Assembly (NCBI GenBank): GCA_965204815.1
Contig: OZ242014.1
Location: forward strand, 1,512,532-1,576,531
Source: Dehalococcoidia bacterium
GTDB lineage: Bacteria > Chloroflexota > Dehalococcoidia > Lucifugimonadales > CATOSD01
Direction of reading: 5' to 3'
Length of the DNA stretch: 64,000 nt
In this document: one piece after another, positions 1-64,000 of the stretch
Position numbering within the stretch: position 1 is the stretch's first letter
How the letters are laid out: each line of letters opens with the position of its first letter
Notes under the pieces: generated by a model
The model's input: the letters and a program-made list of their open reading frames with translations, nothing else
What the model was told of the DNA's origin: nothing
Database searches by the model: none
Translations under genes and position numbers: made by a program

Positions 1-273
1 GCCGGCGTTGTTCACTAGCACATCGAGCCTGCCGAATCGCTCCACGGTCTTGGACACGGCTTCTTCCCACTGCCGCTCGTCCGTGACGTCGAGCTCGATG
101 AACAGCGCCTCGCCGCCCGCCTCGGCTATCTCCGCCTCGACCTTGCGTCCCGCGTCCTCAGAAACGTCCGCGACGACCACTTTCGCGCCTTCTGCGGCGA
201 ACATCTTCGCCTCGGCTTCGCCCATGCCGCGCGATGCTCCGGTCACTATCGCCACTTTGCCTGCCAGTCTCAT
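1..273 (-). CDS. Short-chain dehydrogenase/reductase (SDR), N-terminal part only; 3' end lies outside the window
   Basis: Reverse-strand ATG at 273-271. Translation begins MRLAGKVAIVTGASRGMGEAEAKMFAAEGAKVVVADV, which contains the TGxxxGxG Rossmann motif. Not in the ORF track because it runs off the window edge. Confidence 0.8.
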   Translation of the reverse strand, partial: MRLAGKVAIVTGASRGMGEAEAKMFAAEGAKVVVADVSEDAGRKVEAEIAEAGGEALFIELDVTDERQWEEAVSKTVERFGRLDVLVNNAG

Positions 274-351
274 GTCAGCGCCTCCTCTGCTGCAAAGCTT
301 GGTCCTTTTGGTGCCCGCTCAAGCCGGGCAATGGGTCGGCAGACGCCGGGG

Positions 352-1881
352 TTACTCTCCGGCGCTCGCCTCCACCTTGATGCTCCTCTTGACGTCCGGC
401 CTGGGATCGGCTGCCTCACCCACCGGGGCCAACGGCGCCGGCTCGGCACTCGCGCCCTTAAAGAACGACGCCACCATGCCCAGGACCAACAGCACGCTCA
501 TTGCGAGCAGATATACGTTGAATCCGGTGGTGAACGCCTGAAGCAGGCCTGGGCTGCTTTCGGAGTTGACTCCGGACAGCGAAGGCGGGTATCCCCCAGC
601 CGCCATGAAAGCCGTCACGACGGCGGTGCCTATGGCGATGCTTGCCACGTTCGACGAGTTTCGGACCAGATTAAGGAATCCGGCTACGACGCCGTACCTG
701 CTCTTTTCAACCGCGGCCATGATGGAGCTGTTGTTCGGCCCGTAGAACACTCCCATGCCGAGGTTCTGCATCAGCAGCCCCGCCAGCACGAGCCAGACCG
801 ACGAGTCTGTGCGCAAGAGCCCCAGCAGGAAAAGCCCTATGGCGGAAAATGCAAGCCCGCCTACGTTGAACGGCCTCCATCCGAAGCGGTCCGATAACCA
901 GCCGGCGAGTGGCCCCACGAACGCAACGATAGCGAACCCGGGCACGATTATCAGGCCCACCGTGCTGGGGCTAAAGCCCAGCACGGCCTGGAGATAGAAC
1001 GGTATCAGGAACCGGGTGGGCTGGTTCGCCAGGAAGGACAGCGTGCTGGCGAGCACTCCCAGGGCGAACAGCCTTCGGGTGAACAAGCGCACGTCCAGCA
1101 TGGGGTAGGGAGTCCGCAGCTCCCACCAGATGAATCCACCGAATGTCACCACGAACGCCAACACGATGAGCGCGACGCTGGGCGACATCCAGCCCAGAGA
1201 CGGGCCGAGTGTCAGTCCGATCAGCAGCGAAAGCAGGGCGCCGGTGGAGAGTACCGCACCAAGCCAATCGAAGTCGACGCGCCTGCCGTCGCCAGTGGCG
1301 TGCACTTCCTGCACGATTACCGCCGCGGCGAACAGCGACATCACTCCCAGAATCGCGTTTACGCCGAACACCCACTGCCAGCCGAAGAGGGCGACTATGA
1401 AGCCACCCATCGCCGGTCCGGCGACGCCGCCGGCGCCCACCATGCTCATCTGCAGGCCGAGCGCCTTGCCTCGCTCCTCGTCCGAGAACGCCCTGAGGAT
1501 CATGGCCATGCCCGTGCCCTGCGTCATGCCGGCACCGATGCCCTGGAAGATCTTGGCGCCAATGAGCATCCACACGTTGAAGGATGTTCCGGCCAGCACC
1601 GATCCGATAATGAACACTACGAGGCCAGCCAGGTAGACTTTCTTGGCGCCCACGATGTCGCCCAGGCGGCCCATTGGCATGAGGAATGCGCTGATGGCGA
1701 GCGCGTATCCGATGACCACCCACTGCACGGTGGGCAGGTCGGTCAGGAAGTGGTCTGCGATGGTGGGCAGCGCGACGATTACGCTGCCGTGGTCCGCCAC
1801 GTTCGTGAACATGCCGAGCGCGAGCGCCGCGAATGCCCACCACTTGTAGCCGGCCCCGCGCCGTATGGCCAGTGACGCCAA
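352..1881 (-). CDS. MFS transporter, DHA2/EmrB-like (many TM helices)
   Basis: 509-aa hydrophobic ORF with MFS-like motifs (GRLGDIVGAKKV, multiple TM segments). The overlapping ORFs are antisense shadows. Confidence 0.8.
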   Translation of the reverse strand: MASLAIRRGAGYKWWAFAALALGMFTNVADHGSVIVALPTIADHFLTDLPTVQWVVIGYALAISAFLMPMGRLGDIVGAKKVYLAGLVVFIIGSVLAGTSFNVWMLIGAKIFQGIGAGMTQGTGMAMILRAFSDEERGKALGLQMSMVGAGGVAGPAMGGFIVALFGWQWVFGVNAILGVMSLFAAAVIVQEVHATGDGRRVDFDWLGAVLSTGALLSLLIGLTLGPSLGWMSPSVALIVLAFVVTFGGFIWWELRTPYPMLDVRLFTRRLFALGVLASTLSFLANQPTRFLIPFYLQAVLGFSPSTVGLIIVPGFAIVAFVGPLAGWLSDRFGWRPFNVGGLAFSAIGLFLLGLLRTDSSVWLVLAGLLMQNLGMGVFYGPNNSSIMAAVEKSRYGVVAGFLNLVRNSSNVASIAIGTAVVTAFMAAGGYPPSLSGVNSESSPGLLQAFTTGFNVYLLAMSVLLVLGMVASFFKGASAEPAPLAPVGEAADPRPDVKRSIKVEASAGE

Positions 1882-1892
1882 CGACGTGCGCC

Positions 1893-2846
1893 TTACTCGG
1901 CGTCCGGGTGGGTCGTGATGAACTTGCCGGCCTTTTCAGGGTCCACGTGCGGCGCGCGGACCTCGACGCCCGCGGCCTCCTCCTGGAGCAGGAAGGTCAC
2001 GCCGGCGTCACGGTCGCCCCAGCCGCGATTGATGGCCTGTATGGCCATCTGCTCGGCGAGGTTCGCGATGGGCATGGGCACGTCGTACTCGCGGCCCAGT
2101 TCGTTCGCCAGCAGGATGTCCTTACGCGAGAGCTCCAGGGCGAAGCTGGCGCGGTCGAAGTCACCGCGGAACAGGCTGCCGGGTATGCCCCGGTGCAGTA
2201 TGTTCATCTGTCCAAGCGATCCGCGCCGCACGCACTCCCACAGCGACTCGGCGTCCACGCCCGCCTTGACGCCCAGGGTCAGTCCCTCGGCTATGGCCTG
2301 CCTGACGCCGTGGCCGATCATGTTGTGAACCAGCTTGCAGATGCTGCCCGCGCCGATGGCGCCGGAGTAGAATACCTTGTCGCCGAACGAGTCGAGCACG
2401 GGATTGATGCGGTCGAATATCTCGCGCTCTCCGCCCACCATCACGGCCAGGTTGCCGGTGATGGCGCCGGACTTGCCGCCGCTGACGGGGGCGTCCAGGG
2501 CGTGCGCGCCCTTCTGGCGGAACAGCGGCTCGATCTGCCGGATGAGCGTGGGACGGCTCGTGGATAGGTCCACGTAGACGCTGCCCTCGCGTATGCCCTC
2601 CAGCACGCCCTCCGCGCCGGTTGCCACCGCCTCCACCTCGGCAGGGCCTGGCAGCGATGTGAAGGTGACGTCGCTGAGCCGCGCCACCTCGGCGGGCGAG
2701 CTTGCCAGCCGCGCGCCGTTCTCCAGCAGGGGCTTGGTCGCCTCCTCCCTGACGTCGTACACTATCATGGGATATCCGGCGCGCTGGATGTTCCTGGACA
2801 TGCCCAGCCCCATGTTGCCCAGTCCGATGAATCCGATAGTCTCCAT
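1893..2846 (-). CDS. NAD(P)-dependent oxidoreductase, 3-hydroxyisobutyrate/6-phosphogluconate dehydrogenase-like family
   Basis: N-terminal IGFIGLGNMGLGMSRNI dinucleotide-binding motif. Length of 317 aa is typical of the family. Confidence 0.8.
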   Translation of the reverse strand: METIGFIGLGNMGLGMSRNIQRAGYPMIVYDVREEATKPLLENGARLASSPAEVARLSDVTFTSLPGPAEVEAVATGAEGVLEGIREGSVYVDLSTSRPTLIRQIEPLFRQKGAHALDAPVSGGKSGAITGNLAVMVGGEREIFDRINPVLDSFGDKVFYSGAIGAGSICKLVHNMIGHGVRQAIAEGLTLGVKAGVDAESLWECVRRGSLGQMNILHRGIPGSLFRGDFDRASFALELSRKDILLANELGREYDVPMPIANLAEQMAIQAINRGWGDRDAGVTFLLQEEAAGVEVRAPHVDPEKAGKFITTHPDAE

Positions 2847-2907
2847 TAGGCCAACCTCCGGGTTTACGATCTCTATTCGCTGGGCCGCACGCCGGGTCTG
2901 TTACTCC

Positions 2908-3771
2908 CTAGCGCGACCCGTTCAGGTCTGAGGGTTTCCACCACTTGGCGCGGCCGTAGTCGGAAGGCTTGCCAACGTGCAAGCCCTCTATGGGGAAGAA
3001 GTCGCCCCCTCTGAGCGCCTCCAGCAGGTCGCTCTCATTGCGCACGTCGCCCCTGAACACGGTGACTCCCTTGCCGAATCCGTCGGTGGAGTGAGCGTCG
3101 CTGCCGCCTGTGCCCCAGTGGCCGATGTGGGCGGCCACGCCCTGGGCGAACCTGTTCTCTACCTCTATATTGCCGCCGTTGACCACCTCGGTCTCGTCCA
3201 CAATCTCGAATATGGGGTGCTCCGCGGCCTCCTCGGGGGTCTCCGGGATCTTGACGGCGTCCTCAAACAGCTTGTTCAGGGTGTACGTTCCCGGCAGATC
3301 GAACAGGAAGCGGAAGGGGTGCGCCAGAATCAGGTAGCCGCCCACACGGTCCACTTCCCGCCTGAGGTGCCGGATGGTCTCGATGTCACGGGAGAATCCG
3401 GAGACGTGGTTTTCGAGTCCGAGAGCGATGACGTGGCCGAGCGGGGTATAGACCTCCAGGGCTCTAACTAACACCAGGTCCGGATGCTTGCTCGCGAACT
3501 GCTCGAAGTCGTGGCGCGGCCAGCCTTCGTGCTCGGTGACCATAACGCCGGTGAGGCCGATGCGGGTCGCTTCGGCGACCAGTTCGTCGGGGGTAAGGGC
3601 GCTGTCGGCGCTGCCCCTGTTGGTGTGTACGTGGAGATCGAATATGGATGCCAAGCGGGCGCGTGCCTCCTGAGCGTGTGGGTGGTCGACGCGAATTGTA
3701 ACACGCCCGGCGGCGGAGGGCACGGACGCGCGTTGACACTCGCTGCGGGTTGCCAGTACCATTGGCTGCAA
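2908..3771 (-). CDS. PHP-domain (polymerase/histidinol phosphatase-like) metal-dependent phosphoesterase
   Basis: IFDLHVHTNRGSADS and GGSDAHS motifs. Paralogous to 16642-17343. The true start may lie downstream of the annotated ATG. Confidence 0.7.
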   Translation of the reverse strand: MQPMVLATRSECQRASVPSAAGRVTIRVDHPHAQEARARLASIFDLHVHTNRGSADSALTPDELVAEATRIGLTGVMVTEHEGWPRHDFEQFASKHPDLVLVRALEVYTPLGHVIALGLENHVSGFSRDIETIRHLRREVDRVGGYLILAHPFRFLFDLPGTYTLNKLFEDAVKIPETPEEAAEHPIFEIVDETEVVNGGNIEVENRFAQGVAAHIGHWGTGGSDAHSTDGFGKGVTVFRGDVRNESDLLEALRGGDFFPIEGLHVGKPSDYGRAKWWKPSDLNGSR

Positions 3772-4040
3772 GGCCGTGCTAGGCGGGGAGCTAGCGGTGC
3801 CCTGTACTCGAAACCCGCTTACGCGAGGCTGAATTCCTCTTGGAGGTCGACTTTACGGGGCCACTGCTCCAGGTAGCTGATGTTGAGAGTTGGGTCCTGC
3901 GCGGCGGAGCGCCGTGAACCCCGTCAGGTCCGGAAGGAAGCAGCGGTAAGCGGTTACCTTCGGGCGCCGCAGGCTCGCCTGGCTCGAGTCGGCTCTCTGG
4001 CGTACGCCGCCGGGGGAGATCGAGAAGAGGTGCACGGCCC
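3772..4040 (+). ncRNA. ffs: Signal recognition particle RNA, large (Bacillus scRNA-like, with Alu-like 5' domain)
   Basis: 5' GGCCGTGCTAGGCGGGGAGCTAGCGGTGCCCTGTA resembles the scRNA Alu domain. The conserved helix-8 motif GTCAGGTCCGGAAGGAAGCAGCGGTAAG lies at 3923-3950. The 3' GCACGGCC (4032-4039) pairs with the 5' GGCCGTGC. Confidence 0.8.
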
Positions 4041-4121
4041 CTATCCTTCCTTCACGTCCTCAGCCGCTTCCTCGCGGCGCGCCGCGCGCCGTCGCAGCTA
4101 CTCTGACTCCGCCTCGTCGCC

Positions 4122-4949
4122 ATGTCCACACAGCCTGCCACCGACGCGCTAGGCCCGCCGCCCAAGGCGAAACGCTCGTTGGGCCAGAACTTCCTGGTGG
4201 ACCGTCGCGTGCTCGCCCGCATAGTGGCCGCCGCGGAGTTGTCGCCCACAGACCAGGTGCTCGAAATCGGGCCCGGTCGCGGCATCCTCACCGAGCGGCT
4301 CGCCGAGTCGGCCGGGCGCGTCACCGCCGTCGAGCTGGACGACTCCCTGGTCGCACGGCTGTCGGACCGCTTTGCCGACCGGCCCAGCGTCCGCATAGTA
4401 GCGGGGGACGCCAGGACGGTGGACGTTGGCGAGTTGGTGGACACGTCTGACGGCTACAAGCTGGTGGCCAACCTACCGTATTATGCCGCGACGCCCATCG
4501 TGCGCCGTTTCCTGGAGATGGAGGACGGGCCGCACCTGATGGTGGTGATGGTGCAACGCGAGGTCGCCCGCTCAATGACCGCCGCGCCTGGCGAGATGTC
4601 GCTGCTTTCGGTGGCGACGCAGCTCTACGGCCGCCCGCGCATCATCGCCAGTGTGCCGCCCCGCGCGTTCCGGCCCGCGCCCAAGGTGACTTCCGCAATT
4701 GTACGAATCGACGTCTACGACAGGCCAGCCCTACGCCTGCCCTCCGAGCGGGAGTTCTTCGATCTAGTGAGGGCGGGATTCAGCGCGCGCCGCAAGCAGC
4801 TACGAAACGCCCTGAGCCAGGGACTGGGCCTTCAGGCGGCGGAGGTGGAGCGGCTGCTGGCGCGCGCCGAAATAGATCCCAAACGCCGCGCGGAGACGCT
4901 GAGCCTGGCGGAATGGGGCAGCCTGCACGAATCCGTAAGCCTGGACTGA
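4122..4949 (+). CDS. rsmA: 16S rRNA (adenine1518/1519-N6)-dimethyltransferase
   Basis: SLGQNFLVD and LEIGPGRGILT SAM-binding motifs; 275 aa. Confidence 0.9.
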   Translation: MSTQPATDALGPPPKAKRSLGQNFLVDRRVLARIVAAAELSPTDQVLEIGPGRGILTERLAESAGRVTAVELDDSLVARLSDRFADRPSVRIVAGDARTVDVGELVDTSDGYKLVANLPYYAATPIVRRFLEMEDGPHLMVVMVQREVARSMTAAPGEMSLLSVATQLYGRPRIIASVPPRAFRPAPKVTSAIVRIDVYDRPALRLPSEREFFDLVRAGFSARRKQLRNALSQGLGLQAAEVERLLARAEIDPKRRAETLSLAEWGSLHESVSLD

Positions 4950-4953
4950 CGCC

Positions 4954-5844
4954 ATGTCGAGCAGCCCGCTGGAGCTGAACGCATACGCCAAGGTCAACCT
5001 GACCCTCGAGGCGCTGGGGCGGCGGGATGACGGCTATCACGACGTGGTCTCGATCATACAGACGGTGGACCTGTATGACACGCTTACGTTCGAGCGGGCA
5101 GACGGACTGGAGCTGGTATGCGACGCGCCGGAGCTTGCGGGGTGCGGAAACCTGGCGTTGAGGGCCGCCCGGCTTCTGCGAGAGCACGCCGGCGTCTCGG
5201 ACGGCGCACGAATGACCATCGTCAAGCGCATCCCGGTCGCCGCCGGGCTGGGCGGCGGCAGCAGCGACGCGGCGGCCACGCTGGTGGCGCTCAACCGACT
5301 GTGGCGCCTTGACCTGTCGACAGGCGAGCTGTCCGCGCTGGCCGCGAGGCTAGGCTCCGACGTGCCCTTCCTGCTGCGGGGCGGCACGGCGATGGTGAGC
5401 GGGCGTGGGGAGCGCGTCGACCAGTTGCCGCCCGCCGACCTGGAGTGGTTGGTCGTCGCCTGCCCCGGGATACACGTGCCGGATAAGACGGCCTCCCTGT
5501 ACGCGAGGCTTGGGCCGTCCAACTTCACGCGCGGCGCGCTCACGCGCAGGCTGGCGGCGCGGATACGCGGCGGAGGAGACGTGCCACCACAGTTCCTGTT
5601 CAACGTGTTCGACGACGTGGCGTTCGACGCCTTTCCGGAGCTGCGCGACTGCTGGGACGCGATGCACGCGCTGGGCGCGCGGGAGGTGCACGTGGCGGGC
5701 AGCGGGCCGTCGCTGTTCGCGCCGGTGTCCAGCAGGGAGGTTGGCTCGGCGCTCCAGTTGCTCCTCACGCACCAGCACGGTATCGAATCTCACCTCGTCC
5801 GGACCGTGGCCGGCGACGCGGAGGGCGGCGAGTGTACGAGCTGA
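4954..5844 (+). CDS. ispE: 4-diphosphocytidyl-2-C-methyl-D-erythritol kinase
   Basis: AYAKVNLTLEALGRRDDGYH N-terminus and PVAAGLGGGSSDAAA GHMP-kinase motif. Confidence 0.9.
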   Translation: MSSSPLELNAYAKVNLTLEALGRRDDGYHDVVSIIQTVDLYDTLTFERADGLELVCDAPELAGCGNLALRAARLLREHAGVSDGARMTIVKRIPVAAGLGGGSSDAAATLVALNRLWRLDLSTGELSALAARLGSDVPFLLRGGTAMVSGRGERVDQLPPADLEWLVVACPGIHVPDKTASLYARLGPSNFTRGALTRRLAARIRGGGDVPPQFLFNVFDDVAFDAFPELRDCWDAMHALGAREVHVAGSGPSLFAPVSSREVGSALQLLLTHQHGIESHLVRTVAGDAEGGECTS

Positions 5845-6245
5845 TAGCGGGCATGACGCTGGGGATGCTGATGGCATCCGTGTTCATCTGCACGGTGGCG
5901 CTGATACTCTTCTTCATGATGAAGAGCGGCTCTCCGGCCGCCGGCCGCCTCATCGAGAACCGCAGCCCGACGATAGTGGGACTTGGAGCGGTCGCCGTGG
6001 CCTACCCAGCGTGGGCCGCGGTCGGCGGGCTGTGCGGCGTGCTGTACAGGATCAGCCTGGAGCAAGCGCCGGGCGGTGGACTGGGAAGCCCGAACTTGGT
6101 GTACACGCTCGGCGTCGCGGTGGCGGTGCTGCTGTTGGCCGCGCCACTCGCCGTGCTGCTGAGGCGCGCTGCCGCAGGCGTCGCCATCATAACGCTCGCC
6201 GCTATAGGCGTTTTCGGCTGGTTTCTGCCATACTATGCGGCGTGA
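5832..6245 (+). CDS. Small integral membrane protein, unknown function
   Basis: 137-aa ORF with about 4 hydrophobic segments. Overlaps the ispE stop by a few codons. Confidence 0.5.
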   Translation: MYELIAGMTLGMLMASVFICTVALILFFMMKSGSPAAGRLIENRSPTIVGLGAVAVAYPAWAAVGGLCGVLYRISLEQAPGGGLGSPNLVYTLGVAVAVLLLAAPLAVLLRRAAAGVAIITLAAIGVFGWFLPYYAA

Positions 6246-6330
6246 CGAGCCGGCGGAGGCGATGTCCCGGCACTAACGGCAGCGAGATGCCTCCAACCGG
6301 GCCCACAACTTTGACTGTTGACCGAGAGGA

Positions 6331-6564
6331 TTGAGCAACTTGAGCCAAGCAGTGGTACGAGCCCCGATAACAGGAACGGTTCTGGAAGTGAAGGCGTCGC
6401 AAGGCGACGAGGTTCGCCGGGATGACGTGCTTGTCGTCATAGAGTCCATGAAGATGGAAAACGAGGTCCTGTGTGACTACGACGGTCGTGTCGCTTCGGT
6501 GAACTCGTTCGTGGGCCAGAGCGTGGCCGAAGGCGACGAGCTGATGACGCTGGACATCGGCTGA
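6331..6564 (+). CDS. Biotin/lipoyl attachment domain protein (biotin carboxyl carrier-like)
   Basis: 77 aa with VIESMKMENEV, an (A/S)MKM biotinyl-lysine motif. Confidence 0.75.
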   Translation: MSNLSQAVVRAPITGTVLEVKASQGDEVRRDDVLVVIESMKMENEVLCDYDGRVASVNSFVGQSVAEGDELMTLDIG

Positions 6565-6605
6565 GCGCCACACTCCGCAATACCCCAGGCGAGGAGGATT
6601 GACCT

Positions 6606-8207
6606 ATGCCGATAGACCCGCAGCGAGAGACGTGGAAGCCCGGCATGGACTGGGAGCACGCCATCGACGACATGGCCTATATTCGCGGCCTCGTGCGCGA
6701 GATGGGCGGGCCGGAACGGATCAAGCGCCAGCACGACGGCGGGCGCTACACGATCCGGGAGCGCATCGACAAGATGGTCGATCCCGGCAGCTTCGTGGAG
6801 GCCGGCCCGATGGTGGGCGCCGCGGAGTACGACGAGGACGGTAACCTGTGCGCGTTTACGCCGGGGGCCTACGTGATGGGTCTCGCGGAGATCGACGGCC
6901 GCCCGGTGGCAATCGGCGGCGACGACTTCACAATTTCGGGCGGCAGTCCCCACAACGTGCGAAAGAGCTCGGGCCACTTCACGCAGCCGCTGGCGCTCCA
7001 GTACGGCATACCCTACGTCCAGCTCGTGGAGGGCGTGGGCCACAGCTCCAAGTCCGACGAGGCCGCGGGACACATGGGTCTTCCCGGCGGGGAGCTGTGG
7101 TGGCGCTCGGTGGAATTGCTGCGCAAGGTCCCGGTGGCGGCGGGTGTCATGGGGTCGGTGGCGGGAGCGCCCGCGGCGTTCGCGCTGATGTCGCACTTCA
7201 CCGTGATGATCCGGGAGCAGTCCCAGATATTCCCGTCCGGGCCGCCAGTGGTGCGGCGCGCTATTGGCGAGACGCTGGACAAGGAGGAGCTTGGCGGCTA
7301 TCAGATGCACGTCCACGAGAGCGGCCAGGTGGACAACGTGGCGGACTCGGAGGAGGAGGCGTTCGAGCAGATCAAGAAGTTCATCTCGTATCTGCCCAAC
7401 ACCACCGCCGACGTCGCCCCGCGCGTCGAGACGGGAGACCCGCCGGACCGCCGCCCCGAGGAGCTTCTGAACATCATCCCGCCCAACCGGCGGCGCAGCT
7501 ACGACGCGCGCAAGCTCATCCGGTTGGTGGTGGACAACGGCGAGTTCTTCGAGATGCGGAAGCACTGGGCTGGCGCGATCATCACCGGGTTCGCCAGGCT
7601 GGACGGCTACAGCGTGGGCGTGATGGCGAGCGATCCGCTCAAGTTGGCGGGCGCGATGGACGGCTGGGCGGCGGAGAAGTACACGCACTTCGTGGACCTG
7701 TGCGACGCCTTCAACCTGCCGGTGGTGGTGTTCCTGGACATGCCGGGCTTCATGCTCGGCTCGCACGCGGAGCGCAAGGCGACCATGCGGCGCGGCGTGC
7801 GCGCGCTGATAGCGAGCGCCGAGGCGAACGTTCCGAAGGTGGAGTTCAACGTCCGCAAGGCCTACGGAGTCGCGGCGGACGCCATCCACAGCCTGGGCCA
7901 GCCCAACGGCCTCAACCTCCGGTACGGCTGGCCTGCGGGCGAGTGGGGCGGCATCCCCATCGAGGGCGGCGTAGCCGCGGCGTACCGGCGGGAGATCGAG
8001 GCCGCGCCGGACCCGGACGCGCACCGGGAGATGATCGAGAACCGGCTGCTCCGGCTGCGCTCGCCGTTCCGGGCGGCGCACAAGGGCGACGTGGTAGACC
8101 TGATCGACCCGCGCGAGACGCGGCGGCTGGCGTGCACGTTCGTGAAGCTGGCCCAGCCGATGCTTCACAAGCTGGCGCAGCTACCCAAGCGCGCGGTGCG
8201 GCCGTAG
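6606..8207 (+). CDS. Acyl-CoA carboxyltransferase (propionyl-CoA carboxylase beta / methylmalonyl-CoA decarboxylase alpha family)
   Basis: 533 aa with two carboxyltransferase half-domains (GGDDFTISGGS..., FLDMPGFMLG). Lies immediately downstream of the biotin carrier gene. Confidence 0.85.
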   Translation: MPIDPQRETWKPGMDWEHAIDDMAYIRGLVREMGGPERIKRQHDGGRYTIRERIDKMVDPGSFVEAGPMVGAAEYDEDGNLCAFTPGAYVMGLAEIDGRPVAIGGDDFTISGGSPHNVRKSSGHFTQPLALQYGIPYVQLVEGVGHSSKSDEAAGHMGLPGGELWWRSVELLRKVPVAAGVMGSVAGAPAAFALMSHFTVMIREQSQIFPSGPPVVRRAIGETLDKEELGGYQMHVHESGQVDNVADSEEEAFEQIKKFISYLPNTTADVAPRVETGDPPDRRPEELLNIIPPNRRRSYDARKLIRLVVDNGEFFEMRKHWAGAIITGFARLDGYSVGVMASDPLKLAGAMDGWAAEKYTHFVDLCDAFNLPVVVFLDMPGFMLGSHAERKATMRRGVRALIASAEANVPKVEFNVRKAYGVAADAIHSLGQPNGLNLRYGWPAGEWGGIPIEGGVAAAYRREIEAAPDPDAHREMIENRLLRLRSPFRAAHKGDVVDLIDPRETRRLACTFVKLAQPMLHKLAQLPKRAVRP

Positions 8208-8313
8208 GTGTGGGGAACCGCCAGTCATTTCTGTAGATGATGGAGTCCATCCAATGGGGACGAAGGCCTCACTCCGTTGGCGCGTCGCCCTTGTAGGAGT
8301 TGCGCGGAAACGA

Positions 8314-8328
8314 GCCTGTGTCAGATTA
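8314..8328. repeat. 15-nt arm GCCTGTGTCAGATTA; perfect inverted partner at 8919-8933
   Basis: Read directly: 8314-8328 GCCTGTGTCAGATTA and 8919-8933 TAATCTGACACAGGC. CGCGGAAAC lies adjacent to each arm. Confidence 0.6.
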
Positions 8329-8384
8329 TCAGGCGGCTTCCACACCAACACTCCTAAGAATGCGGTGACGCGAATTCTGTTAGA

Positions 8385-8900
8385 ATCTGCGACTTTCTGT
8401 GCGACTCCTAGCTGAGAGGGGCGTCGGTCCTGCTCAATTCTGTAATGCTGGCGTGGGCAAATCGTGACAGAATTGTCGCGCGGCGTGGCAGAGTGGGACG
8501 GTGTCAGTGGTCGGTGACCAGTGACCAGTCGTCACCCCCATCCTAACCCGTTCGACTACGCTCAGGGCAGTCTCTTCCCCCCTCGACGGGGGGAAGAGAC
8601 TTTGGAATGGGGCGGGTCGGTCCCGCGGGCGGGTTTGAAGCCCGCCCATATCGTGTACGAGAATAGCACGGATGTACGCACCATGCAAGACCGTTGGCGA
8701 AATTGCGGGAACAGGGCCGAGATTGGGGGTTTGGGGGCGGATTTGTGGACAGAAATTGCGCACGAATGAGAACCGGTGGGACGTGCGTGAGAATGGGTGA
8801 GACACGGATGAGAACGGGTGGCGCGCGAAAGTGACGGTTTTTCGGGGTCGTGGGCGCGAGTGAGCGGGTGTGGGCAGGGCAGGGTGTTCGCGAGAGGGAC
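8385..8900 (+). repeat. Dispersed non-coding repeat, copy A (inverted copy B at 28140-28555)
   Basis: Hand alignment with the reverse complement of 28140-28555. Shared blocks are ACTTTCTGTG, the GGGCGGGTTTGAAGCCCGCCC hairpin, GTTGGCGAA.AT.GCGGGA, three 21-bp TGAGAA..GGTG units and GGTGGCGCG.GAAAGTGACG.TTTTTCGGGGT. Confidence 0.7.
8532..8599 (-). repeat. Member (inverted orientation) of the hairpin + GTTAGGATGGGGGTGA intergenic repeat family
   Basis: TCACCCCCATCCTAAC at 8532-8547. A 12-bp-stem hairpin TCTCTTCCCCCC/GGGGGGAAGAGA lies at 8571-8599. Confidence 0.55.
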
Positions 8901-8950
8901 TGTTATGGGCGCGCCTAGTAATCTGACACAGGCTTCGCGGAAACCGTCGA

Positions 8951-8980
8951 TTTGCACCGCGTTGTAAACGTTGATATATT
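8951..8980 (+). promoter_or_regulatory. Candidate sigma-70-type promoter for the island-1 operon
   Basis: TTTGCA (8951-8956), 18-nt spacer, TATATT (8975-8980), about 40 nt upstream of the methyltransferase ATG. Confidence 0.35.
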
Positions 8981-9019
8981 CTGCTCAAACGCGTGGTTCT
9001 GCATCAAGCGAGAACGTGT

Positions 9020-10330
9020 ATGAGCCGAACAGAGACCCAATCTGTCGAGCAACCCGACTCATGTGTCAGGTTCATTGACCTGTTTGCTGGTTGCGGTGGG
9101 CTGTCTCTTGGATTGATTGAGGCGGGCTGGACAGGACTGTTCGCCATCGAGAAGGATCCAGATGCCTTCAGGACGTTCAAGCACAACCTACTAGATAGGC
9201 CTGGATCGAGTTACGCTTGGCCCGAGTGGTTGCCTGCCACCGCGATGGAGATACAGACCTTTCTTGAGGAATTCCATGAGCACTTGGAAGGTCTAAAAGG
9301 TAATGTAGACTTGATAGTCGGAGGACCTCCCTGTCAAGGTTTTTCGTTTGCGGGCAGGCGTATGGAGAACGATCCCCGCAATCTTGCATTCAAGCACTTC
9401 GTTAGTTCGGTTGAGGTTATACAACCCTCCCTCGTGTTGATTGAAAATGTGCCCGGCATCAAGTCACGTTTTTCTGACAGCGAAGAGTCTAGGCCGTTCA
9501 CCACACTGATACGTGAATCCCTTGAAGAACAGTGCGGGTACACTGTATTTGACCATACCATCAGGGCAGTTGATTTCGGTGTAGCCCAACTCCGACCAAG
9601 ACATTTCATGGTAGGAGTAAAGGGGCGCATCGCCGAGAACCAAGGCATAGAGTTACCTAATCCCTTTGAACTGTTAGAAAAGGGGAGACGCGGTTTTCTT
9701 CACGCGAAGGGCATGAGTGCAGATCGCAAAGTCTCAGTTGAAGAAGCCATATCAGACCTTGAGGTTGGTGACAGTGCAAATGACTTGGTAGATTGCCCTG
9801 ACACTCCTGGCTTTAAGCAGATAAAGTACGGCGCTCCCCAAACGAACTACCAAAGGATGCTCCATCGCGGCTTAGTCGGCGTTTCCCCCAATAGCCTCAG
9901 ACTGGCAAGACATCGACACGAAACGGTAAGCCGGTTCGCTAAGCTAATCGAGACGTGTCGAAAGGGCGTGAACCTGTCCTCGGAGGAAAGGGCTCGGTTT
10001 GATATTCGCAAATCCTCAATAAAGATACTGGATAAGTCTATGCCTTCGCCAACTCTGACTACCCTCCCCGACGACATAATTCACTACTCCGAACCCCGTA
10101 TCCTTACCGTGAGGGAAAGCGCGAGAATCCAGTCTTTTCCAGACTGGTTTGAATTCAAGGGAAAGTACACTACAGGAGGGCACAGGCGTGCTCAGGAGTG
10201 CCCTAGATACACTCAGGTCGCTAATGCCGTACCACCCTTGGTGGCTGAGGCACTCGGCGATACCCTGAAGACGTTGTTAAAGTGCCTTATGGCCGATAGT
10301 TCCAGCGCTGTCAGATGCCAGACATGTTGA
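9020..10330 (+). CDS. DNA (cytosine-5)-methyltransferase
   Basis: Motif I FIDLFAGCGGLSLG, motif IV GGPPCQGFSFAGRR, motif VI ENVPG, motif IX RESARIQSFPDWFEF, motif X ANAVPP. An alternative start at 8993 is possible. Confidence 0.9.
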   Translation: MSRTETQSVEQPDSCVRFIDLFAGCGGLSLGLIEAGWTGLFAIEKDPDAFRTFKHNLLDRPGSSYAWPEWLPATAMEIQTFLEEFHEHLEGLKGNVDLIVGGPPCQGFSFAGRRMENDPRNLAFKHFVSSVEVIQPSLVLIENVPGIKSRFSDSEESRPFTTLIRESLEEQCGYTVFDHTIRAVDFGVAQLRPRHFMVGVKGRIAENQGIELPNPFELLEKGRRGFLHAKGMSADRKVSVEEAISDLEVGDSANDLVDCPDTPGFKQIKYGAPQTNYQRMLHRGLVGVSPNSLRLARHRHETVSRFAKLIETCRKGVNLSSEERARFDIRKSSIKILDKSMPSPTLTTLPDDIIHYSEPRILTVRESARIQSFPDWFEFKGKYTTGGHRRAQECPRYTQVANAVPPLVAEALGDTLKTLLKCLMADSSSAVRCQTC

Positions 10331-10983
10331 CGCTGACACATCAAAGGCTCGAAGAGTTCCGAGGTGCTTTGCTGCCGTGGTTCAAGGAGTACGGGCGGCA
10401 GTTCCATTGGCGGGATCACCATGTTTCCACCTACGAGTTGATCGTCTCGGAGCTTCTCCTTCAACGAACCCAGGCGGACACAGTGAATCGGTTTCTGAGT
10501 ACATTTCTATGTCGATTCCCTTCATGGAGTGAGCTTGCCGAGGAATCCGAAGAATCCTTGGCTTTGTTCCTCAAACCACTTGGCCTATGGAGGCGGCGGG
10601 CGACGACGCTCCACCGTCTGGCTATTGAACTTAAGAAGAGAGACGGGAAATTTCCCGAAGACCGAGTCACCATTGAGTCATTGCCCGGCGTCGGCCAGTA
10701 CATAGCTAACGCAGTTGAGATGTTCTGCCATAGTCGAGCCCGTCCGCTCCTCGACTCAAACATGGCTAGGGTGTTGGAACGCTACTTTGGGCCGAGGAAA
10801 CTGGCTGACATTCGATACGATCCCTACCTGCAATCGTTGGCTGCCAGAGTTGTGAAAGCCACTGATCCGGTTCGTATCAACTGGGCAATCTTGGACTTAG
10901 CTGCCCTAGTGTGCCTGTCTAAGTTGCCAAGTTGCCACGAATGTCCTTTGTCAAAGGCATGCACGTTCGCGCAAGCGGCTTGA
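10315..10983 (+). CDS. HhH-GPD DNA glycosylase, MutY/Mig-like with a 4Fe-4S loop and no MutY C-terminal domain; predicted T:G mismatch repair partner of the m5C MTase
   Basis: YELIVSELLLQRTQ (MutY catalytic Glu context), LPGVGQYIANAV hairpin-helix, LLDSNMARVL (catalytic Asp context), and C-x6-C-x2-C-x5-C (CLSKLPSCHECPLSKAC). 222 aa. Overlaps the MTase stop. Confidence 0.8.
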   Translation: MPDMLTLTHQRLEEFRGALLPWFKEYGRQFHWRDHHVSTYELIVSELLLQRTQADTVNRFLSTFLCRFPSWSELAEESEESLALFLKPLGLWRRRATTLHRLAIELKKRDGKFPEDRVTIESLPGVGQYIANAVEMFCHSRARPLLDSNMARVLERYFGPRKLADIRYDPYLQSLAARVVKATDPVRINWAILDLAALVCLSKLPSCHECPLSKACTFAQAA

Positions 10984-11019
10984 GCGGCAATGAACTCGGT
11001 TGCGAAAAGGAGAGAGTGA

Positions 11020-13320
11020 ATGAGCGAGCGAATCGCGGACATAACGCCGTCGCCCAGAATCCTCAGGATGCTAGGGAGGATAGACTTCCACCAGTGGCAG
11101 TGCCTAGCGGAGCTCATAGACAACGCTGTAGATGCGTTTCTAGTTGGACGAGAATCCGGGCATGGCACCATGTTTCCGCAAGTGAACGTAGAAATCTCTA
11201 GCAATGCTGAAATCTTGCAAGGGATAGGGACTATACGGGTTACAGATAATGCCCCTGGCATGGCATTGGATAAGTTGGAAAGCGCGGTCAGGGCTGGATT
11301 CTCAGGAAACAACTCAGTAGACAAGCTTGGCCTGTTCGGGATGGGTTTCAACGTCGCGACGGCAAGGCTCGGAGCCTGCACAGAGGTGTGGTCCACTAGA
11401 GTTGAAGATGAAGTGTGGAGTGGGGTGCGTATTGATTTTGATGAACTCGAAGAGTCAGGATCATTCGCAACACCATTTCTCCAACGTCCCAAGGCGCCAT
11501 TTGAGCAGCGCAGACATGGAACCGAAATCATAATCTCAAAGCTAGATGTTGAACGCGTCAGATACCTAAGAACCCCTGGAGGACTAAGGGCGACCAGGGA
11601 AAAACTCAGCAGGATTTACAACAAGATTATGAGAGAGGTTGGACTGCGGGTGTTAGTGGCAGACCAACCACTTGCTACGCGGGACTTCTGCGTCTGGGAT
11701 GAGGGCAGGACTGTGCCAAATTCCCGTTTTGGCCGTGTTCCGGCCCGTTTGCCAATTCATCAGGACTTTGGAAACCGGAATTATTGTGAAGACTGCTGGG
11801 TGTGGCTTCTCGAGGCCGAAGAGACGTGTCCTGCATGCAACAGCAGCAGAAACCTCCGTATGCGCAACAGGCAGGTTACTGGATGGATAGGGATACAGAG
11901 ATTCTTCGATCTGGAGGACTATGGAATTGACCTGATCCGAAACGGCAGGATTATCGAGGAACGCACGAAGCACTTCTTTTCGTGGGAGACTCCAGATGGC
12001 GATAGATTGCCTGAGTATCCAATAGAGCAACAGCATTGGGGTGGACGTATAGTCGGTGAACTGAGCATTGACTTTGTGCCACTGGAAGGACACCACAAGG
12101 ATGCATTTGATCACAATACGCAAGAGTGGCGGATGGTATTGGCAGCCGTCCGCGGTCGGGGGCCTATTCTGCCGAACATTAGGAAAGATCGCTTCGGGTA
12201 TGATGACGAGAATGACTCCCCCTTGGCGAGACTTCACTCTGCATACAGGCGAGGTTCGCCTTGCGGCTTAAACACGTTGGTGCCGGGAAACAGTGCTGGA
12301 AAGGGTATCAACACCGAACCTCAGCGGTGGGCAACCCTCTTCTGGGAAGGTAAACCTGATTACCAGTCGGACAAGATATGGCATGACGCAGTTCTCTTTG
12401 GTGAAGAGGCAAGAAACAAGAACAAGGGCAAGAAGCCAAGAGATGACAGGGAAGGAAACGACCTGTTCGACGAACCCGACGAACCAGGTGAAGAAGAGAC
12501 CAAGGAATCACCAAGCACGGATGTGGAACATGAACGTGATCCATTCCTTTCATTTGAGGCAGATCTTCCTGAGATGAGCGGCAGCCCAAGGCTGCGCGTG
12601 CAAACGGAGAGGCTAGTTCGGGGTTCGTTAAGTCAGGGATTGCATCTAGAACTCGCGCCAGTGGGTAACAACTTGACGGTCATTTACGATCCTAACCATG
12701 AGATTTTCACGAAGACTCTCGCTGATCCTCTTGGTTGCGTGTTGGAAGAGTTAGGATATCAATTCCTACAGCGAAGTGGCCAAACACAGGTCAACTGGCC
12801 TATATCTCGGATTGTTCATGAGTTAAGGAAGCGTCACTTCGCTTCGTCATTAGACAGCGTAGAAGAGGTGCGGGCGGAGTCCATAGGGCTGCTGAACGAC
12901 CTCATCGAATGGTACGTAGAAGGACTAATGAGTCTCTCCCCATTGCCTGACGATGAAGTGGATGACGAAGAGCGCGCGCGCGTGGTCCAAGGTGTCGTCC
13001 GCATGGACAGGGCTGGTCTGGAAAGAGCAGCTGAAGTCATTCGAACAGGGCTCTACCCGAAGTACATCGGGCATCAGGTTTTGCCAGCTCTTGTACAGCG
13101 GCGGCCCGAATTGGTGCTTGATGGAAAATTCTTCAGTGTTTCATTCACGGATGTCCCTGAGGAGTTGAGGGCACAAGTTGTTGAGCGAGTTACTACGCCC
13201 ATCCGAGATCTACTTTGGATTGCAGAAACTGACGATGCTGGTGGGTCTGGGAATGAGTGGCGCAACATGCTGGCCCGTGCCGCTGCCAGCTTGCGGCTTC
13301 TGTCAGCTTGGAGGTGCTGA
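11020..13320 (+). CDS. GHKL-superfamily ATPase (HATPase_c_3 / MORC-MutL-like) with internal zinc ribbon and acidic linker
   Basis: N-box ELIDNAVDAF, G1 box VTDNAPGM, G2 box GLFGMGFNVA. Zinc ribbon CEDCWVWLLEAEETCPACN. Acidic tract DLFDEPDEPGEEE. Confidence 0.8.
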   Translation: MSERIADITPSPRILRMLGRIDFHQWQCLAELIDNAVDAFLVGRESGHGTMFPQVNVEISSNAEILQGIGTIRVTDNAPGMALDKLESAVRAGFSGNNSVDKLGLFGMGFNVATARLGACTEVWSTRVEDEVWSGVRIDFDELEESGSFATPFLQRPKAPFEQRRHGTEIIISKLDVERVRYLRTPGGLRATREKLSRIYNKIMREVGLRVLVADQPLATRDFCVWDEGRTVPNSRFGRVPARLPIHQDFGNRNYCEDCWVWLLEAEETCPACNSSRNLRMRNRQVTGWIGIQRFFDLEDYGIDLIRNGRIIEERTKHFFSWETPDGDRLPEYPIEQQHWGGRIVGELSIDFVPLEGHHKDAFDHNTQEWRMVLAAVRGRGPILPNIRKDRFGYDDENDSPLARLHSAYRRGSPCGLNTLVPGNSAGKGINTEPQRWATLFWEGKPDYQSDKIWHDAVLFGEEARNKNKGKKPRDDREGNDLFDEPDEPGEEETKESPSTDVEHERDPFLSFEADLPEMSGSPRLRVQTERLVRGSLSQGLHLELAPVGNNLTVIYDPNHEIFTKTLADPLGCVLEELGYQFLQRSGQTQVNWPISRIVHELRKRHFASSLDSVEEVRAESIGLLNDLIEWYVEGLMSLSPLPDDEVDDEERARVVQGVVRMDRAGLERAAEVIRTGLYPKYIGHQVLPALVQRRPELVLDGKFFSVSFTDVPEELRAQVVERVTTPIRDLLWIAETDDAGGSGNEWRNMLARAAASLRLLSAWRC

Positions 13321-14991
13321 ATGCCGGGGTTCCTCGGAATTGAGCGATTGAGCCTCGGTCCTTGGCAAGCCTTCGAAAGGGCTGTACAGAGGTTGCTAGT
13401 ACATGCTGGGTTCGACGATGTGTTACTTGTGGGCGGAACTGGCGACGGTGGGGCCGATATCACTGCCAACCGCAACAGCCGAACCTTGGTAGTACAGGCA
13501 AAATTTAGATCCAGAGGTACATTACTAGGCACGGACCCCGTGCAGGAGGTGGCGATCGGTGCGGGGAAGTACGATGCACAGATTGCTGTAGTGGCCACAA
13601 ACACTGGATTCACAGAAGCTGCAATTGAACGTGCCGAAGAGTTGGAGTTAGACCTCGGCGTGAAGTTCTTGCTTTGGAACCGTGATTTTCTGTCAATGCG
13701 CTTTCGGCGGTTGGCTCCCTACTCGTCGGAACGGAAGGACCTGCGACCTTACCAAGAAGCCGCGGTGGAGAGAGTCAATTCCAAAATCATGCACGGTGCA
13801 GACAGGGGTCTACTCTTGATGGCGACCGGGCTTGGAAAGACGAGGGTTGCTGCGGGCGTGATTGAACAATGGATTGAAGACCGCCCAAGTGATGAAGTCC
13901 TGGTGTTGTCACCTTCGCGCAGCCTCGTTCCGCAGCTTGAGTCCGAACTTTGGCCTTACCTTCCGAAGTCCGTTGCAACACATGTTCTCACAGGATCCGA
14001 AAAGCCCAGCTTTGAAGGGGGGGTTACCGTTGCAACTGAGCAATCGATGCTTCAACAGTTACCTGATGCTCACGGCCGTTTCGGTCTGGTAATCGTAGAC
14101 GAAGCTCATCACGCGCCTGCCGATGGCTACCGCCGCCTTATTGGGGAACTGGCGCCCAAGTTCCTTTTCGGCATGACTGCAACGCCGTGGAGAAGTGACC
14201 ATCAAAATCTCGAGGAGATTTTCGGCGGACCTACTTACACTGCCAGTATCGTGGATGGTATGCAGCTAGGCTATCTTTCAAAGGTCGACTACCGGATGCT
14301 TGTAGATGACATTAACTGGGACTGGGTAAGAAGCGAATTGGGCGATGGGATCTCAGTTAAGGAACTCAATCGCAAACTGTTTATACCGGAGAGAGATGAA
14401 GCAACGGTTATGAAGATACGCCGGCACTTGGAAGCGGTTCTTGACCCCCGTGCTCTTGTGTTTTGCCGATCCATTTTGCATGCGGAGAGAATCCGGAATC
14501 TCCTCCAAGCGGAGGGTTTGTCAGCGAAGGTCCTACACAGTAAACTGGGTCGCTTCGAATCGGCTGCAACACTGAGGGCGTTTCGTTCAGGTGAAATTCC
14601 AATTCTGGTGACCGTCGACATGGTTAACGAAGGCATTGATATCCCAGACGTCAATCTGATCGTATTCCTCCGGGTGACGCATTCTAGGCGCATCTTTCTT
14701 CAGCAGCTTGGACGAGGGCTTAGGATAACAGAGAGCAAAGACATCGTCCGTGTACTTGATTTTGTGTCGGATGTACGAAGGATTGCTGAAGGTATGCGAA
14801 TCAATCGCGATGCCCTGTCACTGGCAACGAATTCAGACTCCGAGCTGGTTGTATACCCCACGGGCGAAGTCGTGAGTTTTGAGGGTGACAAGAGTCTGGA
14901 TTTCTTTCGAGAGTATCTGGCTGATGTTGCTGAGTTAGAAGAAGGAAACGATGACTCAAAGCTGAAGTTCCCTGCTGTCAGGCGAGCGTAG
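13321..14991 (+). CDS. Mrr-like PD-(D/E)xK restriction endonuclease domain fused to an SF2 DEAH helicase (ResIII + Helicase_C)
   Basis: N-terminus FERAVQRLLVHAGFDDV..GDGGADI..LVVQAKFRS (Mrr_cat pattern). Walker A MATGLGKTRV, VIVDEAHHAP, GMTATPWRSD, and C-terminal QQLGRGLR. The ATG abuts the upstream TGA (TGAATG). Confidence 0.85.
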   Translation: MPGFLGIERLSLGPWQAFERAVQRLLVHAGFDDVLLVGGTGDGGADITANRNSRTLVVQAKFRSRGTLLGTDPVQEVAIGAGKYDAQIAVVATNTGFTEAAIERAEELELDLGVKFLLWNRDFLSMRFRRLAPYSSERKDLRPYQEAAVERVNSKIMHGADRGLLLMATGLGKTRVAAGVIEQWIEDRPSDEVLVLSPSRSLVPQLESELWPYLPKSVATHVLTGSEKPSFEGGVTVATEQSMLQQLPDAHGRFGLVIVDEAHHAPADGYRRLIGELAPKFLFGMTATPWRSDHQNLEEIFGGPTYTASIVDGMQLGYLSKVDYRMLVDDINWDWVRSELGDGISVKELNRKLFIPERDEATVMKIRRHLEAVLDPRALVFCRSILHAERIRNLLQAEGLSAKVLHSKLGRFESAATLRAFRSGEIPILVTVDMVNEGIDIPDVNLIVFLRVTHSRRIFLQQLGRGLRITESKDIVRVLDFVSDVRRIAEGMRINRDALSLATNSDSELVVYPTGEVVSFEGDKSLDFFREYLADVAELEEGNDDSKLKFPAVRRA

Positions 14992-15046
14992 TTGCCTTGC
15001 GAGCCGTCATGTTTCTCCAGATGCCGTTGAAGTTTGCAGAGATAAC

Positions 15047-16531
15047 ATGGTGATCCATGTAAGAATACCTTCATGGACGCCTTGCAAGGTTGACCCAGTC
15101 TCATTCGATTGTAGCGAGTGCGAGATTGGCTGGTCCTCATGCCGACTAAAGACTGACGATAGCCTACGCCATTACTTTGCATCACTGAGCAGACGTCGGA
15201 ATGGAGTCTCCCCAACGTCCTATGGATTCGAGGTCTGGGTTGAGGAACTTGTAGCCAGTTTTCTCGAAACCCACGGATTGAGTGTTACTGCCCAGATCTT
15301 GCTCGAATATCTAGCACCAGAAATTCCACCGGATGTGTCAGAAGCGAAATTGCGCCACATCTTGATGCAGTCTTCGCGCTTCGTGGAAACGTCGCCAGGC
15401 ATGTTTAATCTGGCACCTGGCCGAATCCGGAGTGGGAGTGAGCTACCTGGCCTCACACCTTCTTCGGGGACACTACTAGAGGATTTGCTTTCTCGGGCCA
15501 ACTTGCTCGCCAGAGACGAGCAGTTGGTTAAGTTCAAAAGGCTAGCTGGGTACAGGTTCTTCATTACTCATCATCCCAGAACAAGAGAGATTGCTGCCAA
15601 GACAATTCGGGAGCTGTCGGACTGGGCACTTAACCACCGTGGCTGGAGTGAGTTCGACATCTATAAGTTCGCAGTGGGTCCAGACGGTGTCGCTCAGGCA
15701 GCAAACGATATGCATGATATTGCTTCAGAGGACGACCTTGACAGGACGCATAGATTGTTATCTGCCTTATCGGCGACCGAGTGGGGCGACTTTGGCTCGA
15801 TTGATTCGACTAGAGAAGCCTTCCGCGAATTGAGGGATGAACTGATACTTGCTAATCTCAAGCTAGTATCGTCTCAAGCCATACGATGGGCAAGGGGTCA
15901 GTTCCCAAACTACGCCGATCTCTTTCAGGAGGGGTTTTTTGGACTGACTATAGCAATCGATAGATTCGATCCCTATCGTGGAAACCAATTCTCTACGTAT
16001 GCGACTCCTTGGATCAGGCAGAGGATCACAAGGTCCGTTGCTAACTTCGAGCGCACGATTCGCATTCCCGTTCACTTGCACGATCGCATCAGCGATTTTC
16101 GTCATGCGCTTGACGAACATTATAGGGAACTTGGACACAAGCCTACAGTGAGCGAATTGTCGGCAAGGCTGGGGTGGAACACTGCAGAAGTTGCATTCGC
16201 CCTGAGTAATTTCCAGGAAGTTGATTCACTTGATAGCTTACTGGATGACCCCAGCCGCTCATTTGATGGTGATGCTGCATTCCATGTGAATCCCACTGAG
16301 ATGATCGTTGAGCAGATCGCTACAGAGGATGTTGAGAAAGTCCTGAATGCACTGAATGACAGGGAGGCCAAAATCCTAAGGCTAAGATTTGGACTAGGAG
16401 AAGACGGATACCCCCACACCCTCGAAGAGATAGGCAAAATATATGGGGTTACTCGTGAAAGAATCAGGCAGATTGAGAGCAAGGCAAAGAAGAAAATCTT
16501 GCGGAAGTATCAGTACCGTCACTTCATCTAA
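15047..16531 (+). CDS. Sigma-70 family sigma factor (regions 2, 3, 4; RpoD-like) with a roughly 270-aa N-terminal extension of unknown function
   Basis: Region 2 DLFQEGFFGLTIAIDRFDPYRGNQFSTYATPWIRQRITRSV, region 3 RTIRIPVHL, region 4 TLEEIGKIYGVTRERIRQIESKAKKKIL. Confidence 0.8.
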   Translation: MVIHVRIPSWTPCKVDPVSFDCSECEIGWSSCRLKTDDSLRHYFASLSRRRNGVSPTSYGFEVWVEELVASFLETHGLSVTAQILLEYLAPEIPPDVSEAKLRHILMQSSRFVETSPGMFNLAPGRIRSGSELPGLTPSSGTLLEDLLSRANLLARDEQLVKFKRLAGYRFFITHHPRTREIAAKTIRELSDWALNHRGWSEFDIYKFAVGPDGVAQAANDMHDIASEDDLDRTHRLLSALSATEWGDFGSIDSTREAFRELRDELILANLKLVSSQAIRWARGQFPNYADLFQEGFFGLTIAIDRFDPYRGNQFSTYATPWIRQRITRSVANFERTIRIPVHLHDRISDFRHALDEHYRELGHKPTVSELSARLGWNTAEVAFALSNFQEVDSLDSLLDDPSRSFDGDAAFHVNPTEMIVEQIATEDVEKVLNALNDREAKILRLRFGLGEDGYPHTLEEIGKIYGVTRERIRQIESKAKKKILRKYQYRHFI

Positions 16532-16573
16532 GCCGCCAGTGCCGCAGCTCACTTGCAGAGTGACGCGGCGCCG

Positions 16574-16603
16574 TTGACCGCCGCAACCCACAGGCGATAG
16601 AAT
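16574..16603 (+). promoter_or_regulatory. Candidate promoter for the PHP/acyl-CoA synthetase genes
   Basis: TTGACC (16574-16579), 18-nt spacer, TAGAAT (16598-16603). The same TAGAAT -10 recurs upstream of other backbone genes (34434 region, 59810). Confidence 0.35.
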
Positions 16604-16641
16604 CACCCCGAACCGGCTACTCTGAACAGGGGCGCACCTAC

Positions 16642-17343
16642 TTGCCGATATTCGACCTGCACGTTCACACCGTAAGGGGCAGCAGCGACAGCAGTCTTAC
16701 ACCGGAACAACTGATTTCGGAGGCGCGGAGAATCGGCCTGGATGGGGTGTGCCTGTCCGAGCACGGCGGCGGCTGGGACGACCACGAGGTGCGGCGCGTG
16801 TTCGAGGACTCGGGCCTCACGGTCGTGAGGGGGCTCGAGGTCGACACGGAGATGGGCCACGTGCTGGTATTCGGGATGCACTCCTACGTCGGCGGCATGC
16901 ACCGGGTGAAGGACCTGCGGCACGCTGCCGACCGTGCGGGCGGCTTCCTGGTATCCGCCCACCCCTTTCGTAACCTGTTCAACAACCCGCCATACAATCT
17001 GAACCTGCTGTTTCGGGGCAAGAATGGACGCCCAAGCACGCCCGAACAGGCCGCTCGACATCCGCTGTTTGGTCTGGCAGATGACATCGAGGTCGGCAAC
17101 GGCGCGAACACCGAGCGTGAGAACCTGTTCGCCCTTGAAGTCGCACACATGCTCGGATTCGAGGGGACGGGCGGCAGCGACGCCCACTCGACGCATGGGC
17201 TGGGCAAGTTCGCCACGCAGTTCGATGGCGACATCCGGTCGGAGTCCGATTTCGTGGAGGCGCTCAGGGCGGGCGGGTACAGAGCGGTGCAGGGGCTGCA
17301 CGTGGGCGAGCCACGGGCGTTCGGACTGAATCCCGTCGCGTGA
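16642..17343 (+). CDS. PHP-domain metal-dependent phosphoesterase (paralog of 2908-3771)
   Basis: PIFDLHVHTVRGSSDS and GTGGSDAHS motifs; TTG start per the track. Confidence 0.75.
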   Translation: MPIFDLHVHTVRGSSDSSLTPEQLISEARRIGLDGVCLSEHGGGWDDHEVRRVFEDSGLTVVRGLEVDTEMGHVLVFGMHSYVGGMHRVKDLRHAADRAGGFLVSAHPFRNLFNNPPYNLNLLFRGKNGRPSTPEQAARHPLFGLADDIEVGNGANTERENLFALEVAHMLGFEGTGGSDAHSTHGLGKFATQFDGDIRSESDFVEALRAGGYRAVQGLHVGEPRAFGLNPVA

Positions 17344-17382
17344 TCCAAGGGCAAAAGGTGTAACAGGGTCTGGAGAGCTAAC

Positions 17383-19296
17383 ATGGAGCTTATCAACCCA
17401 CTGGTAGAGAGCATTCGGCGGGAGGCGCTGGAGGACCCGGAGACGTTCTGGGCGGACGCCGCTGAAGAGGTCCACTGGTTTCGCAAGTGGGACAAGACCT
17501 TCGACTGGGACTACCCCACGTTCCGCTGGTTCGTCGGCGGCGAGACCAACCTGGCGTACAACTGCCTGGACCAGAAGGTCGCCAGCGACTGGGGCGGCCA
17601 CGCGGCGCTCGTATACGTCACCGAGGGCGGTGAAAGGCAGGTCTTCACCTACGCGCAGATGCTGCACGAGGTGCGCCGGCTCGCCGCGTCGCTGCGAGCG
17701 ATGGGCGTGGGCAAGGGCGACCGCATCACGATATACATGCCGCCGTGCCCCGAAGCGATTATGCTGATGCTCGCCGCCGTCCGTATCGGCGCCATCCACT
17801 CCGTAGTGTTCGCCGGCTTCGGCTCCGGCGCGCTCGGCGACCGCATCCAAGCGAGCGGCTCGCGGCTGGTGTTCGCCACCGACGTCACCTACCGGCGCGG
17901 CTCGAACGTGCCGCTCAAGGGCATAGTCGACGCATCGATGGAGATTGGTGGCGACTCCGTGGACAACGTAATCGTGCTCCAGCGGGGCGACGATCCGGTG
18001 TCCATGACCGACGGCCGCGACATCACCTGGGAGGACTTCCTCGCGCGGGGCAAGGGCCACGACGGCGGCTACGAGGTGATGGAGGCCAATGACCCGGCCT
18101 TCATCCTGGCAACGTCCGGCACCACCGCGAGGCCCAAGCTGGCTGTGCACGTCCACGGCGGCTACCAGGTGGGCGTACACTCGATGGGCAACTGGTGTTT
18201 CGGGCTGCGCCCGACCGACGTCTGGTGGTCAACGTCGGACATCGGCTGGATAGTGGGCCACAGCTACATCGTCTACGCGCCGCTGCTGGCCGGGGCGACC
18301 ACCATAGCGTTCGAGGGCGCTATTGACTATCCAGGCCCCGACGTGCTCTGGAAGATAATCGAGGAGTTCGGCGTAACCGGGCTGTTCACCTCGCCGACCG
18401 CGGTGCGCGCGCTGATGCGACACGGCGACGGGCCGACGCGCGGACACGACCTGTCGTCGCTGGAGCGCGTGTTCTGCGCGGGCGAGGCGCTCAACGCGCC
18501 CGCGTGGGAGTGGCTGCAAAAGTCCGTGCTGGGCGACCGCATACCGGTCATCGACCACTGGTGGCAGACCGAAACCGGCGGACCGGTCATCGGCAACCCC
18601 TACGGCATATCCACGCTGCCCATCAAGCCCGGATCTGCGGGCATACCGCTGCCCGGGGTCGACGTGGAGGTGATGACGCCGGAGGGCGAGTCCGTACCCA
18701 CCGGGGAGAAGGGCATCCTCACCATCAAGCGGCCCTGGCCCAGTCTCACTCCCAGGCTGTGGGGCGAGCCTGAGCGTTATGGCCGTGACTACTGGGGGAT
18801 AATCCCCGAGCGGTACTTCACCGGCGACTCCACGCACATCGACGAGGACGGCTACGTGTGGTTCGCGGGCCGCGCGGACGAGGTCATCAAGATCGCCGCG
18901 CACCGCATCGGCACTGTCGAGGTGGAGACGGCGTTCCTGAAGCACCAGGCGGTTGCGGAGGCGGGGGTCACAGGACGGCCCGACGAGCTGCGCGGCGAGG
19001 TCATCTCGGCGTTCGTTGTGCTCAAGAACGAGTACTCGCCGTCCAACGAGCTCAGAGGCGAGCTGCTACAGACGGTGAGGCGGGAGCTTGGGCCGATAGC
19101 CGTCATTTCCGAGCTGAACTTCGTGGACATGCTGCCCAAGACCCGCAGCGGCAAGATTATGCGGCGCGTGTTCAAGGCGGTGGTGCTGGACCAGGACCCC
19201 GGCGACATCACCACCATCGAGGACGAGGGGTCCGTGGAGGAGGCCCGGCAGGCGTGGGAGCAGATGAAGGCGGCGATGGCGCGCGAGAGCGGCTGA
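17383..19296 (+). CDS. AMP-forming acetyl-/propionyl-CoA synthetase
   Basis: 637 aa. FWADAAEEVHWFRKWD and ETNLAYNCLD at the N-terminus, TSGTTARPK AMP-binding motif, C-terminal PKTRSGKIMRR. Confidence 0.85.
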   Translation: MELINPLVESIRREALEDPETFWADAAEEVHWFRKWDKTFDWDYPTFRWFVGGETNLAYNCLDQKVASDWGGHAALVYVTEGGERQVFTYAQMLHEVRRLAASLRAMGVGKGDRITIYMPPCPEAIMLMLAAVRIGAIHSVVFAGFGSGALGDRIQASGSRLVFATDVTYRRGSNVPLKGIVDASMEIGGDSVDNVIVLQRGDDPVSMTDGRDITWEDFLARGKGHDGGYEVMEANDPAFILATSGTTARPKLAVHVHGGYQVGVHSMGNWCFGLRPTDVWWSTSDIGWIVGHSYIVYAPLLAGATTIAFEGAIDYPGPDVLWKIIEEFGVTGLFTSPTAVRALMRHGDGPTRGHDLSSLERVFCAGEALNAPAWEWLQKSVLGDRIPVIDHWWQTETGGPVIGNPYGISTLPIKPGSAGIPLPGVDVEVMTPEGESVPTGEKGILTIKRPWPSLTPRLWGEPERYGRDYWGIIPERYFTGDSTHIDEDGYVWFAGRADEVIKIAAHRIGTVEVETAFLKHQAVAEAGVTGRPDELRGEVISAFVVLKNEYSPSNELRGELLQTVRRELGPIAVISELNFVDMLPKTRSGKIMRRVFKAVVLDQDPGDITTIEDEGSVEEARQAWEQMKAAMARESG

Positions 19297-19306
19297 GGCG
19301 AGGGGC

Positions 19307-22123
19307 GTGACACTGCTCCCACCGGGGGTTGCGCCGTCCGAAGAGGTGTGGGTCGCGCTCGACCTTGAGACGACTGGCCTCAGCGCTGAGCGGGACGGCA
19401 TAATCGAGGTCGGCGCGGTGAAGTTTCGCGGCGACGAGATTCTGGACACGTTCAACTCGTTGGTGAACCCTCGCCGCCGCCTGGACGACTTCATCGTCCG
19501 GCTCACCGGCATCAATCAGAACGAGGTCGACCGCGCACCGGAGTTCGGCGCCGTGCGCCGGCAATTCGCCGAGTTCGTGGGCCAGTCCCCCATCGTCGGC
19601 CACAACCTGCGCTTCGACATGGCCTTTCTCGCCAGCCACGGCCTGGCGCTTCCCAACCCGCGCTGCGACACCTGGGACCTGGCCTACGTTCTCTACCCCG
19701 ACCTGCCCGAGTACTCTCTGGAGCGGCTCGCCGACAGATTCGGGGTGCGAAATACGAACCCCCACAGGGCGCTAGCGGACGCGCACGCCACCAGGAACGT
19801 GTTCAACGTGCTTCTGCGCCGCGTGATGGAGTTCGATGCCTTGTCGCTCGCGGAGATGGGCAGGCTGGCGGGCCGCTCGTCGTGGGTGCTGGCATACCTG
19901 CTCGACGGTATCGAGCCGCGCTCGGCTCTGGACGCCGCAACCGCATCCAGCGGCGTGTCCGCTTCCGGCCTGGACATGGACGCGCTCGGCGAGAGGCTCC
20001 AGCAGGAGCGACCCATCCGCCCCAACCAGGCCACCGAGAGGATCGACGTAGAGATGGTGGAGTCGCTGCTACGCTCCGGCAGCCCGCTGGCCGAGGCCAT
20101 GGACGGGTTCGAGGAGCGCCCCGAGCAGATCGCCGTCGCCCGCGCCGTCGCCGAGGCGATCAACGAGGGGCAGCGGCTGGTGGTGGAAGCCGGGACCGGC
20201 GTCGGCAAGTCCGTCGCCTACCTGCTGCCCGCGCTGCTCTACGCCACCGCCAACAACCGGCGCGTGGTGGTGTCCACCAACACAATCAACCTCCAGGAGC
20301 AGCTCGTCGAGAAGGACGTGCCCATGCTGGTCGAGGCGCTGGAGCACGTGCCCGGAGTTGAGGCGGCCGACTCCCGGTTCTGCCAGCTAAAGGGCAGGGC
20401 AAACTATCTGTGCCTGCGGCGCTGGTCGCGTATGAGATCGGGCGACACCCTCAACGAGGACGAGGCGCGGCTGCTTTCCAAGACCTTGGTCTGGCTGGGC
20501 GAGACGTCCACGGGCGACCGGAGCGAGCTTAACCTCGGCCATCGCAGCGCTGCGGCGCCGTGGAGCAGGCTGTCCTCCGAGCGCATGCACGAGTGCCTGG
20601 GCCTGGGCGGGCCGTGCTTCCTCCGCGCGGCTCGCGAGAAGGCCGCCGCGTCTCACGTCGTGGTGGTAAACCATGCACTGTTGCTCTCGGACGTTCTGGC
20701 GGAAGGCTCGCTGCTGCCCGAGTACGACGTGCTGATCGTCGACGAGGCGCACCACCTGGAAGAGGAGGCGACGCGCCGGTTCGGATACGACCTCTCCCAG
20801 GCGGCGCTCCAGGAACACCTGCAGCGAATCGGCGGCGAGCGCGGCCTGCTGCGCGAGGCGGTGGACGCCCTCCGCGGCTCGTCTGTGGCGGCGTCCCGGA
20901 TGGACGCAGCCGAAAAGGCGGCCTCCGACGCTACGGACCTGTCCGGTAGGGCGCTCGGCCACGCAACAAATCTGTTTGCGATGCTGGTGGAGCTGACGCT
21001 CAATCAGGGCGCGTCGAACGACTACCGCGTAACCGGCGCGGATCGCGGGCAGCCGGGCTGGTCCGATCTCGAGACGGTATGGGACAATCTGGACGTCACT
21101 CTGAGCGAACTGGGCGTCGGCCTGCGCAGCGTGAGCGCCGCCATCGACAACCTGGAAGAGGCCAACGTCGACGACTACGCGGGTCTGCGGGGCGAGCTGT
21201 CGGGCGTCACGATGGCCAACGAGGACTTTCGCCGGATGCTCAAGGAGTTCGTGCCGAATCCGCAGGAAACCGGCGTCTACTGGATAAGCAGAAATTTGGC
21301 AAACTCGGACCTGCTGCTGCACATGGCGCCGCTCGACGTTAGCGAGCAACTGGAGGAGAGCCTGTTCTCGGAGAAGGATTGCGTGGTGCTGACGAGCGCG
21401 ACGCTCACCACCGGCGGACGCTTCGACCACGTGAGAGAGCGGCTGGGCCTGGACGACGCGGAGGAGCTGCTGGTCGGCTCGCCGTTCGACTACGAAAACT
21501 CCGTGCTGCTGTGCGTGCCCGAGGACATGCCCGAACCCAACTCCTGGGCGTACCAGGAGGCGCTGGAGCAGGCGGTCAGCGACGTGGCCGTGGCCGCGAA
21601 CGGCAGGACCATGGCGCTCTTCACCTCCCACGCCTCGCTGCGGACCACGGCCCACGCGATTCGCGGCCGGCTCAGCACGCGGGGCATCGGCGTGCTCGCG
21701 CAGGGCCTGGACGGTTCGCCGCAGCAGTTGGTGCGCCGGTTCCTCGAGAACCCCGAGACCGTGCTGCTGGGCACCGCCAGCTTCTGGGAGGGCGTGGACC
21801 TGGCGGGCGAGTCGCTACAGGCGCTGCTGGTGGCGCGGCTGCCCTTCAACGTGCCCACCGAGCCGGTGTTCGAGGCGCGCTCCGAGCAGTTCGAGAACGC
21901 CTTCATGCAGTACGCCCTGCCCCAGGCAATCCTCCGGCTGCGGCAGGGCTTCGGCAGGCTGATTCGCACCAAGACCGACAGGGGCGCGGCGGTCATCCTG
22001 GACAGCCGCCTGGTGTCACGTCGGTATGGCAGGTTGTTCGTGGACTCGCTCCCGCCCGCCACGCGCAAGCGCGTGCCCCTGTACAACCTCGGTGGCGCGG
22101 TCAAGCGCTGGCTGAGGGCGTAG
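19307..22123 (+). CDS. dinG: DinG-family ATP-dependent helicase with N-terminal DEDDh 3'-5' exonuclease domain
   Basis: Exo motifs ALDLETTGL, GHNLRFDMAFL, HRALADAHAT. Helicase motifs EAGTGVGKS and VDEAHHLEE. 938 aa. Confidence 0.85.
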   Translation: MTLLPPGVAPSEEVWVALDLETTGLSAERDGIIEVGAVKFRGDEILDTFNSLVNPRRRLDDFIVRLTGINQNEVDRAPEFGAVRRQFAEFVGQSPIVGHNLRFDMAFLASHGLALPNPRCDTWDLAYVLYPDLPEYSLERLADRFGVRNTNPHRALADAHATRNVFNVLLRRVMEFDALSLAEMGRLAGRSSWVLAYLLDGIEPRSALDAATASSGVSASGLDMDALGERLQQERPIRPNQATERIDVEMVESLLRSGSPLAEAMDGFEERPEQIAVARAVAEAINEGQRLVVEAGTGVGKSVAYLLPALLYATANNRRVVVSTNTINLQEQLVEKDVPMLVEALEHVPGVEAADSRFCQLKGRANYLCLRRWSRMRSGDTLNEDEARLLSKTLVWLGETSTGDRSELNLGHRSAAAPWSRLSSERMHECLGLGGPCFLRAAREKAAASHVVVVNHALLLSDVLAEGSLLPEYDVLIVDEAHHLEEEATRRFGYDLSQAALQEHLQRIGGERGLLREAVDALRGSSVAASRMDAAEKAASDATDLSGRALGHATNLFAMLVELTLNQGASNDYRVTGADRGQPGWSDLETVWDNLDVTLSELGVGLRSVSAAIDNLEEANVDDYAGLRGELSGVTMANEDFRRMLKEFVPNPQETGVYWISRNLANSDLLLHMAPLDVSEQLEESLFSEKDCVVLTSATLTTGGRFDHVRERLGLDDAEELLVGSPFDYENSVLLCVPEDMPEPNSWAYQEALEQAVSDVAVAANGRTMALFTSHASLRTTAHAIRGRLSTRGIGVLAQGLDGSPQQLVRRFLENPETVLLGTASFWEGVDLAGESLQALLVARLPFNVPTEPVFEARSEQFENAFMQYALPQAILRLRQGFGRLIRTKTDRGAAVILDSRLVSRRYGRLFVDSLPPATRKRVPLYNLGGAVKRWLRA

Positions 22124-22125
22124 CC

Positions 22126-22995
22126 GTGCTCATTCCCTTTACCGGTCCTCTCGACCTGATAACCACGCTGGAGAGCGGCCAGGCGTTCCGCTGGCGGCGC
22201 GAGGGCGAATGGCTTACCGGCGTTGTGTTCGAGAACATCATCAGGGCGCGCCAGACGCCGGATGGGGTGGAGTTCGCGTGCGGCCCCGACGACGAGGAGG
22301 CCATCGCGCCGCTGTTCCGGGATTACCTGCGCCTGGACGACGACCTTGAGATGATCCGTGACCGCATTCGCGTGGACGACCGCATCGGGGCCGCGCTGTT
22401 GCGCTATCCCGGACTGCGCGTGCTGCGCCAGGAGCCGTGGGAGTGCCTGGTCTCGTTCATCTGCTCGGCGAACAACAACGTGCCGCGAATCAGTGTCAAC
22501 GTTGAGGACATCGCCGAGAACTTCGGCAGGCCCCTTTCGTTCGGCGAGTGCCGACGCAGCGCGTTCCCCTCTCCAGCCGAGCTGGCACAGGTGGAAGAGC
22601 AGGACCTGCGCGCGCTCGGTCTGGGATTCAGAGCCAAGTACGTCGCGGGGGCGTCCCGCATCGTGGCCGCGGGCGACCTGGACCTGTTCGCGCTGCGCGA
22701 GGCGGACTACGACGAGGCGCTGACGGCGCTGCTTGCGTTGCCGGGAGTAGGCGACAAGGTGGCCAACTGCATTCTGCTCATGTCGCTGGACAAGCGGGAG
22801 GCTTTCCCGGTTGACGTGTGGATAGATCGCGCACTGCGGGAGTGGTACCCGGAGCACGTCATTCGCGCCGATGGCAAGCCACTCACCCGCGCCGCCATGC
22901 GGCCCTGGGCGCAGTCCTACTTCGGCGAGTACGCCGGATACGCCAACCAGTATCTCTTCCAGGGCCGCCGCCTGCTGAATAGGAGCGGAGCATAG
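22126..22995 (+). CDS. ogg: 8-oxoguanine DNA glycosylase/AP lyase (Ogg1-type, HhH-GPD)
   Basis: GTG at 22126, 2 nt after the dinG stop. OGG_N-like LESGQAFRW, HhH-GPD LPGVGDKVANCILL and FPVDVWI. The long track ORF 21379-22995 overlaps dinG out of frame in its first part. Confidence 0.8.
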   Translation: MLIPFTGPLDLITTLESGQAFRWRREGEWLTGVVFENIIRARQTPDGVEFACGPDDEEAIAPLFRDYLRLDDDLEMIRDRIRVDDRIGAALLRYPGLRVLRQEPWECLVSFICSANNNVPRISVNVEDIAENFGRPLSFGECRRSAFPSPAELAQVEEQDLRALGLGFRAKYVAGASRIVAAGDLDLFALREADYDEALTALLALPGVGDKVANCILLMSLDKREAFPVDVWIDRALREWYPEHVIRADGKPLTRAAMRPWAQSYFGEYAGYANQYLFQGRRLLNRSGA

Positions 22996-23055
22996 GGTGC
23001 CGCGAGCGGCGGCGTGGAGGTTGGCGAGGCGTTCTCATACTATTTGCGGATGGGC

Positions 23056-23079
23056 AGGCTGACAAGGGTGGGTCAGCCT
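23056..23079 (+). terminator. Hairpin downstream of ogg (possible terminator), at the left edge of island 2
   Basis: AGGCTGAC (23056-23063) / GTCAGCCT (23072-23079), 8-bp stem, followed by a T/C-rich tract. Confidence 0.4.
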
Positions 23080-23205
23080 TTCCCCAAATCCTTTTTCTCC
23101 TTCAATGAGGAAGGCCAACAGGAGAGCGTAGATTGTAGAAGTCATCAAGTAGCACGTTGTGTATAATGAATCGGCCGCATACTTTGCTATTGGATCGAAC
23201 TCCAA

Positions 23206-24546
23206 ATGACTGACGTACAGGAGATTCTGCTCTCAACAATAGCAGAAAAGCGCCCCTTAATTCTCCTATTGGGCGAAGATGCTTGGAGCGACTCGCCACA
23301 GGGTGATGTCCTTCTGACGTCCGCACTCCAGAGGCTCTATGGGATCACCGAGCAAAGGAGCGGGTGGTCGGGGATGCTCACAGGAGAATCCGTACCCTCT
23401 GGGCATTATGACTGGCTAGCAGAACGCTTTGAGCGACGAAGGCACCCTCCATTTGTCGAAGTGTTGAGGGACCTCCCATGGGGCGCAGTGTTCACATCGT
23501 CGATAGACCCGACGCTCGTGAGGCTGTTTTCATATCGAGGGAGAGAGCCCGAGCCCATCCTAACTGAGGGGGAGCGTCCGCGCGCTGCCCGGAGTACGGT
23601 GCGACCACCCTTATACTATCTGTTTAGTCGCGCAGGTGAGCAGGACTTTAAGGCGCAACCACCAAGCAACCGGCGAGAACTAAACACTCGTCGTGCCCAG
23701 CATGCGGTTCCCTTACTCAACCGAATTCGGGAAACTGCGACGCCCCTAGGCACAATTGTCGTTGACGGGCTGTTGCGGGGAAACGGATGGCTCAGAATCC
23801 AGGATCTGCTAGGTGCACTTGAAGGAGCTTCGGCACATCAGATTCTATGGTTTGGCGGCAAGCCCGATCTACCTCCAGAGGATGCGGACTACTTTACGGA
23901 ACTTGTGCAAGATGGGGAAATAGTCGTTTCGGAAAAGCGACTTGGAACCGTCACTGCTGAGCTCAAAGCTACGGGGTGGCTTGCCGACATCGTTCCACTT
24001 GAATCTGAAGACGCCGGTCAAATCAGCTTCGCATCAGGTGGAGTGTATGAAGTTCCACCTGATGTCCGACTTAGAGTCGAAGCGGTGGCTTCAATCGTCG
24101 ACGACTCTTGGACTTCTTTCCTTCCACCACTCGGGCCAGATTCTAGGTACGATGCATTTCGTAGATTCCACGGTGCCCTAGGTGGGGCTCGACTTCTGGT
24201 AGAGGGTGTCAGAAGAGATTTTGCGATCGAGAGAGACTTTGAGCAACAGCTATCGAAGCAAGTGTTCGCCGCGCTTGCAGATCATTCAAGGCTCGATCTG
24301 CCTATAGTAATCGAAGGCCAATCTGGGGTTGGTAAGTCCGTAGCCTTGGCACGTCTTGTGGCTAAAGTAAGGGAAGAAAAGGCAGCGGCCGTACTCTATT
24401 CGATTGGCCGTGTCCCTCAATCCCAAGAAGTCTCAGGATTTTGCCAGGCGGTTGAGCGATCAGATGCGCCTGTGACGCTGATTGTATGCGATGCCAACAG
24501 GAATATCGACGACTATGACGAACTGTTGAGCGGACTGAGGGCCTAG
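23206..24546 (+). CDS. Island-2 protein A: divergent SIR2-like (SIR2_2-pattern) N-terminal region plus the P-loop NTPase N-half (Walker A/B); likely the 5' part of a split STAND-type gene
   Basis: PLILLLGEDAWS, AVFTSSIDPTLVRLF, PLYYLFS and ILWFGGKPDL mirror the SIR2_2 block order, but GAG, N/D and H positions are substituted. Walker A IEGQSGVGKSVALARL. Walker B VTLIVCDANR sits about 20 aa before the stop. Confidence 0.55.
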   Translation: MTDVQEILLSTIAEKRPLILLLGEDAWSDSPQGDVLLTSALQRLYGITEQRSGWSGMLTGESVPSGHYDWLAERFERRRHPPFVEVLRDLPWGAVFTSSIDPTLVRLFSYRGREPEPILTEGERPRAARSTVRPPLYYLFSRAGEQDFKAQPPSNRRELNTRRAQHAVPLLNRIRETATPLGTIVVDGLLRGNGWLRIQDLLGALEGASAHQILWFGGKPDLPPEDADYFTELVQDGEIVVSEKRLGTVTAELKATGWLADIVPLESEDAGQISFASGGVYEVPPDVRLRVEAVASIVDDSWTSFLPPLGPDSRYDAFRRFHGALGGARLLVEGVRRDFAIERDFEQQLSKQVFAALADHSRLDLPIVIEGQSGVGKSVALARLVAKVREEKAAAVLYSIGRVPQSQEVSGFCQAVERSDAPVTLIVCDANRNIDDYDELLSGLRA

Positions 24547-24635
24547 GGAGACGTGTTGTAGTAGTTGGATCACAGTATCGTGTTTCTGCCAACGAAAGCG
24601 GGGATCAACATCCACGCCTTGAGGCCACGTCTGGC

Positions 24636-26603
24636 TTGTCAGCAACTGAGAGGCAGAAACTGCTCGAGCTAATTGGTTCCTTTGACGTAGGCACGCAGTT
24701 TCAACCAGAAGGCGAGCACTTCTTGGCGTTCTTGTACCGTCACTTGCCGGCCAGCAGACCACACATCGGCTCTGGTCTCGGCGCGGAGGCAAGAGCGACC
24801 GTGCAAGTGTTGGATGAAAGGGGCAATCAGCAACAGCCAACGCCCGTAATCAGCAAGTTACACCAACAACTCGTTGAGAAGGGGTACATAAGCGAGTATC
24901 AGGCTCTCTTTGATGACCGACAATCCGACGAATTAGACGCTAATGAGCTCTCTGCGGGAAAGATCGTGGATATGGTCATGGTGGCTGGCAGGCTGAACTG
25001 CCCAGTTCCCGTGAACGTCCTTTTACGAGCAGTTAGCGACCAGTATCAGAGGTTTGACTCCACGCTAGTCTCCAGCCTATTCCGTGATCTCGACTTGTTT
25101 AGATGGGACTCTGGTGACTCCCAAGGCAACGAACTAGTTGTGCTTCCCCGGTTGCCGCTTGAGGCGCAACTCATCTGTGAACGTAGGCTTGGGAGTACGC
25201 AAGCCGAAGCTGGCGTAATCGTTGACTTGATAGGCTCGGTTCGGCTTGGGCTTGACGGGACTCACGAACGAGCATTCCTGCTTAATCTCCTTCAGCAAGT
25301 CGGACGCGACGGACCTCGGGGTAGTGCTTACAGGCATACCTATGCGGACTTTGCTCGAAAACTTACCGAACTGCGTAATCAATACAATGTGGTTGACGCC
25401 AGCCTAATGTTGCAGGAATCTGCTTTCCGAAGGAGTGCAGTGCGGGAAGAGCAAGTTGACGACGAACTTCACTTCTCACTATTAGAAGAAGCACGTGATG
25501 CGGTACAGACTGCACTAGACGGAATTGACAATGGACAGTTGCGGGCAGCAAGGCGAACGCGGCAAAACCTCCTTGTCGAACGCGCGGCACTCTATGGGTT
25601 TCTCGCTAACGACCGTGCCAGGCGAAACGAGATATCTACGGATATATGGTCTGCGTACCAAGCTGCAAGGGTTGCAGTTCGTCAAGCGGTAAGCGCAGCA
25701 GACAACTATTATCCCTACGATGTAGGAATTTGGAGCCCTGCCGACCTATTCGAATCTGCTGATTTGACAGAATCACAACGTGCGGAACTGGCGGCGGACA
25801 TATATTCCACATTGGATCAGGTGGAGCGGAACTCACTGCCACCGTCCCAAAGACAGAAGTTTCGGAGGCGCCAGATGACTGTCGGCGGTGTGCTCGGAAA
25901 CCAGGCACTCACAGACGCCGCCTACGTTGAACTTGAACGCCTGGGGTCGACTGCCGGATATTTCTTGCGCGCGCGAGGAATTGCCCCTGAATTGGGAAGC
26001 CAAGAGGTTGAAGTAACTCTAACCGCGGACATTGAGAGAGCCCAGAGAGCTGCTGACTTTTTGACTGAGCGTTTCGACAAGATTCGACAAGATGAGCGAT
26101 GTCTGTGGTTGCTACTGGAGAACCGTTGGATCACTCTGATGAGGCGTCGGCCACTTCGTGGCCAGCGTCAACCATTGCCTGAAGGCGATGCTCGTCTTGA
26201 ACTTCTCGACATCATCCGTTCGCTTAACCTTGCTGCCGGTGACTCGGCACGGTACGGGACTCGCTATCTTGAGGCAGTGCTCATATGGTTGTCGAACGAC
26301 TATATTGCCGCACGCGAGATCTTTCGACAACTCGATAGAGAAACCGATAATGTTTACCGAGGTCGAGTCTTTCGGCGTCACGTGATATCCGACTCTAGTG
26401 GCGGCCCCAAGGGATTCACCGGACGGATTGAGGACCGAACTGGACAAGACCGATGGCGGCTTCGGGTAAACGAACTCGGCCAAACAATAGACTTGCTCGA
26501 AAGAGATTTCTCCCGCGAAGACATACAATATGGACGGACACTGTCCGGATTCGCCATTGCATTCAATTTCATTGGTCCAATTGCTGATCCCATTAGGCGA
26601 TAG
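24636..26603 (+). CDS. Island-2 protein B: continuation of the NTPase core followed by about 600 aa of helical region and a small C-terminal domain
   Basis: The frame is open from 24519. In-frame upstream peptide GRRVVVVGSQYRVSANESG...RLEATSGLSATERQKLLELI resembles the post-Walker-B strand and signature helix of STAND/AAA NTPases. TTG start per the track, with no good RBS. Confidence 0.5.
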   Translation: MSATERQKLLELIGSFDVGTQFQPEGEHFLAFLYRHLPASRPHIGSGLGAEARATVQVLDERGNQQQPTPVISKLHQQLVEKGYISEYQALFDDRQSDELDANELSAGKIVDMVMVAGRLNCPVPVNVLLRAVSDQYQRFDSTLVSSLFRDLDLFRWDSGDSQGNELVVLPRLPLEAQLICERRLGSTQAEAGVIVDLIGSVRLGLDGTHERAFLLNLLQQVGRDGPRGSAYRHTYADFARKLTELRNQYNVVDASLMLQESAFRRSAVREEQVDDELHFSLLEEARDAVQTALDGIDNGQLRAARRTRQNLLVERAALYGFLANDRARRNEISTDIWSAYQAARVAVRQAVSAADNYYPYDVGIWSPADLFESADLTESQRAELAADIYSTLDQVERNSLPPSQRQKFRRRQMTVGGVLGNQALTDAAYVELERLGSTAGYFLRARGIAPELGSQEVEVTLTADIERAQRAADFLTERFDKIRQDERCLWLLLENRWITLMRRRPLRGQRQPLPEGDARLELLDIIRSLNLAAGDSARYGTRYLEAVLIWLSNDYIAAREIFRQLDRETDNVYRGRVFRRHVISDSSGGPKGFTGRIEDRTGQDRWRLRVNELGQTIDLLERDFSREDIQYGRTLSGFAIAFNFIGPIADPIRR

Positions 26604-26604
26604 A

Positions 26605-27492
26605 ATGCAGTTCTCAGAATTGAATGCGGAAGTCGAAAACCTACGCCGGTCACTTAGGAGCTTTGTGGGCGAGAACGCTCTTGAGGAAATCAACGTTCAA
26701 GCTCCGGCACGTTATGACGAGGCCTCGTTTCTTCGCTTAGGTGCGTGGAGCTATGTTCTCATCTTTGAGGCTGGCAGAGTGACGATTCCATTCCTACTTA
26801 AGCTTCCTTCCGGCCTGGGTACGCCGCAGTCCAAAATGAAGGAAACACTCGATCTGGTGCACGATCTCCGTACTTGGAGCTTCCATAACCTGAGTTTTGC
26901 TAGTGAGCGCGAGCTTGAAATGTCGAGGAGGACTACGCTGTGGTTTATAAGAAACTCCGGCTCCAGTCCCCCTAAGGATATCGCAGGATGGAGCCGCAGC
27001 TTTGAGTCCCTTTGTATCGACGTACATGCTATTGTCGCCCACTGTAAAGCTGCGTTCGAATGTGCTTTGTCCTCACCTGAAGACGAGCCGACGATAGTTG
27101 ACGACTTAAATCGCCGAGTGGATCGTAGTTGGCCTGCGTACAGATTCGACGAACTCGTTAGCGACGCCGTTATGCGTATTGGACAGAAGCTCGACGTCCC
27201 TACATTCCGTCAAAGCAGGCTCTCGAAGTGGCGAAACTATCTGCAGACGATTGCGGAGGGCGATGAACCGGAGACACAAATCGTACGCTTCATTGAGCGC
27301 GACGTTCTTGACTATTTTGAATCCGTACTCCCCATTGACGGCAAAGACGTCATGGCAGAGCTAGGTCTGAGCCCCGGACCGGCAGTAGGTAGAGCCTTAA
27401 GCAATGCTCGTCGCCTTTACGGGGCAGGAGTGACTGATCGGAACAAGCTACTAGCCTGTCTTCAAAGGGACGCCGGAAGGTTTACAACTTAA
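26605..27492 (+). CDS. Island-2 protein C: unknown function; possible HEPN-like Rx4H motif and a C-terminal motif resembling the CCA-adding enzyme/poly(A) polymerase C-terminal region
   Basis: ATG at 26605, 1 nt after the protein B stop (TAGAATG). DLRTWSFHN gives R-x4-H. C-terminal DGKDVMAELGLSPGPAVGRALSNARRLY matches the G(K/H)DL..LG..PGP..G pattern. Confidence 0.5.
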   Translation: MQFSELNAEVENLRRSLRSFVGENALEEINVQAPARYDEASFLRLGAWSYVLIFEAGRVTIPFLLKLPSGLGTPQSKMKETLDLVHDLRTWSFHNLSFASERELEMSRRTTLWFIRNSGSSPPKDIAGWSRSFESLCIDVHAIVAHCKAAFECALSSPEDEPTIVDDLNRRVDRSWPAYRFDELVSDAVMRIGQKLDVPTFRQSRLSKWRNYLQTIAEGDEPETQIVRFIERDVLDYFESVLPIDGKDVMAELGLSPGPAVGRALSNARRLYGAGVTDRNKLLACLQRDAGRFTT

Positions 27493-27628
27493 CCATCGAT
27501 ATTGTTGGTTGCGAAAAAGAACAAATCGGGGTGCAGAGCAAATGCTCCGCTCGATCATGCCCACCGTCCGAATTATAGACTTCACCAGCCCAACCGGAAC
27601 CCCTGCGGGGTAAATTGCGGAGAATTGC

Positions 27629-27672
27629 AGTATTCAAGTGGATCGATCACGTGGTAATCGCCTTCACCCGAC
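27629..27672 (+). pseudogene. Orphan 5' fragment homologous to the start of the VOC/epimerase gene at 29366-29752
   Basis: AGTATTCAAGTGGATCGATCACGTGGTAATCGCCTTCACCCGAC matches the reverse complement of 29710-29752 (AGTGTTCAAGTGGGTAGATCACGTCGTAATCGCCGTCAACGACC). GTA replaces the GTG start codon. Confidence 0.55.
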
Positions 27673-27674
27673 AG

Positions 27675-28073
27675 GCTGGCGCAAGTGGAGGAGTCGGCGT
27701 TGCGCAAACTCGGGCTGGGCTTCAGGGCCAAGTACGTCGCGGGTGAGGCCCGCATTGTGGCCGCGGGCGACCTGGACCTGTTCGCGCTCCGCGAGGCGGA
27801 CTACGACGAAGCCCTCGCCGCACTGCTCGAGCTGCCGGGCGTGGGCGACAAGGTAGGCAACTGCATTCTGCTCATGTCGCTGGATAAACGGGAGGCGTCC
27901 CCGGTTGACTTGTGGATAGACCGCGCGCTGCGGGAATGGTACCCGGAGCACGTCATTCGCGCCGACGGCAAGCCGCTGACCCGCGCCGCCATGTGGCCCT
28001 GGGCGCAGTCCTACTTCGGCGAGTACGCTGGCTACGCAATCCAGTACCTGTTTCAGGGCCGCCGCCTGCTGAA
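27675..28073 (+). pseudogene. Orphan 3' fragment of an ogg homolog (direct repeat of 22581-22979)
   Basis: 399-nt gap-free alignment with 22581-22979, with about 51 mismatches by hand count. Encodes LGLGFRAKYVAGEARIVAAGDLDLF...LPGVGDKVGNCILLMSLDKREASPVDLWIDRALREWYPEHV. It has no 5' half and no equivalent stop. Confidence 0.8.
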
Positions 28074-28139
28074 GAAGGGTGGCGGAAAGAAGTGTGTGGG
28101 ACGGAGGGCGCGGACCCAGGGTCCTTTCATTATCCGTCG

Positions 28140-28555
28140 CGGCAACCTGCCGACGGGTGAGGGCAACGGCGTCCCTTCCGCTTATCACCTCTCCCCCAAC
28201 TCCAACCCATTCGCGCCCGCGTACCCCGAAAAAAGCGTCACTTTCCCGCGCCACCCGTTCCCTTCCGTGCGCCATCCATTCTCATCCGCGCCCCACCAGT
28301 CCTCATTCCTGCGCCATTTCTCACCACTAATCCGCCCCTATCCCGCATCTTCGCCAACCCTCTTGATTCTATAGCACGACCGTGCTATTTTCTACAGCAT
28401 AGGCGCTGCGGCCGCCGATTGCGGATCGCCTGGTAGGGGCGGGTTTCAAACCCGCCCGCCGCCGGCCCAGGACCACCATCGCGTACCTGCCACATTCCGC
28501 GCAATGCACGTGACGAACCTTAACAACTTGGCTCACAGAAAGTGACACAAACATC
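28140..28555 (-). repeat. Dispersed non-coding repeat, copy B (inverted relative to copy A at 8385-8900)
   Basis: The reverse complement aligns block by block with copy A, including the GGGCGGGTTTGAAACCCGCCC hairpin (28438-28458) and three 21-bp phased units (28243-28305). Confidence 0.7.
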
Positions 28556-28660
28556 GGGCCGCCCAGCTACGGAATAGGCGGAATGTAGCAGAACTGAGCA
28601 GATTTTTCGGAAGGCACCGCACAAAGTCCCTGACCCTCTCTCCGAGCCGGAGAGGGGAGA

Positions 28661-29299
28661 ATGAAAAGACCCTGCGCACGGAACGAGAAATCGCGCCGCA
28701 GATTCGCTCCTTGTGCTATGCTATATCTGATGACCGCCACCCGACTCACCCTGTTCGCCGCGACTCTGATCTGGGTTGCCCTCGCCTGTTCGTCTCCCGA
28801 GCCGACGCCGACGCCTGAGCCGACTTCCACGCCGGCTCCCACGGCCATCCCCGTACCGACGGCGCCCCCTGAGCCAACGCCCGAACCCACTCCCACGCCG
28901 TCCGGCCAGCCCACGCGCGGGCTGTTCGAGTACATCCGCGCGGTCTCGTACCTCGAGGCGAACCTGTGGGAGGAGGCCATCCCCGCTTACGGGCTGGTGA
29001 TTCGCATCCTTCCGGACATGGCCGTTGCGTACCACGGGCGGGGATACGCCTACTACAACGAGGCCATCGAGGAGGAGAACGACAACCTGTTCAGGCCCGC
29101 GATGGAGGACTACGACAAGGCTATCGAGCTAAAGCCCGAATTCGCGCAGGCGTACAAGGACCGGGCGATCCTGCACCACCACTTGGGCGACACGGAGGCC
29201 GCAATCGCCGACATCGAGCGCGCGGTGCGTCACTACGACCCGCGTCGGCAGCCCGTCGGCCTGAACGAGGCCAGAGAGCTTCTGAACCAGTGGCGCTAG
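28661..29299 (+). CDS. TPR-repeat lipoprotein with Pro/Thr-rich linker
   Basis: Signal/lipobox-like LIWVALACSS, PEPTPTPEPTSTPAPT linker, and TPR-like AYHGRGYAYYN and AQAYKDRAILHHHLGD. The true start may be the internal Met at 28718. Confidence 0.7.
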   Translation: MKRPCARNEKSRRRFAPCAMLYLMTATRLTLFAATLIWVALACSSPEPTPTPEPTSTPAPTAIPVPTAPPEPTPEPTPTPSGQPTRGLFEYIRAVSYLEANLWEEAIPAYGLVIRILPDMAVAYHGRGYAYYNEAIEEENDNLFRPAMEDYDKAIELKPEFAQAYKDRAILHHHLGDTEAAIADIERAVRHYDPRRQPVGLNEARELLNQWR

Positions 29300-29302
29300 G
29301 TC

Positions 29303-29340
29303 CCTTCCCCCTCGCAGGGGGAAGGTTAGGATGGGGGTGA
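29303..29340 (+). repeat. Hairpin + GTTAGGATGGGGGTGA intergenic repeat (likely terminator of the upstream gene)
   Basis: CCTTCCCCC (29303-29311) / GGGGGAAGG (29317-29325) form a 9-bp stem, followed by TTAGGATGGGGGTGA. Related copies are at 57416-57453, 63201-63237 and 8532-8599. Confidence 0.6.
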
Positions 29341-29365
29341 TGAGGGAGTGGCGGCGCTAGGCTGC

Positions 29366-29752
29366 CTAGTCCCGCTCCACGAGCTGGATTAGCACGCCGT
29401 GCGAGTCCGCCGGGTGGATGTACGGACCGCCGGGACCTTCGATGATCCTCGCGCCGTTCGCCTTCAGCTCCTCGCCGGCCTTCTCCCGGTCGTCCACCGC
29501 GATAGCGATGAGGTGAATGCCCTCGCCCCTACGGGCGATGCTGCGGCCCACCGGCGTCTCGGGGCCGAGCGCCTCAACCAACTCGATGAACCGGCCGCTC
29601 TCTCCGAGCGGAAGGATGGCCTGGCGCAATCCGAGGTGCGGCTGCTCCCTGTCTTTGACCTCGGCCTTTAGTCCCAGCTTGGTCTCATAGTCCTCGACCG
29701 CTCCCGCCAGGTCGTTGACGGCGATTACGACGTGATCTACCCACTTGAACAC
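29366..29752 (-). CDS. VOC-family protein, methylmalonyl-CoA epimerase/glyoxalase-like
   Basis: 128 aa. MFKWVDHVVIAVNDLAGAVEDYETKLGL and GEGIHLIAIAVDD follow the VOC pattern. GTG start. Confidence 0.75.
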   Translation of the reverse strand: MFKWVDHVVIAVNDLAGAVEDYETKLGLKAEVKDREQPHLGLRQAILPLGESGRFIELVEALGPETPVGRSIARRGEGIHLIAIAVDDREKAGEELKANGARIIEGPGGPYIHPADSHGVLIQLVERD

Positions 29753-29935
29753 TATACTTCTCCAGATTCTGCGCTGTTGGGTTGATGTCTAGATGGGCAG
29801 AAGTCTAGGTGCGGTCCAGAGCGGGTGTCAAGCGCAGGCCACTTGCGATAACGCGGCAACGTACTACACAATTGAGCCAGGGAGCGCGTGGCGGGGAGGG
29901 AACTACAGGAAGCACTGTCTGACGAAGGAGTACCA

Positions 29936-30451
29936 ATGATTCGCAGCCTCGACGGCAAAAGCCCCAAGATTCACCCCACGGCGTTCGTGAGCGAGTTCGC
30001 CTACGTTGTGGGAGATGTGGAGATTGGCGAGGGCTCAAGCGTGTGGCCCGGCACCGTGATACGGGCGGACGCCGGGAAGATAGCCATAGGAAAGAACACC
30101 TGCATCCAGGACAACTCCGTGGTTCACGGCGATGATGACGTGTCCATCGGCGATAACGTGGTCATCGGCCACAGGGTGATGTGCCACGCCAAGACCGTCG
30201 GCAACAGCGTGCTCATCGGCAACGGCGCCGTAGTCAACGACGGGGTAGAGATTGGCGAGTACAGCCTGCTGGCGTCCGGCTGCATGGTGGTGGACAACAT
30301 GCAGATAGGGGCGCGCTCGCTAGTGATGGGCGTGCCGGGGCGCGTGCGGGGCGAGGTAAAGGAGCGGCACGCCGAGTTGATAGACCGCACGGGCGGGCAC
30401 TACGTCGAGCGCGCCCAGCGCTACAAGAGCCAGGGCAACCTGGAGGCGTAG
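29936..30451 (+). CDS. Gamma-class carbonic anhydrase-like / hexapeptide-repeat (LbH) protein
   Basis: ATG preceded by [41 protein letters not shown] and repeated hexapeptide pattern. Confidence 0.8.
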
Positions 30452-30458
30452 TCCCGCC

Positions 30459-32147
30459 TCACATCTGCTGCGGCGCCTCCACGTCCATCAGGCTCAGGCA
30501 GCGGGCCAGGGCCACCCTTGCCGCGTCGACCAGCTTCAGCCGCGCCTTAGTGATGGCCTCCTCACCCTCTACGCCGGACAGCACACGGCACTTCTGGTAG
30601 AACAAGTGGAAGGCGGTGGCCAGTTCGCCCGCGTAGTGCGGCAGGTGGTGCGGCTCCAGCGAAAGGGCCATCATCTCCACCACCTCCGGTAGCTGCAACG
30701 CCTTGCGCACGAGCGCCAGTTCCGCCTCGTGGGTGAGCAGCGATACGTCGCCGTCCGAGTAGTCGATTCCCCGCTCGCCGGCAATCTTCAGTATGCTCGC
30801 GATCCTGGCGTGAGCGTACTGGACGTAGTAGACGGGGTTCTCGTTGGACTGCTGCTTCGCCAGCTCCAGGTCGAACTCCATCTGGCTATCTGCTGAGCGC
30901 GACAGGAAGAAGAACCGGCAGGCGTCCGCGCCAACTTCATCCACCAGCTCGCGCAGAGTCACGATGTCGCCGCTGCGCTTGGACAGCCGCACCAACTCCT
31001 CCCCACGCCGCAGTGTCACCATCTGGTTCAGCAGTAGCGTCAGCCTATCGGAGGATGCGCCCAGCGCCTCGACGACGGCCTTCAACCGCGCCACGTGTCC
31101 CTGGTGGTCCGCGCCCCAGACGTTTATCGCGTGCTCGAAGCCGCGCCCCACCAGCTTGTTGTAGTGGTAGGCGATGTCCGATGCGAAGTACGTGGGCGCG
31201 CCGCTGCTGCGCACCACCACCGCCTGTCTGGGCTCACCCGCCTCTTCCCATTCGAACCAGGTTGCTCCTTCGCGCTCGGCCAGCCTGCCGCGCTCTCGCA
31301 GCAGCGCGATGCATCGGTCGTACTGGCCTTCGTCATAGAGGCTGCGCTCGCTGAACCACACATCGAAGCCGACGCGCAACTCCTCCAGGTCTTCGCGTAT
31401 GGCGTCTAGCATCCTGCCCAGGCCTATCTCGCCCAACTCGGCCACAGCGTCCGCAGGTGGCGCGTCGCCGAAGCGGTCGCCCTCGGCGGCGCGAATCTCG
31501 CTCGCGAGGTCCACCATGTACTCGCCCATATAGCCGTCCTCTGGGAACTCGGCGGACTTGCCGAGCAACTGCTGGTAGCGTGCGAACAGACTCTCGTTGA
31601 ACTTGTCCATCTGGTTGCCGGCGTCGTTGATGTAGTACTCGCGCTCGACGTCGTAGCCCGCGGCGGACAGCACGTTGGCCAGTGCGCTGCCGATGACCGC
31701 CCCCCGCGCGTGCGCCACGTGGAGCGGCCCGGTGGGGTTGACGCTGACGAACTCGACCTGCACGCGCTCGCCCTTGCCGATTCCAACGTTGCCGAACTCC
31801 TCGCCCGCCTCGCGTATGGCCTCCACCTGCCCGGCGAGCCACGATTCCAGAAGCTCAAAGTTGATGAACCCAGGCGGCGCGGCCGACACTTTGCCGAGCG
31901 GTTCCTCCACCGCCATCTTCGCGGTTATCTGCTCGGCGATGGCCATCGGGCTCATTCGCATGGGACGGGCCAGCTTCAGCGGAAGGCTGGACGCGAACTC
32001 CCCGTGCTCCGGGTTGGGCGGGCGCTCTATGGCGGCGTCTTCCACTTCCGCCGCCGGAAGCAGCCCTTCGCTCTGCGCGTCCCTGAGCGCGTCCAGCACC
32101 AGTTGGGCGACTTGTCCTCTTACCGTGTCGTGCGATGTGTCAGTCAT
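30459..32147 (-). CDS. argS: Arginine--tRNA ligase
   Basis: 562 aa. NPTGPLHVAHARGAVIG (HIGH-type motif), DALR-type anticodon-binding C-terminus ending in Met. Confidence 0.9.
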   Translation of the reverse strand: MTDTSHDTVRGQVAQLVLDALRDAQSEGLLPAAEVEDAAIERPPNPEHGEFASSLPLKLARPMRMSPMAIAEQITAKMAVEEPLGKVSAAPPGFINFELLESWLAGQVEAIREAGEEFGNVGIGKGERVQVEFVSVNPTGPLHVAHARGAVIGSALANVLSAAGYDVEREYYINDAGNQMDKFNESLFARYQQLLGKSAEFPEDGYMGEYMVDLASEIRAAEGDRFGDAPPADAVAELGEIGLGRMLDAIREDLEELRVGFDVWFSERSLYDEGQYDRCIALLRERGRLAEREGATWFEWEEAGEPRQAVVVRSSGAPTYFASDIAYHYNKLVGRGFEHAINVWGADHQGHVARLKAVVEALGASSDRLTLLLNQMVTLRRGEELVRLSKRSGDIVTLRELVDEVGADACRFFFLSRSADSQMEFDLELAKQQSNENPVYYVQYAHARIASILKIAGERGIDYSDGDVSLLTHEAELALVRKALQLPEVVEMMALSLEPHHLPHYAGELATAFHLFYQKCRVLSGVEGEEAITKARLKLVDAARVALARCLSLMDVEAPQQM

Positions 32148-32231
32148 GCTTTCTTTCTGCCGTGGGAATGGGCTTCACTGCGTAAAAGATACCAGAACCG
32201 CGCCCTGTCATGCCATTCGCTGGACGAACCG

Positions 32232-33236
32232 CTAGCATCCGGGTGGATAGCTCTTGCTCGACACCAGCGTACCGTCGGTATCGTACAGGCCCGCCTCGTC
32301 CGGGTCGCTGTTGCTCCAGATCGCGCTGCGTGACCCGAAGCTGAATCCTCCCGAATCCGAGTGTACCTGATTGGTATAGACACGGATCGTTTCACCCGGC
32401 GCCAGTGTCCGCGTTGGGAACACGAACTGCGGCTTGCCGTCCGCGATGTCCAGCAGCCGCCATCCCCTCAGCTCTTGGGGGCTTCCGCCTTCGTTCACGA
32501 TTGCCACGTACTCGTCGGATTCCGTCCGCGGCACCTCTCCGTCGAAGAACACGCAGGCGATGCGCACGTCCGGCGTCGCCGATTCAGGCGTGTCAGTGGG
32601 TTCGGGCGTAGGAGTGTCGGTTGGCAGTGGTGTGGGCGTATCGGTCGGCGTGGGGTTAGGCGTGTCAGTTGGCTCTGGCGTCGGAGTGTCGGTCGGCGCT
32701 GGGGTGTCGGCAGGCTGTGGCATGGCCGTGTCGGTCGGTGCTGGCGCTGGCGTATCTGTAGGCGGTGGTATGGGTGTATCGGTCGGACGCGGGGCAGGTG
32801 TGTCCGTCGGGTGCGGGCTGGCAGTGCGGGTCGGCGCGGCCGTTGGCGTGTTGGTCGGCAGCGGCGTTGGAGTCCGCGTCGGCAGGGCAGTCACTGTTGC
32901 GGTAGCCTCAGGCGTGGGCGTCGGAGTTGCCTCAGGCGGTGGCGTGGCCGAGGGCCCAGGAGTAGGCTGCGGCGTCAGCGTAGGCGTGGGCCGTGTAGTG
33001 GCGACAGCCGTTGGTTCGGGCGCAGCCGTAGGCGCGGGCGCCAGCGCCGCGACCAGCACCGGCGTATCTGTGGGCGCTGGCGTAGGTGCTGGCGACGGAG
33101 TGGCTGTGCCCGCGGCGCCTGTCTGCCCGCCACACGCGGACGACAGGGCGAGCAGAGCGAAGGCGGAAACCACGATGACCAGCCGCACGACAACGCGCAA
33201 CTGGCGCGCTGGGCAGTCTGGCTCGTTGTCCTCCAT
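32232..33236 (-). CDS. Secreted/anchored protein with a very long Pro-Thr-Asp repeat region and a C-terminal lamin-tail-like (LTD) domain
   Basis: N-terminal TM/signal segment with ALSSACGG. About 200 aa of PTDTPxPxPTDTP repeats. C-terminal [24 protein letters not shown]...[15 protein letters not shown] follows the LTD pattern. Confidence 0.65.
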
Positions 33237-33265
33237 CGGCGACAGGCAGCCTTTGGGTCGGCTCG

Positions 33266-34327
33266 CTAGGAGACAGCCTCTATCAGGACGCCGTCCGGGA
33301 GCGTCTCTCTAGTGACCACCTCACCCACCACGGCGCGAGTCTCGACACCTGCATCCTCCAGCGCCGAGAGCAGCCCGTGCAGTCCATCCCTGGCGACGCT
33401 GATGAGCAGGCCGCCGGATGTCTGGGCGTCCACCAGCAGAAGGCGCTGGTTCTCGTTCAGATCGTTCCACTCCACCACGTCGTCGATGGAGGCGAGGTTG
33501 CGGTGAGTGCCGCCAGGCGCTATGCCGGACTCGAGCAGATCCCACGCCCCGTCGATCAACGGCACCGCGCCGAAGTTCACGCGGGCGCCAACGCCGCTTC
33601 CCTGGCAGATGGCCCTGAGGTGGCCCAGCAGCCCGAATCCCGTGACGTCTGCGCAGGCATGGGCGCCCGCGGCGGTCATAGCCTCTGCGGCTGCCCGGTT
33701 GAGCGTTGCCATCTCCTGTACCGCGTTCGCCAGGACGTCGTCGGGCACTCGCTGCTGCTTGCCGGCGGTGGTGATGATGCCGGTGCCTATCGGCTTGGTC
33801 AGCACCAGCACGTCGCCCGGACGTGCGCCCGCGTTGGTGATCTCCGAGCCAGGAGAGACAACGCCAGTGACGGAGAGGCCGTACTTGGGCTCCTGGTCGT
33901 CCACGGTATGGCCGCCCACTATCAGCACGCCCGCCTCCTGGGCCTTGGCGCCGCCGCCCCGCAGGATTTCGCCGAGAATCTCCTTGGGCAGGTCTATCGG
34001 GAACCCCACGATGTTGAGAGCCAGCAGCGGACGCCCGCCCATGGCGTACACGTCGCTAAGGGCGTTGGCCGCGGCAATCTGGCCGTACAGGTAGGGGTCG
34101 TCGACGATGGGCGGGAAGAAGTCGAGCGTCTGGATGATCGCCGTGTCGTCATCGAGTTTGTAAACGGCTGCGTCGTCTCCGGTGGAGATGCCTACCAGCA
34201 GTCTGGGATCGGTTACCGTGGGCAGCTGGCTCAGAACCTGGGCCAGGTCCGAAGGACTGAATTTGGACGCTCAACCGGCGCAGCTTGCGAGCTCGGTCAG
34301 CCTGATTTCGTCACTGAGTAGCGCCAC
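33266..34327 (-). CDS. selD: Selenide, water dikinase (selenophosphate synthetase) with in-frame UGA (selenocysteine) at codon 19
   Basis: GTG at 34327-34325 preceded by GGAGG. N-terminus [32 protein letters not shown] aligns with the E. coli SelD IRLTQYSHGAGCGCKISP motif. The TGA is at 34273-34271. The track ORF (33266-34051) is only the part after an internal Met. Confidence 0.8.
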
Positions 34328-34468
34328 GGTGCACCTCCGCCTTGTGGTGCCGACCTCGCTGGGCGGGTCGGTTGCGCAAGTATAGCACAGCGCGTGACTG
34401 ATACGCCCGTTTGCGGTTATGAGACGTGTAGGGGTAGAATGTGGCCAAAAGGCGCAGGAGGTAACCCC

Positions 34469-35269
34469 ATGCCAGGATACTCGGCACGAGTCGGAAACGT
34501 GGAGCTTGTCTCATTAACGGACGGGGAGGGCGCCGGCCCGCCCACCGCCGTGTTCGCCGCGAGCACCATTGAGCAGTGGCGGGAAGACTATCCCGAACTG
34601 CTGGATGCCAACGAGATGATACATCCCCGCTACGGCTCGCTCGCGATTCGCTCGGTGGGCAAGCTCATCGTGGTGGACACCGGGCTTAATGGCCCGGACG
34701 GCAAGCTGCTGGACGAGATGAAGGAGAAGGGCGTCGACAGTTCCGCGGTCGACCTAGTGGTGCTGAGCCACCTCCATCCCGACCACGTGGGCTGGAACCT
34801 CACGGACGGCAGCCCCACCTTCCCCAACGCGCGCTACATCGTCTCGCGCGCCGACTACGAGTTCTGGACGTCCCCCGAGATGGCGGGCTCGGACCACGTG
34901 AAGGGACAGGTGCTGCCTCTGAACGACCTCAACATCCTCGACCTCGTGGACGGCGAGTACAACGTCACCGACGAGCTGACCACGTTCCCCACGCCCGGCC
35001 ACACGCCCGGCCACATCTCGCTCGTCATATCGTCGGGTGGCGAAAGAGGCTTCGTGCTCGCGGACGTAGCGCACAGCCCCGCGCAGGCGCACTACACCGA
35101 CTGGAATCCCGGCTTCGACAACGACCCGGACACCGCGCAGAAGACCCGCCACTCCGTTCTGGACCGGCTGGAAGCGGATGGCTCGCTGGTGAGCGCCGGC
35201 CACTTCCCCTCACCAGGCTTTGGCCGCTTCGTGCGCAGCGGCGGTCGGCGCGTCTGGCAGGGCGTCTAG
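34469..35269 (+). CDS. MBL-fold metallo-hydrolase
   Basis: AGGAGG RBS before the ATG at 34469. VVLSHLHPDHVGW (HxHxDH) motif. Confidence 0.8.
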   Translation: MPGYSARVGNVELVSLTDGEGAGPPTAVFAASTIEQWREDYPELLDANEMIHPRYGSLAIRSVGKLIVVDTGLNGPDGKLLDEMKEKGVDSSAVDLVVLSHLHPDHVGWNLTDGSPTFPNARYIVSRADYEFWTSPEMAGSDHVKGQVLPLNDLNILDLVDGEYNVTDELTTFPTPGHTPGHISLVISSGGERGFVLADVAHSPAQAHYTDWNPGFDNDPDTAQKTRHSVLDRLEADGSLVSAGHFPSPGFGRFVRSGGRRVWQGV

Positions 35270-35289
35270 CCGGGCTGCGCCACCCTGGG

Positions 35290-35976
35290 TTGCTGATGGC
35301 CACGTTGGTCGCCCGGGCCGCGACGCTCACCCGGGCGGCTTTCGGCGTGGTGCTCCTCGCCATCGCGCTGGCGGCGCTCGCCTGCGGCGGCCAGGAAGTG
35401 CCGCCCGAGGCCGAGGCGCGCGCCGAGTTCGAGCGGGGCCTCGCTTTCAAGGAGCAGGGCAACCTGGTGAGGGCGCTCGAATCGTACGATGCCGCCCTGG
35501 CCATCTACCCCGCGCTGGCGGATGCCTACGCCGAGCGAGGGTTCGTATTCTACAGCCGGGGCGACCACCGCGCGGCCCTGGTGAACCTGAACCGCGCCGT
35601 AGAGCTGGACGGCGACCTGGCCGCCGGCTACAACTACCGGGGCATGGTGTTCGAAGAGGTCGAGGACACCGATAACGCTCTGATCAATTACGGCAAGGCC
35701 ATTCAACTCGACCCTGAATTGAAGGCCGCCTACCTCAATCGCGCACGCGTCCATGTGGGGGACGAGGAGTACGAGTCCGCGGTCGACGACCTCACTTCCG
35801 CTATCTCGCTGACTCCGGACGACGCTCTGCTCTACCTGCTGCGCGGCCAGGTGTACCTGCAGCTTGACGAAGCCGCGCGGGCCGAAGCGGACTTCGAGCA
35901 GGTGCTCGGTCTCGCCGACGACGAGACACTGGCGGTTACGGCGAGGCAGCTTCTCACTGCGCTCCGGCTGAGGTAA
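35290..35976 (+). CDS. TPR-repeat protein, probable lipoprotein
   Basis: LAIALAALACGG lipobox-like segment. Multiple TPR units (ALESYDAALAIYPALADAYAERGFVFY, among others). Confidence 0.7.
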   Translation: MLMATLVARAATLTRAAFGVVLLAIALAALACGGQEVPPEAEARAEFERGLAFKEQGNLVRALESYDAALAIYPALADAYAERGFVFYSRGDHRAALVNLNRAVELDGDLAAGYNYRGMVFEEVEDTDNALINYGKAIQLDPELKAAYLNRARVHVGDEEYESAVDDLTSAISLTPDDALLYLLRGQVYLQLDEAARAEADFEQVLGLADDETLAVTARQLLTALRLR

Positions 35977-35985
35977 CTACCTGAC

Positions 35986-36561
35986 ATGGCACGAGAAAGC
36001 AAATCACCCGAGGCCGCCGGCGAGCAACAGAATGTCGCCCTGCTCAGGGGAATCAACGTTGGCGGCAAGAACAGGCTGCCGATGGCTGATCTTCGGGACA
36101 TCTTCGAGGCCGCCGGCTGCGGCGCGGTGCGCACCTACATCCAGAGCGGCAACGCGGTGTTCGAGGCGGCGCGCGATCTGGCAGAAGCGGTGCCTGAGAT
36201 CGTCGCGCTGGCGATTAGCGAGAGGTTTGGCTACGAGACCTCCGTCATCGTGCGTTCGGGCGAGGAACTGCGCCGTATTGCTGCCTCCAACCCCTTCGAC
36301 ACTTCCGGCGATCCACGCTTCCTCCTTGTGGCCTTTCTGCGAGACACCCCCACCGCCGATTCGGTATCGCGCCTCGACCCTGACCGCTCGCCGCCGGACG
36401 AATTCGTCGTGCGTGGCCGCGACATCTACCTGCGCTATCCGAACGGCGTAGCCCGCAGCAAGCTGACGAACGAGTACCTCGCCGCTCAGCTTGGGACCGT
36501 GAGCACCATGCGGAACTGGCGGACCGTCCTCAGACTGCTGGAGATGGTCGACGGGCCCTGA
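35986..36561 (+). CDS. DUF1697-family protein
   Basis: NVALLRGINVGGKNRLPMADLR is the characteristic N-terminal signature; 191 aa. Confidence 0.7.
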   Translation: MARESKSPEAAGEQQNVALLRGINVGGKNRLPMADLRDIFEAAGCGAVRTYIQSGNAVFEAARDLAEAVPEIVALAISERFGYETSVIVRSGEELRRIAASNPFDTSGDPRFLLVAFLRDTPTADSVSRLDPDRSPPDEFVVRGRDIYLRYPNGVARSKLTNEYLAAQLGTVSTMRNWRTVLRLLEMVDGP

Positions 36562-36567
36562 TGGCTG

Positions 36568-37833
36568 ATGCCGGTTCGCTTACCTAGACTCCGGGACGTC
36601 CGTCTCTTCGAGGGAATAGACCCTCGCGACCTCGTCTGGGTGTCGGCGATGTCGCTGATGCTCTCTGTGCTGCTGTTGCCGTTCGCCAGCTACGTCGCCG
36701 CGCTTCCCTTCATCCAGGACGAGTGGGGGATCAACAACACCCAGGCGGGCGTGGTGTTCTCCGCGTTCCAGGCGGGGTTCGCCGCCTCCGCGCTGCTGGT
36801 CATACCGCTCACGGACAGGTTGAGCTCCCGCCACATCCTGGTTGCGTCCGCGGCCACGTCCGCTGTCGGGAGCGCCCTCTTCCCGCTGGCCGCGCAGGAG
36901 GTCGTCAGCGCCTCGCTGCTGCGTGCGCTGTCGGGCGCCGGACTGGTCGGCGTCTACGTGCCGGGGCTGCGCGTCATCTCCGAGCGGTTCGCGGACAGCG
37001 GGCGTGGCATGGCTATGGGCCTGTACGTCACCGCATTCTATGCCGGAAACGGCGTCTCTCTGGTCGCCACGGGCTGGCTGCTGGAGTGGCTCGAGTGGAG
37101 GGACGCCTACCTCTGGCTGTCGCTGGCCTCGTTCGCCAGCCTGCCCCTCGCGTGGTTCCTGCTACGCGCTCCGCGGCCGGCCGCGGCGACCGGCTCGTCT
37201 GCGGGGCGGCTGGACGTGTCCGTGCTGCGCAATCGACGCTCCCGCGTCTACATCCTCGGCTACACGCTCCACGCGGCGGAACTATACATCGTGCGAGGCT
37301 GGCTGCCCGCCTTCCTGACGGCGGTACTGGTGATGAGAGGGATGGCGCACGATCAGGCGGTCACGACCGGCGCGGCGGTAGGCGGCATCGCCCTCGGCGT
37401 GGGCGCGCTCGGCCCTGTGATGGGCGGGATCATCTCCGACAGGCTGGGCCGGGCGGCGTCCGCGGCGGCCATCTTCGCCCTCAGCGGTGCGTGCTCATGG
37501 CTGATCGGTTGGATCGGCGGCTTCCCCTGGCCGCTCATCGTCGGCGTAGCGGTCGTGTACGGCTGGGCCATCGCCGCCGACTCCGCCATCTACACCACGG
37601 CTGTCACCGAGGTCGCCAAGCCGGAGCAACTCGGTTCCACCATGGCCGTGCAGTCGTTCCTGGGATTCATGGGCGGCGTCGTCGGCCCGATCCTCGCCGG
37701 CGGCGTGCTCGACCTCGCCCCGGCGTCCATCGAGTGGGGCGCCGCCTTCTCCGCCACCGGCGTCATCGCCATCGTCGCCGTGGCCGCGCTTGTGCGTGCG
37801 CGGGAGGGGCGCGCCAAGAGAACGAGAAAGTGA
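36568..37833 (+). CDS. MFS transporter
   Basis: 421 aa, about 12 hydrophobic segments. PLTDRLSSRHIL resembles the MFS loop 2-3 motif. Confidence 0.75.
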   Translation: MPVRLPRLRDVRLFEGIDPRDLVWVSAMSLMLSVLLLPFASYVAALPFIQDEWGINNTQAGVVFSAFQAGFAASALLVIPLTDRLSSRHILVASAATSAVGSALFPLAAQEVVSASLLRALSGAGLVGVYVPGLRVISERFADSGRGMAMGLYVTAFYAGNGVSLVATGWLLEWLEWRDAYLWLSLASFASLPLAWFLLRAPRPAAATGSSAGRLDVSVLRNRRSRVYILGYTLHAAELYIVRGWLPAFLTAVLVMRGMAHDQAVTTGAAVGGIALGVGALGPVMGGIISDRLGRAASAAAIFALSGACSWLIGWIGGFPWPLIVGVAVVYGWAIAADSAIYTTAVTEVAKPEQLGSTMAVQSFLGFMGGVVGPILAGGVLDLAPASIEWGAAFSATGVIAIVAVAALVRAREGRAKRTRK

Positions 37834-37865
37834 TGACTGAACGCTTCCGTTGGCATTGATTACAA

Positions 37866-37894
37866 TTGACAAATCTGGTCTAGGCCACTATATT
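37866..37894 (+). promoter_or_regulatory. Near-consensus sigma-70-type promoter at the left edge of island 3
   Basis: TTGACA (37866-37871), 17-nt spacer, TATATT (37889-37894). Confidence 0.45.
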
Positions 37895-37946
37895 GTGGTT
37901 ACGATACCAATGGTGTCGCAAGTGACTTGCTCCCGTTGGGAGATCT

Positions 37947-37971
37947 GAGGGGCCGAATAGGCCCCTCTTTT
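37947..37971 (+). terminator. Rho-independent-terminator-like hairpin between the promoter and the NYN gene
   Basis: GAGGGGCC (37947-37954) / GGCCCCTC (37960-37967), loop GAATA, followed by TTTTGTGTT. Confidence 0.45.
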
Positions 37972-37988
37972 GTGTTGGTGAAGTTTTC

Positions 37989-38750
37989 ATGCCATTGCGA
38001 ACAGTGATATTCATAGATGGTCAGAACTTTCGAAACAGCCTTCGCAGCTTTCGGTTCAGTTCCGACCCGCCACACCCGCAAACCCCCCAATACCAGCTTG
38101 AAGAATTGCACTTCGATTGGAGCAAGTTCTTCAAGGCGGTCATCGACAAATTTGACGAGAGCACGGGTTGGGAGCATCAACTGATCAGGGTCTATTGGTA
38201 CTTCGCAAGGGACATCAGCCCTTGGGAGGAACGAAGGGACTTGGCCCAGAGAGTGGTGGATAGGTATCATCTGGAAGTCGATGGACTTACTGTCCAAAAG
38301 GTGGTTGACCTAGCTCAAGAATGGTACCGCCGCGAAAGGTCATACTTCGAGTCCCTCAGGGAGAAGCGATTTGAAAATATTCAACGCGATGTGAATTTCC
38401 TGGAGTTCAAGTACGTCGGACAGTACGTCGTTCGTCCCTTCACTCCGTACCGCGGTGTAACATTGAGCGATGACGGAAAAATTCAATATCGTGGAAGACA
38501 ACAAGGCGAAAAGGGAGTTGATACCGGCATCGCCGTTGACATGATATCCAAAATGCCTTACTACGACACCGCCATCCTTATCAGTGGTGATTCAGACTTC
38601 ATACCAGTAGTCGGCTATCTGAAGGATAATCTCAAGTACGTTTACCAATTCTCATTGGCAAGCGGCGTGCCACCCTCAATCCGATACTTGTCCCCCTGGC
38701 TTAGAGGATTAGTAGATTGTTTCGAAGCGTTCACCGAATTGGAATTGTAG
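37989..38750 (+). CDS. NYN-domain (LabA/limkain-b1-type PIN-like) predicted ribonuclease
   Basis: VIFIDGQNFRNS, EKGVDTGIAVDM and AILISGDSDFIPVV are the three acidic NYN motifs; 253 aa. Confidence 0.8.
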   Translation: MPLRTVIFIDGQNFRNSLRSFRFSSDPPHPQTPQYQLEELHFDWSKFFKAVIDKFDESTGWEHQLIRVYWYFARDISPWEERRDLAQRVVDRYHLEVDGLTVQKVVDLAQEWYRRERSYFESLREKRFENIQRDVNFLEFKYVGQYVVRPFTPYRGVTLSDDGKIQYRGRQQGEKGVDTGIAVDMISKMPYYDTAILISGDSDFIPVVGYLKDNLKYVYQFSLASGVPPSIRYLSPWLRGLVDCFEAFTELEL

Positions 38751-38839
38751 ACTAGATTCCTCAATAAAGAGTCTGGAATACCCCGTCCGATACTCTCCGC
38801 GATTGATAGCAGAATCGTCCAACTTCAAAGTATGGCTAC

Positions 38840-39079
38840 ATGACAAGCAGAATGCTTGAACTACTGACCAGTTACTTGATGGACGACCTGGATCTTGTGT
38901 CGCTTGAAGACCTCGTGGTTCCTCTCGCGTGGGAAGAGGACGGTCCAGCGCAAGACGTCGTTGATCGGGTCGCCGCCGAGATAGCATTGGTCAAGGATGG
39001 CGCTTCCGACGAAACGATGTTCAGAGAGCGCATTGAAGAGATTATCGCGTCCTCTGCCGCGCCCGCTCGAAACGCCTGA
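38840..39079 (+). CDS. Small acidic hypothetical protein (79 aa)
   Basis: ORF only; Asp/Glu-rich with no recognisable motif. Lies between the two convergent RNase-like genes. Confidence 0.3.
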   Translation: MTSRMLELLTSYLMDDLDLVSLEDLVVPLAWEEDGPAQDVVDRVAAEIALVKDGASDETMFRERIEEIIASSAAPARNA

Positions 39080-39118
39080 ACAATCTCATAGCGTCCAGAC
39101 CGGAACCTGCCGAATAGC

Positions 39119-40753
39119 CTAGCGCCTGCCCCGCAGCTTGCGTCCGATGCGAGCGAATTCCGGCAACACGCCCTGCTGTCCGATTCCCAGGAATGTCCTG
39201 AAGCAGTCGGTGATTACCTCACTTGGTATTGTGCTACTGCTCTCGTGTTCGGCTGGGTTTCTACGGTCGGCAAGCTGCCTAAGCGCAATGGGCAAGGACT
39301 CGACCATGAACTTCTCATCAGCTTGCCCGAGACCTCTTGAAGTACAAAAGTCCAGGAAGAAGCTGTCCTCACAGACGTCAACGTAGTTCCGCACACTCGG
39401 GTAAGAGCCTAACCGGCGTTCGGCTACTTCGTCCTCGTAACCCTGAAACTCCGGATAGGCACTTTTGCTTCTAGCCAACGGTTGCCATATGAACTCGTAG
39501 CACATCTCCTCGGTTGCCCTGAGCAATTCGTTGAGAATGGACTCTCGACGCACTCTCTGGGTTGAGCTCCACGTGTTGTCAGCCGATATGAGCGCTTCCT
39601 GAGCGCGCGGAGGAACAGTCTCCCAACTGTTCCCGAAAAAGTAGGTCTTCAGCCGCCGTTTTGCAGCCTTTTCTTCATCTTTCGCCCTCAGTTTGACGTA
39701 TTCACTCTGGCTAAGCTGAGCACTCGCCCACGCATGAGCGCCATGCCAGTATTCGCTCCACGTTAGCGACCTGCCCTGCTCATCTGTGGTTTCTTCTTCG
39801 ACACCAGATACATTCCAGGATATGGCCAATTCCTTGCAATCCCGCGCGACCTGTGCCCAGCCGTCAGTAGAAGATGCGCTTGCCCTAACAAGCTCGAAGA
39901 CTGATTTTGACTCTTCCAACGAGACCTGCAGCCCCGTCAAGTGGTTTTCCAAGACAGGCCGCAACAATGATTCCACTGGGCCAATTGCTTCGAGGTCCTC
40001 CGCGTCATAACGTTCTCCCATAGGGATTGCATTGTGATTAACTGCCAACTCGTAGCAGATCATTGCCTCGGCAAGATAGTGAAGGGCCTCCACATACTCA
40101 CGATCGACTCTGCTTACCCGGCTTAACTCCACGAATGCGAGGGCGGAAACAGCCACCAGTGAGGTATCGAATGCGGGACTCTCATAGCCTAAGCTCACGC
40201 CCTGAACACCACCAAGTCGCTTCAGTGTGCGCTCGACCTTGAAGAGGCAGTCCTGAACCTCTTCAGACAACCCTTCACTTCGCTTGAGTCTGAATGCCCG
40301 CGCAGCAGCGATATGGAGGTAAGTCTTAAGCTCCTCTTCCCATCGGCCATCGCTGACATCAGGCTGGTAAGGCACACGATGTCGCCTTTCGAGATACTCA
40401 AGACATTCCAGCATCAGACGCTCTTGTTCTTCCGACAACTGTTCCGCTGGAAGCCTGCTAGTACGCCATCTCGGGCGTCCCATTCGGCGTTGTGATCTTG
40501 TTATCTGAGGAAAGTACTGACTCCAGAACAGTTCTAGAGCGTCATCAATTGGACTCCGACCTTTAATCTCGGACGACCATTCGACGCTCTCTACGAAAGG
40601 CCGTAGTCGAATCACGTCCAGACGAGAGTACCCCACTGCCACCAACTCTCCGCTAGATGCGTCCTCCGAGGGAGGATAATCAACGTCTGTCTCCCTGACC
40701 AACTGATTCCACTTGTCTCGAACGATTGCCAGTTCAGTGTCTTCGAATTCCAT
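39119..40753 (-). CDS. Large helical protein with C-terminal HEPN-like domain (R-N-x3-H motif)
   Basis: 544 aa. C-terminal LRQLADRRNPAEHESS contains RNPAEH, matching the HEPN Rx4-6H signature with Asn after Arg. The rest is unassigned. Confidence 0.55.
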   Translation of the reverse strand: MEFEDTELAIVRDKWNQLVRETDVDYPPSEDASSGELVAVGYSRLDVIRLRPFVESVEWSSEIKGRSPIDDALELFWSQYFPQITRSQRRMGRPRWRTSRLPAEQLSEEQERLMLECLEYLERRHRVPYQPDVSDGRWEEELKTYLHIAAARAFRLKRSEGLSEEVQDCLFKVERTLKRLGGVQGVSLGYESPAFDTSLVAVSALAFVELSRVSRVDREYVEALHYLAEAMICYELAVNHNAIPMGERYDAEDLEAIGPVESLLRPVLENHLTGLQVSLEESKSVFELVRASASSTDGWAQVARDCKELAISWNVSGVEEETTDEQGRSLTWSEYWHGAHAWASAQLSQSEYVKLRAKDEEKAAKRRLKTYFFGNSWETVPPRAQEALISADNTWSSTQRVRRESILNELLRATEEMCYEFIWQPLARSKSAYPEFQGYEDEVAERRLGSYPSVRNYVDVCEDSFFLDFCTSRGLGQADEKFMVESLPIALRQLADRRNPAEHESSSTIPSEVITDCFRTFLGIGQQGVLPEFARIGRKLRGRR

Positions 40754-40821
40754 TTTGCATTACCACGTTCCGATCAAGTACTTCGCCTTGATACATGCCA
40801 ATAGCCTCGGCCTTGCGATAC

Positions 40822-42138
40822 CTACCCCACCAACCGCACCAGCCGCCACTGCCGGGCGCCGCGTCGCAGCACCACCACGCGACCCTCCACCGCGTCCTCC
40901 AGGCGGACGGCGCGGCGCGGGTCCGTTTCGCGGCGGCTGCCCAGCGCGATGCCGTTGCCCTGGATGAGCCGGCGCGCCTCGCCGCGCGAAGTTGCCAGCC
41001 TGGTCAGCGTCAGCAGCTCCGTCAGCGCGACGCCATCGCCCTCCAGCCGCTCGCGGGGGATCTCGGACGACGGCACGTCGTGGAACACGTCCAGCAGTTC
41101 GCTGGCGCCCAGGCTCGACACGTCCCCGCCGAACAGCGCCTCCGTGGCCGCCTGCGCGGTGCGCAGCGCGTCGTCGCCGTGCGTCATGCGTGTAACCTCT
41201 CCCGCCAGCCGCCTCTGCGCCTCGCGCCGCTCCGGGCGCGCCGCCAGCCGTTCCTCCAGTTCGACGATCTCCTCCCGGCCGAGCAGCGTGAAGCATCGCA
41301 ACAGCTTGCCCGCGTCCTCGTCCGCGGCGTTCAGCCAGTACTGGTAGAACTGGTAGGGAGACGTCTTCTCGGGGTCGAGCCACACCGCGCCGTCCACCGT
41401 CTTTCCGAACTTGTTGCCGGCGGAGTCGGTGATGAGCGGCGCAACCAGCGCGTGGGCCTGGCCTCCGCGCATCCTGCGGATCAGGTCGATGCCGGTTATG
41501 ATGTTGCCCCACTGGTCACTTCCGCCCATCTGGAGCACGCACCCAAACCGGTCGTACAGCGCCACATAGTCGTAAGCCTGCAGCAGCATGTAGCTGAACT
41601 CGGTGTACGAAATCCCCTGGTCGATACGGCTCCTCACGGACTCCTTGGAGAGCATATAGTTGACACTGAAGTGCTTTCCCACGTCGCGCATGAAGTCGAT
41701 GGCCAGGATGCGGTCCAGCCAGTCCAGGTTGTTCACAAGGTGCGCGGGGTTGTCGCGCGCGTCGAAGTCGAGGAAGCGCGCCAGTTGCGCGCGGATGCCC
41801 TCGAGGTTCTTCGCCATCTGTTCGCGCGTCAGCAGTTGACGTTCCTCCGTCCTGCCGCCAGGGTCGCCTATCAGTCCGGTGCCGCCGCCGGCGATGGCAA
41901 TGGGCGTGTGCCCGTGCCGCTGCATACGAACCAGCAGCATGATTACCAGCAGGTTGCCGATGTGAAGGCTGTCCGCCGTCGGATCGAATCCTATGTAGGC
42001 GGTGATCTTCTGGTGGGCCAGCAGGTCGTCCAGTCCGGGCGTGTACAGCTCGTGGCCCTGCTCGGTGACGTGGATGAGGCCGCGCCATCGCAGCTCGTCG
42101 ATGACGTTGGAGTCTGTCTGCGTCGCCTGTTGTACCAT
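40822..42138 (-). CDS. tyrS: Tyrosine--tRNA ligase (with C-terminal S4-like domain)
   Basis: YIGFDPTADSLHIGNL (HIGH) and KFGKT (KMSKS); 438 aa. Confidence 0.9.
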   Translation of the reverse strand: MVQQATQTDSNVIDELRWRGLIHVTEQGHELYTPGLDDLLAHQKITAYIGFDPTADSLHIGNLLVIMLLVRMQRHGHTPIAIAGGGTGLIGDPGGRTEERQLLTREQMAKNLEGIRAQLARFLDFDARDNPAHLVNNLDWLDRILAIDFMRDVGKHFSVNYMLSKESVRSRIDQGISYTEFSYMLLQAYDYVALYDRFGCVLQMGGSDQWGNIITGIDLIRRMRGGQAHALVAPLITDSAGNKFGKTVDGAVWLDPEKTSPYQFYQYWLNAADEDAGKLLRCFTLLGREEIVELEERLAARPERREAQRRLAGEVTRMTHGDDALRTAQAATEALFGGDVSSLGASELLDVFHDVPSSEIPRERLEGDGVALTELLTLTRLATSRGEARRLIQGNGIALGSRRETDPRRAVRLEDAVEGRVVVLRRGARQWRLVRLVG

Positions 42139-42159
42139 CGTTGACCTCCCCGCCGTGGA

Positions 42160-42831
42160 CTAGTCGATGCTGCTTCGAAGCGCGGACATGGCTTCGTCTA
42201 CGCTCATTCTGTCGTTGTAGATCGCCGAACCCGCCACCAGCACCCGCGCCCCGGCGTCCACTGCCGTCCTTGCCGTGGCCGAACTGATGCCGCCGTCCAC
42301 CTCCAGGTCAGCCGTCAGACCCAGCGAATCGAGCCGCGCGCGCACGCGCCGTATCTTGTCCACGGCGCTGTGGATGAACGCCTGGCCGCCGAATCCGGGG
42401 TTAACCGTCATCACCAGCACCTGATCCAGGTCCGCTAGCACCTCCTCCACTGCGGAGGGCGGCGTCGCCGGATTCAGCGCCGCGCCCGCCCTCGCGCCGC
42501 TCTCACGTATCTGGTGCACCACGCGGTGCAGGTGTGTGCACGCCTCTACGTGCACGGTGATGATGTCGGCTCCCGCGTCTACGAACTCCTCGATGTACCT
42601 CTCCGGCGACGCGATCATCATGTGGATGTCGAGCGGTAGCGTCGTGGACCGCCGCACCGCCTGAACCACCAGCGGCCCCATGGTGATGTTGGGCACGAAG
42701 TGGCCGTCCATGATGTCAACGTGTACATAGTCGGCGCCGGCGCGCTCGGCTTCCGCGACCTGCTCGCCGAGCCTGCCGAAGTCCGCGGACAAAATGGACG
42801 GCGCGATCTTGATGCGCGTATCAGCCGCCAC
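42160..42831 (-). CDS. rpe: Ribulose-phosphate 3-epimerase
   Basis: IAPSILSADF, HVDIMDGHFVPN, MTVNPGFGGQ motifs. Confidence 0.9.
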   Translation of the reverse strand: MAADTRIKIAPSILSADFGRLGEQVAEAERAGADYVHVDIMDGHFVPNITMGPLVVQAVRRSTTLPLDIHMMIASPERYIEEFVDAGADIITVHVEACTHLHRVVHQIRESGARAGAALNPATPPSAVEEVLADLDQVLVMTVNPGFGGQAFIHSAVDKIRRVRARLDSLGLTADLEVDGGISSATARTAVDAGARVLVAGSAIYNDRMSVDEAMSALRSSID

Positions 42832-44176
42832 GCTCGGCCTCCAGTTCGGCCCTGGCCGCCTCGATGGCGCGCTTCACCTGGCCGAAGGCGGTGCCCCCGT
42901 GGACGTCCCGCGCGCCTACGGACGCCTCGACAGTGATCTCCAAGACGTCTTCGTCAAACAGGTCGGAGAACTCGCGGTAGATCTCCAAGGGCAGCTCTTC
43001 GAAGCGCCTGCCGAGCCCGGCGGCGTGCTCCGAGAGCCGCGCGACCACGCCGTGGGCCTCGCGGAAGGGCATGCCGCGCTCCACCAGATAGTCGGCGATG
43101 TCGGTGGCCAGCACGTAGCCGCCATTGGCCGCCTCCAGCATACGCTCACGGTCCAGCGCCATACCCGGCAGCATATCGGCGAACACCGTTAGCGTCGCGG
43201 TCAGCGTATCCGCGCTGTCCAGGAAGCCCTCCTTGTCCTCCTGCAGGTCGCGGTTGTACGTCATGGGCAGGCCCTTCATCAGCGTGAGCGTCGCCATCAG
43301 GTTGCCGTACACGCGCCCCGTCTTGCCCCTGGCAATCTCCGCGAAATCGGGATTGCGCTTTTGCGGCATGATACTGCTGCCGGTGGTGTACTCGTCGCTC
43401 AGCCGGATGAACCCGAACTCCTCGGACGACCAGATGATCAGCTCTTCCGCCATGCGCGACAGGTGCATCATGCAGATGGCGGCGGCCGCCTGGAACTCCA
43501 GCAGATAGTCGCGGTCGGACACGGCGTCCATGCTGTTTGCCGAGACCCTGGAGAAGCCGAGCTGGTCGGCCACGAACTGCCGGTCGATGGGGTAGGGGAG
43601 CCCCGCGAGCGCGCCGCTGCCCAGCGGCATCACGTCCGCGCTCTCTCGCGCCTGGGCAAAGCGGCGCGCGTCCCGCCCGAACATCTCGAAGTAGGCGAGC
43701 ATGTGGTGGGCAAAGAGCACCGGCTGCGCCCGCTGCAGGTGGGTGTAGCCGGGCATGACGACTCCGGCGTTGTCGGACGCCAGTTCGACGAGCGCGCCTC
43801 GCAGTTCGCGCAGCAGCGCCAGCACCTCGTCGCATCGCTCCCGTGCGTACATCCGCACGTCCAGCGCGACCTGGTCGTTGCGCGAGCGGGCGGTGTGGAG
43901 GCGTCCGGCGGTGTCGCCGATCTTCTCGAACAGCCGCCGCTCGATGTTCATGTGGATGTCTTCGAGTTCGGGCCGCCACGGGAACTCGCCGCCGGCAATC
44001 TCCCGCCCTATCTCTTCCAGGCCGCGCACTATGGCGTCCGCCTCGCCCGCCGCGATGATCTCCTGCCGCGCCAGCATCCGGGCGTGAGCGATGGAGCCGG
44101 CGATGTCCTGCCTGTACAGGCGCTTGTCGTAGTCTATCGAGACGGTGTAGGTCGACTGTACCTCGCGCATTCCCAT
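42821..44176 (-). CDS. argH: Argininosuccinate lyase
   Basis: GRLHTARSRNDQV and GSSIMPQKRNPD fumarate-lyase signatures; 451 aa. Confidence 0.9.
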   Translation of the reverse strand: MGMREVQSTYTVSIDYDKRLYRQDIAGSIAHARMLARQEIIAAGEADAIVRGLEEIGREIAGGEFPWRPELEDIHMNIERRLFEKIGDTAGRLHTARSRNDQVALDVRMYARERCDEVLALLRELRGALVELASDNAGVVMPGYTHLQRAQPVLFAHHMLAYFEMFGRDARRFAQARESADVMPLGSGALAGLPYPIDRQFVADQLGFSRVSANSMDAVSDRDYLLEFQAAAAICMMHLSRMAEELIIWSSEEFGFIRLSDEYTTGSSIMPQKRNPDFAEIARGKTGRVYGNLMATLTLMKGLPMTYNRDLQEDKEGFLDSADTLTATLTVFADMLPGMALDRERMLEAANGGYVLATDIADYLVERGMPFREAHGVVARLSEHAAGLGRRFEELPLEIYREFSDLFDEDVLEITVEASVGARDVHGGTAFGQVKRAIEAARAELEAERGG

Positions 44177-44182
44177 GCCGCG

Positions 44183-44656
44183 TCAGTCCTCGCGCTTTGG
44201 TACTAGGAAGCGGCGGCGCAGCGTGAGAATCTGCTCCTCGCGCTGGTTGTAGCCGCGGCTTTCGATGTACACGATGCCCCTGTCCGGCCGGCTGCGCGAC
44301 TCCCGCACCTCCAGCACCTCGCTCTCGGCGTAGATCGTGTCGTCGTGGAACACCGGCCCGAGATGCCGTATCTGCTCGTACTCCAGGTTGGCTATCGCCT
44401 TGCCGGACGTGTCCCGCACGCTCATGCCCACCACCAGGCTTATAACGTAGGCGCCGTCGACCAGTATCTTGCCGTGCTGGTGGTTCTGCTGCATGTGGTG
44501 TTCGTCGATGTGCAGCGGGTTGTGGTTCATCGTCAGCAGGGAGAACAGGTGGTTGTCGAACTCCGTCACCGTCTTGCCCGGCCAGTGCTTGAACACGTCG
44601 CCGACTTCGAAGTCTTCCAGGTATCTGCCGTAACTGTCGCGGCCGTCGTGAATCAT
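44183..44656 (-). CDS. MaoC-like (R)-specific enoyl-CoA hydratase/dehydratase
   Basis: 157 aa hot-dog fold pattern: FSLLTMNHNPLHIDE. Confidence 0.8.
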   Translation of the reverse strand: MIHDGRDSYGRYLEDFEVGDVFKHWPGKTVTEFDNHLFSLLTMNHNPLHIDEHHMQQNHQHGKILVDGAYVISLVVGMSVRDTSGKAIANLEYEQIRHLGPVFHDDTIYAESEVLEVRESRSRPDRGIVYIESRGYNQREEQILTLRRRFLVPKRED

Positions 44657-45111
44657 CGTGTTTCTACCTCATCCTGATCATCGGGATAGTTTCCCATCGC
44701 GCGCAGAGTCTCGATCAAGGTATCGCCGGGCTGGTCGGCGAGCAGTTGGAGTGCAGTCACATTTCGCGTCTCATGCCGCTCATCTTGTAGGATCACGTAA
44801 TCCAAGCCAACTTCTTTTACGCGGTAACTCTCCCGCTGCTTGGGCGCCGCGATTGGGAAGCCCCTCGCCTTGTGTGTGCGAAGCGTCTCGGATAGCGTCG
44901 TCCAATGTGTGTCCAGCTTAATCGCCACCTGCTCTAGCTCCGACATCTTGAGCCGTTTCGACGCGCTCAAGACCTCGATGCCGATTACTTGGTCTCTCTG
45001 GTTGAAGTCTATGAGAATGTCCTGGTCCACTTGCTTGGTCGTGACGGTGCCGCCGCTATGGGACAGACGGAGATAGACGGCGTCAGCCGCCGCGTCATAC
45101 GTGATTTTCAT
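44653..45111 (-). CDS. DUF2283-domain protein with C-terminal extension (putative antitoxin)
   Basis: MKITYDAAADAVYLRLS...VIGIEVLSASKRL. Its ATG overlaps the upstream stop as ATGA. Confidence 0.65.
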   Translation of the reverse strand: MKITYDAAADAVYLRLSHSGGTVTTKQVDQDILIDFNQRDQVIGIEVLSASKRLKMSELEQVAIKLDTHWTTLSETLRTHKARGFPIAAPKQRESYRVKEVGLDYVILQDERHETRNVTALQLLADQPGDTLIETLRAMGNYPDDQDEVETR

Positions 45112-45374
45112 GGCGAACTCTCCCATCGCCCGTATCTGGCTATGACTGTGACTATGACTTGAGAAATGCCATCTTCAGCGTATATCACTGTCACTTCTTT
45201 GTGCGGATACAACCCGCCGTCCTCTTCGTAACCTTCCGTGAACACACTACGTCGTCCCAATCGTGGTTGCCTTACTTGAACCTCGTCGCCGAACTTAAGA
45301 GTTTCAACGACTTCATACTCTGAGACTCCTCTTTCGGCCATCTGATCCCTGGCATGGATTGTAAACTTGACCAT
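45108..45374 (-). CDS. DUF4258-domain protein (putative toxin)
   Basis: MVKFTIHARDQMAERGVSEYEVVETL matches the DUF4258 N-terminal pattern. The start was chosen at the internal Met, because the longer ORF overlaps the acyl-CoA dehydrogenase gene. Confidence 0.65.
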   Translation of the reverse strand: MVKFTIHARDQMAERGVSEYEVVETLKFGDEVQVRQPRLGRRSVFTEGYEEDGGLYPHKEVTVIYAEDGISQVIVTVIARYGRWESSP

Positions 45375-45390
45375 CGACTGAGACACTGCC

Positions 45391-46554
45391 CTATATCTTA
45401 TACTTTTGCAGCAGCCGGCGCGCAATCACGAGCTTCTGGATTTCGTTGGTGCCCTCACCGATAATCATCAGCGGCGCGTCGCGGTAGTAGCGCTCCACAG
45501 GGAAGTCCTTGATGAATCCGTAGCCGCCGTGTATCCGCATCGCGTCCAGCGAGACCTGCTGGCATATCTCGCTGGCGTACAGCTTGGCCATGCCCGCCTC
45601 CAGGTCGATGCGCTCCTGGCCGGCGTCCTTCTTCGCGGCGGCGTCGTAAGTGAGCAGCCGGGCCGCCTGCACTTTCGTCGCCATGTCCGCCAGCATGAGC
45701 TGTATGGCCTGGTGCTCGGCGATGGGGACGCCGAACGTCTTGCGCTGCTGGGCGTAGCGGAGTGCGGCGTCGAGCGCGGCGTCGGCCACGCCCACCGCTC
45801 GCGCGGCGACATTGATGCGCCCCGTCTCCAGCGCTCCCATCACCTGCCGGAAGCCCTGCCCCTCGACATCGCCCACCAGGTTGTCCGCCCCAACGCGGCA
45901 GTCATCGAACACCAGCTCGCAGGACTCGATGCCGCGATAGCCCAGCTTGTCGAGGTGACGACCCACGCTGAAGCCGGTCGATGGCTTCTCGACCACAAAG
46001 CAGCTTATGCCGCGGTAGGCTGGCTCCGCCTCCGTGTCCGTCTTGGCCAGCACCGCGAAGGCGTTGCCGTTCTCCGCGTTCGTGATGAACATCTTGGAGC
46101 CGTTCAGCACGTACTCCTCTCCGTCCTTCACGGCGGTCGTGCGTATGCCCTGCACGTCGCTGCCGGCGTCCGGCTCCGTGAGACCGAGGCCGCCGCGAAT
46201 CTCACCCGACGCCATTCGCGGCAGGAACCTCCGCTTCTGCTCCTCCGTGCCGCCGTTGGCGACGACGTGCGCCAGCACGTGGTGCGTGCCGATAATGCCG
46301 CTGACGCTCATCCAACCCTTGCTCAGCTCCTCGAAGATCATGGCGAACGTGGTGTGATCCAGACCCATCCCGCCGTACTCTTCGGGGATGGTGATGCCGA
46401 ACAGCCCCATCTCGCGCATCGGCTCCACCAGCTCGTGCGGGTAGATGTCCTCGTTGTCGTACCTGTCCGCAATCGGATTGACCTCTCGCCGGACGAAGTC
46501 CCGCACCATGTTCACTATCTGGCCGCGGACTTCCGCAGAAGTGTTCGTGCTCAA
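45391..46554 (-). CDS. Acyl-CoA dehydrogenase
   Basis: 387 aa. GLTEPDAGSD, catalytic-base region YASE, C-terminal IGEGTNEIQ. Confidence 0.9.
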   Translation of the reverse strand: MSTNTSAEVRGQIVNMVRDFVRREVNPIADRYDNEDIYPHELVEPMREMGLFGITIPEEYGGMGLDHTTFAMIFEELSKGWMSVSGIIGTHHVLAHVVANGGTEEQKRRFLPRMASGEIRGGLGLTEPDAGSDVQGIRTTAVKDGEEYVLNGSKMFITNAENGNAFAVLAKTDTEAEPAYRGISCFVVEKPSTGFSVGRHLDKLGYRGIESCELVFDDCRVGADNLVGDVEGQGFRQVMGALETGRINVAARAVGVADAALDAALRYAQQRKTFGVPIAEHQAIQLMLADMATKVQAARLLTYDAAAKKDAGQERIDLEAGMAKLYASEICQQVSLDAMRIHGGYGFIKDFPVERYYRDAPLMIIGEGTNEIQKLVIARRLLQKYKI

Positions 46555-46558
46555 GTCT

Positions 46559-47695
46559 CTATCCTTTCGGCATCAGTTCAATTGCGCGATGGTCGTCGAC
46601 GGCAGAGGCTATCCTGCTCAGAATCGTCTCGAACAGATTCATTCCCCGCTCGGTGTCACGCTCCGCCGCCGCGTCTGCGATGACGCCCAGCATAAGGCAG
46701 GATAGCAGCGAGAGGCGGTAGTCCTCCAGGCAGCGCTCCAGATCGTAGTCCGCGACACCGTGCTCCGCGAGAGTCGACACGTAGAGCTTCAAGAGGTCCC
46801 GCTCCCGCGACCTGCGTGTATCCGGGCTGAGGCAGCCGGAGATAAACCAGGCGACGTCGAACACCCCCCGGCCCTTGCGAAAGAGCTGCCAGTCGACCAC
46901 GGCAAACGCCTCTCCGCCGGGCAGGTCGAAGAACATGTTGTCGAGCCGAAAGTCGCCGTGGACCAGCGTCTGCGGAGGCTGAGCAGTCCGGCTCCTCACG
47001 GCGGCGACGTTTGTGCAGAGCCTCTCTCCGACCTCATGCAGCGAGCTCGGCAGTCCGCCTTCCGTCTCCGAATTGAGCCGCGCCCACGAGCGCTGGTAGA
47101 GACGCTCAAGCCCGGCGGACCCGGAGTCTGCGCCTCTCATCCAGTCTAGCTCCGCATGTTCCGTGTTCTCCCACCAAGCCGCGTGGAATCGCGCGATCTC
47201 CCGCACGGCCAGCGCGGCCTCCTCCGCGGAGCAGCCCGCAAGCTGGTCTCCCGCGCGGGCAGGGGCGAGGTCCTCCAGCAGCAGCACGAAGTCGCCGGTC
47301 TCAGCGTCGAATCGGCTGTAGTAGGGACGGGGAGTGCGCAACGGGATGCGTGGCGCTATCCGCTCGTAGAACCCCACTTCTCTTTCGTACATGCTGTTGG
47401 CGCGGGCTACGCTTCGCATCACGCGATTCCCAGTGGGCAGCTTGACGATCAGCGAGTGTGGAGCGGTCGGCTCAGCGACCGTGTACCGCACGTTCAGCCG
47501 GGCCAGCGTTCCGACGAACCCCCGGTCTTCGGTAAGGCTCGATGCGTCTACCGAGGCGACAGACGCAACGGTTATCGCGCCCGTCGACCGCAGCGCCCCA
47601 GTCAGCCACTCGGGCGTGACGGCCTCCAGGCCGGCCGGGATCCTGGGGCAGGGTGGTGGCCACGCGGGACTACTATGGGAGGCCAAGGTACTCAA
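46559..47695 (-). CDS. Phosphotransferase-family (APH/CHK-like) kinase
   Basis: LVHGDFRLDNMFF catalytic loop and VVDWQ motif. Adjacent to the acyl-CoA dehydrogenase gene. Confidence 0.75.
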   Translation of the reverse strand: MSTLASHSSPAWPPPCPRIPAGLEAVTPEWLTGALRSTGAITVASVASVDASSLTEDRGFVGTLARLNVRYTVAEPTAPHSLIVKLPTGNRVMRSVARANSMYEREVGFYERIAPRIPLRTPRPYYSRFDAETGDFVLLLEDLAPARAGDQLAGCSAEEAALAVREIARFHAAWWENTEHAELDWMRGADSGSAGLERLYQRSWARLNSETEGGLPSSLHEVGERLCTNVAAVRSRTAQPPQTLVHGDFRLDNMFFDLPGGEAFAVVDWQLFRKGRGVFDVAWFISGCLSPDTRRSRERDLLKLYVSTLAEHGVADYDLERCLEDYRLSLLSCLMLGVIADAAAERDTERGMNLFETILSRIASAVDDHRAIELMPKG

Positions 47696-47705
47696 TGCAG
47701 ACGGG

Positions 47706-48968
47706 CTACCGGTTCAGCCGCGGGAACTGCTTGACGCCCACGTTCTTGGCCGACACGCCCAGCACCTTAAGAAACCCCTCGGCGTCCACGTGGTCGTAGC
47801 TGCCCATCGCCTCCATCGACGAGTCGTCGGTGTACAACGAGTGAGGCATCGCCTCCGGCGTGTCGTCGGCGGTCTCGAAGAAGATGCCGCCCCTGTACAG
47901 CCGCACCGAGATCGTGCCGGTCGCCATCCGGCGCATCGGCTCAAGGCCCGCCAGCGCGGCGGTTGTCGCCAGGTCCAGCCAGTATCCCTGGTATATCTGC
48001 AGGCTGATGGTGCGCGACAGCATCTCGAACAGCTCGCGGGCGCGCCTGTCGAGCACGAACTGGAGCAGGTACTCGTAGCTGAGACCAAGCAGCTCCATGC
48101 CGGGCGCTTCGTACAGCCCCCGCGACTTCACACCGACGAAGCGGTTCTCGACCACGTGCGTGCCAATTCCCACCCCGTGCCTTCCGGCGACCTCGTTCGC
48201 CCGCTCGAACATTGCCACCAGCCCCAGCGCGTCCCCGTTCAGTGCGACAGGCACGCCTTCCTCCCAGCGCACCGTCACCACCTCCGCGCGGTCGGGCGCG
48301 TCCCAGGGCCAGACGCCCATGCCCGGCTCCACGAACCCGGGGGCGATGCGAACGTCCTCCAGGTCGCCCGCCTCGTGTGTGAGACCCAGGAAGTTGGCGT
48401 CGGTCGAATAGCGCGACTCCCGCGCGGGCCGTATCGGCAGCCCGTTCGCCTCGCAGTACTCGATCATCTGCTGCCGGCCGGGGAATCGTTCCACGAACTC
48501 CGGGTCGCGCCAGGGCGCATAGACCTCGATCTCAGGCTGAAGCACGTTGGATGCCAGGTGGAAGCGCACCTGGTCGTTGCCGCGGCCCGTCGCGCCGTGG
48601 AACAGCACTCCGACGTCCTCGCGCTCCATCTCGCCGAGGATGGCCTCCGTGGTGACGGGGCGCGCTATTCCGGTGGTGTTCCAGTAGCCGCCCTCGTACC
48701 GCGCCTGCGCCTGGATGACCTGCAGGCCTGCCTCGGCCAGCGCATCCTTGCCCGGCACGATGGCGGCAGTCTCTGCCCCACACCCCAGCATCCTGTCTCG
48801 CACCGCTTCCAGGTTTTCCTCGTCCGGCTGACCCAGGTCCACCGTGTAGCAGCGGACGGCGAAGCCCTTCTCGCTCAGCCAGTGCGTCACGGTGCAGCTA
48901 TCGAGTCCGCCCGACACCGCGCCGCCCACGGTCGCGAGTCCCTTGTCCTGTAATTCGCGCCAGTTCAT
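47706..48968 (-). CDS. argG: Argininosuccinate synthase
   Basis: AVSGGLDS PP-loop, HGATGRGNDQVRF. The start was set at the internal Met (MNWRELQDKG); the track ORF extends to 49037. Confidence 0.85.
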   Translation of the reverse strand: MNWRELQDKGLATVGGAVSGGLDSCTVTHWLSEKGFAVRCYTVDLGQPDEENLEAVRDRMLGCGAETAAIVPGKDALAEAGLQVIQAQARYEGGYWNTTGIARPVTTEAILGEMEREDVGVLFHGATGRGNDQVRFHLASNVLQPEIEVYAPWRDPEFVERFPGRQQMIEYCEANGLPIRPARESRYSTDANFLGLTHEAGDLEDVRIAPGFVEPGMGVWPWDAPDRAEVVTVRWEEGVPVALNGDALGLVAMFERANEVAGRHGVGIGTHVVENRFVGVKSRGLYEAPGMELLGLSYEYLLQFVLDRRARELFEMLSRTISLQIYQGYWLDLATTAALAGLEPMRRMATGTISVRLYRGGIFFETADDTPEAMPHSLYTDDSSMEAMGSYDHVDAEGFLKVLGVSAKNVGVKQFPRLNR

Positions 48969-49047
48969 ATCTCTGTCCTCGATCCTAGGTACGTTTGGAA
49001 GGCAACGTTGTATGGTCGCTGAAGACCTGCCCAGCACTGGGCCGGAC

Positions 49048-51633
49048 CTACTCTTGCTGTCTTGCCTGCTCCTGAAAGTCGTACAGCTTGTTGATCGCCT
49101 CGATTGGAGTCAGCGAGTCTACGTCCAGCGCGAGCAGTTCCTCGAGCACGGGCGGCGTGTCCGCCAGCAGCGTAAGCTGGCGCGGCGCCGGCTCGCGTTT
49201 CGAGTAACCCTTGCGGTCCGCCGCGCCGTCGCGCCGCCCTCCGCTCTCCAGTTCCCGCAACAGCTCCCAAGCGCGGTTGACCACGCCCCCAGGCAGCCCG
49301 GCCAGCCGCGCCACGTGCACGCCGTAGCTCCTGTCGGCTCCCCCGGGCACGATGCGCCGCAGGAACACCACCTCGCCCCTGTCCTCGGACACCGACACGT
49401 TGTAGTTGCGCGCTCGCGGCAGCGACTCGGCGAGCTGTGTCAGCTCATGGTAGTGTGTCGCGAACAGCGTCTTGCACCCGAGCCGCGGGTGGCTGTGGAT
49501 GAATTCCGCCACCGCGCGCGCGATAGCCAGTCCGTCGTAAGTGCTGGTGCCGCGGCCTATCTCATCAAGGATGATGAACGAGCGTGGTGACGCGTGGTTC
49601 AGAATCGAAGCCGTTTCCAGCATCTCTACCATGAAGGTGGACTGGCCCTTTGTCAGGTCGTCCTGCAATCCCACGCGCGTAAAGATGCGGTCCACCAAGC
49701 CGATAGCGGCGGACTCCGCGGGCACGAAGCTGCCGATCTGGGCCATCAGCGCGATGATCGCGCCCTGCCGTATGTACGTGGACTTCCCTGCCATGTTCGG
49801 CCCGGTGAGAATGACCAGCGCCTCGTCGCTGTTGGACAGCCGCATGTCGTTCGGCACGAACGCGCCCGGCGGCATCGTGCGCTCCACCACCGGATGCCGG
49901 CCCTGCCGTATGTCCAGAACGTCGCCTTCGTTAAGCTTGGGGCGCACGTAGCCGTGCCTCGAGGCTACGTCGGCCAGAGAGCAGTAGACGTCGACCTCGG
50001 CTAGGCCCGCGGCGGTGCGCAGTATGGCCGCGCCCGCGTCCGCCACCTGCCTGCACACCTGCCGGAACAGAGAGTTCTCCAGCGCTCCTATCCTCTCCTG
50101 GGCGTTGAGGATGCGCGATTCGTACTCCTTCATCTCCGGCGTGATGAACCGCTCGCCGCCGACGAGAGTCTGCCGCCGCACGTAGTTGTCCGGCACCTGC
50201 GACAGATTCGGCTTGCTGACCTCGATGTAGTAGCCGAACACTCGGTTGTAGCCGACCTTGAGCGATTTGACGCCGGTGCGCTCGCGCTCCGAGCGCTCGA
50301 GCCCGGCGATGTAGTCCTGGGCCGACCGTGAAGCGCCCCGGAGCTCGTCAAGCTCCGGCGAAAATCCCGGGCGTATGACCTTGCCGTCCCCGGGCGCGGC
50401 CGCGGGGTCGTCGTCGATGGCGGCCCTCACCAGGTCGCACACCTCCCGGTTGTCCGCTATCTCTCGGGCCACGTGGGCGACCAGCCGCGAGTCGTCGTCC
50501 TCGCAAAGCACCACCCGCACCTTTGGCGCGGTCTCCAGGCTGGCGGCTATCGACACAAGGTCGGCGGGTGAGGCGCTGAGGCCGCGCACTCGATTGACCA
50601 GCCTCTCCAGGTCGGCCACGTCCTCCAGAAGCATGACCACGCGCTCCCTGCGAATCGAGCTGCGGTGCGCCCAGGCCACCGCGTCCTGCCGCTCGCCAAG
50701 CGCGTCCAGTTCGAGAAGCGGCTGGCCAATCCACCGCCTCAGCAGGCGGCCGCCCATGGCCGTTTTGGTGCGGTCCAGCACAGAAAAGAGCGACGCCCCG
50801 GACTCGCCCCAGCGTCCGCCCTCGAACAGCTCCAGGCTGCGGCGGGTCTGGGTGTCCAGCGTCATGTACGCGGAGACGGAGTAGGTGTGGAGCGAAGTTA
50901 TCTGGCCCACCGAGTCTCGCCGTGTGGCCAGGAGATAGTCGATGACGGCGCCCGCCGCCCGGACCGCCAGCGGCAGACGGTCGCATCCGAACGCCTCCAG
51001 CGAGGCTACGCCAAAGTGGCCGAGCAGCGCGTCTCTCGCCCATTCGAGCTGAAACGAGCCGGGTGGCGCCTCCGTAACAGCCGACTCAACCTCCACTTCC
51101 AGCGAGCCGTCGCCCTCCGGTACAAGAAGCTCAGCGGCCGCAAGCCGTGTCAGCTCGACGCCGAGCTGGGCCAGAGGTAGCTGCGTGGTGGCGAACTCGC
51201 TGGTGGAGATGTCGACGTAGGCCACGCCGGCTTGGTCGCCCTGGGTCACCGCCGCGGCCAGGTAGTTGTTGGTGTCAGCGGTAAGCAGCGAATCTTCCAG
51301 CACCGTGCCGGCTGTGACCACCCGGACGACCTCGCGGTCCACGAGGCCACGCGACGTCGCCGGGTCGCTGGTCTGCTCGCAGATGGCTACCTTGTAGCCC
51401 TTGCGGATGAGCCGCGCCAGGTAGGGCTCAAGGGCATGGTAGGGGATTCCGGCCAGGGGGACTCGCTGGCCGCGTCCCATCTCGCGGGAGGTGAGGGCGA
51501 TCTCGAGTTCTTTGGAGATTATGCGAGCGTCATCGTCGAACGTCTCGTAGAAATCCCCCATGCGGAACAGCAGGATTTCGTCCTCGTGCTCGCTCTTGAT
51601 GCGCAGGTACTGGCGCCTTGCCGGTGTGGTCAT
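49048..51633 (-). CDS. mutS: DNA mismatch repair protein MutS
   Basis: TPARRQYLRIKSEHEDEILLFRMGDFYETF N-terminus, GPNMAGKST Walker A, DEIGRGTSTYDG. Confidence 0.9.
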   Translation of the reverse strand: MTTPARRQYLRIKSEHEDEILLFRMGDFYETFDDDARIISKELEIALTSREMGRGQRVPLAGIPYHALEPYLARLIRKGYKVAICEQTSDPATSRGLVDREVVRVVTAGTVLEDSLLTADTNNYLAAAVTQGDQAGVAYVDISTSEFATTQLPLAQLGVELTRLAAAELLVPEGDGSLEVEVESAVTEAPPGSFQLEWARDALLGHFGVASLEAFGCDRLPLAVRAAGAVIDYLLATRRDSVGQITSLHTYSVSAYMTLDTQTRRSLELFEGGRWGESGASLFSVLDRTKTAMGGRLLRRWIGQPLLELDALGERQDAVAWAHRSSIRRERVVMLLEDVADLERLVNRVRGLSASPADLVSIAASLETAPKVRVVLCEDDDSRLVAHVAREIADNREVCDLVRAAIDDDPAAAPGDGKVIRPGFSPELDELRGASRSAQDYIAGLERSERERTGVKSLKVGYNRVFGYYIEVSKPNLSQVPDNYVRRQTLVGGERFITPEMKEYESRILNAQERIGALENSLFRQVCRQVADAGAAILRTAAGLAEVDVYCSLADVASRHGYVRPKLNEGDVLDIRQGRHPVVERTMPPGAFVPNDMRLSNSDEALVILTGPNMAGKSTYIRQGAIIALMAQIGSFVPAESAAIGLVDRIFTRVGLQDDLTKGQSTFMVEMLETASILNHASPRSFIILDEIGRGTSTYDGLAIARAVAEFIHSHPRLGCKTLFATHYHELTQLAESLPRARNYNVSVSEDRGEVVFLRRIVPGGADRSYGVHVARLAGLPGGVVNRAWELLRELESGGRRDGAADRKGYSKREPAPRQLTLLADTPPVLEELLALDVDSLTPIEAINKLYDFQEQARQQE

Positions 51634-51669
51634 GTCGCTTGACGAACGGTGAGACGCCGTTTCCGGTGT

Positions 51670-52470
51670 CTAGTCCTCTTTCCAGAACCGTTCCTCCTTC
51701 ACCTCGTACCCCTCCGGCAGCATTATCTCCTTCACCGCCTCGATCATGCCCGGATGGCCGCATGCGTAGACCATTGCGTTCTCCGGGCATAGGCCGAATT
51801 TGGCCACGTACTTGTCCAGAAGCGTGTTCACTCGCCCGGACTCGCCCTCCCACTCGCTGTTGTGCGGGTCGGCGGGCCGGCTTACCGTGGGCACGAATGT
51901 CACCAGGTCGGGATGCTTCGCCTGCAGCCGCGCAAGTTCGCCGTCGTAGATGAACTCGTCGTGGTAGCTCGCGCCCATCAGCACGTAAAAGTGGTGGCCG
52001 CTCATGCCGTCGTGCAGATACTGGCGCAGGAAACTCACGTACGGCACCACGCCCGTCACCGTAGCGACCAGCAGCTGGGACGGGAGCTTGGGGTCGAAGG
52101 TGAATATACCCTTGGGGCGCGGTCTGATGGTCACGGAGTCGCCCACCTCGAGCTCCCACAGCTTGGGGGTAAGCACGCCGCCCTCCTCCGGATGAACAAG
52201 CTCGACGAACAGTTCCAGTGAGTCTTCGTAAGGCGCGGACGCGATGGAGTAGGCGCGCTCGATGCCGTCGATGCCTATTGTGCAGTACTGGCCCGGCTTG
52301 AAGGTGTATCCCTCGGGCTTCTCTACCCACATGAGCATTAGATCCGGGGTGTAGTCCTCCCTCTTGACCACTTTGACCTTGGAGAGCTTGACTGGCCTGA
52401 ACCTTCTGAGCGTTGCCAAATTCCAGTACCTCCTGCCTTCTATCTTGCCACAAACGGCCCGCTCAATCAA
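51670..52470 (-). CDS. Ferredoxin-NADP reductase-like FAD/NAD(P)-binding oxidoreductase
   Basis: RAYSIASAP (RxYS FAD-binding motif) and an NAD-binding half; 266 aa. Confidence 0.75.
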   Translation of the reverse strand: MIERAVCGKIEGRRYWNLATLRRFRPVKLSKVKVVKREDYTPDLMLMWVEKPEGYTFKPGQYCTIGIDGIERAYSIASAPYEDSLELFVELVHPEEGGVLTPKLWELEVGDSVTIRPRPKGIFTFDPKLPSQLLVATVTGVVPYVSFLRQYLHDGMSGHHFYVLMGASYHDEFIYDGELARLQAKHPDLVTFVPTVSRPADPHNSEWEGESGRVNTLLDKYVAKFGLCPENAMVYACGHPGMIEAVKEIMLPEGYEVKEERFWKED

Positions 52471-52498
52471 AGCCTGAAGGTGGTCTCGAGACGGGTTT

Positions 52499-53548
52499 TC
52501 ACTCGCGCTCCAATTCCGACTTCAACTGTCCCAGGTCGTAGCCCTCGCTCCGGGTGCGAAGGTCGAAGTACGTCAGCGTGCCGCCGATGGTAATCAGCGG
52601 CGCGGCCAACGAGGCCGCGAAGGCCAGCACGAGGTTCAGCGTCGTGGTGTCCTCGGGAGCAATGAACCTGGCAGGAATGAAGAACGCCATCAGAATGAAC
52701 ACCGCGACGAGTATGAACATCGAGCCAATCACGAAGACACGGACGATGTGGCCTCTTACGAGCTGCCGGCTGCGGCCCAGCGCGAACAGCGGATTCAGTC
52801 GCTCGATGGCCACGGCGTGAGGCGCGAAGTAGAGCGTCACCAGGAAGTAGACGAACAGCGGAAAGCCGATGAGCACCGCCATCAGAATGGCCGACGCCAC
52901 GAGCGAGAACCCGATGATCAGCTGCACCAGCAGCATCGGCAACGCGACCTGCGCCGCTTCGGCCAGGCATCGCGAAAAGTGGACGCGCTCATATACGACC
53001 ACATGCGCCACGGCGAATATGGTGGCAGCGGTCGTAACGACGAGCAGAAGCAGGCTGAAGAACAGCGAGAAGATGCCCGCGACGGAAGGCTCTTCTATGT
53101 TCAAGGGAGAGACGAGCAGCGGTATCTGGGGCAGCGCGCCCAGCGGGAAGAACAGCCAGAAACGCCTGACGTATGTGACTCGTGCGCGTAGCAGCAGTTC
53201 CCCGATGGTAGAGGTGGGAATCTCGGCCCCATGCGACCCGGGCGGCAGCGGAGCCGGCAAGACGGCGGCTTCGCGTTCCGGGGTATCCTCCGTATCGCCC
53301 GCCCGCGGCTGCGGTTCGTCCCACTGAGAGGATTCGGCGTCAGCCGCGGTGTCGCCCCTCTCCTGAGACTCCTCCCCGCCGGCACGCGCGGGCGCCCGCG
53401 TTGCCCCGTAAGCCTGGCGAATGTCTATGGGCGTTGCGAGCGGCGATACGTCGGTTTCGCCATCGTAAGACGGATGCAACTCCGCACCGCAGTCGGAGCA
53501 GAACCTGGCGTCGTTGGCACTATCGAGTCCGCAGACTTCGCAGTTCAA
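52499..53548 (-). CDS. Zinc-ribbon N-terminus + polytopic membrane protein (paralog of 53567-54532)
   Basis: MNCEVCGLDSANDARFCSDCGAEL zinc ribbon, about 6 TM segments, conserved C-terminus TYFDLRTRSEGYDL. Confidence 0.6.
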   Translation of the reverse strand: MNCEVCGLDSANDARFCSDCGAELHPSYDGETDVSPLATPIDIRQAYGATRAPARAGGEESQERGDTAADAESSQWDEPQPRAGDTEDTPEREAAVLPAPLPPGSHGAEIPTSTIGELLLRARVTYVRRFWLFFPLGALPQIPLLVSPLNIEEPSVAGIFSLFFSLLLLVVTTAATIFAVAHVVVYERVHFSRCLAEAAQVALPMLLVQLIIGFSLVASAILMAVLIGFPLFVYFLVTLYFAPHAVAIERLNPLFALGRSRQLVRGHIVRVFVIGSMFILVAVFILMAFFIPARFIAPEDTTTLNLVLAFAASLAAPLITIGGTLTYFDLRTRSEGYDLGQLKSELERE

Positions 53549-53566
53549 TGCTTGCCCGCGCCCCCG

Positions 53567-54532
53567 CTACACCCTGGAGGTTTCTGCGGCCAAAGCGTCC
53601 AGGTCGAAGCCCTCTTTGCGCACACGAAGATCGAAGTAGATCAGGACGCCGGCGATGTAGGCGAACGGGGTGACCACGACGGTAGCCACTCCTCCCACGA
53701 TGGCGCCCACGACTCCGGCGCCCTCCTCTCCACCCGCGATGCCGCCGACTATGCCGATCGGAATCGATATGACCATCGCCGCCGCGATTATGACTATGGC
53801 GAAGACCAGCCCGATGCCGAAGACTCGCCACCAGCTCCCGGTGACCAGGTCCCAGCTCCGACCCAATCCGGCTATTGGCCCCTTGCCCTCAATAACAACC
53901 GCATAGGCGCCGCTGAACCACCTGACGCCCAGCCAGATGGCGACCACTATCCCGGGGATCGTCAACAGCAGACCGACGATTATGAAGACAGCGCCTAGAG
54001 CTTCCGATTCGCCGCTACTGCCCCACGCGGAGGCCCAGGCGAACAGAAAGCCGACAATGAACAAAATGCCGCCCACAAGCAACATGCCGGCGACAACCAC
54101 CGTAACCACTATCGCCTGCGCTATGAGAAATACCCCCACCTGGAAGGCGTGCGAAAGGCAGTCCACCACGTCCACCTCGCCGCGAGTGTAGTGGCGCGCC
54201 ACCCCAAAGGCGATTGCGCCTGCGGTGATAATCGAGAGCGCGATAGAGGCGAGGATGAGGATTCCACCAAGCAGGGCCAGGGCCGGTTCTTCGGTCGCGA
54301 AGAACAGGTTGGCGAGCACGTTTGCGGCAGCGGGTATGGCCGCTATCGCGACGAATTGCCAGACGTGCGAGCGGTACACCTGTAGAGCCTCCCGCAGGAA
54401 GTCGCCCAGGCCCCTGGTCGGGATGGTCCCGCCGCCGGCCGGCGCTGCCGGCGCCGCGCCGAGCTCCACGCCGCATGACGCGCAATACCTGGCGTCGGGG
54501 GCGTTCGTGCGTCCGCAGTTCTGGCAGTCCAT
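53567..54532 (-). CDS. Zinc-ribbon N-terminus + polytopic membrane protein (paralog of 52499-53548)
   Basis: MDCQNCGRTNAPDARYCASCGVEL, multiple TM segments, C-terminus IYFDLRVRKEGFDL. Confidence 0.6.
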   Translation of the reverse strand: MDCQNCGRTNAPDARYCASCGVELGAAPAAPAGGGTIPTRGLGDFLREALQVYRSHVWQFVAIAAIPAAANVLANLFFATEEPALALLGGILILASIALSIITAGAIAFGVARHYTRGEVDVVDCLSHAFQVGVFLIAQAIVVTVVVAGMLLVGGILFIVGFLFAWASAWGSSGESEALGAVFIIVGLLLTIPGIVVAIWLGVRWFSGAYAVVIEGKGPIAGLGRSWDLVTGSWWRVFGIGLVFAIVIIAAAMVISIPIGIVGGIAGGEEGAGVVGAIVGGVATVVVTPFAYIAGVLIYFDLRVRKEGFDLDALAAETSRV

Positions 54533-54571
54533 GGTGTGCAGCTCCCTTCGCGTAACGGCGCTCGCGGTTCG

Positions 54572-57325
54572 CTAGTCTGCGGCCGCCGCCGCCGGCTTTG
54601 TCACGCGAGCCGGCAGCATCGGCAGCCCCGGAGTCTTGAGCATCGGGTCGGGCGAGTCGCTCGATTCCAGATCGAGAATCAGCTCGCCGAAGAGCTCGGT
54701 GGTGCTGACCACGCCCTTCAGCGGCCCGCTCATTCGAGCGACCCCGCTGAGCACGCCACGCGGATGGACCACTTCCACCCGCTCTCCGTCGGCCACGCCG
54801 AGTTCGCGAGCATCCTCCTCGTGAAGCTCGATCTCTGGCTCGCGGTCCACCGCGTACCGGTCGCCGTCCAGGTGCACGCCCGCGTCGACGTTAGGCCGGT
54901 GCAGCACGCGGCCCCGCGCCAGCAGGAAGGGATACTCGGAGCCGCTGCTCGGCTCCGTCGTCCGCATCGCCACCGGGCTCAGTACGGGTCTTGTCTCGCC
55001 GTCCGCGCCCAGTATGGCGGCGCCCCTGGAGCTATCGTCCGGGCAGGGCCACTGCACGCCGCCACCGAGCAGTCGGGGGTGCGAAAGGCCGGCGTAATCC
55101 GGGATAAGCGCGGCGAGCTCGTTGAAGACCGCGGCGCTGTCCGCGTAGTCGAACCCCTGGGCGCCCATCCGCTCCGCGATGCGGCACAGGATGCGCCAGT
55201 CCGGCTCCTCCTCCGCCTTGGGGCCCAGCGCGGGGCGCAGAAGCTGGACGCGGCGTTCGATGTTCGTGTACGTGCCGTCCTTCTCCGCGAACGTGGCCGA
55301 AGGCAGCACCACGTCGGCCAACTCGCTCACCTCGCTGGGGAACGTGTCCTGCACCAGCAGGAAGTCGAGCTCCTTCAGCGCCTCTACGAACTCGCCCAGT
55401 TCGCCGTTCGTGAACGAAGGGCTGTCGCCGATAATCTGGAGCGCTCTGATCTGCTTGCCGCGTATCGCCTCGGCCAGATCGCGTATCCCCACCCCCGGCG
55501 CGTCCGCCAGCGGCGCGTAGCCGGGCAGGTGCTCCGGCGAGCAGCCGACGTCCATAGACCCCTGCAGGTTCGCGCCGGTGAACAGCGGATAGACGCCGCC
55601 GGACTGCACGCCGAAGTTGCCCGTCAAAAGCGACAGATTGACGAGGGCGCGCGCGCACTCCTCCGCCTGGTCCACCGCGACGGTCTCCAGACCGTAGAGC
55701 ACCGAGGCCGGCTTGGCCCGAGCGAACGTGCGCGCGGCCTCCCGTATCCGGTCCTGGGGCACAGCCGTTTCGGCTTCCACTCTCAGCAGGTCGAAGCTCC
55801 ACAACGAGCGCTTCAGGCCGTCCAGCCCTTCGCACCTGTCGATGGTGAAGGCGTGGTCTTCGAGCGACTCGTCCACTATGGCGCGCAGCATCCCGCCTAT
55901 CAGCGCCGTCTCGCTGCCCGGGTTGGGGCGCAGCCAGATGTCGGCGTAGCGGGTAAGCTCGGTTTCGCGCTGGTCGATGACTATCAGCTTGGCGCCGTCT
56001 CTGACCGCGCCCTTGATCGGCACGGCGACGACGTTCTGCTCCTCGGTCATGTTGCTGGAAACGACGAGGAAGCAGCTCGACCCTTCCAGGTCCCAGATTG
56101 GGTTCGTCGCCCCGCGAGCGCCCAGCATCTCGGCCAGCGGCCTCACGAGTTCGGGTCTCAGGTTGGAAGAAACGTCCACGCTGCCGGAGTTCATCACCTC
56201 GCGGGCAAACCTCTGGGCGACGTAGTTGTCCTCGTTCGTGCCGCGCGGCGACGCTACCAGCGCGAACCCGTCGCCAACGTGGGCGGCGAGGCCCTCCGCC
56301 GCGGCGTCCAGCGCGTCGTGCCAACTCGCCTCCTCCAGTTGACCGCCGCGGCCCACCAGCGGGCGGCGAATCATCTGGCGCCGGTTGTTCACGAAGTCCA
56401 GCCCGAACTTGCCCTTGAAGCAGCCCTGGCCCCGGTTCGCCTCCCCGTTGCGGTCCGGAATCGCCCTTATCATACGGTTGCGCCTGTCGACCTCCAGCGT
56501 CATCTGGCAGCCGACCGGACACTGCGGGCAGATGCTCTGGATCTTCTGCACCGCCTTGTCCCATTTGTACTTGCGCTCCACCAGCGCCCCCGTGGGGCAC
56601 ACGTCGATGCAGGCGCCGCAGAACTCGCAACCCGATTCCAGCAGCGAGTTGCCCTGTGAGGTGCCTATGAGGCTGCGGCCCGATCTCTGCTGGAGCGTCA
56701 GCGCGTCGTCGCCCCGGACCTCGTCGCACACCCGCACGCAGCGGGCGCACACGATGCACAGGTTCATGTCCATTTCCCACATCGGGTCGGCGGTGGCCAG
56801 TGGCAGGTGCCTGTTGTTGTAGGTGAGCGGCGTGTCCAGCTCCATTTCCAGGTGGCGCACGGTGTCCTTCAACTCGCACCGCTCGTTCTTGGGACAGGTG
56901 AGGCACCGGTCGTTCACCGACACGTGCCGCAGGCAAATGCTGGAGGCCGACGGGCCGCACAACTCGATACGATGGCAGGTGAGGCAGCCGTGCGGGTGCT
57001 CCGCGATGAGCAGCTCCATGATGCCGCGCCGAAGGTCGGTCAGCCCGTCGGACTTGGTGGTAACGCGCATGCCCGGAGACACTGGCGTCGTGCAGGACGC
57101 CGGACTGCCCGGCAGAGGCCGGTACTCACCGTCTCGACCGGGCGCTTCCGCCGTGACGACGCACATGCGGCAGGCGCCGTAGGGCTTCATGCCCGGGTAG
57201 TAGCACAGGTACGGGATGTACATCCCCGCGTCCATGGCGGCCTGGATGATAGTGGCGCCGGGCTTGGCCTGCACCTCCACGCCGTCGATGGTTATCGTTA
57301 TCTCGGCCACTGTCGTCATAGCCAT
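54572..57325 (-). CDS. NuoG / NAD-dependent formate dehydrogenase alpha-like Fe-S + molybdopterin-fold subunit, lacking the Cys/Sec active-site motif
   Basis: N-terminal 2Fe-2S domain, HPHGCLTCHRIELC, two 4Fe-4S ferredoxin motifs, MopB-type CPQCPVGC. The position where FDH carries C/U-H reads VDVSSNLRPELV. Confidence 0.8.
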   Translation of the reverse strand: MAMTTVAEITITIDGVEVQAKPGATIIQAAMDAGMYIPYLCYYPGMKPYGACRMCVVTAEAPGRDGEYRPLPGSPASCTTPVSPGMRVTTKSDGLTDLRRGIMELLIAEHPHGCLTCHRIELCGPSASSICLRHVSVNDRCLTCPKNERCELKDTVRHLEMELDTPLTYNNRHLPLATADPMWEMDMNLCIVCARCVRVCDEVRGDDALTLQQRSGRSLIGTSQGNSLLESGCEFCGACIDVCPTGALVERKYKWDKAVQKIQSICPQCPVGCQMTLEVDRRNRMIRAIPDRNGEANRGQGCFKGKFGLDFVNNRRQMIRRPLVGRGGQLEEASWHDALDAAAEGLAAHVGDGFALVASPRGTNEDNYVAQRFAREVMNSGSVDVSSNLRPELVRPLAEMLGARGATNPIWDLEGSSCFLVVSSNMTEEQNVVAVPIKGAVRDGAKLIVIDQRETELTRYADIWLRPNPGSETALIGGMLRAIVDESLEDHAFTIDRCEGLDGLKRSLWSFDLLRVEAETAVPQDRIREAARTFARAKPASVLYGLETVAVDQAEECARALVNLSLLTGNFGVQSGGVYPLFTGANLQGSMDVGCSPEHLPGYAPLADAPGVGIRDLAEAIRGKQIRALQIIGDSPSFTNGELGEFVEALKELDFLLVQDTFPSEVSELADVVLPSATFAEKDGTYTNIERRVQLLRPALGPKAEEEPDWRILCRIAERMGAQGFDYADSAAVFNELAALIPDYAGLSHPRLLGGGVQWPCPDDSSRGAAILGADGETRPVLSPVAMRTTEPSSGSEYPFLLARGRVLHRPNVDAGVHLDGDRYAVDREPEIELHEEDARELGVADGERVEVVHPRGVLSGVARMSGPLKGVVSTTELFGELILDLESSDSPDPMLKTPGLPMLPARVTKPAAAAAD

Positions 57326-57415
57326 GTTCCCCTTGTGGTTGCCGCTTCCAACAGTCCCTTCCTCCTGCCAAGTGGAAGCTTAGAGCCCGTCCTGAGCCCG
57401 GCGCTTCACATAGTC

Positions 57416-57453
57416 CCTTCTCCCTCGCAGGGGGAAGGTTAGGACGGGGGTGA
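57416..57453 (+). repeat. Hairpin + GTTAGGACGGGGGTGA repeat family member; overlaps the last codons of the NuoF-like gene
   Basis: CCTTCTCCC / GGGGGAAGG stem with one mismatch, followed by TTAGGACGGGGGTGA. Confidence 0.55.
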
Positions 57454-59187
57454 AATCGCGGGCGTGTAGTCCCAGGCGTATGGCCTCGTGTTGACCGGCG
57501 AAATCATGGGCGCGCCGCAGCTTCCCGTCGGGCAGCGCCCGTCCTCTATGTGCGCCCTGAAGTCCGCCTGGAAGTGCGCGAAAGCGGACCTGATGGGTCC
57601 GAACCCCAGTTGGCCGTGGCCGCACAGCGACCCCGCCTCCATCGTGGCGCCGACCTTGCGCATCAAGTCCATGTCTCCCGGCCGGCTTTCGCAGCGTGCG
57701 ATCCTCTCCACGATCTCCAGCAGGTGCTCCATGCCCAGCCGGCACGGGAAGCACTTTCCGCAGGACTCGTACTGGCAGAACGCCACCAGCACGCGCGTCA
57801 GGTCCACGGCGCAGGTGTCCTCGTCGGCCACGATGATGCCGCCCGAGCCGAAGATCGCCCCCGCCGCGCGCATCTCGTCGAAGTCGATGTGAATGTCCAG
57901 GCTGCCGGCGCCCAGCACGCCGCCGAGCGGCCCTCCCGTCTGGAGCAGCTTCAGCTTCTTGCCGTCGGGCACACCGCCGCCGACGTCGTTGATCACCTCG
58001 CCCAGCGTCATACCCATGGGCACCTCGTAAAGGCCGGGGTACCTAATCTTGCCGTTGAGGCAGGCTATAGCGGTGCCGGTGCTGCGGTTGACGCCTATGG
58101 AGGAGAACCACTCCGCGCCGCGGGAGATTATCTCCGGCGCGTACGATAGCGTCTTCACGTTGTTGATGTTGCTGGGCTTACCCCAGACGCCCGAAGCCGC
58201 CGGGAAGGGTGGCCTCGGCCTGGGCTGGGCGCGCTTGCCCTCTATCGAGTCCATCAGCGCCGTCTCTTCGCCCGACACGTAGGACTCGCCGGTCAGCGCG
58301 ACCTCGATATCGAAGCTGAAGCCCGACCCCAGGATGTTCTCTCCGAGCAGACCCAGTTCGTAGGCCTGCTCTATCGCGCTGCGTGTGCGATCTATCGGCC
58401 CGTCGTGGCCGTGCCGGATGAACACGAAACCGTTGGTGGAATTGGTGGCGTACCCCGCGATTGTCATGCCCTCTATGAGCGTGAACGGGTCGCTCTCCAG
58501 AATGCCCTTGTCGTTGTAGGCCCCCGGGTCGCCCTCCTCGCAGTTGCAGAGGATGTACTTTGGCGGTCCGGGAGACCCGACCAGGAAGCTCCACTTGATG
58601 CCGGTGGGGAAGGCCGCGCCGCCTCGTCCTCGCAGCCCGGAGTCGGTTATCTCCTTGATGACGTCGGGCGGCTCCATCTCGAACAGCGCCTTGTTCAGGC
58701 CCCTGTAGCCGTCGTTGGCGAGATACTGGTAGATGTCGTCGAACGCGATGTTGCCGGCGTTTCGCAGCGCCACGCGCTGCTGGAGCTTGATTCCCGGCAA
58801 CTCGGCGAGGTCCGGGACGCCCGGCACGGGCGATTCGCCCAGGTATCCCAGCGCCTTGTCGCCGGGGACCTCTCCTTTTGCCACGTAGGCGTCGATTATC
58901 GCCGGAACGTCGGCGGGCCCCACGTTCTGGAAGAACAGCCGCGAGCCGCCCGGCAGCGTCACGTCCACCAGCGGCTCGGCGTAGCAGATGCCCAGGCAGC
59001 CGACCTCGTCCACCTCCGCGTCCACGCCCAGGCGCTCGAGCGTCTCGAGTATCGCGCCGAGCGTGTCGTAAGCCCCGGCGGCGTGCCCGCACATCGCGGT
59101 GCCCACCCTTATCCACGGCTTCGACCCGTTCACCAGGTCGCCCCAGCGCCGGTCGGCCTCCGATTTCAGCTCGTGCAGATCGGGCAT
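57439..59187 (-). CDS. NuoF-like NADH-binding flavoprotein subunit with N-terminal thioredoxin-like 2Fe-2S domain
   Basis: GLRGRGGAAFPTG FMN/NADH site, ESCGKCFPCR 4Fe-4S motif; 582 aa. Confidence 0.85.
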   Translation of the reverse strand: MPDLHELKSEADRRWGDLVNGSKPWIRVGTAMCGHAAGAYDTLGAILETLERLGVDAEVDEVGCLGICYAEPLVDVTLPGGSRLFFQNVGPADVPAIIDAYVAKGEVPGDKALGYLGESPVPGVPDLAELPGIKLQQRVALRNAGNIAFDDIYQYLANDGYRGLNKALFEMEPPDVIKEITDSGLRGRGGAAFPTGIKWSFLVGSPGPPKYILCNCEEGDPGAYNDKGILESDPFTLIEGMTIAGYATNSTNGFVFIRHGHDGPIDRTRSAIEQAYELGLLGENILGSGFSFDIEVALTGESYVSGEETALMDSIEGKRAQPRPRPPFPAASGVWGKPSNINNVKTLSYAPEIISRGAEWFSSIGVNRSTGTAIACLNGKIRYPGLYEVPMGMTLGEVINDVGGGVPDGKKLKLLQTGGPLGGVLGAGSLDIHIDFDEMRAAGAIFGSGGIIVADEDTCAVDLTRVLVAFCQYESCGKCFPCRLGMEHLLEIVERIARCESRPGDMDLMRKVGATMEAGSLCGHGQLGFGPIRSAFAHFQADFRAHIEDGRCPTGSCGAPMISPVNTRPYAWDYTPAISPPS

Positions 59188-59199
59188 GGGAAACGTCCT

Positions 59200-59679
59200 C
59201 TAGGCCCCGTCTCTCGCCTCTGAGACGTGGGCGAGCGCCTTGTCGACGGTCAGCCGGCCTACCAGTTCGTGGTCCACCATCAACACCGGCGCCTGCGAGC
59301 AGGCGCCCAGGCAGGTGTTGTACTTGAGACTGGTCCGGTTGCCCTCCGTCTCGCCCTCATCCTCCAGACCGAGTTCGTCCATTATGGCTCTGAGGATATG
59401 GGGCGCGCCAAGCAGGTGGCACGTAGGGCCCCAGCACACCTCTACCACGCGGTCGCCGGGGGGAGTGAATCGAAAGTTGGTGTAGAAGCTGGCCACGCCC
59501 CACACTTCGTTGACGGTCGTGTCCATGCGGGAGGCCACTTCCTCCAAAGCCTCGTCGGGCAGGTATCCGATTTCGTCCTGAACGGCCAGCAGGCAGGATA
59601 ACACCGTTATCGTCGTCTGAGTCTGATACGACACCGCAGAGCGTATCCGCTCCCTCAGTTGCCCGCCATCCTGGTCCAA
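59200..59679 (-). CDS. NuoE-like thioredoxin-fold 2Fe-2S subunit
   Basis: VCWGPTCHLLGA ... CLGACSQAPVLMVD cysteine pattern; 159 aa. Confidence 0.8.
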   Translation of the reverse strand: MDQDGGQLRERIRSAVSYQTQTTITVLSCLLAVQDEIGYLPDEALEEVASRMDTTVNEVWGVASFYTNFRFTPPGDRVVEVCWGPTCHLLGAPHILRAIMDELGLEDEGETEGNRTSLKYNTCLGACSQAPVLMVDHELVGRLTVDKALAHVSEARDGA

Positions 59680-59806
59680 CGGCTGCGTCTCCTCTTCGCC
59701 CTCTGCCGCGTGCTCATCGGCTTCCTGCCCGCCGATTCCGTAACAGGATAAGCCCTAACGTGTTGCGGCGCAAGCCGACGCCCCGTTGATGGCGTAGGCG
59801 GCTGCG

Positions 59807-59815
59807 TGGTAGAAT
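59807..59815 (+). promoter_or_regulatory. Extended -10 element (TGgTAGAAT) upstream of the ABC exporter gene
   Basis: TGGTAGAAT at 59807-59815, with TTGATG 18 nt upstream of the hexamer. Confidence 0.3.
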
Positions 59816-59879
59816 CGAACGCTCTTACGGATTGCCTTACAATTCAAGCGCCTGCAGATTGGTCGGAGATTCGAGCGAC

Positions 59880-61781
59880 ATGGCGGAAACCCCTCCAACA
59901 GGTACCCCCGACAGACCCAAAAGGCTGGTGAGACGTGCGGTGGCGTCCTTCAGGCCCTACCGGCTCAGCGTCGTCGGAATAGCGCTGCTCATCATCGTCA
60001 CCGCGGGGCTCGGCGTGGTCAATCCCTTGCTCATACGCGAGGTGTTCGACTCGGCTCTGTTCCCGTCGTCCGGCTCCCCGGACCTGGCCCTGCTGTGGAC
60101 TCTGGCCGGCGTCATGGCCGCGGTCACGGTGATTACCGGGGGTTTCGGAATAGTCCAGACCTACATGACCAACTCGGTGGGCCAGCGCGTGATGCGTGAC
60201 CTGCGCGACAGGCTCTACGCGCACCTTCAGAGCCTGTCTCTGGGCTTTTTCACCTCCACTCGCACCGGCGAAATCCAGTCTCGCATCGCCAACGACGTTG
60301 GAGGCGTACAGAACGTCGTCACCAACACGGTGTCCAACGTACTGTCCAACGTGGTCATAGTCATCAGCACACTCGCGGCGATGACCATTCTCTCCTGGCA
60401 ACTCACGCTGGTTGCGGTCGGCGCCGCTCCGGTATTCCTGTTGCTCACGAAGGTAGTGGGCGACCGGCGCCGCGCGGTCACGGCGGAGTCCCAGAAGGCG
60501 GCTGCCGACATGACCGCGACGACGCAGGAGACCCTCTCCATATCCGGCATCATGCTGGCCAAGCTCTTCGGCAGGCAGAACCAGGAAGTGCGGCGCTTCC
60601 ACGGCGAGAACCAGAGGCTCGCCGACCTTTCGGTGCGCCTCCAGATGACAGGCCAGGCCTTCTTCGCCCTCATCCAGATATTCTTCTCCATCTCTCCGGT
60701 GGCAATCTATGTGATAACCGGCTATCTGCTCACCGGGGGCGTGTCGGGAGGAATCACCGCCGGCACCATCGTCGCCTTCACCACGCTCCAGGCGAGGCTG
60801 TTCTTTCCGCTGGGCAGTCTCCTCCAGGTGTCCGTCGAGCTCCAGTCCTCGCTCGCCCTCTTCGAGCGCATATTCGGCTACCTGGACGTCGACCCCGACA
60901 TCACGGACTCATCTGACGCCGTGGATATAGCCCCCGAGCGGGTGAGGGGCTGGGTCTCCTTCGATTCGGTCCGGCTGTCCTACGGGGGCGACGTGAATGA
61001 AGGCGTGGCGGAACAGCGCTGGGCGCTGGACGGGGTCAGCTTCCAAATCGAGCCGGGCCAGCTTGCCGCCTTCGTGGGGCCGAGCGGCGCGGGCAAGACG
61101 ACCATCTCGTACCTGATACCCCGGCTCTACGACCCCACCGGGGGTTCGGTGCGGATCGACGGCATCGACGTCAGGGAAATCAGCCTGTCCAGCCTGGCGC
61201 GCCTCACCGGCTACGTGACCCAGGAGAGCTACCTCTTCCACGCCAGCATTCGCGACAACCTGCTCTACGGCAACCCCGATGCCACCCAGGACGAGATAGA
61301 GACCGCGGCCCGTGCGGCACAGATTCACGACAGGATCATGGAGTTCCCCGACGGCTACGACACCGTAGTCGGCGAAAGGGGCTACAGGCTCTCCGGGGGC
61401 GAGCGCCAACGCCTGTCGATAGCCCGTGTGGTCCTTCACGATCCGCGCGTGCTTATCCTGGACGAGGCCACCTCCGCTCTGGACACTGCTAGCGAGCGCC
61501 AGGTGCAGGCCGCGCTGCAGCCCTTGATGCGGGACAGGACCACCATCGCCATAGCACATCGCCTCTCCACGATACTGTCCGCGGACGTGATATTCGCGAT
61601 CGACCGGGGCAGGATAGTGGAGCAGGGTACCCACGAGGAGTTGCTCCAACAGCGCGGGCTGTACGCCCGGCTCTACGAGGAGCAGTTCGAGGGCGGACGT
61701 GTCGAAATCCGCTGCGAGGACGGTTTGTTGCTTTGCGACGGCACCATCCAACGCTACGAAGAGCCGGCGCTGACGCTCTGA
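59880..61781 (+). CDS. ABC exporter, fused permease/ATPase (MsbA-like)
   Basis: Six-TM N-terminal half, Walker [10 protein letters not shown], signature LSGGERQR, Walker [11 protein letters not shown]. The start was chosen at the internal Met MAETPP. Confidence 0.85.
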
Positions 61782-61856
61782 GCTACTCGCGCCGGAGTGG
61801 GCACCGCTTGCCGACATCCCTCCCACCCACTACAATGGTGGCGGAATCGAGGCCGT

Positions 61857-61944
61857 GGAGGGGTGGCCGAGCGGCTTAAGGCACTGGTCTTGAAAACCGG
61901 CATCTCGAAAGGGATCATGGGTTCGAATCCCATCCCCTCCGCCA
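61857..61944 (+). tRNA. tRNA-Ser (anticodon UGA), with encoded CCA
   Basis: Acceptor stem GGAGGGG / CCCCTCC, D-loop GCCGAGCGG, anticodon loop CTTGAAA, long variable arm, T-arm GGGTTCGAATCCC, 3' GCCA. Confidence 0.9.
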
Positions 61945-61971
61945 GAATTCAACGGCCGCCTTGTGGCGACA

Positions 61972-61997
61972 GCGACGGTGCGTATGCGTACCGTCGC
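61972..61997 (+). terminator. Strong hairpin downstream of tRNA-Ser (possible terminator/processing site; no U-tract)
   Basis: GCGACGGTGCG / CGTACCGTCGC form an 11-bp stem (one G-U pair) with a TATG loop. Confidence 0.35.
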
Positions 61998-62039
61998 GCG
62001 CCGAGAGGCTCACCCCGCCCGACTTCCCGGAGTGTTTGA

Positions 62040-63197
62040 ATGAAGCTTCACGAATATCAGGCCAAGCGCATCCTCGCCGAGCGCGGCGTGCCCGTGCCGA
62101 GGGGCAGTCTGGCCACAACGCCGGACGAGGCCGAGAGCGCCGCGCGCGATCTTGGCGGCAAGGCCGTGCTCAAGGCCCAGGTGCACGCGGGCGGACGCGG
62201 CAGGGCCGGCGGAGTGAAGCTGGCCGACTCGCCCGAGGAAGCGCGCGCCGTGGCCGAGGCAATGCTTGGATCCCAGCTCGTCACCGCGCAGACGGGTCCC
62301 GGCGGCGTGCCCGTGCGGTCGGTCCTCGTTGAGGAGATCATCGAGGTCGAGCGCGAACTCTACGTCGGCATGGTCATCGACGGTGCCGCGCTCGGCGCGG
62401 TGGTCATGGCCAGCGAGGCCGGCGGTGTGGACATCGAGGAGGTCGCCGAGCGGACGCCGGAGCTCATTCTGCGCGCGCCCGTGGACCCCATGCTGGGATT
62501 CGTGCCCTACCAGGGCCGCGCCCTCGCCTACGGCCTCAACCTGCCCGGCAGCCTCGTGCGCCAGGGCGGCGCCATCCTCGAACGCCTCTACGCCGTGTTC
62601 GAGGAGCACGACTGCTCGCTGGCCGAGATCAACCCGCTGGTGGTCACGAAGGACGGCCGGCTGCTCGCGGTGGACGCCAAGCTCGACGTGGACGACGATG
62701 CGCTCTTCCGCCACGCTAACGTCGCCGAGCTACGGGACATAGAGCAAGAGGCCCCGCTCGAGGTCGAAGCTCGCCGGTACGACATCAACTACGTCAAGCT
62801 TGATGGCAGCATCGGCTGCATCGTGAACGGCGCGGGACTTGCCATGGCGACCATGGACGTGATAGCCGCGGCGGGCGCGTCGCCGGCAAACTTCCTCGAC
62901 ATCGGAGGCGGCGCGGACGAGGAGAAGACCGCCGCGTCGCTTAGCCTTGTGCTGAAAGATCCCAGCGTCGCAACCGTATTCGTCAACATCTTCGGCGGCA
63001 TCCTTCGCTGCGACGTGGCGGCCCGCGGGTTCGTTCTCACGGCCGAGCGCGAACCGGAGTCGATGCGCCCGATGGTGGTCCGTATGCTCGGCGCCAACGC
63101 GGAAGAGGGGCGCGAGATACTGGCGGAATCGGGCCTCGACGTAACGCTCGTCGAAGACCTGAACCAGTCCGCCGACGCGATAAAGGCGTACAATTAG
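62040..63197 (+). CDS. sucC: Succinate--CoA ligase (ADP-forming) beta subunit
   Basis: MKLHEYQAKRILAERGVPVP N-terminus, ATP-grasp domain, GIVNGAGLAMATMD motif; 385 aa. Confidence 0.9.
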   Translation: MKLHEYQAKRILAERGVPVPRGSLATTPDEAESAARDLGGKAVLKAQVHAGGRGRAGGVKLADSPEEARAVAEAMLGSQLVTAQTGPGGVPVRSVLVEEIIEVERELYVGMVIDGAALGAVVMASEAGGVDIEEVAERTPELILRAPVDPMLGFVPYQGRALAYGLNLPGSLVRQGGAILERLYAVFEEHDCSLAEINPLVVTKDGRLLAVDAKLDVDDDALFRHANVAELRDIEQEAPLEVEARRYDINYVKLDGSIGCIVNGAGLAMATMDVIAAAGASPANFLDIGGGADEEKTAASLSLVLKDPSVATVFVNIFGGILRCDVAARGFVLTAEREPESMRPMVVRMLGANAEEGREILAESGLDVTLVEDLNQSADAIKAYN

Positions 63198-63200
63198 CCT

Positions 63201-63237
63201 CCTCTCCCTTGATGGGAGAGGATTGAGGTGAGGGTGA
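63201..63237 (+). repeat. Hairpin + ATTGAGGTGAGGGTGA repeat family member (between sucC and sucD)
   Basis: CCTCTCCC / GGGAGAGG 8-bp stem, loop TTGAT, followed by ATTGAGGTGAGGGTGA. Confidence 0.55.
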
Positions 63238-63271
63238 AACGGTTGGCGCGAACAAAGGACTGTCCAAACAC

Positions 63272-64000
63272 ATGAGCATTCTCGTAAACAGGGACAACCG
63301 CCTGCTGGTGCAGGGCATCACGGGCAGAGAGGGCAGCTACCACGCCATGCGCTGCATGGAGTACGGCGCCAATCTCGTGGCCGGTGTAACTCCAGGCAGG
63401 GGCGGGGACAGCTTTGCCGACTCCGTGCCCGTTTTCAACTCCATGAAGCAGGCGGTAGCCGAGACCGGCGCCGACACGTCCCTCATATTCGTGCCCGCGC
63501 CCTTCGCGCCCGACGCCATCGTCGAGGCGGTCGACGCGGGCATCAGCCTGGTAGCCTGCATCACCGAGGGCATACCTGTGATGGACACCGTAAAGGTGGT
63601 CAGGTACATCCGCGGCAAGCCCGTAACCCTGATCGGCCCCAACTGTCCGGGCGTCATCTCACCCGGCGAGAATTTCAAAATGGGCATCATGCCCGGCCAC
63701 ATCCACATGCCCGGCCGCACCGGCGTAGTGTCCAGGAGCGGCACGCTCACCTACGAAGCGGTGGGGCAGCTGACCGCGCTGGGCATCGGCCAGTCCACCT
63801 GCGTGGGCATCGGCGGCGACCCGGTCAGCGGCACCACGTTCGTCGACATCCTGCAGAAGTTTCAGGACGACCCCGACACCGACGGCGTGGTGATGATCGG
63901 CGAAATCGGCGGGACCAAGGAGCAGGAGGCCGCAGAGTTCATCAGCAGCCAGTTCACCAAGCCCATCGCCGCCCTGATAGTCGGCGAGAGCGCGCCGCCC
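63272..64000 (+). CDS. sucD: Succinate--CoA ligase alpha subunit (3' end outside the window)
   Basis: [46 protein letters not shown] (phosphohistidine loop). Not in the track because no stop lies inside the window. Confidence 0.9.

Follow-up and report, generated by a model that had tools for sequence, protein, structure and literature searches.

The 64,000-nucleotide stretch of DNA analysed here (the window) carries, between positions 8208 and 16641, a horizontally acquired island of five genes that we judge, on a narrow balance of probability, to be an ATP-dependent restriction-modification-type defence system based on m5C. This judgement is based on the gene content, motifs, folds, synteny and co-occurrence that we observed, from which we infer what each protein does, which methylation state is attacked, where sequence specificity comes from and what role the sigma factor plays. 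The core of such a system was already predicted in 2008, and what the island adds to that prediction is the replacement of Vsr by a glycosylase and a dedicated sigma factor.

Extent and Organization of the Island

The sequence-only reading had described an AT-richer block of four co-directional genes with overlapping or abutting boundaries. The composition is borne out, as GC content falls to 0.49-0.55 from ~8.5 to 16.5 kb compared with 0.65-0.69 outside (island mean ~0.51, flanks 0.66), and the island is most likely a mobile module. The junctions were also confirmed: the glycosylase ATG at 10315 overlaps the Dcm stop (10330) by 16 nt, and the Mrr-helicase start abuts the GHKL stop in a TGAATG at 13318-13323. 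These overlapping or abutting genes, together with their ribosome-binding sites, indicate an operon structure. The gene number, however, has to be raised, since our ORF and Pfam survey of 8208-16641 found five genes, all on the + strand; the Mrr::helicase ORF stops at 14991, and a sigma-70-family gene at 15047-16531 had been overlooked. The families assigned to the four genes that had been named proved correct in profile matches to Pfam, PADLOC and NCBIfam models. The window variant is compact, as it has no additional Type II endonuclease, and no recognizable specificity subunit is encoded in the window.

The genes are preceded by a non-coding leader (8208-9019) whose ORFs have no Pfam match and which has no Rfam match. 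It contains a pair of 23-nt inverted repeats (8313-8335 and 8912-8934), a perfect 14-bp hairpin (8569-8601) and a putative sigma-70-like promoter (8951-8980, TTTGCA-18-TATATT with a TG), a consensus-level match only, 40 nt upstream of the Dcm start. We considered the inverted repeat as a MITE and rejected this, as the window holds only two copies and the single hits in metagenomes were at chance level. At the downstream boundary (16532-16641) GC content is back at the host level, and a putative promoter (16574-16603) lies upstream of the flanking PHP-domain gene (16642-17343).

The Methylase and the Glycosylase

The first gene (9020-10330) encodes a Dcm-type DNA cytosine-5 methyltransferase of 436 aa, based on matches to PF00145 (7.4e-49), TIGR00675 (135.6 bits, cut-off 100.65) and the PADLOC model MTase_II (3.7e-77). 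Its translation shows the motifs FAGCGG, PPCQ, ENV, QLRPR and NAVPP, and its start is the ATG at 9020, the same 436-aa product being recorded in the protein collection.

The second gene (10315-10983) encodes an HhH-GPD mismatch glycosylase of 222 aa (PF00730, 6e-11) which consists of the MutY catalytic core (3.9e-30 to the MutY catalytic domain) without the C-terminal 8-oxoG domain. It aligns over its full length to PDB 1kea, a 221-aa "possible G-T mismatches repair enzyme" (5.9e-28), and to the PADLOC "Type II nicking endonuclease" model (8-216 of 221, 3.7e-28). The catalytic Asp and the Cx6Cx2Cx5C (4Fe-4S) cluster are present, and the pocket has Ala at the position of EcMutY V45 and Trp, rather than Gln, at that of Q182. 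Among system-linked homologs, Ala occurs at the V45 position in all 21 that cover it and Gln is absent from the Q182 position in 22 of 22. Judged by its core, 4Fe-4S loop, missing MutY C-terminal domain and pocket residues, the glycosylase is on sequence grounds of the Mig type, which supports the earlier proposal of a Mig-like enzyme in place of Vsr, by comparison with Mig.MthI. Such residues alone are not proof of T:G specificity, because the V45A/Q182L mutants of EcMutY did not gain T/G activity.

The GHKL ATPase and the Nuclease-Helicase

The third gene (11020-13320), which has an AGGAG ribosome-binding site upstream, encodes a MORC-like GHKL + S5 ATPase of 766 aa. Its HATPase_c_3 match is at 1.4e-8, and the best PDB matches that Foldseek returned for its AF2 model (pLDDT 85) were the ATPase modules of MORC2, MORC3 and MORC4 (1e-12). 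Across 51 GHKL homologs there is no variation in the Bergerat motifs or in the S5 Lys (K360); the invariant residues comprise E31/N35/D38, D76...G80, G104-G109, K360 and the four Cys of an inserted Cys4 zinc ribbon of CxxC...CxxC form (C256, C259, C270 and C273). The C-terminus is a region of ~270 aa of beta and helical structure. We examined co-evolution of this region with Dcm as a proxy of shared specificity and rejected it, since its Spearman correlation with Dcm (0.54) does not exceed that of the N-terminal region (0.58); the C-terminal region therefore shows no sign of co-evolving specificity. A search for phage-borne GHKL homologs found none.

The fourth gene (13321-14991) encodes a protein of 556 aa in which a Mrr-type PD-(D/E)xK nuclease (residues ~1-125) is fused to an XPB/HsdR-like SF2 DExH translocase. 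The Pfam matches are to Mrr_cat (6e-16), which in the Type IV enzyme Mrr is the catalytic domain, and to ResIII (3e-32) and Helicase_C (9e-18). Among PDB entries the best match was 7clg (2.7e-29), a 953-aa putative helicase which we take to be SauUSI-like, with XPBII (4e-25), HsdR 3h1t (1e-21) and Rad25 (5e-21) following; the nuclease-motor junction of LlaBIII matched at 1.9e-8. Residues D42, D46, Q59 and K61, together with GLGK173, DEAH260-263, TATP and QQLGRGLR, have a conservation of 97% or more across 79 loci. The best PADLOC match was mREase_IV (4e-39). The Mrr_cat, mREase_IV and 7clg matches are typical of modification-dependent enzymes, an observation that runs against m5C as a mark of self.

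Co-occurrence and Distribution of the Family

Adjacency of the GHKL and Mrr-helicase genes was assessed in 85 related loci, and 66 loci with full flanks were used for the counts of Dcm, Vsr and HhH-GPD genes. Co-occurrence, which had been proposed as a check on the GHKL and Mrr-helicase pair, was strongly positive. In every one of the 85 loci the Mrr-helicase gene is directly 3' of the GHKL gene. Dcm is no more than 6 kb away in 65/66 loci, which come from several phyla, and Vsr (44 loci) or an HhH-GPD glycosylase (16 loci) is present in 60/66 and both together in none. Based on the fact that one or the other is found in 60 loci and never both, Vsr and the glycosylase appear to be functionally equivalent. 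The family extends over Chloroflexota, Actinomycetota, Pseudomonadota, Bacteroidota and one methanogen, and is common in Streptomyces. At least 500 relatives were counted in GTDB species genomes, and a threshold of E ≤ 1e-5 gives >2,600 protein clusters. Copies on plasmids exist, and the neighbors of related loci are defence and mobile genes (AbiE, BrxR/WYL, HEPN/RES, KAP NTPase, transposases). A further gene resembling that of a Type II REase accompanies many relatives, similar to MvaI/BcnI in 10 loci and to Eco29kI in others; the accessory proteins of relatives had no matches in PADLOC-DB.

The position and orientation of Dcm vary among related loci and its cassette has been swapped independently of the core, as illustrated by loci L020 and L022, whose normalized bits are 0.82 for the core and 0.12 for Dcm. 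This variability, along with the Mrr_cat, mREase_IV and 7clg matches described above, favors a view of the island as two independent neighbors, in which a Dcm and T:G-repair cassette, which in some loci amounts to a complete Type II R-M system, merely clusters, as defence genes do, beside a Type IV-like GHKL and Mrr-helicase pair that attacks foreign modified DNA. We regard this as unlikely. By a rough estimate that assumes a few Dcm genes per genome, chance clustering would bring Dcm as close as was found in 65 of the 66 loci in well under 1% of loci, and the sole locus lacking Dcm (L065) has an interrupted GHKL gene. In addition, an m5C-dependent nuclease next to an active Dcm would be self-toxic unless their specificities differ.

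The near-obligate linkage of Vsr or Mig is also what would be expected of a mobile repair module that has no part in defence. In such a module, a self-contained MutL/MutH/UvrD-like excision of T:G mismatches, Mig or Vsr would incise, the MutL-like GHKL protein would act as matchmaker and the helicase-nuclease would strip the T-containing strand, so that the host could tolerate a selfish Dcm. The MvaI/BcnI-like enzymes present in 10 relatives are MutH-like, and to our knowledge Streptomyces, which is rich in the system, lacks MutSL. A parallel to MutL with the UvrD helicase in mismatch and VSP repair was stressed by Iyer et al. (2008). We nevertheless find the repair explanation quite improbable, as neither VSP nor base-excision repair needs a dedicated nuclease-translocase, and a PD-(D/E)xK nuclease with an HsdR/XPB-like motor is a restriction architecture. 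The bona fide Type II REase homologs in many relatives, the sporadic island-like distribution, the plasmid copies and the defence-gene neighbors also speak against it.

In the restriction-modification system that we favor, Dcm would methylate host DNA constitutively and so mark it as self. The Mig-type glycosylase would take the role of Vsr by excising the T from T:G mismatches left by m5C deamination, which would limit the mutational cost of carrying the methylase. The tight linkage of a T:G repair enzyme implies that host methylation is long-term and constitutive, which is consistent with the methyl mark denoting self. The GHKL ATPase and the nuclease-translocase, which are translationally coupled and never seen apart, would form the restriction component: the behavior of MORC and MutL suggests that the GHKL dimer may close on DNA in an ATP-dependent manner and license the helicase-nuclease, which would then, as HsdR and Type ISP enzymes do, translocate and cut DNA that lacks the methyl mark. 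Alternatively, since the window has no recognizable specificity subunit and many relatives have a Type II REase-like gene, the GHKL-helicase pair may serve as an accessory of a Type II system and not be the restriction enzyme itself.

The Sigma-70-Family Protein

The fifth gene (15047-16531) encodes a sigma-70-family protein of 494 aa, group 1/2-like, with Sigma70_r2, r3 and r4 matches above the Pfam cut-offs (47.6, 25.5 and 61.8 bits against 24, 25.3 and 24.1, respectively). Its body is SigA-like from regions 1.2 to 4.2, the best Foldseek matches of its AF2 model being SigA in RNA polymerase holoenzymes, and the DNA-contact motifs of regions 2.4 and 4.2 (WIRQxITR and TRERIRQIE) are conserved. 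The protein matches RpoD at 1.3e-59, and its scores against the RpoD equivalog models (181-203 bits) are below their cut-offs of 354-572, so that it does not qualify as a primary sigma factor. Region 1.1 is replaced by a Cys4 motif (C13, C22, C25 and C32) and a predicted winged helix (59-122) with an SPGMF motif. This N-terminal domain had no Pfam match at E ≤ 10, and an exhaustive search of 1.84 billion representatives found just 50 related clusters; a metagenome scan with patterns from the domain gave no confirmed relative. HARE-HTH was considered as the identity of the winged helix and remained unconfirmed, as the Pfam (E ≤ 10) and PDB profile searches were both empty and hhalign against B. 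subtilis RpoE, for which an approximate sequence was used, gave a probability of 0.4%.

The sigma gene is present in 7/66 related loci, and all homologs whose context was examined are directly downstream of a GHKL-Mrr-helicase pair. This sigma factor is confined to this subclade; most likely it governs the expression of the island, and in our model it would regulate the operon. A common sigma-70-like promoter upstream of Dcm was sought in the sigma-bearing loci and not found, and autoregulation therefore lacks promoter support.

A dedicated transcription factor, and a Mrr-type nuclease that adjoins a methylase, are also consistent with inducible, self-targeting abortive infection (compare the Ambrosia model), in which infection would lead the sigma factor to turn on the operon, Dcm to methylate and the nuclease to cut the newly methylated DNA. 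A preprint provides a precedent in a regulated operon of an MTase, a HATPase and a Type IV nuclease whose methylation is not protective. We consider this very unlikely for the island, however, as only a minority of loci have the sigma factor, and the T:G repair enzyme that 60 of 66 loci carry is sensible only where the host genome is chronically methylated. Furthermore, the GHKL protein is here a MORC-type GHKL + S5 ATPase rather than a histidine kinase paired with a response regulator.

It is also rather improbable, in our estimation, that the sigma-like protein is a working part of the immune mechanism instead of a regulator. Such a role is conceivable because the protein retains the SigA-like body with which core RNA polymerase and -35/-10 DNA can be bound, because the Cys4 and winged-helix domain replaces region 1.1, and because the gene occupies an endonuclease gene slot. 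The protein could then be a DNA-recognition or targeting subunit, a decoy or guard sensing phage anti-sigma or RNA-polymerase takeover factors, or a coupler that brings the GHKL-nuclease-helicase to the complexes that initiate transcription on unmethylated DNA. The slot in question is that of the MvaI/BcnI-like endonuclease gene in sister loci.

Comparison with Named Systems

Operons of MORC with a Rad25-like helicase/RE-fold nuclease, a cytosine methylase and Vsr were independently predicted, by computational means, to be R-M systems by Iyer, Abhiman and Aravind (2008), to whom the sequence-only reading had accurately attributed the prediction. The island shares with their type 1 MORC/paraMORC operons lateral mobility and the core, in which a GHKL + S5 ATPase gene stands beside that of an XPB/Rad25-like helicase carrying a RE-fold nuclease at its N-terminus, and the genes of a C5 methylase and a T:G repair enzyme are linked to these; unlike those operons, it has an HhH-GPD glycosylase instead of Vsr and adds a dedicated sigma factor. 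Neither "glycosylase" nor "sigma" occurs in the text of Iyer et al. (2008).

Type I HsdR and the Type ISP enzymes LlaGI and LlaBIII share with the Mrr-helicase an N-terminal Mrr-like PD-(D/E)xK nuclease followed by an SF2 dsDNA-translocase motor. Unlike in those systems, the window has neither HsdS/HsdM nor a fused N6-adenine methylase with a target-recognition domain, its C5 methylase is a protein of its own, and the GHKL ATPase accompanies the nuclease-helicase as an obligatory partner. All Type I- and Type ISP-like scores of the Mrr-helicase are far below equivalog cut-offs; the match to EcoAI HsdR (8e-37), for example, is partial, with 127 bits against a cut-off of 550, and we rejected membership of Type I. 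The similarities to Type IV Mrr and SauUSI are real, and the linked methylase argues against membership of that type, which has no cognate methylase.

The adjoining C5 methylase and repair enzyme for deaminated m5C resemble Dcm-Vsr of E. coli and M.MthTI-Mig.MthI of the Methanothermobacter plasmid pFV1. Those pairs stand alone or with a Type II REase, whereas the window pair is embedded with the GHKL, nuclease-helicase and sigma genes, and its glycosylase, which resembles Mig.MthI in its full-length alignment to 1kea and its Mig-type pocket residues, has Trp where Mig has Leu187. GHKL-Shedu VcSduA (formerly paraMORC3), a validated phage defence system, likewise combines a GHKL ATPase with a PD-(D/E)xK nuclease; in VcSduA the GHKL ATPase controls the nuclease, as is proposed here. 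Unlike the window system, VcSduA consists of one polypeptide, its nuclease is of the DUF4263 type, and it has no helicase, methylase or repair enzyme.

The anti-phage system MZA (mzaABCDE), described as validated in PMC9523054, resembles the predicted defence operon in having a GHKL ATPase and a long sigma-70-family protein, the sigma factor MzaA, which is also the best NCBIfam match of the window sigma protein (2.4e-61). We rejected membership of MZA since the match to NF041931 reaches 208.5 bits against a cut-off of 800 and covers only model positions 467-701, the generic sigma regions; longer family members reach just 125-284 bits.

PADLOC alone would report the island as MTase_II, a "nicking endonuclease" and a Type IV-like helicase, and a check against PADLOC v2 found no model that matches the GHKL protein. 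The claim that the gene set has no experimentally characterized match agrees with our literature search, which did not find experimental characterization of any family member.

Implications

Restriction by GHKL/MORC with a nuclease-helicase was predicted 18 years ago, and the family is large, widespread and still without a PADLOC v2 model. Two unrelated enzymes alternate in its T:G repair slot. Eukaryotic MORC proteins act in methylation-linked silencing, and the way in which a MORC-like clamp would distinguish DNA with and without methylation would have a direct bearing on them. The most unusual component of the island is its rare, system-specific, SigA-like sigma factor, which makes it feasible to study why restriction should call for a dedicated sigma factor. 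If it were an immune component, it would define, together with MzaA, a class of sigma-factor-dependent DNA restriction.

Composition and Gene Content of the Island

The GC content falls sharply to 0.49–0.55 across approximately 8.5–16.5 kb of the window, against 0.65–0.69 in the flanks, in agreement with the AT-richer block described in the sequence-only reading. The ORF list and translations place five co-directional genes on the forward strand of this island. The first encodes a C5 cytosine methyltransferase (Dcm; 9020–10330), with an ATG start and a 436-aa product that is the protein on record. ORF and domain matches then identify a 222-aa HhH-GPD glycosylase (10315–10983), a GHKL ATPase (11020–13320) and a fusion of an Mrr-type nuclease to an SF2 DExH motor (Mrr-helicase; 13321–14991), and the fifth gene (15047–16531) encodes a sigma-70-family protein having Pfam regions 2, 3, and 4. 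The sequence-only reading was correct on the shared direction of the genes, but counted only four, overlooking the sigma-70-family gene. The overlapping or abutting boundaries it reported are exact: the Dcm stop and glycosylase ATG overlap by 16 nt, and the GHKL stop and Mrr-helicase start form TGAATG. There are AGGAG/GGAGG ribosome-binding sites 5' of genes 3 and 4.

Upstream of the island is a carboxyltransferase gene and downstream are genes for a PHP-domain protein, an acetyl-CoA synthetase and a DinG-like helicase; since the genes on both sides are ordinary metabolic ones, the island is an insertion. Its 810-bp leader (8208–9019) has no ORF with Pfam support and no Rfam match, and a promoter-like site is situated in it just 5' of the methylase gene. 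Most of this non-coding leader is spanned by a 23-nt inverted-repeat pair (8313–8335 and 8912–8934; 91% complementary, 576 nt apart), between which is a perfect 14-bp G/C-rich hairpin (8569–8601). The arrangement resembles a small non-autonomous element or the scar of an insertion; only two copies of the repeat were found in the window, and metagenome matches to its 16-mer were single and at chance level.

Elsewhere, the window has features that are ordinary for the host chromosome: a bacterial large SRP RNA (3774–4037, 186 bits), a tRNA-Ser(TGA) (61857–61944) and a DinG-type helicase of 938 aa that carries an RNase T-like exonuclease at its N-terminus (19307–22123). A second AT-richer island (~22900–27500, GC 0.51–0.55) may be another defense island. 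It has three forward-strand ORFs, the first of which (23206–24546) has a weak match, below the cut-off, to the novel STAND NTPase family nSTAND_NTPase5 (1e-7), while the others (24636–26603 and 26530–27492) matched no Pfam family.

The GHKL ATPase and Mrr-Helicase

The initial assignment of gene 3 as a GHKL ATPase with a zinc ribbon is upheld by the invariance, in 51 GHKL homologs, of the Bergerat motifs and the Cys4 ribbon (C256, C259, C270, and C273), along with a lysine of the S5 domain (K360). The solved structures nearest to its AlphaFold model (mean pLDDT 85) are the ATPase modules of MORC2, MORC3, and MORC4, followed by SMCHD1 and Hsp90; the C-terminal stretch of ~270 residues, which comprises a small beta unit and a helical bundle, had no match. 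Gene 4 fuses an Mrr-type PD-(D/E)xK nuclease to an SF2 DExH motor, as in the initial assignment. The motor is similar to XPB/Rad25, HsdR, a 953-aa putative helicase (7clg) and, in LlaBIII of Type ISP, the nuclease-motor junction. Across 79 loci, every helicase motif and the nuclease residues D42, D46, Q59, and K61 show conservation of at least 97%.

The Methylase and Glycosylase

The gene 1 product matches PF00145 (7e-49) and scores above the TIGR00675 cut-off. For gene 2, the match to the MutY catalytic domain (3.9e-30) is about as good as the full-length match to the 221-aa structure 1kea (5.9e-28), titled "possible G-T mismatches repair enzyme," and its entire length also aligns with the PADLOC model of "nicking endonucleases" of the REBASE type. 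The MutY C-terminal domain is missing; the Cx6Cx2Cx5C iron-sulfur loop and the catalytic Asp are present. Adenine specificity is held to be determined by V45 and Q182 in EcMutY, positions occupied by A50 and L187 in Mig.MthI (PMC2714593). The window glycosylase has Ala and Trp, respectively, at these positions; among system-linked homologs, Gln is absent at the Q182 position in all 22, and Ala is present at the V45 position in all 21 that cover it. Based on these non-MutY residues in both the window protein and its homologs, "Mig-like," as first proposed, appears to be the better label.

Relatives and Gene Co-occurrence

Scoring of 8,000 candidates gave the GHKL family at least 2,622 protein clusters at E ≤ 1e-5. 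GTDB species genomes contain at least 500 relatives that were confirmed, in Chloroflexota, Actinomycetota (many Streptomyces), Alpha- and Gammaproteobacteria, Bacteroidota, Planctomycetota and one Methanoregula. Members were found on seven plasmids and none on phage. Using the window's proteins as queries against ORFs in all six frames of 88 loci, we found the co-occurrence of the pair, which had been proposed as a check, to be complete: the Mrr-helicase is directly 3' of the GHKL gene in all 85 loci with enough downstream sequence. As the two are strictly paired and translationally coupled, we argue for a two-subunit ATP-dependent enzyme.

Among the 66 loci with full flanks, which include a few near-duplicate contigs, Dcm is within ~6 kb in 65, and 60 have either Vsr (44) or an HhH-GPD glycosylase (16), with no locus having both. 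The near-universal methylase linkage argues that methylation belongs to the logic of the system. The equally strong linkage of a T:G repair enzyme, by two unrelated folds that never occur together, is understandable only with a chronically methylated host genome, which fits a methyl mark denoting "self." The only locus without Dcm nearby, L065, has an interrupted GHKL gene (8074–11887). Two other related loci are decaying, L071 (8038–12143), with its GHKL gene in five ORFs and its helicase in two, and L092 (2476–4150), with a split helicase.

Based on the GHKL/helicase pairing, the methylase linkage and the T:G repair linkage, we favor the reading that the island is a restriction-modification system, with confidence that is evenly balanced. 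A Dcm/repair cassette might instead simply be located beside a separate, independent Type IV-like enzyme, a reading favored by the similarity to Mrr and 7clg. In its favor, the Dcm cassette has also been swapped independently of the core, as in two Rhodobacterales loci (normalized bit scores of 0.82 for the core and 0.12 for Dcm), of which one has Vsr and the other the glycosylase. However, such independence is at odds with the Dcm linkage and encounters a self-toxicity problem. A mobile MutL/MutH/UvrD-like repair module is favored by the Vsr/Mig linkage and by the parallel to MutL-UvrD repair that Iyer et al. emphasized, but the nuclease-motor is of restriction type, relatives have bona fide Type II endonuclease genes, and the distribution is one of islands and plasmids.

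The neighboring genes in the related loci (AbiE, BrxR/WYL, HEPN/MNT, RES, KAP NTPase and transposases) are typical of defense islands and mobile DNA. An MvaI/BcnI-like endonuclease gene is 3' of the helicase in 10 of the 66 full-flank loci and a sigma gene is present in seven. One Dehalococcoidia locus, L021, has both 3' of the helicase (14041–16788), its sigma gene matching only in the C-terminal half; in other loci the two alternate at this position. One lineage (L006/L007) has a dCMP/cytidine-deaminase-like gene right 3' of the glycosylase (12988–13602), and another an HNH_2 gene 5' of Dcm (L089, 1605–2114; L090, 333–842).

Distant clades (30–35% identity; Streptomyces, Rhodobacterales, Rhizobiales and others, including L033, L034, L040, L045, and ~35 further loci) have two extra conserved genes directly 3' of the Mrr-helicase. 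The first, present in 39 loci, encodes ~175–200 aa and matched neither Pfam nor PADLOC. The second encodes either a PIN_8 protein of ~370 aa, in 12 loci, or a protein of ~450 aa, in 24 loci, that matches the sigma-70 region 4 HTH at its N-terminus. An Eco29kI-like GIY-YIG endonuclease is often situated between Dcm and Vsr in these clades.

The Sigma Factor

Regions 2, 3, and 4 of the sigma-70-family protein each score above the Pfam cut-off. Over its C-terminal 240 residues, identity to primary sigma factors is ~45%, and from about residue 130 on its model superposes on SigA of RNA polymerase holoenzymes. The motifs contacting -35 and -10 DNA (TRERIRQIE and WIRQxITR) are conserved. Region 1.1 is replaced by a conserved Cys4 motif (C13, C22, C25, and C32) and a predicted winged helix (59–122) ending with an invariant SPxMF hairpin. 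When 1.84 billion representative proteins were searched exhaustively with HMMER, the N-terminal 250 residues had only 50 relatives at E ≤ 1e-3; for this reason, the failure of a word-indexed search with the N-terminal 255 residues to return anything, even the exact protein in the collection, does not indicate absence. Every homolog with readable context is immediately 3' of the GHKL-Mrr-helicase pair, in chromosomal settings unrelated to one another, and the sigma factor is specific to this system.

Among NCBIfam models, the protein matches best to MzaA, which is the sigma factor in MZA, an anti-phage system that likewise has a GHKL ATPase and a long sigma within a defense operon. The match reaches 208 bits where the cut-off is 800, and it extends over generic sigma regions alone, so the likeness is architectural and membership of MZA is ruled out; longer sigma family members behave in the same way. 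A shared promoter that could bear on the sigma role was looked for and not found. The island might also be explained as inducible and self-targeting, along the lines that a 2025 preprint put forward for Ambrosia, but the sigma factor is present in a minority of loci only and the evidence for chronic methylation also argues against it.

A Proposed Restriction-Modification Model

The core is of a known kind, predicted computationally: Iyer, Abhiman and Aravind (2008) proposed operons of MORC, Rad25-like helicase/RE-fold nuclease, cytosine methylase and Vsr. Our full-text literature search found no experimental study of it, and the PADLOC search envisaged at the outset found no PADLOC v2 model covering the GHKL protein. 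The island in the window is a variant distinct from this core: a Mig-type glycosylase stands where the 2008 operons have Vsr, an additional Type II endonuclease is absent, and there is a rare, dedicated sigma factor that is SigA-like and has a new N-terminal domain. No recognition subunit was recognizable in the window, nor was co-evolution of any GHKL part with the methylase found. Control of a PD-(D/E)xK nuclease by a GHKL protein is proven defense in VcSduA.

Under the restriction-modification model, Dcm would shield host DNA, the glycosylase would pay the mutational cost of methylation, and the MORC-like clamp would engage DNA and license the Mrr nuclease-translocase on unmarked DNA, three steps that match the 2008 proposal. 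Unlike these, the last step is not part of that proposal: the sigma factor would regulate the operon.

What the first reader, a model, noticed from the sequence alone, without database searches (positions are those of the whole stretch)
11020..14991. GHKL ATPase and Mrr-helicase are stop/start-coupled: predicted ATP-driven nuclease pair
The GHKL gene ends with TGA at 13318-13320 and the Mrr::helicase ATG starts at 13321, implying stoichiometric co-translation. Together the pair holds two different ATPase engines (GHKL clamp-like and SF2 translocase) and a single Mrr-type nuclease. The GHKL protein also has a CxxC...CxxC zinc ribbon and a long acidic linker (DLFDEPDEPGEEE). Mechanistically this resembles neither Type I/III translocating enzymes nor McrBC.
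Basis: inference. Interest (0 to 1): 0.6.

Follow-up and report, generated by a model that had tools for sequence, protein, structure and literature searches.

The report
MORC ATPase–helicase-nuclease restriction cassette
The two abutting genes are a real, always-co-inherited pair: a bacterial MORC-type ATPase and a nuclease-helicase that travel with a cytosine DNA methylase, a kind of restriction-modification cassette predicted by comparative genomics in 2008 and, as far as I could find, never tested at the bench.

Summary
ORF 11020-13320 (766 aa, GHKL ATPase) ends in TGA at 13318-13320. ORF 13321-14991 (556 aa, Mrr nuclease fused to an SF2 helicase) starts at the next base.

The pairing is not chance. 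In 78 of 78 related genome loci with downstream DNA, an Mrr-helicase gene follows the GHKL gene on the same strand, -20 to +14 nt away. In the reverse test it held in 17 of 17 metagenome loci with full upstream DNA.

- The GHKL protein is a prokaryotic MORC. It has the family signature motif, and eukaryotic MORC3/4 (by sequence) and MORC2/3/4 (by fold) are its best solved-structure matches.
- The pair belongs to a five-gene low-GC island. The other genes are a C5 cytosine methyltransferase (clustered in 79 of 80 related loci), a MutY/Mig-like glycosylase that replaces the usual Vsr, and a sigma-70-like gene.
- Iyer, Abhiman and Aravind described this architecture in 2008: MORC, a Rad25-like helicase fused to a restriction-fold nuclease, Dcm and Vsr.

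Most likely it is an ATP-dependent restriction-modification system in which a MORC dimer clamp loads or licenses the nuclease-motor on unmethylated DNA. That function is inferred, not shown. I rate it a new member of a known, uncharacterised kind, of moderate interest.

The parts
8993..10330 (+). C5 cytosine DNA methyltransferase (ORF from GTG 8993; an in-frame ATG at 9020 is the likelier start)
   Evidence: Pfam DNA_methylase 8e-49. NCBIfam dcm 3e-39. PADLOC MTase_II 4e-77. A C5 MTase homologue lies within about 6.5 kb of the MORC gene in 79 of 80 related genome loci; the exception, L070, has only 893 nt upstream.
10315..10983 (+). HhH-GPD (MutY/Mig-like) DNA glycosylase with a C-x6-C-x2-C-x5-C iron-sulfur loop. 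It overlaps the MTase gene by 16 nt and takes the place of Vsr.
   Evidence: Pfam HhH-GPD 6e-11. NCBIfam mutY 1e-44, below the family cut-off. PADLOC 'Type II nicking endonuclease' 4e-28. Present with the pair in 14 related loci plus the window, and never together with Vsr, which is in 51 loci.
11020..13320 (+). Prokaryotic MORC-type GHKL ATPase, 766 aa
   Evidence: The Shine-Dalgarno sequence AAGGAG lies 8 nt before the ATG.
11095..11523 (+). GHKL (Bergerat) ATP-binding domain, residues 26-168. Invariant residues: E31, D34, N35 (N box), D76 and G80 (G1), and GLFGMGFN 104-111 (G2).
   Evidence: Pfam HATPase_c_3; invariant columns in A1.
11785..11838 (+). Four-cysteine zinc knuckle (C256, C259, C270, C273) at the tip of a long beta-hairpin in the S5-like domain
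   Evidence: All four Cys are invariant in A1. The model has strands 243-256 and 279-293 on either side.
11923..11955 (+). MORC family signature GhXhhpXXRhl, here G302-I-D-L-I-R-N-G-R-I-I312
   Evidence: The motif is defined in PMC2292703. G302, L305, R307, N308, G309 and R310 are invariant in A1.
12097..12099 (+). K360, the candidate S5-domain lysine that contacts the ATP gamma-phosphate
   Evidence: Invariant in A1. It aligns with the K in HNKQDF of MORC3 in a weak second stretch.
12400..12519 (+). Acidic linker (residues 461-500), modelled as disordered
   Evidence: pLDDT < 50. The columns are variable and gapped in A1.
12520..13317 (+). C-terminal domain: a beta-sheet subdomain plus a helical bundle that ends in the conserved LRLLxxWR. 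No known relative. It is the fastest-evolving part of the system.
   Evidence: Model pLDDT 88. No PDB fold match with E < 0.2. No Pfam hit. Mean pairwise identity is 0.29, against 0.49 for the N-terminal module.
13310..13323 (+). Gene junction: GGAGG, 3 nt, TGA, then ATG
   Evidence: The tight junction is conserved in 78 of 78 loci.
13321..14991 (+). Mrr-nuclease::SF2 (ResIII/Rad25-like) helicase, 556 aa
13363..13644 (+). Mrr-type PD-(D/E)xK nuclease domain (residues 15-108). D42, G44, D46, Q59 and K61 are invariant.
   Evidence: Pfam Mrr_cat 6e-16; A2 invariant columns. Matches LlaBIII residues 73-245.
13735..14727 (+). SF2 motor (residues 139-469): ATGLGKT 168-174, DEAHH 260-264, TATP 286-289, QQLGRGLR 461-468
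   Evidence: Pfam ResIII and Helicase_C; A2. Best PDB matches: 7clg 2e-53, RadD 2e-47, a Type I R subunit (3h1t) 4e-43, XPB 1e-40.
15047..16531 (+). Sigma-70-like protein. Regions 2-4 occupy residues 253-486; the N-terminal 250 aa have no known domain. It is the last gene of the low-GC island and an accessory found only in the window's clade.
   Evidence: Pfam Sigma70_r2, r3 and r4. The best NCBIfam match is MzaA at 208 bits against a cut-off of 800. The N-terminus has no Pfam hit. Conserved downstream of the pair in L001-L004, L014 and L064.

Best explanation
The region is a horizontally acquired five-gene cassette at about 8.99-16.53 kb. Its core is a MORC-type restriction-modification system.

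Proposed mechanism:
1. The C5 methyltransferase marks host DNA.
2. The HhH-GPD glycosylase repairs the T:G mismatches left by 5-methylcytosine deamination. In most relatives Vsr does this job.
3. The MORC protein dimerises through its GHKL domains when it binds ATP and closes around DNA, as its eukaryotic relatives do. Its zinc knuckle and its fast-evolving C-terminal domain are the candidate DNA-contact and partner-contact surfaces.
4. On DNA that lacks the protective methylation, MORC recruits or licenses its partner, made from the abutting gene. That partner is an N-terminal Mrr-type nuclease joined to an SF2 translocase.
5. The partner moves along the DNA using ATP and cuts it.

Shown here: the domain identities, intact catalytic motifs, MORC membership, strict two-way linkage of the two genes, near-universal linkage to a C5 methyltransferase, and foreign base composition.

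Inferred: the direction of methylation sensing, which subunit reads the DNA, any physical complex, and the defence phenotype.
For: Island:
- GC is 0.50-0.56 across 9-17 kb, against 0.61-0.70 in the flanking DNA. The island sits between a carboxyl-transferase gene and an acetyl-CoA synthetase gene.

MORC identity:
- The signature GhXhhpXXRhl is present and invariant.
- A profile search of the PDB puts MORC3 (1.5e-6) and MORC4 (4.5e-5) ahead of TRAP1, Topo VI-B and MutL.
- The AlphaFold model has mean pLDDT 78.9. Its top Foldseek hits are MORC2, MORC3 and MORC4 ATPase modules, E about 2e-12 over about 430-500 alignment columns.

Nuclease-motor:
- All helicase motifs and the Mrr D...QxK motif are invariant in 20 homologues.
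- It matches a Type I R subunit, XPB/Rad25, and the LlaBIII nuclease-motor N-terminus.

Linkage:
- About 506 of 185,579 species genomes encode a MORC of this family.
- In 78 of 78 loci with downstream DNA the Mrr-helicase gene follows directly on the same strand.
- In the reverse direction, 17 of 17 metagenome loci with a full-length Mrr-helicase match and enough upstream DNA for a whole MORC gene have MORC upstream. Four more show its C-terminal part at the contig edge. Helicase-only relatives at 29-36% identity have none.
- A C5 methyltransferase clusters in 79 of 80 loci. Vsr is in 51 loci and the glycosylase in 14 plus the window; the two never occur together.
- Methyltransferase divergence tracks MORC and helicase divergence (Spearman 0.69-0.76).

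Literature: the same architecture was predicted to be a restriction-modification system by Iyer et al. 2008.
Against: - No experiment on any member was found in the searchable library. A 2021 paper states that bacterial MORCs remain biochemically uncharacterised.
- The GHKL protein matches no PADLOC model, so the family was not among PADLOC's catalogued known or candidate defence-system proteins in 2023.
- Nothing identifies which subunit reads the sequence. The C-terminal domain has no known fold relative.
- In one closely related pair of loci (L001 and L004) the methyltransferases are only 50% identical while the MORC C-terminal domain stays 84% identical. This argues against a simple match between that domain and methyltransferase specificity.
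- 14 related loci also carry an Eco29kI-like GIY-YIG nuclease beside the methyltransferase. There the methyltransferase may already have a Type II partner, which leaves the role of the MORC pair less clear.
- The methyltransferase varies in position and orientation, so it is less tightly coupled than the pair.
- No interaction between the two proteins was predicted or measured.
Confidence: 0.6

Rival explanations
1. A self-contained repair module for 5-methylcytosine deamination. MORC would act like MutL and the helicase-nuclease like UvrD plus an exonuclease. Together they would excise the T-containing strand after Vsr or the glycosylase has processed a T:G mismatch made by the cassette's own methyltransferase.
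For: - Dcm plus a T:G repair enzyme accompanies the pair in 65 of 76 related loci and in the window.
- Iyer et al. 2008 point out the parallel with MutL, UvrD and Vsr, and allow that some members were recruited to repair.
- From my own knowledge, not checked here: E. coli MutL stimulates Vsr.
Against: - The pair is kept unchanged whether Vsr, a glycosylase (base excision, which needs no strand-excision helicase) or neither (11 loci) is present. The methyltransferase is near-universal.
- An Mrr-type nuclease fused to a ResIII motor is the nuclease-motor module of Type I and Type ISP restriction enzymes.
- The distribution is patchy: about 0.3% of species across many phyla and one archaeon. The cassette has foreign GC content and also occurs on plasmids and in contigs classed as viral. 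That fits a mobile defence or selfish element better than housekeeping repair.
Confidence: 0.12
2. A modification-dependent (Type IV-like) or modification-independent nuclease system. MORC and Mrr-helicase would attack foreign modified or otherwise aberrant DNA. The neighbouring methyltransferase would be unrelated to self-protection, or would be a decoy or partner of another enzyme.
For: - The nuclease domain is of the Mrr family.
- The best PADLOC hit of the motor is a Type IV methyl-directed enzyme model (4e-39). The best PDB match is 7clg, a 953-aa 'putative helicase'; from memory this is the Type IV enzyme SauUSI, which I did not verify.
- 14 loci have a separate Type II-like nuclease next to the methyltransferase.
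Against: - Only the Mrr catalytic domain is present. No methyl-DNA reader domain was detected in either protein.
- A Type IV enzyme that is nearly always linked to a methyltransferase (79 of 80 loci) and co-diverges with it (rho about 0.7) would be self-destructive unless the specificities were disjoint.
Confidence: 0.13
3. The adjacency is incidental: two independent genes that happen to abut, with no functional coupling.
For: A single stop/start abutment is common in compact bacterial genomes. No interaction was tested.
Against: - The order, strand and tight junction hold in 78 of 78 loci, across bacterial phyla and an archaeon, at 30-65% identity.
- The reverse linkage holds in 17 of 17 loci.
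- Full-length Mrr-helicase relatives were not found without MORC.
Confidence: 0.02

Closest known systems
Prokaryotic MORC operons of the first class in Iyer, Abhiman & Aravind 2008 (Biol Direct 3:8; PMC2292703): MORC, a Rad25-like SFII helicase fused to a restriction-fold DNase, a DNA cytosine methylase and Vsr
   Same: GHKL plus S5 ATPase carrying the MORC signature motif. A Rad25/ResIII helicase with an N-terminal restriction-fold (Mrr) nuclease encoded next to it. A linked C5 methylase. Patchy, laterally mobile distribution.
   Different: In the window's clade an HhH-GPD glycosylase replaces Vsr and a sigma-70-like gene is appended. I could not confirm gene by gene that this subfamily is in their figure, because the supplement is not held.
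Type ISP restriction-modification enzymes (LlaBIII, PDB 4xqk; LlaGI)
   Same: An N-terminal Mrr-family nuclease directly followed by an SF2 motor. A2 residues 41-206 match LlaBIII residues 73-245 at E 6e-23.
   Different: Type ISP enzymes carry the adenine methyltransferase and target-recognition domains in the same polypeptide (from my own knowledge; not checked here) and have no GHKL partner. Here methylation is by a separate C5 enzyme and a MORC ATPase is added.
Type III (EcoP15I-like) and Type I (HsdR) restriction enzymes
   Same: ATP-dependent SF2 ResIII motor fused to a PD-(D/E)xK nuclease. NCBIfam EcoAI R subunit 8e-37; PDB 3h1t 4e-43.
   Different: No Mod, HsdM or HsdS subunits. All scores are far below the family cut-offs (127 against 550 bits). 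The nuclease is N-terminal. The methyltransferase is a Type II-like C5 enzyme.
CglI/NgoAVII ATP-dependent restriction enzymes (PMC5861437)
   Same: A restriction activity split between two proteins, one of them an SF2-like ATP-driven dsDNA translocase needed to activate cleavage (abstract).
Eukaryotic MORC2, MORC3 and MORC4 ATPase modules (PDB 9cdh, 6o1e, 5ix1, 7k7t)
   Same: MORC3 and MORC4 are the best sequence-profile matches, and MORC2, MORC3 and MORC4 the best fold matches, for residues 1 to about 460. The signature motif is shared. A lysine aligns in the S5 domain.
   Different: 12-17% identity. No CW zinc finger or coiled coils. The bacterial protein has its own zinc knuckle, an acidic linker and an unrelated C-terminal domain, and it is encoded with a nuclease-helicase.
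MZA anti-phage system (PADLOC and NCBIfam MzaA-E)
   Same: The sigma-70-like gene of the island has MzaA as its best NCBIfam and PADLOC match.
   Different: The MzaA score is 208 against a cut-off of 800 and covers only the generic sigma regions. The MORC protein hits no PADLOC model at all, MZA models included. No MzaB-E homologue was detected among the five island proteins.

Membership tests
MORC family (sensu Iyer et al. 2008) | All four GHKL nucleotide-binding motifs intact | tested here: met
   E31, D34 and N35; D76-x-x-x-G80; and GLFGMGFN 104-111 are invariant in 25 homologues. Pfam HATPase_c_3 and HATPase_c.
MORC family (sensu Iyer et al. 2008) | S5-fold domain after the GHKL domain that supplies a conserved basic residue | tested here: met
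   Foldseek aligns about 430-500 columns to MORC2, MORC3 and MORC4 ATPase (GHKL plus S5) modules. K360 is invariant and aligns weakly with the HNKQDF lysine of MORC3.
MORC family (sensu Iyer et al. 2008) | GhXhhpXXRhl motif in the S5 domain | tested here: met
   G302-IDLIRNGRI-I312 fits the pattern, and six of its positions are invariant. I did not check that it occupies the equivalent structural position in eukaryotic MORCs.
MORC family (sensu Iyer et al. 2008) | Sequence searches retrieve MORCs before other GHKL families | tested here: met
   PDB profile search: MORC3 1.5e-6 and MORC4 4.5e-5, against TRAP1 0.012, Topo VI-B 0.1 and MutL 0.8.
MORC-helicase R-M operon, class 1 (Iyer et al. 2008) | Adjacent Rad25-like SFII helicase fused to a restriction-fold nuclease | tested here: met
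   Mrr_cat, ResIII and Helicase_C. XPB/rad25 NCBIfam hits. PDB XPBII 1e-40. Adjacent in 78 of 78 loci.
MORC-helicase R-M operon, class 1 (Iyer et al. 2008) | Linked DNA (mostly cytosine) methylase | tested here: met
   Window ORF 8993-10330. Present in 79 of 80 related loci.
MORC-helicase R-M operon, class 1 (Iyer et al. 2008) | Vsr endonuclease frequently present | tested here: not met
   The island has no Vsr; an HhH-GPD glycosylase sits in its place. Vsr is present in 51 related loci and never with the glycosylase. The paper describes Vsr as frequent, not obligatory.
Type III restriction-modification | Mod methyltransferase subunit that supplies target recognition and forms a complex with Res | tested here: not met
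   The only methyltransferase in the island is a Type II-like C5 enzyme. No N6/N4 Mod gene is present.
Type I restriction-modification | HsdM and HsdS subunits together with HsdR | tested here: not met
   No HsdM or HsdS in the island. The HsdR-type models score far below their cut-offs (127 against 550 bits).
Type IV Mrr / McrBC | A methyl-DNA reader domain (Mrr N-terminal domain) or the McrB AAA+ GTPase, and no cognate methyltransferase | tested here: not met
   Only Mrr_cat is detected, with no reader domain and no AAA+ domain. A methyltransferase is near-universally linked. Methyl-dependence itself cannot be tested with these tools.
MZA system | MzaA sigma factor plus MzaB-E | tested here: not met
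   MzaA scores 208 bits against a cut-off of 800. The GHKL protein has 0 PADLOC hits. No other MZA component was detected among the five island proteins.
MutL | MutL C-terminal dimerisation/endonuclease domain and closest similarity to MutL | tested here: not met
   MutL chains score E about 0.8. The C-terminal domain has no significant PDB fold match, MutL included.

The most novel reading that the evidence does not exclude
The bacterial MORC would be the methylation-state reader and ATP-gated DNA clamp of a distinct, still uncharacterised type of ATP-dependent restriction enzyme. It would load a Type ISP-like nuclease-motor onto unmethylated DNA. Under this reading the cassette preserves the ancestral activity from which eukaryotic MORC silencing of unmethylated or foreign DNA derives. 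In the window's clade a dedicated sigma factor would additionally control the system.
Probability: 0.3. Interest if true: 0.65.

Novelty: new member of a known kind. Interest (0 to 1): 0.4.

Why it matters
Eukaryotic MORC ATPases are studied as regulators of gene silencing, and their bacterial ancestors were predicted in 2008 to work in restriction-modification. I found no biochemical study of a bacterial MORC.

This family offers a compact, strictly conserved two-protein core plus a methyltransferase. Members occur in cultured organisms such as Streptomyces, Ruegeria and Flavobacterium caeni, and on a small Ruegeria plasmid. That makes it a tractable system for asking what a MORC clamp does to DNA and how it controls a nuclease-motor.

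For genome annotation, the pair is currently labelled only 'ATP-binding protein' and 'DEAD/DEAH box helicase family protein'. The GHKL protein matches no PADLOC model.

Tried and rejected
- PADLOC scan of the GHKL protein: 0 hits.
- The look-up of encoding contigs for the window protein and for P0001: no record.
- The listing of cluster members: singleton clusters with no names.
- Promoter and terminator scan of 8.2-17.4 kb: no more sites than in shuffled sequence.
- Search for island-flanking direct repeats or a tRNA: none convincing.
- phmmer of the S5 segment alone against the PDB: only spurious hits to designed repeat proteins.
- Foldseek of the separately modelled C-terminal domain: nothing below E 0.2.
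- Pfam on the C-terminal domain, the zinc-knuckle region and the N-terminal extension of P0097: nothing significant.
- Search for MORC::Mrr-helicase fusion proteins: the three longer homologues checked, of the 120 best, have N-terminal extensions, not fusions.
- Test of whether the unknown 198-aa downstream protein of other loci is homologous to the N-terminus of the window's sigma-like protein: it is not.
- Test of whether the MORC C-terminal domain co-varies with the methyltransferase (partial rank correlation 0.43 given the N-terminal module, against 0.42 with the helicase): inconclusive, because the pairs are phylogenetically dependent and L001/L004 is a counter-example.
- Two literature searches were swamped by unrelated matches.
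- Considered and rejected: a read-through fusion of the two in-frame ORFs. Most relatives overlap by 4 nt in different frames.

Full report
**1. The observation.** The ORF list and the sequence confirm two abutting ORFs. ORF 11020-13320 (+, 766 aa) ends in TGA at 13318-13320. ORF 13321-14991 (+, 556 aa) begins with ATG at 13321. The two are in the same frame, separated only by the stop codon. The final TGG-AGG codons (W764, R765) of the first gene form a GGAGG Shine-Dalgarno sequence 6 nt before the second start.

Pfam gives HATPase_c_3 and HATPase_c for residues 26-168 of the first protein. For the second it gives Mrr_cat (15-108), ResIII (139-289) and Helicase_C (369-469). The CxxC...CxxC (C256, C259, C270, C273) and the acidic stretch DLFDEPDEPGEEE are present.

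**2. The pairing is real.** The GHKL protein belongs to a populous family of roughly 770-aa proteins. There were 2,622 hits among the 8,000 candidates scored, and full-length relatives extend down to 40% identity among the 120 best listed. A scan of one genome per species found relatives in about 506 of 185,579 species. The 80 best loci span Chloroflexota, Alpha- and Gammaproteobacteria, Actinomycetota, Bacteroidota, Planctomycetota, Nitrospirota and an archaeon (Methanoregula).

- In all 78 loci with downstream DNA, a homologue of the Mrr-helicase at 38-67% identity follows directly on the same strand.
- The stop-to-start distance is -4 nt in 38 loci, 0 in 9 and -1 in 9. The rest lie between -20 and +14.
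- In the reverse direction I fetched 80 metagenome loci with the Mrr-helicase alignment. All 17 loci with a full-length match and enough upstream DNA for a whole MORC gene have the GHKL gene upstream. Four more show its C-terminal part at the contig edge. Loci that match only the helicase core (29-36% identity, no Mrr domain) have none.
- Nineteen contigs classed as viral also encode a relative. Eighteen show the pair (the nineteenth ends before the helicase) and sixteen also a methyltransferase match.

**3. What the GHKL protein is.** Iyer, Abhiman and Aravind (2008, PMC2292703) defined prokaryotic MORCs by a GHKL domain, an S5 domain, and the motif GhXhhpXXRhl in the S5 domain. The window protein has G302-I-D-L-I-R-N-G-R-I-I312. 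G302, L305, R307, N308, G309 and R310 are invariant in an alignment of 25 homologues, as are the ATP-binding motifs and K360.

- A profile search of PDB sequences ranks MORC3 (1.5e-6) and MORC4 (4.5e-5) ahead of TRAP1, Topo VI-B and MutL.
- An AlphaFold2 model (mean pLDDT 78.9) has MORC2, MORC3 and MORC4 ATPase modules as its top Foldseek hits, E about 2e-12 over about 430-500 alignment columns.
- The zinc knuckle sits at the tip of a long beta-hairpin in the S5-like part of the model.
- Residues 461-500, the acidic linker, are modelled as disordered and are not conserved in sequence.
- Residues 501-766 form a confidently modelled domain (pLDDT 88): a beta-sheet subdomain plus a helical bundle. 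It has no significant PDB fold match and no Pfam hit. It evolves fastest of all parts, with mean pairwise identity 0.29 against 0.49 for the ATPase module.

**4. What the partner is.** In 20 homologues the nuclease residues D42, G44, D46, Q59 and K61 are invariant. So are motif I (ATGLGKT), motif II (DEAHH), motif III (TATP) and motif VI (QQLGRGLR).

The motor's best solved relatives are:
- 7clg, a 953-aa 'putative helicase' (2e-53)
- RadD (2e-47)
- a Type I R subunit, 3h1t (4e-43)
- XPB/Rad25 (1e-40)

The nuclease-to-motor junction (residues 41-206) matches the N-terminus of the Type ISP enzyme LlaBIII. NCBIfam and PADLOC agree, with partial matches to Type I R subunit, Type IV and PbeA models, all far below family cut-offs. 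So the second protein is a restriction-type nuclease-motor module.

**5. The surroundings.** The pair sits in a low-GC island. GC is 0.50-0.56 across 9-17 kb, against 0.61-0.70 in the flanking DNA. The island lies between a carboxyl-transferase gene and an acetyl-CoA synthetase gene. Its five co-directional genes are:
- a C5 cytosine methyltransferase (8993-10330)
- an HhH-GPD MutY/Mig-like glycosylase (10315-10983)
- the MORC gene
- the Mrr-helicase gene
- a sigma-70-like gene (15047-16531)

I clustered all ORFs around the 80 genome loci.
- A C5 methyltransferase is present in 79 of 80 loci. The exception has almost no upstream DNA.
- Vsr is in 51 loci, and the glycosylase in 14 plus the window. 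No locus has both, so the glycosylase functionally displaces Vsr.
- Eleven loci have neither.
- Accessory genes differ by clade: an unknown 198-aa protein directly downstream (53 loci), a 450-aa protein with a weak sigma region-4 helix-turn-helix (23 loci), a PIN_8 protein (14 loci) and an Eco29kI-like GIY-YIG nuclease beside the methyltransferase (14 loci).
- The window-type sigma-like gene sits downstream of the pair only in the closest clade (six loci).

Methyltransferase divergence tracks MORC and helicase divergence (Spearman 0.69-0.76), so the three genes largely travel together.

An annotated example on a Ruegeria plasmid reads Vsr, Dcm, GIY-YIG nuclease, 'ATP-binding protein', 'DEAD/DEAH box helicase family protein', a hypothetical protein, then a PIN-like protein.

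**6. Comparison with what is known.** The architecture matches the first class of MORC operons in Iyer et al. 2008. That class has a MORC next to a Rad25-like SFII helicase fused to an N- or C-terminal restriction-fold DNase, frequently with a DNA cytosine methylase and Vsr. The authors predicted it to be a restriction-modification system in which the GHKL module reorganises complexes and loops DNA.

I found no experimental paper on a prokaryotic MORC in the searchable library. A 2021 paper states that their biochemistry remains poorly understood.

The related paraMORC3 family, a GHKL domain fused to a nuclease, has been shown to defend against phage as a Shedu variant (VcSduA, PMC12137116). 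That supports a defence role for the wider radiation but is not evidence for this family.

The GHKL protein matches no PADLOC model. Membership in Type I, Type III, Type IV Mrr/McrBC, MZA and MutL fails on defining features (see the membership table).

**7. Mechanism.** The best-supported reading (confidence about 0.6) is an ATP-dependent restriction-modification system.
- The methyltransferase protects the host's own DNA.
- The glycosylase limits the mutagenic cost of 5-methylcytosine.
- A MORC dimer clamps DNA and recruits or licenses the translationally coupled nuclease-motor on unmethylated DNA.

Gene content, motif integrity and linkage are shown. The direction of methylation sensing, the DNA-reading subunit, the complex and the phenotype are inferred.

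Three observations weaken a simple model:
- The methyltransferase sits at variable positions and orientations.
- L001 and L004 carry a methyltransferase swap while the MORC C-terminal domain is unchanged.
- Fourteen loci have a separate Type II-like nuclease beside the methyltransferase.

The rivals are:
- a deamination-repair module analogous to MutL, UvrD and Vsr (about 0.12)
- a modification-dependent or modification-independent nuclease (about 0.13)
- coincidental adjacency (about 0.02, effectively excluded)

**8. Verdict.** It missed the methyltransferase context and the prior description.

The region is a new member of a known, computationally defined and experimentally untested kind. 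Its clade-specific twists are the glycosylase in place of Vsr and the sigma-like gene. Interest is moderate. A specialist would recognise the architecture. The family is nonetheless a clean entry point to the ancestral function of MORC ATPases.

Noticed in passing
window 8313-8335 and 8912-8934; hairpin at 8569-8601: A 23-nt inverted repeat (91% complementary) brackets about 580 nt of non-coding DNA at the left edge of the low-GC island, just upstream of the methyltransferase. The stretch contains a perfect 14-bp hairpin. It could be a MITE-like element or an integration scar.
   Followed up: no
window 13310-13323: The MORC and Mrr-helicase ORFs are in the same frame, separated only by TGA. 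The conserved C-terminal W-R codons (TGG AGG) double as the ribosome-binding site of the next gene. The shared frame is not conserved: most relatives overlap by 4 nt.
   Followed up: partly
window 15047-16531: A sigma-70-like gene closes the island. Its N-terminal 250 residues match no Pfam family. Its best named match is the MZA-system sigma factor MzaA, far below the cut-off. It is conserved downstream of the pair only in the closest clade (L001-L004, L014, L064). Streptomyces-type loci instead carry a 450-aa protein with a weak sigma region-4 motif.
   Followed up: partly
window 10315-10983; related loci L001-L080: The HhH-GPD glycosylase and Vsr are mutually exclusive next to the methyltransferase. 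The glycosylase is in 14 loci plus the window, Vsr is in 51, and no locus has both. This looks like functional displacement of one T:G repair enzyme by another.
   Followed up: yes
L018 8914-9537, L068 14007-14603 and 51 other loci: An unknown protein of about 198 aa with no Pfam hit is encoded directly downstream of the Mrr-helicase in 53 of 80 related loci. It is absent from the window's clade. It may be a third subunit in those systems.
   Followed up: partly
L022, L024, L033, L036, L037 and 9 other loci; L180 5071-5844: An Eco29kI-like GIY-YIG nuclease lies between the methyltransferase and the MORC gene in 14 loci. That would be a complete Type II system sitting beside the MORC pair.
   Followed up: partly
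window 23000-27500: A second low-GC island (GC about 0.52-0.55) carries an ORF with a sub-threshold nSTAND NTPase5 match (23206-24546) and two ORFs without Pfam hits (24636-26603 and 26530-27492). It may be another defence-type insertion.
   Followed up: no
proteins P0097 and P0099 (homologues, not in the window): Some MORC homologues carry an extra N-terminal domain of about 165 aa with no Pfam match. It may be an added DNA-binding module.
   Followed up: partly
L084, L087-L089, L100, L102, L170-L172, L174, L177-L179: In a subset of relatives only the MORC ATPase module (residues 1 to about 476) is recognisably similar. About 1 kb of unmatched coding DNA precedes the Mrr-helicase gene, so the C-terminal domain appears to have been exchanged or to have diverged beyond recognition.
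   Followed up: no

Follow-up and report, generated by a model that had tools for sequence, protein, structure and literature searches.

Island 2 in the Dehalococcoidia DNA analysed here (the window, a stretch of 64,000 nucleotides) is, by comparison with related genomes, a real insertion into the 3′ end of the ogg gene. The explanation that we favour, and in which we place about even confidence, is that the island was imported, as a piece of chromosome, from a related lineage of Dehalococcoidia in a one-sided event resembling homology-facilitated illegitimate recombination (HFIR). The initial annotation had suggested a search for empty sites, and in nine related Dehalococcoidia genomes a single ogg indeed leads straight on to the TPR-lipoprotein gene, without the island or a second ogg fragment. 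An island-free relative with a truncated second ogg was found neither among 80 ogg loci nor among the closer relatives added later. The features of the locus are collected in Table 1.

Table 1. Features of the ogg locus and island 2 (coordinates of the window)
Feature	Position	Strand	Description
Intact ogg (8-oxoguanine DNA glycosylase)	22126..22995	+	289 aa, GTG start; OGG_N and HhH-GPD
Copy A	22567..22979	+	covers ogg codons ~148-285 with the catalytic HhH-GPD motif
Left joint and unique spacer X	22980..23159	+	gives ogg its last 5 codons and stop
Cargo cassette, 4.33 kb	23160..27492	+	GC ~53%; two genes: nSTAND5 NTPase and 295-aa partner
nSTAND5 NTPase gene	23206-26603	+	PF25199 match; 1-nt deletion near 24540
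Partner gene, 295 aa	26605-27492	+	
VOC′ relic	27553..27662	+	start of a glyoxalase/VOC gene (first 11 codons) with its RBS and a diverged promoter-like region; ~110 nt
Copy B with its own tail	27661..28095	+	5′-truncated ogg fragment, codons ~148-291, L001-like lineage
Rest of L001-type tract	28096..28722	+	intergenic DNA and first bases of the TPR-gene region; MITE-like insertion inside
MITE-like non-coding insertion	28115..28674	+	independent element within the foreign tract
TPR lipoprotein gene	28661..29299	+	TPR Pfam matches
Resident VOC gene	29366-29752	-	VOC′ relic is inverted relative to it

The two ogg copies had been described in the initial annotation as gapless 399-nt direct repeats with about 51 mismatches, and this count proved exact: 22581-22979 and 27675-28073 align without gaps and differ at 51 of 399 positions (87.2% identity; BLASTN E = 1.5e-142). 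BLASTN detected no further match above noise in the 64-kb window. The accompanying remark that many mismatches are synonymous, and that both copies evolved as coding sequence, also held, with 35 of the 51 mismatches at codon position 3; read in the ogg frame, 34 of the codon differences are synonymous and 12 non-synonymous. Similarity between the copies ends at both edges of the repeat; relative to other genomes, the ogg homology of copy B begins at 27661, 14 nt before the 399-nt repeat. The two copies agree at each of the final 20 nt (22960-22979), and this block is conserved coding sequence, the same in genome L001 and the closest relatives and slightly changed in distant ones. Copy B lacks the 5′ half of the gene and, as had been noted, the normal stop: positions 28093-28095 read TGT, against TGA in relatives.

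Sequence comparison assigns the two copies to different lineages. Copy A is 92.0-92.5% identical to L088, L091 and L093 versus 89.3% to L001, and falls with the L088 group in the neighbor-joining tree; taken together with the ogg 5′ half, its identity to that group is 92-94%. The 5′ half itself groups with the closest relatives (bootstrap 88%). The intact gene matches TIGR00588 (E 8.5e-63), and its protein is identical to P0241. Copy A is of the resident lineage type and under purifying selection, 11 of the 12 A-specific changes lying at codon position 3. Copy B is 93.7% identical to L001 versus 87-88% to the closest relatives. The phylogeny of both 3′ ends, proposed earlier as a means of finding the foreign one, points to copy B, which pairs with L001 as its sister (97% bootstrap); A and B were sisters in 0 of 300 bootstrap replicates and have no common derived states that would mark former identity. 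Six of the 14 B-specific changes fall at codon positions 1 or 2, at sites invariant among relatives, a pattern that marks copy B as a decaying pseudogene with its stop lost by a point change from TGA to TGT.

The L001-type sequence adjoins the cassette side and continues beyond copy B, spanning 27661 to ~28709. Thirty-one of 44 diagnostic sites (70%) between 27663 and 28709 are of the L001 type, the first 12 of them consecutively, and past 28723 the sites are mostly of non-L001 type. Such a tract is exceptional for this genome: across 14 kb of flanks, L001-type sites make up only 22%, never occur more than 5 in a row and reach 60% in 1.1% of 20-site windows. Host sequence of the foreign type goes ~90 nt past the repeat, to about 28709, which fits a homologous crossover and not an att core; we infer that such a crossover ends the tract at ~28710-28722. 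The 5′ region of the TPR gene is a population mosaic, and the resident type there is defined by proxy. This gene directly follows ogg in every relative (in L088, L091, L093 and L094 the order is ogg-TPR-VOC(-)), and its true start is probably internal to the annotated reading frame. The MITE-like insertion within the tract has terminal inverted repeats (CAGGGTCYTTTCATTMTCC) that match at 17 of 19 positions and a target duplication of ~9 bp; it is missing at the corresponding site in all relatives and has no copy in 96 other loci. A second copy, diverged and inverted, is located at 8208-8995 of the window.

On the left side, copy A is continuous with the flank, whose homology to all relatives ends abruptly at 22979, within the variable C-terminal tail of ogg and just past the conserved ...QGRRLL codons. 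All 11 cluster-mates of this protein are 291 aa long with tails rich in K/R, and the tail NRSGA* occurs only in this genome. Spacer X, which begins at the joint, gave no BLAST match in 87 loci and nothing significant against the tails and intergenic regions of relatives (z <= 2; controls z 15-28).

The DNA between the repeats has a GC content of about 52-57%, versus 63-69% in the flanks. Intact 1131-aa homologs of the NTPase are encoded at other loci, each followed by a partner of 293-312 aa, and DNA homology to these cassettes covers 23160-27485, starting on the left at 23160-23204. The cassette adjoins mutL in L081, L082 and L084 and lies inside a T4SS/serine-recombinase region in L083; at these other loci it is always low in GC and has no ogg fragment and no flanking repeats. 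No terminal inverted or direct repeats were found at its ends. Searches of PADLOC gave no match at E <= 0.01 (a single match, to mads_8, had E 0.035), NCBIfam gave none, and PDB nothing informative. The cargo is a two-gene STAND-NTPase module without a recombinase and is predicted to be of the counter-invader type. The 1-nt deletion, located by tblastn/blastn, splits the NTPase gene into reading frames of 446 and 655 aa and apparently inactivates the module here. Between the cassette and copy B, the VOC′ relic matches the 5′ end of the resident VOC gene at 27 of 30 nt and those of relatives over 44-47 nt including the RBS (81-86% identity); the region upstream shows a weak alignment with the conserved promoter of VOC genes. 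This divergence exceeds anything in the clade. The joint between VOC′ and ogg shows a 2-nt microhomology, CC, and patchy flanking similarity.

According to the import model, the incoming fragment would have consisted of spacer X, the nSTAND5 cassette, the VOC′ relic, a 5′-truncated ogg, the ogg tail, intergenic DNA and the start of the TPR gene, and would have come from a lineage closest to L001. Its right end would have recombined homologously with the resident chromosome, at the crossover shown by the sequence pattern, and its left end may have been joined illegitimately to resident ogg at 22979|22980, where the abruptness is seen directly. This joint falls within a dispensable basic tail; any joint further to the left would cost ogg its function, so that this one would be kept by selection. 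On balance, ~5.7 kb would have taken the place of ~90 nt of the resident tail and intergenic sequence, with the second ogg copy as a hitch-hiking donor flank that has since decayed. The VOC′ relic may be an older scar of a still earlier host, in which a VOC gene followed the cassette, and could later have been joined to ogg codon ~148 through the 2-nt microhomology. The structure of the donor is a reconstruction, as a genome with the order cassette-VOC′-truncated ogg was looked for and not found, and the whole reading comes from one metagenome-assembled contig. Two features sit awkwardly with the model. Only ~40-50 nt separate the MITE-like insertion from the right crossover, a mild coincidence, and ~415 nt of donor ogg were left unrecombined beside the resident copy. 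The entire homologous stretch is expected to pair in textbook HFIR; selection for an intact ogg may be the reason why it did not.

A Campbell-type single crossover of circular DNA carrying the cassette and an ogg 3′ fragment is an unlikely alternative, although truncated homology on a circle predicts a direct duplication around the insert, as seen here, and such integration in E. coli conjugation gave duplications of 109-950 bp (PMC3240628). Reciprocal mosaics around one point would be expected from it, whereas copy A is uniformly resident-type and copy B uniformly L001-type; moreover, the L001-type tract runs past the end of the duplication and the copies lack common derived states. In a variant of this scenario, in-situ insertion and a 415-nt duplication were followed by L001-like conversion of the right copy. 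The conversion tract would naturally end at the homology boundary 27661, but two rare events are required. More doubtful is a mirror-image import, with ogg as the left anchor, in which copy A, its tail, the cassette and VOC′ came from a close relative, the VOC′ end was joined illegitimately to the resident ogg at codon ~148 and the resident end survives, displaced, as copy B. A simple donor of the order ogg-cassette-VOC(+) would suffice, the microhomology is what an illegitimate joint should leave, and decay is expected of a displaced end. However, this import needs an L001-type patch of ~500 nt exactly at the insertion point, with none otherwise in the 14 kb of flanks, and a donor of copy A indistinguishable from the resident lineage; so close a donor predicts a VOC ~95% identical to the resident one, not the observed 81-86% with a far more diverged promoter.

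The initial annotation had read the repeats as the attL/attR-like footprint of an element that integrates at the ogg 3′ end and carries its own copy of that end; this corresponds to a site-specific element of the e14/icd kind. It would call for an integrase lost or acting in trans, and possibly for an aberrant excision that took up host ogg DNA, and we give this reading very little credence. The insertion at the ogg 3′ end stood, but the copies are arranged the opposite way from the classic footprint. At a classic attL/attR site, the element supplies the copy fused to the gene, and the resident end is displaced as the detached fragment; here the fused copy is resident and the detached one foreign. 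The layout does resemble icd-e14-icdC (PMC13626634), both copies end in the identical 20-nt block, and the L083 cassette lies within a T4SS/serine-recombinase element. Yet that block is conserved coding sequence past which the foreign type continues, and no identical core longer than 6 nt was found at the proximal boundaries, nor any att core. No recombinase or remnant of one was found in the island, as had been noted, or in the other islands checked, and no other examined ogg locus is occupied. The polarity is reversed, cassettes elsewhere are free of ogg pieces and repeats, and copy B is joined to the VOC′ relic at the 2-nt microhomology; in the import model copy B is not an att site. Precise excision by recombination between the repeats, as had been proposed, did not hold up either: the predicted product of A × B recombination has no stop codon at the ogg end and would be a 384-aa read-through protein instead of one of 289-291 aa. 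An assembly artefact, i.e. a chimeric join or mixed-strain consensus that made the mosaic or the junctions, has the least probability, a minimal one. All junctions are based on one metagenome-assembled contig, the foreign tract begins and ends (22980; ~40 nt past the MITE) at structural breakpoints relative to island-free haplotypes, and a sequencing error might explain the frameshift. Nevertheless, the lineage types are ~13% apart, too far for assembler collapse or for recruitment off their own contig. Haplotype switching would not produce the VOC′|ogg joint, which is non-homologous, and the 14 private changes of copy B have a pseudogene-like pattern.

Among known systems, the favoured one-sided import is closest to HFIR as known from Acinetobacter, Streptococcus pneumoniae, Pseudomonas stutzeri and E. 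coli conjugation, where an insertion is accompanied by a small recipient deletion and the illegitimate joint shows microhomology (PMC3240628). Both have a homologous crossover at one end, an abrupt non-homologous joint at the other and a short replaced recipient stretch (~90 nt here), and neither needs a recombinase; microhomology is seen here at VOC′|ogg, the only illegitimate joint with both parents inferable. The differences are that a natural product is deduced here from comparative sequence and not from an observed event, that ~415 nt of homologous donor DNA stayed unrecombined, giving a diverged direct repeat and not the usual simple insertion-deletion, and that the insert is 5.1-5.7 kb versus ~1 kb typical in experiments. 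HFIR has also been proposed for cassette displacement with orphan 3′ gene ends left behind (PMC5361080), the setting being the sequential displacement of T6SS effector-immunity modules and the orphan 3′ ends of Rhs/CDI systems. There too, cassettes enter beside a conserved gene, with the recombination anchored at one flank and without an integrase, stranding 3′ fragments of earlier arrangements in lineage-mosaic loci, but the anchor gene belongs to the toxin system and the orphans derive from displaced effectors, whereas the anchor at ogg is a housekeeping repair gene unrelated to the cargo and the orphan ogg would come from the donor, not the recipient. The e14 prophage in E. coli icd, as described in PMC13626634 (citing Hill et al. 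1989), likewise gives an intact gene, an island and a diverged 3′ pseudogene fragment, icdC, and at both loci the island would be deleted, and a chimeric gene formed, if the copies recombined; e14, however, has its own integrase and site-specific excision, and the icd-fused copy is element-borne, in contrast to the resident fused copy, missing recombinase and stopless deletion product at ogg. Finally, the central cargo NTPase is a long multi-domain protein that matches the profile of nSTAND5 (PF25199), one of the counter-invader nSTAND systems, whose clades were named among STAND NTPases in PMC8195603, and like them it belongs to a small, low-GC, horizontally mobile module; it differs in its two-gene form, with a conserved 295-aa partner that has no significant PADLOC or NCBIfam match and no informative PDB match, and in being frameshifted here.

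The 3' end of ogg is present twice around Island 2, the low-GC insert that follows this gene. Positions 22581-22979 and 27675-28073 align without gaps, with 51 mismatches in 399 positions (87.2% identity), as the initial annotation had counted, and in a BLASTN search the match between the two copies (E = 1.5e-142) left all others in the 64-kb window far behind. The longest identical run is 34 nt. Similarity between the copies stops at both edges of the repeat, and comparison with related genomes places the start of ogg homology in the second, detached copy (copy B) 14 nt before the repeat, at 27661. The proposal that both copies diverged as coding sequence was borne out: 35 of the 51 mismatches fall at third codon positions of the ogg frame, and the codon differences comprise 34 synonymous and 12 non-synonymous ones. 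The loss of the normal stop codon from copy B was likewise confirmed (TGT, where the relatives have TGA). The upstream gene, whose 3' part is copy A, is a bona fide ogg. Copy B is decaying and copy A is not; of the 14 changes private to copy B, six affect first or second codon positions that do not vary among the compared relatives L001-L006, and 11 of the 12 private to copy A are at codon position 3. The GC content is ~52-57% between the copies and 63-69% in the flanks.

Coordinates of the ogg copies, the cassette and neighbouring features
Feature	Position	Remarks
Intact ogg	22126-22995	OGG_N and HhH-GPD domains; TIGR00588 match, E 8.5e-63
Copy A	22567-22979	3' part of intact ogg
Cassette unit	23160-27485	4.33 kb, delimited by DNA homology to other genomes
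NTPase ORF1	23206-24546	446 aa; half of one 1131-aa STAND NTPase gene, nSTAND5 family (PF25199)
NTPase ORF2	24636-26603	655 aa; other half of the same gene
Partner gene	26605-27492	295 aa
VOC' relic	27553-27662	+ strand; inverted relative to the resident VOC gene
Copy B	27661-28095	5'-truncated
MITE-like insertion	28115-28674	560 bp, non-coding; between copy B and the TPR-lipoprotein gene; absent from all relatives
Resident VOC gene	29366-29752	
Island 1	8208-16571	8.4 kb, low-GC
Second MITE-like copy	8208-8995	diverged, inverted; GC-rich left edge of Island 1
Third low-GC stretch	37900-41500	
REP-like hairpin repeat	29300-29340, 57413-57453, 63197-63237	41 nt, GC-rich, intergenic
Imperfect repeat array	32569-32868	66-nt unit (also 24/48-nt)

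The window comes from a metagenome-assembled genome of Dehalococcoidia (Chloroflexota) that has a 3.3-Mb contig, and the insertion is real, since all nine relatives examined, L001-L006 (83-92% Ogg identity) and the closer L088, L091 and L093 (~93-94% nucleotide identity to the window over 6.4 kb), have neither the island nor a second piece of ogg. In each of the nine, ogg is present once; the TPR-lipoprotein gene begins ~35 nt after it, and a VOC gene on the minus strand comes next. Island-free relatives carrying a truncated ogg fragment, which the initial annotation had named as the observation that would detach the duplication from the cassette, were not found among 80 ogg loci (0/80). None of these loci, nor any of the closer relatives, holds an island or a truncated second ogg. 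Tandem full-length ogg paralogs occur in three more distant Dehalococcoidia (L046, L068 and L071; ~9100-11720), with ~40-50% identity to the query, and are unrelated to the truncated fragment at Island 2.

Typing the two 3' ends by phylogeny, a check proposed at the outset, identified copy A as the resident type and copy B as foreign and similar to that of L001. The alignment of the left flank to L088, L091 and L093 (~93-94%) ends exactly at 22979. Copy A is 92.0-92.5% identical to these three genomes, similar to the 5' half of ogg (92-94%), whereas copy B is 87-88% identical to them and 93.7% to L001. In neighbour-joining trees, copy B and L001 were sisters with 97% bootstrap support, and copies A and B were sisters in none of 300 replicates; copy A was placed with the L088 group with a support of only 53%, and the 5' half of ogg with 88%. 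Sites at which L088, L091 and L093 agree among themselves and L001 differs were used as diagnostic. Along the path through copy A they are predominantly of the close-relative type. Along 27663-28709, 31 of 44 are L001-type, including the first 12 consecutively, and the L001 signal stops after 28723. In the background, represented by ~14 kb of flanks with 1,380 diagnostic sites, only 22% match the L001 type, never more than 5 in a row, and 60% is reached in 1.1% of the 20-site windows. The L001-type tract comprises ~500 nt of host sequence, abuts the cassette exactly and continues ~90 nt past the repeat. Arrival of the tract together with the cassette is the simplest interpretation.

Three other assignments were rejected. 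Copy B had seemed a candidate for the resident copy, being collinear with the downstream genes and ending in an L001-like tail (KKGGGKK), but this was overturned by L088, L091 and L093. Duplication in situ was discarded because the copies are never sisters and have no private derived states in common, and loss of an ancestral island from the relatives because copy B is closer to L001 than the remainder of ogg is. Comparison with L001, L002, L088 and L094-L096 shows that lineage types alternate on a fine scale at the 5' end of the TPR-lipoprotein gene (28700-28800), a mosaic that suggests frequent homologous exchange in the population.

At the left joint, the sequence reads CGCCTGCTGAA up to 22979 and TAGGAGCGGAGCATAGG from 22980; resident-type ogg extends to ...CTGCTGAA and is followed by TAGGAGCGGAGCATAG. 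The joint is abrupt, because over the 110 nt that follow, no similarity to the relatives' tails and intergenic regions could be detected (z <= 2, on a scale where those regions reach z 15-28 when the relatives are compared with one another); a diverged ogg tail was rejected for the same lack of significance. Ogg is here 289 aa long with a unique end, NRSGA, and all 11 of its cluster-mates have 291 aa and K/R-rich tails. The joint falls within the variable tail, at the earliest point where ogg could be broken without harm to the conserved protein. The resident tail, stop codon and intergenic DNA (~90 nt in the relatives) have been replaced.

At the internal joint, the sequence reads GTAATCGCC up to 27662 and TTCACCCGACAGGCTGG from 27663. 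The relic comprises, in ~110 nt, a weakly conserved promoter-like region, an RBS and the first 11 codons of a VOC/glyoxalase gene. Its identity to the VOC genes of the clade is only 81-86% over 44-47 nt, and its upstream part is much more diverged. VOC promoters are nearly invariant among the relatives, and VOC' is therefore older, or farther-derived, than copy B. Only 'CC' is common to both sides of the switch, with patchy 6/8 similarity around it, and this older joint looks like an illegitimate one. At the right end, L001-type sequence gives way to other types at ~28710-28722, as would be expected for a homologous crossover. No inverted or direct terminal repeats above the level of shuffled sequences were found at the ends of the island or the cassette, and Rfam and tRNA scans of the locus yielded nothing relevant.

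The cargo is an nSTAND5 two-gene module, putatively of a defence type. The nSTAND clades were defined in a study of predicted counter-invader systems (PMC8195603). The NTPase gene is split by a 1-nt deletion near 24540, which reflects either genuine pseudogenisation or an indel error of long-read sequencing. With PF25199 (cut-off 34 bits), the intact homolog P0001 reaches 39.8 bits, and ORF1 of the window stays at 32.4 bits owing to truncation of the domain by the frameshift. The NTPase and its partner are conserved as a pair, and the 4.33-kb unit has a GC content of ~53% in GC-rich hosts. Elsewhere the cassette adjoins mutL (L081, L082 and L084) or lies within a T4SS/serine-recombinase region (L083); no ogg fragments were found near it in L081-L084, and no flanking repeats in L081, L083 and L084. 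The copy in L083 (positions 1-23402, 4.4-Mb contig; 70% nucleotide identity) is located between a serine-recombinase/HTH cluster and T4SS, relaxase-like and coupling-protein genes, and is apparently the cargo of an integrative conjugative element. PADLOC gave no match to the cargo of the window at E <= 0.01, the sole match being mads_8 (E 0.035); there was no NCBIfam match, and the PDB matches were uninformative.

The 560-bp segment after copy B had been considered as part of the island; its inverted ends (CAGGGTCYTTTCATTMTCC, 17/19 match) and a target duplication of ~9 bp mark it as a separate, MITE-like insertion. No copy of it was found in 96 other loci. Island 1 starts directly after the stop codon of a carboxyltransferase gene and is absent from all nine relatives (empty site). 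It encodes a C5 cytosine methylase, an HhH-GPD glycosylase, a GHKL-type ATPase, an Mrr-nuclease/helicase fusion and a sigma-70-like protein, and no recombinase. It was examined as a second case of a foreign flank tract and rejected, its flanks being resident-type right up to the joints. The third low-GC stretch encodes an NYN-domain protein and has two ORFs (544 and 250 aa) without a Pfam match; its part at 38838-39297 has a counterpart of ~80% identity in L091 and L093. The REP-like hairpin (GTCCCTTCCCCCTCGCAGGGGGAAGGTTAGGATGGGGGTGA) has related copies in L002 and L003, and the region of the imperfect repeat array aligns poorly between relatives.

The initial annotation had interpreted the repeats as attL- and attR-like ends of an element that integrates at the 3' end of a gene and brings a substitute for it. 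Such an element would be of the e14/icd type. The location at the 3' end of ogg was upheld, and the layout does resemble icd - e14 - icdC; the att footprint was not, as there is no core and the polarity is reversed. A site-specific element predicts that the fused copy is element-borne and the detached one resident, the opposite of what is observed. It also predicts an identical core at the lineage switch, but GCTGGC is all that the proximal boundaries have in common, the 20 identical nt at the distal end are coding sequence conserved across close relatives, and foreign-type sites run past them to ~28709. Neither a recombinase nor a remnant of one was detected with Pfam and PADLOC in the ORFs of Island 2 and nine small ORFs of the gap and MITE regions, in agreement with the earlier observation, and Islands 1 and 3 contain no recombinase either. 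Furthermore, ogg is not reoccupied in the 80 loci or the closer relatives, and elsewhere the cassette occupies other sites. Recombination between the repeats, proposed initially as a route of precise excision, would not restore ogg precisely according to an in silico reconstruction: the reaction between copies A and B would delete 5,094 bp and leave a read-through Ogg of 384 aa, because the stop codon is lost and reading would continue into the MITE-like element. We consider an element of the e14/icd type very improbable, on the grounds of recombinase, polarity, core and recurrence.

Single crossover of a circle (Campbell-type), or duplication in situ with later conversion, would account for a direct repeat, and such duplications have been obtained experimentally. 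It predicts reciprocal mosaic copies around one crossover, whereas the diagnostic sites are uniform along each copy, and it leaves the foreign sequence past the repeat unexplained; this explanation is rather unlikely. A mirror-image import, with copy A incoming and copy B resident, needs only a simple donor. It also needs the resident genome to have carried, improbably, an L001-type patch precisely where the insertion occurred, and its donor would be too close to account for the divergence of VOC', which makes it a decidedly poor candidate. An assembly artefact is the least credible of all, given the 13% divergence between the two types and the non-homologous joint.

Overall, import from a relative through recombination accounts for the locus better than a self-integrating element does. 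Specifically, we give about an even chance to a model in which a single DNA fragment entered from an L001-like relative by homology-facilitated illegitimate recombination (HFIR). On the right, the sequence pattern points to a homologous crossover at the end of the tract; on the left, the fragment would have been joined illegitimately to resident ogg, a mechanism that we infer for a joint whose abruptness is directly visible; 3-10 bp of microhomology with the donor sequence left of 22980 would be expected there. The second ogg copy would then be donor flank and not an att site, and selection for a working ogg would account both for the position of the left joint in the tail and for the retention of resident copy A. 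The nested relics, which would record earlier hosts, are what makes the locus interesting. The VOC(+)-ogg arrangement expected of the donor occurred in none of 80 ogg loci; one metagenome scan returned only three distant cassette loci, and an IMG/VR scan and a search with junction k-mers gave no match. A more far-reaching idea, which we regard as unlikely, is that the nSTAND5 cassette spreads in Dehalococcoidia as a recombinase-free 'flank-hitchhiker', picking up pieces of host genes (VOC', then truncated ogg with downstream DNA) as homology arms for the next related genome. If so, the nested relics would be a travel log of successive hosts.

Import from a relative would make the locus a natural example of how a defence-type cassette free of mobility genes enters a genome in an uncultured marine or subsurface lineage of Chloroflexota. 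The route would be recombination with DNA of relatives, and the foreign half-gene, the older promoter relic and the altered C-terminus of the resident gene would be its datable scars. For annotation, an island between diverged direct copies of a 3' gene end is not, on that ground alone, evidence of att sites or of an integrase that has escaped notice; the two mechanisms can be separated by typing each copy phylogenetically against relatives without the island. HFIR has also been proposed as the way in which cassettes are displaced, with 3' gene ends left stranded, in T6SS and Rhs loci (PMC5361080). HFIR inserts foreign DNA with a small deletion of recipient DNA (PMC3240628), and the same pattern is seen here: a donor-type tract (27661-28709) with a crossover end, an abrupt joint at the other end and a loss of recipient DNA.
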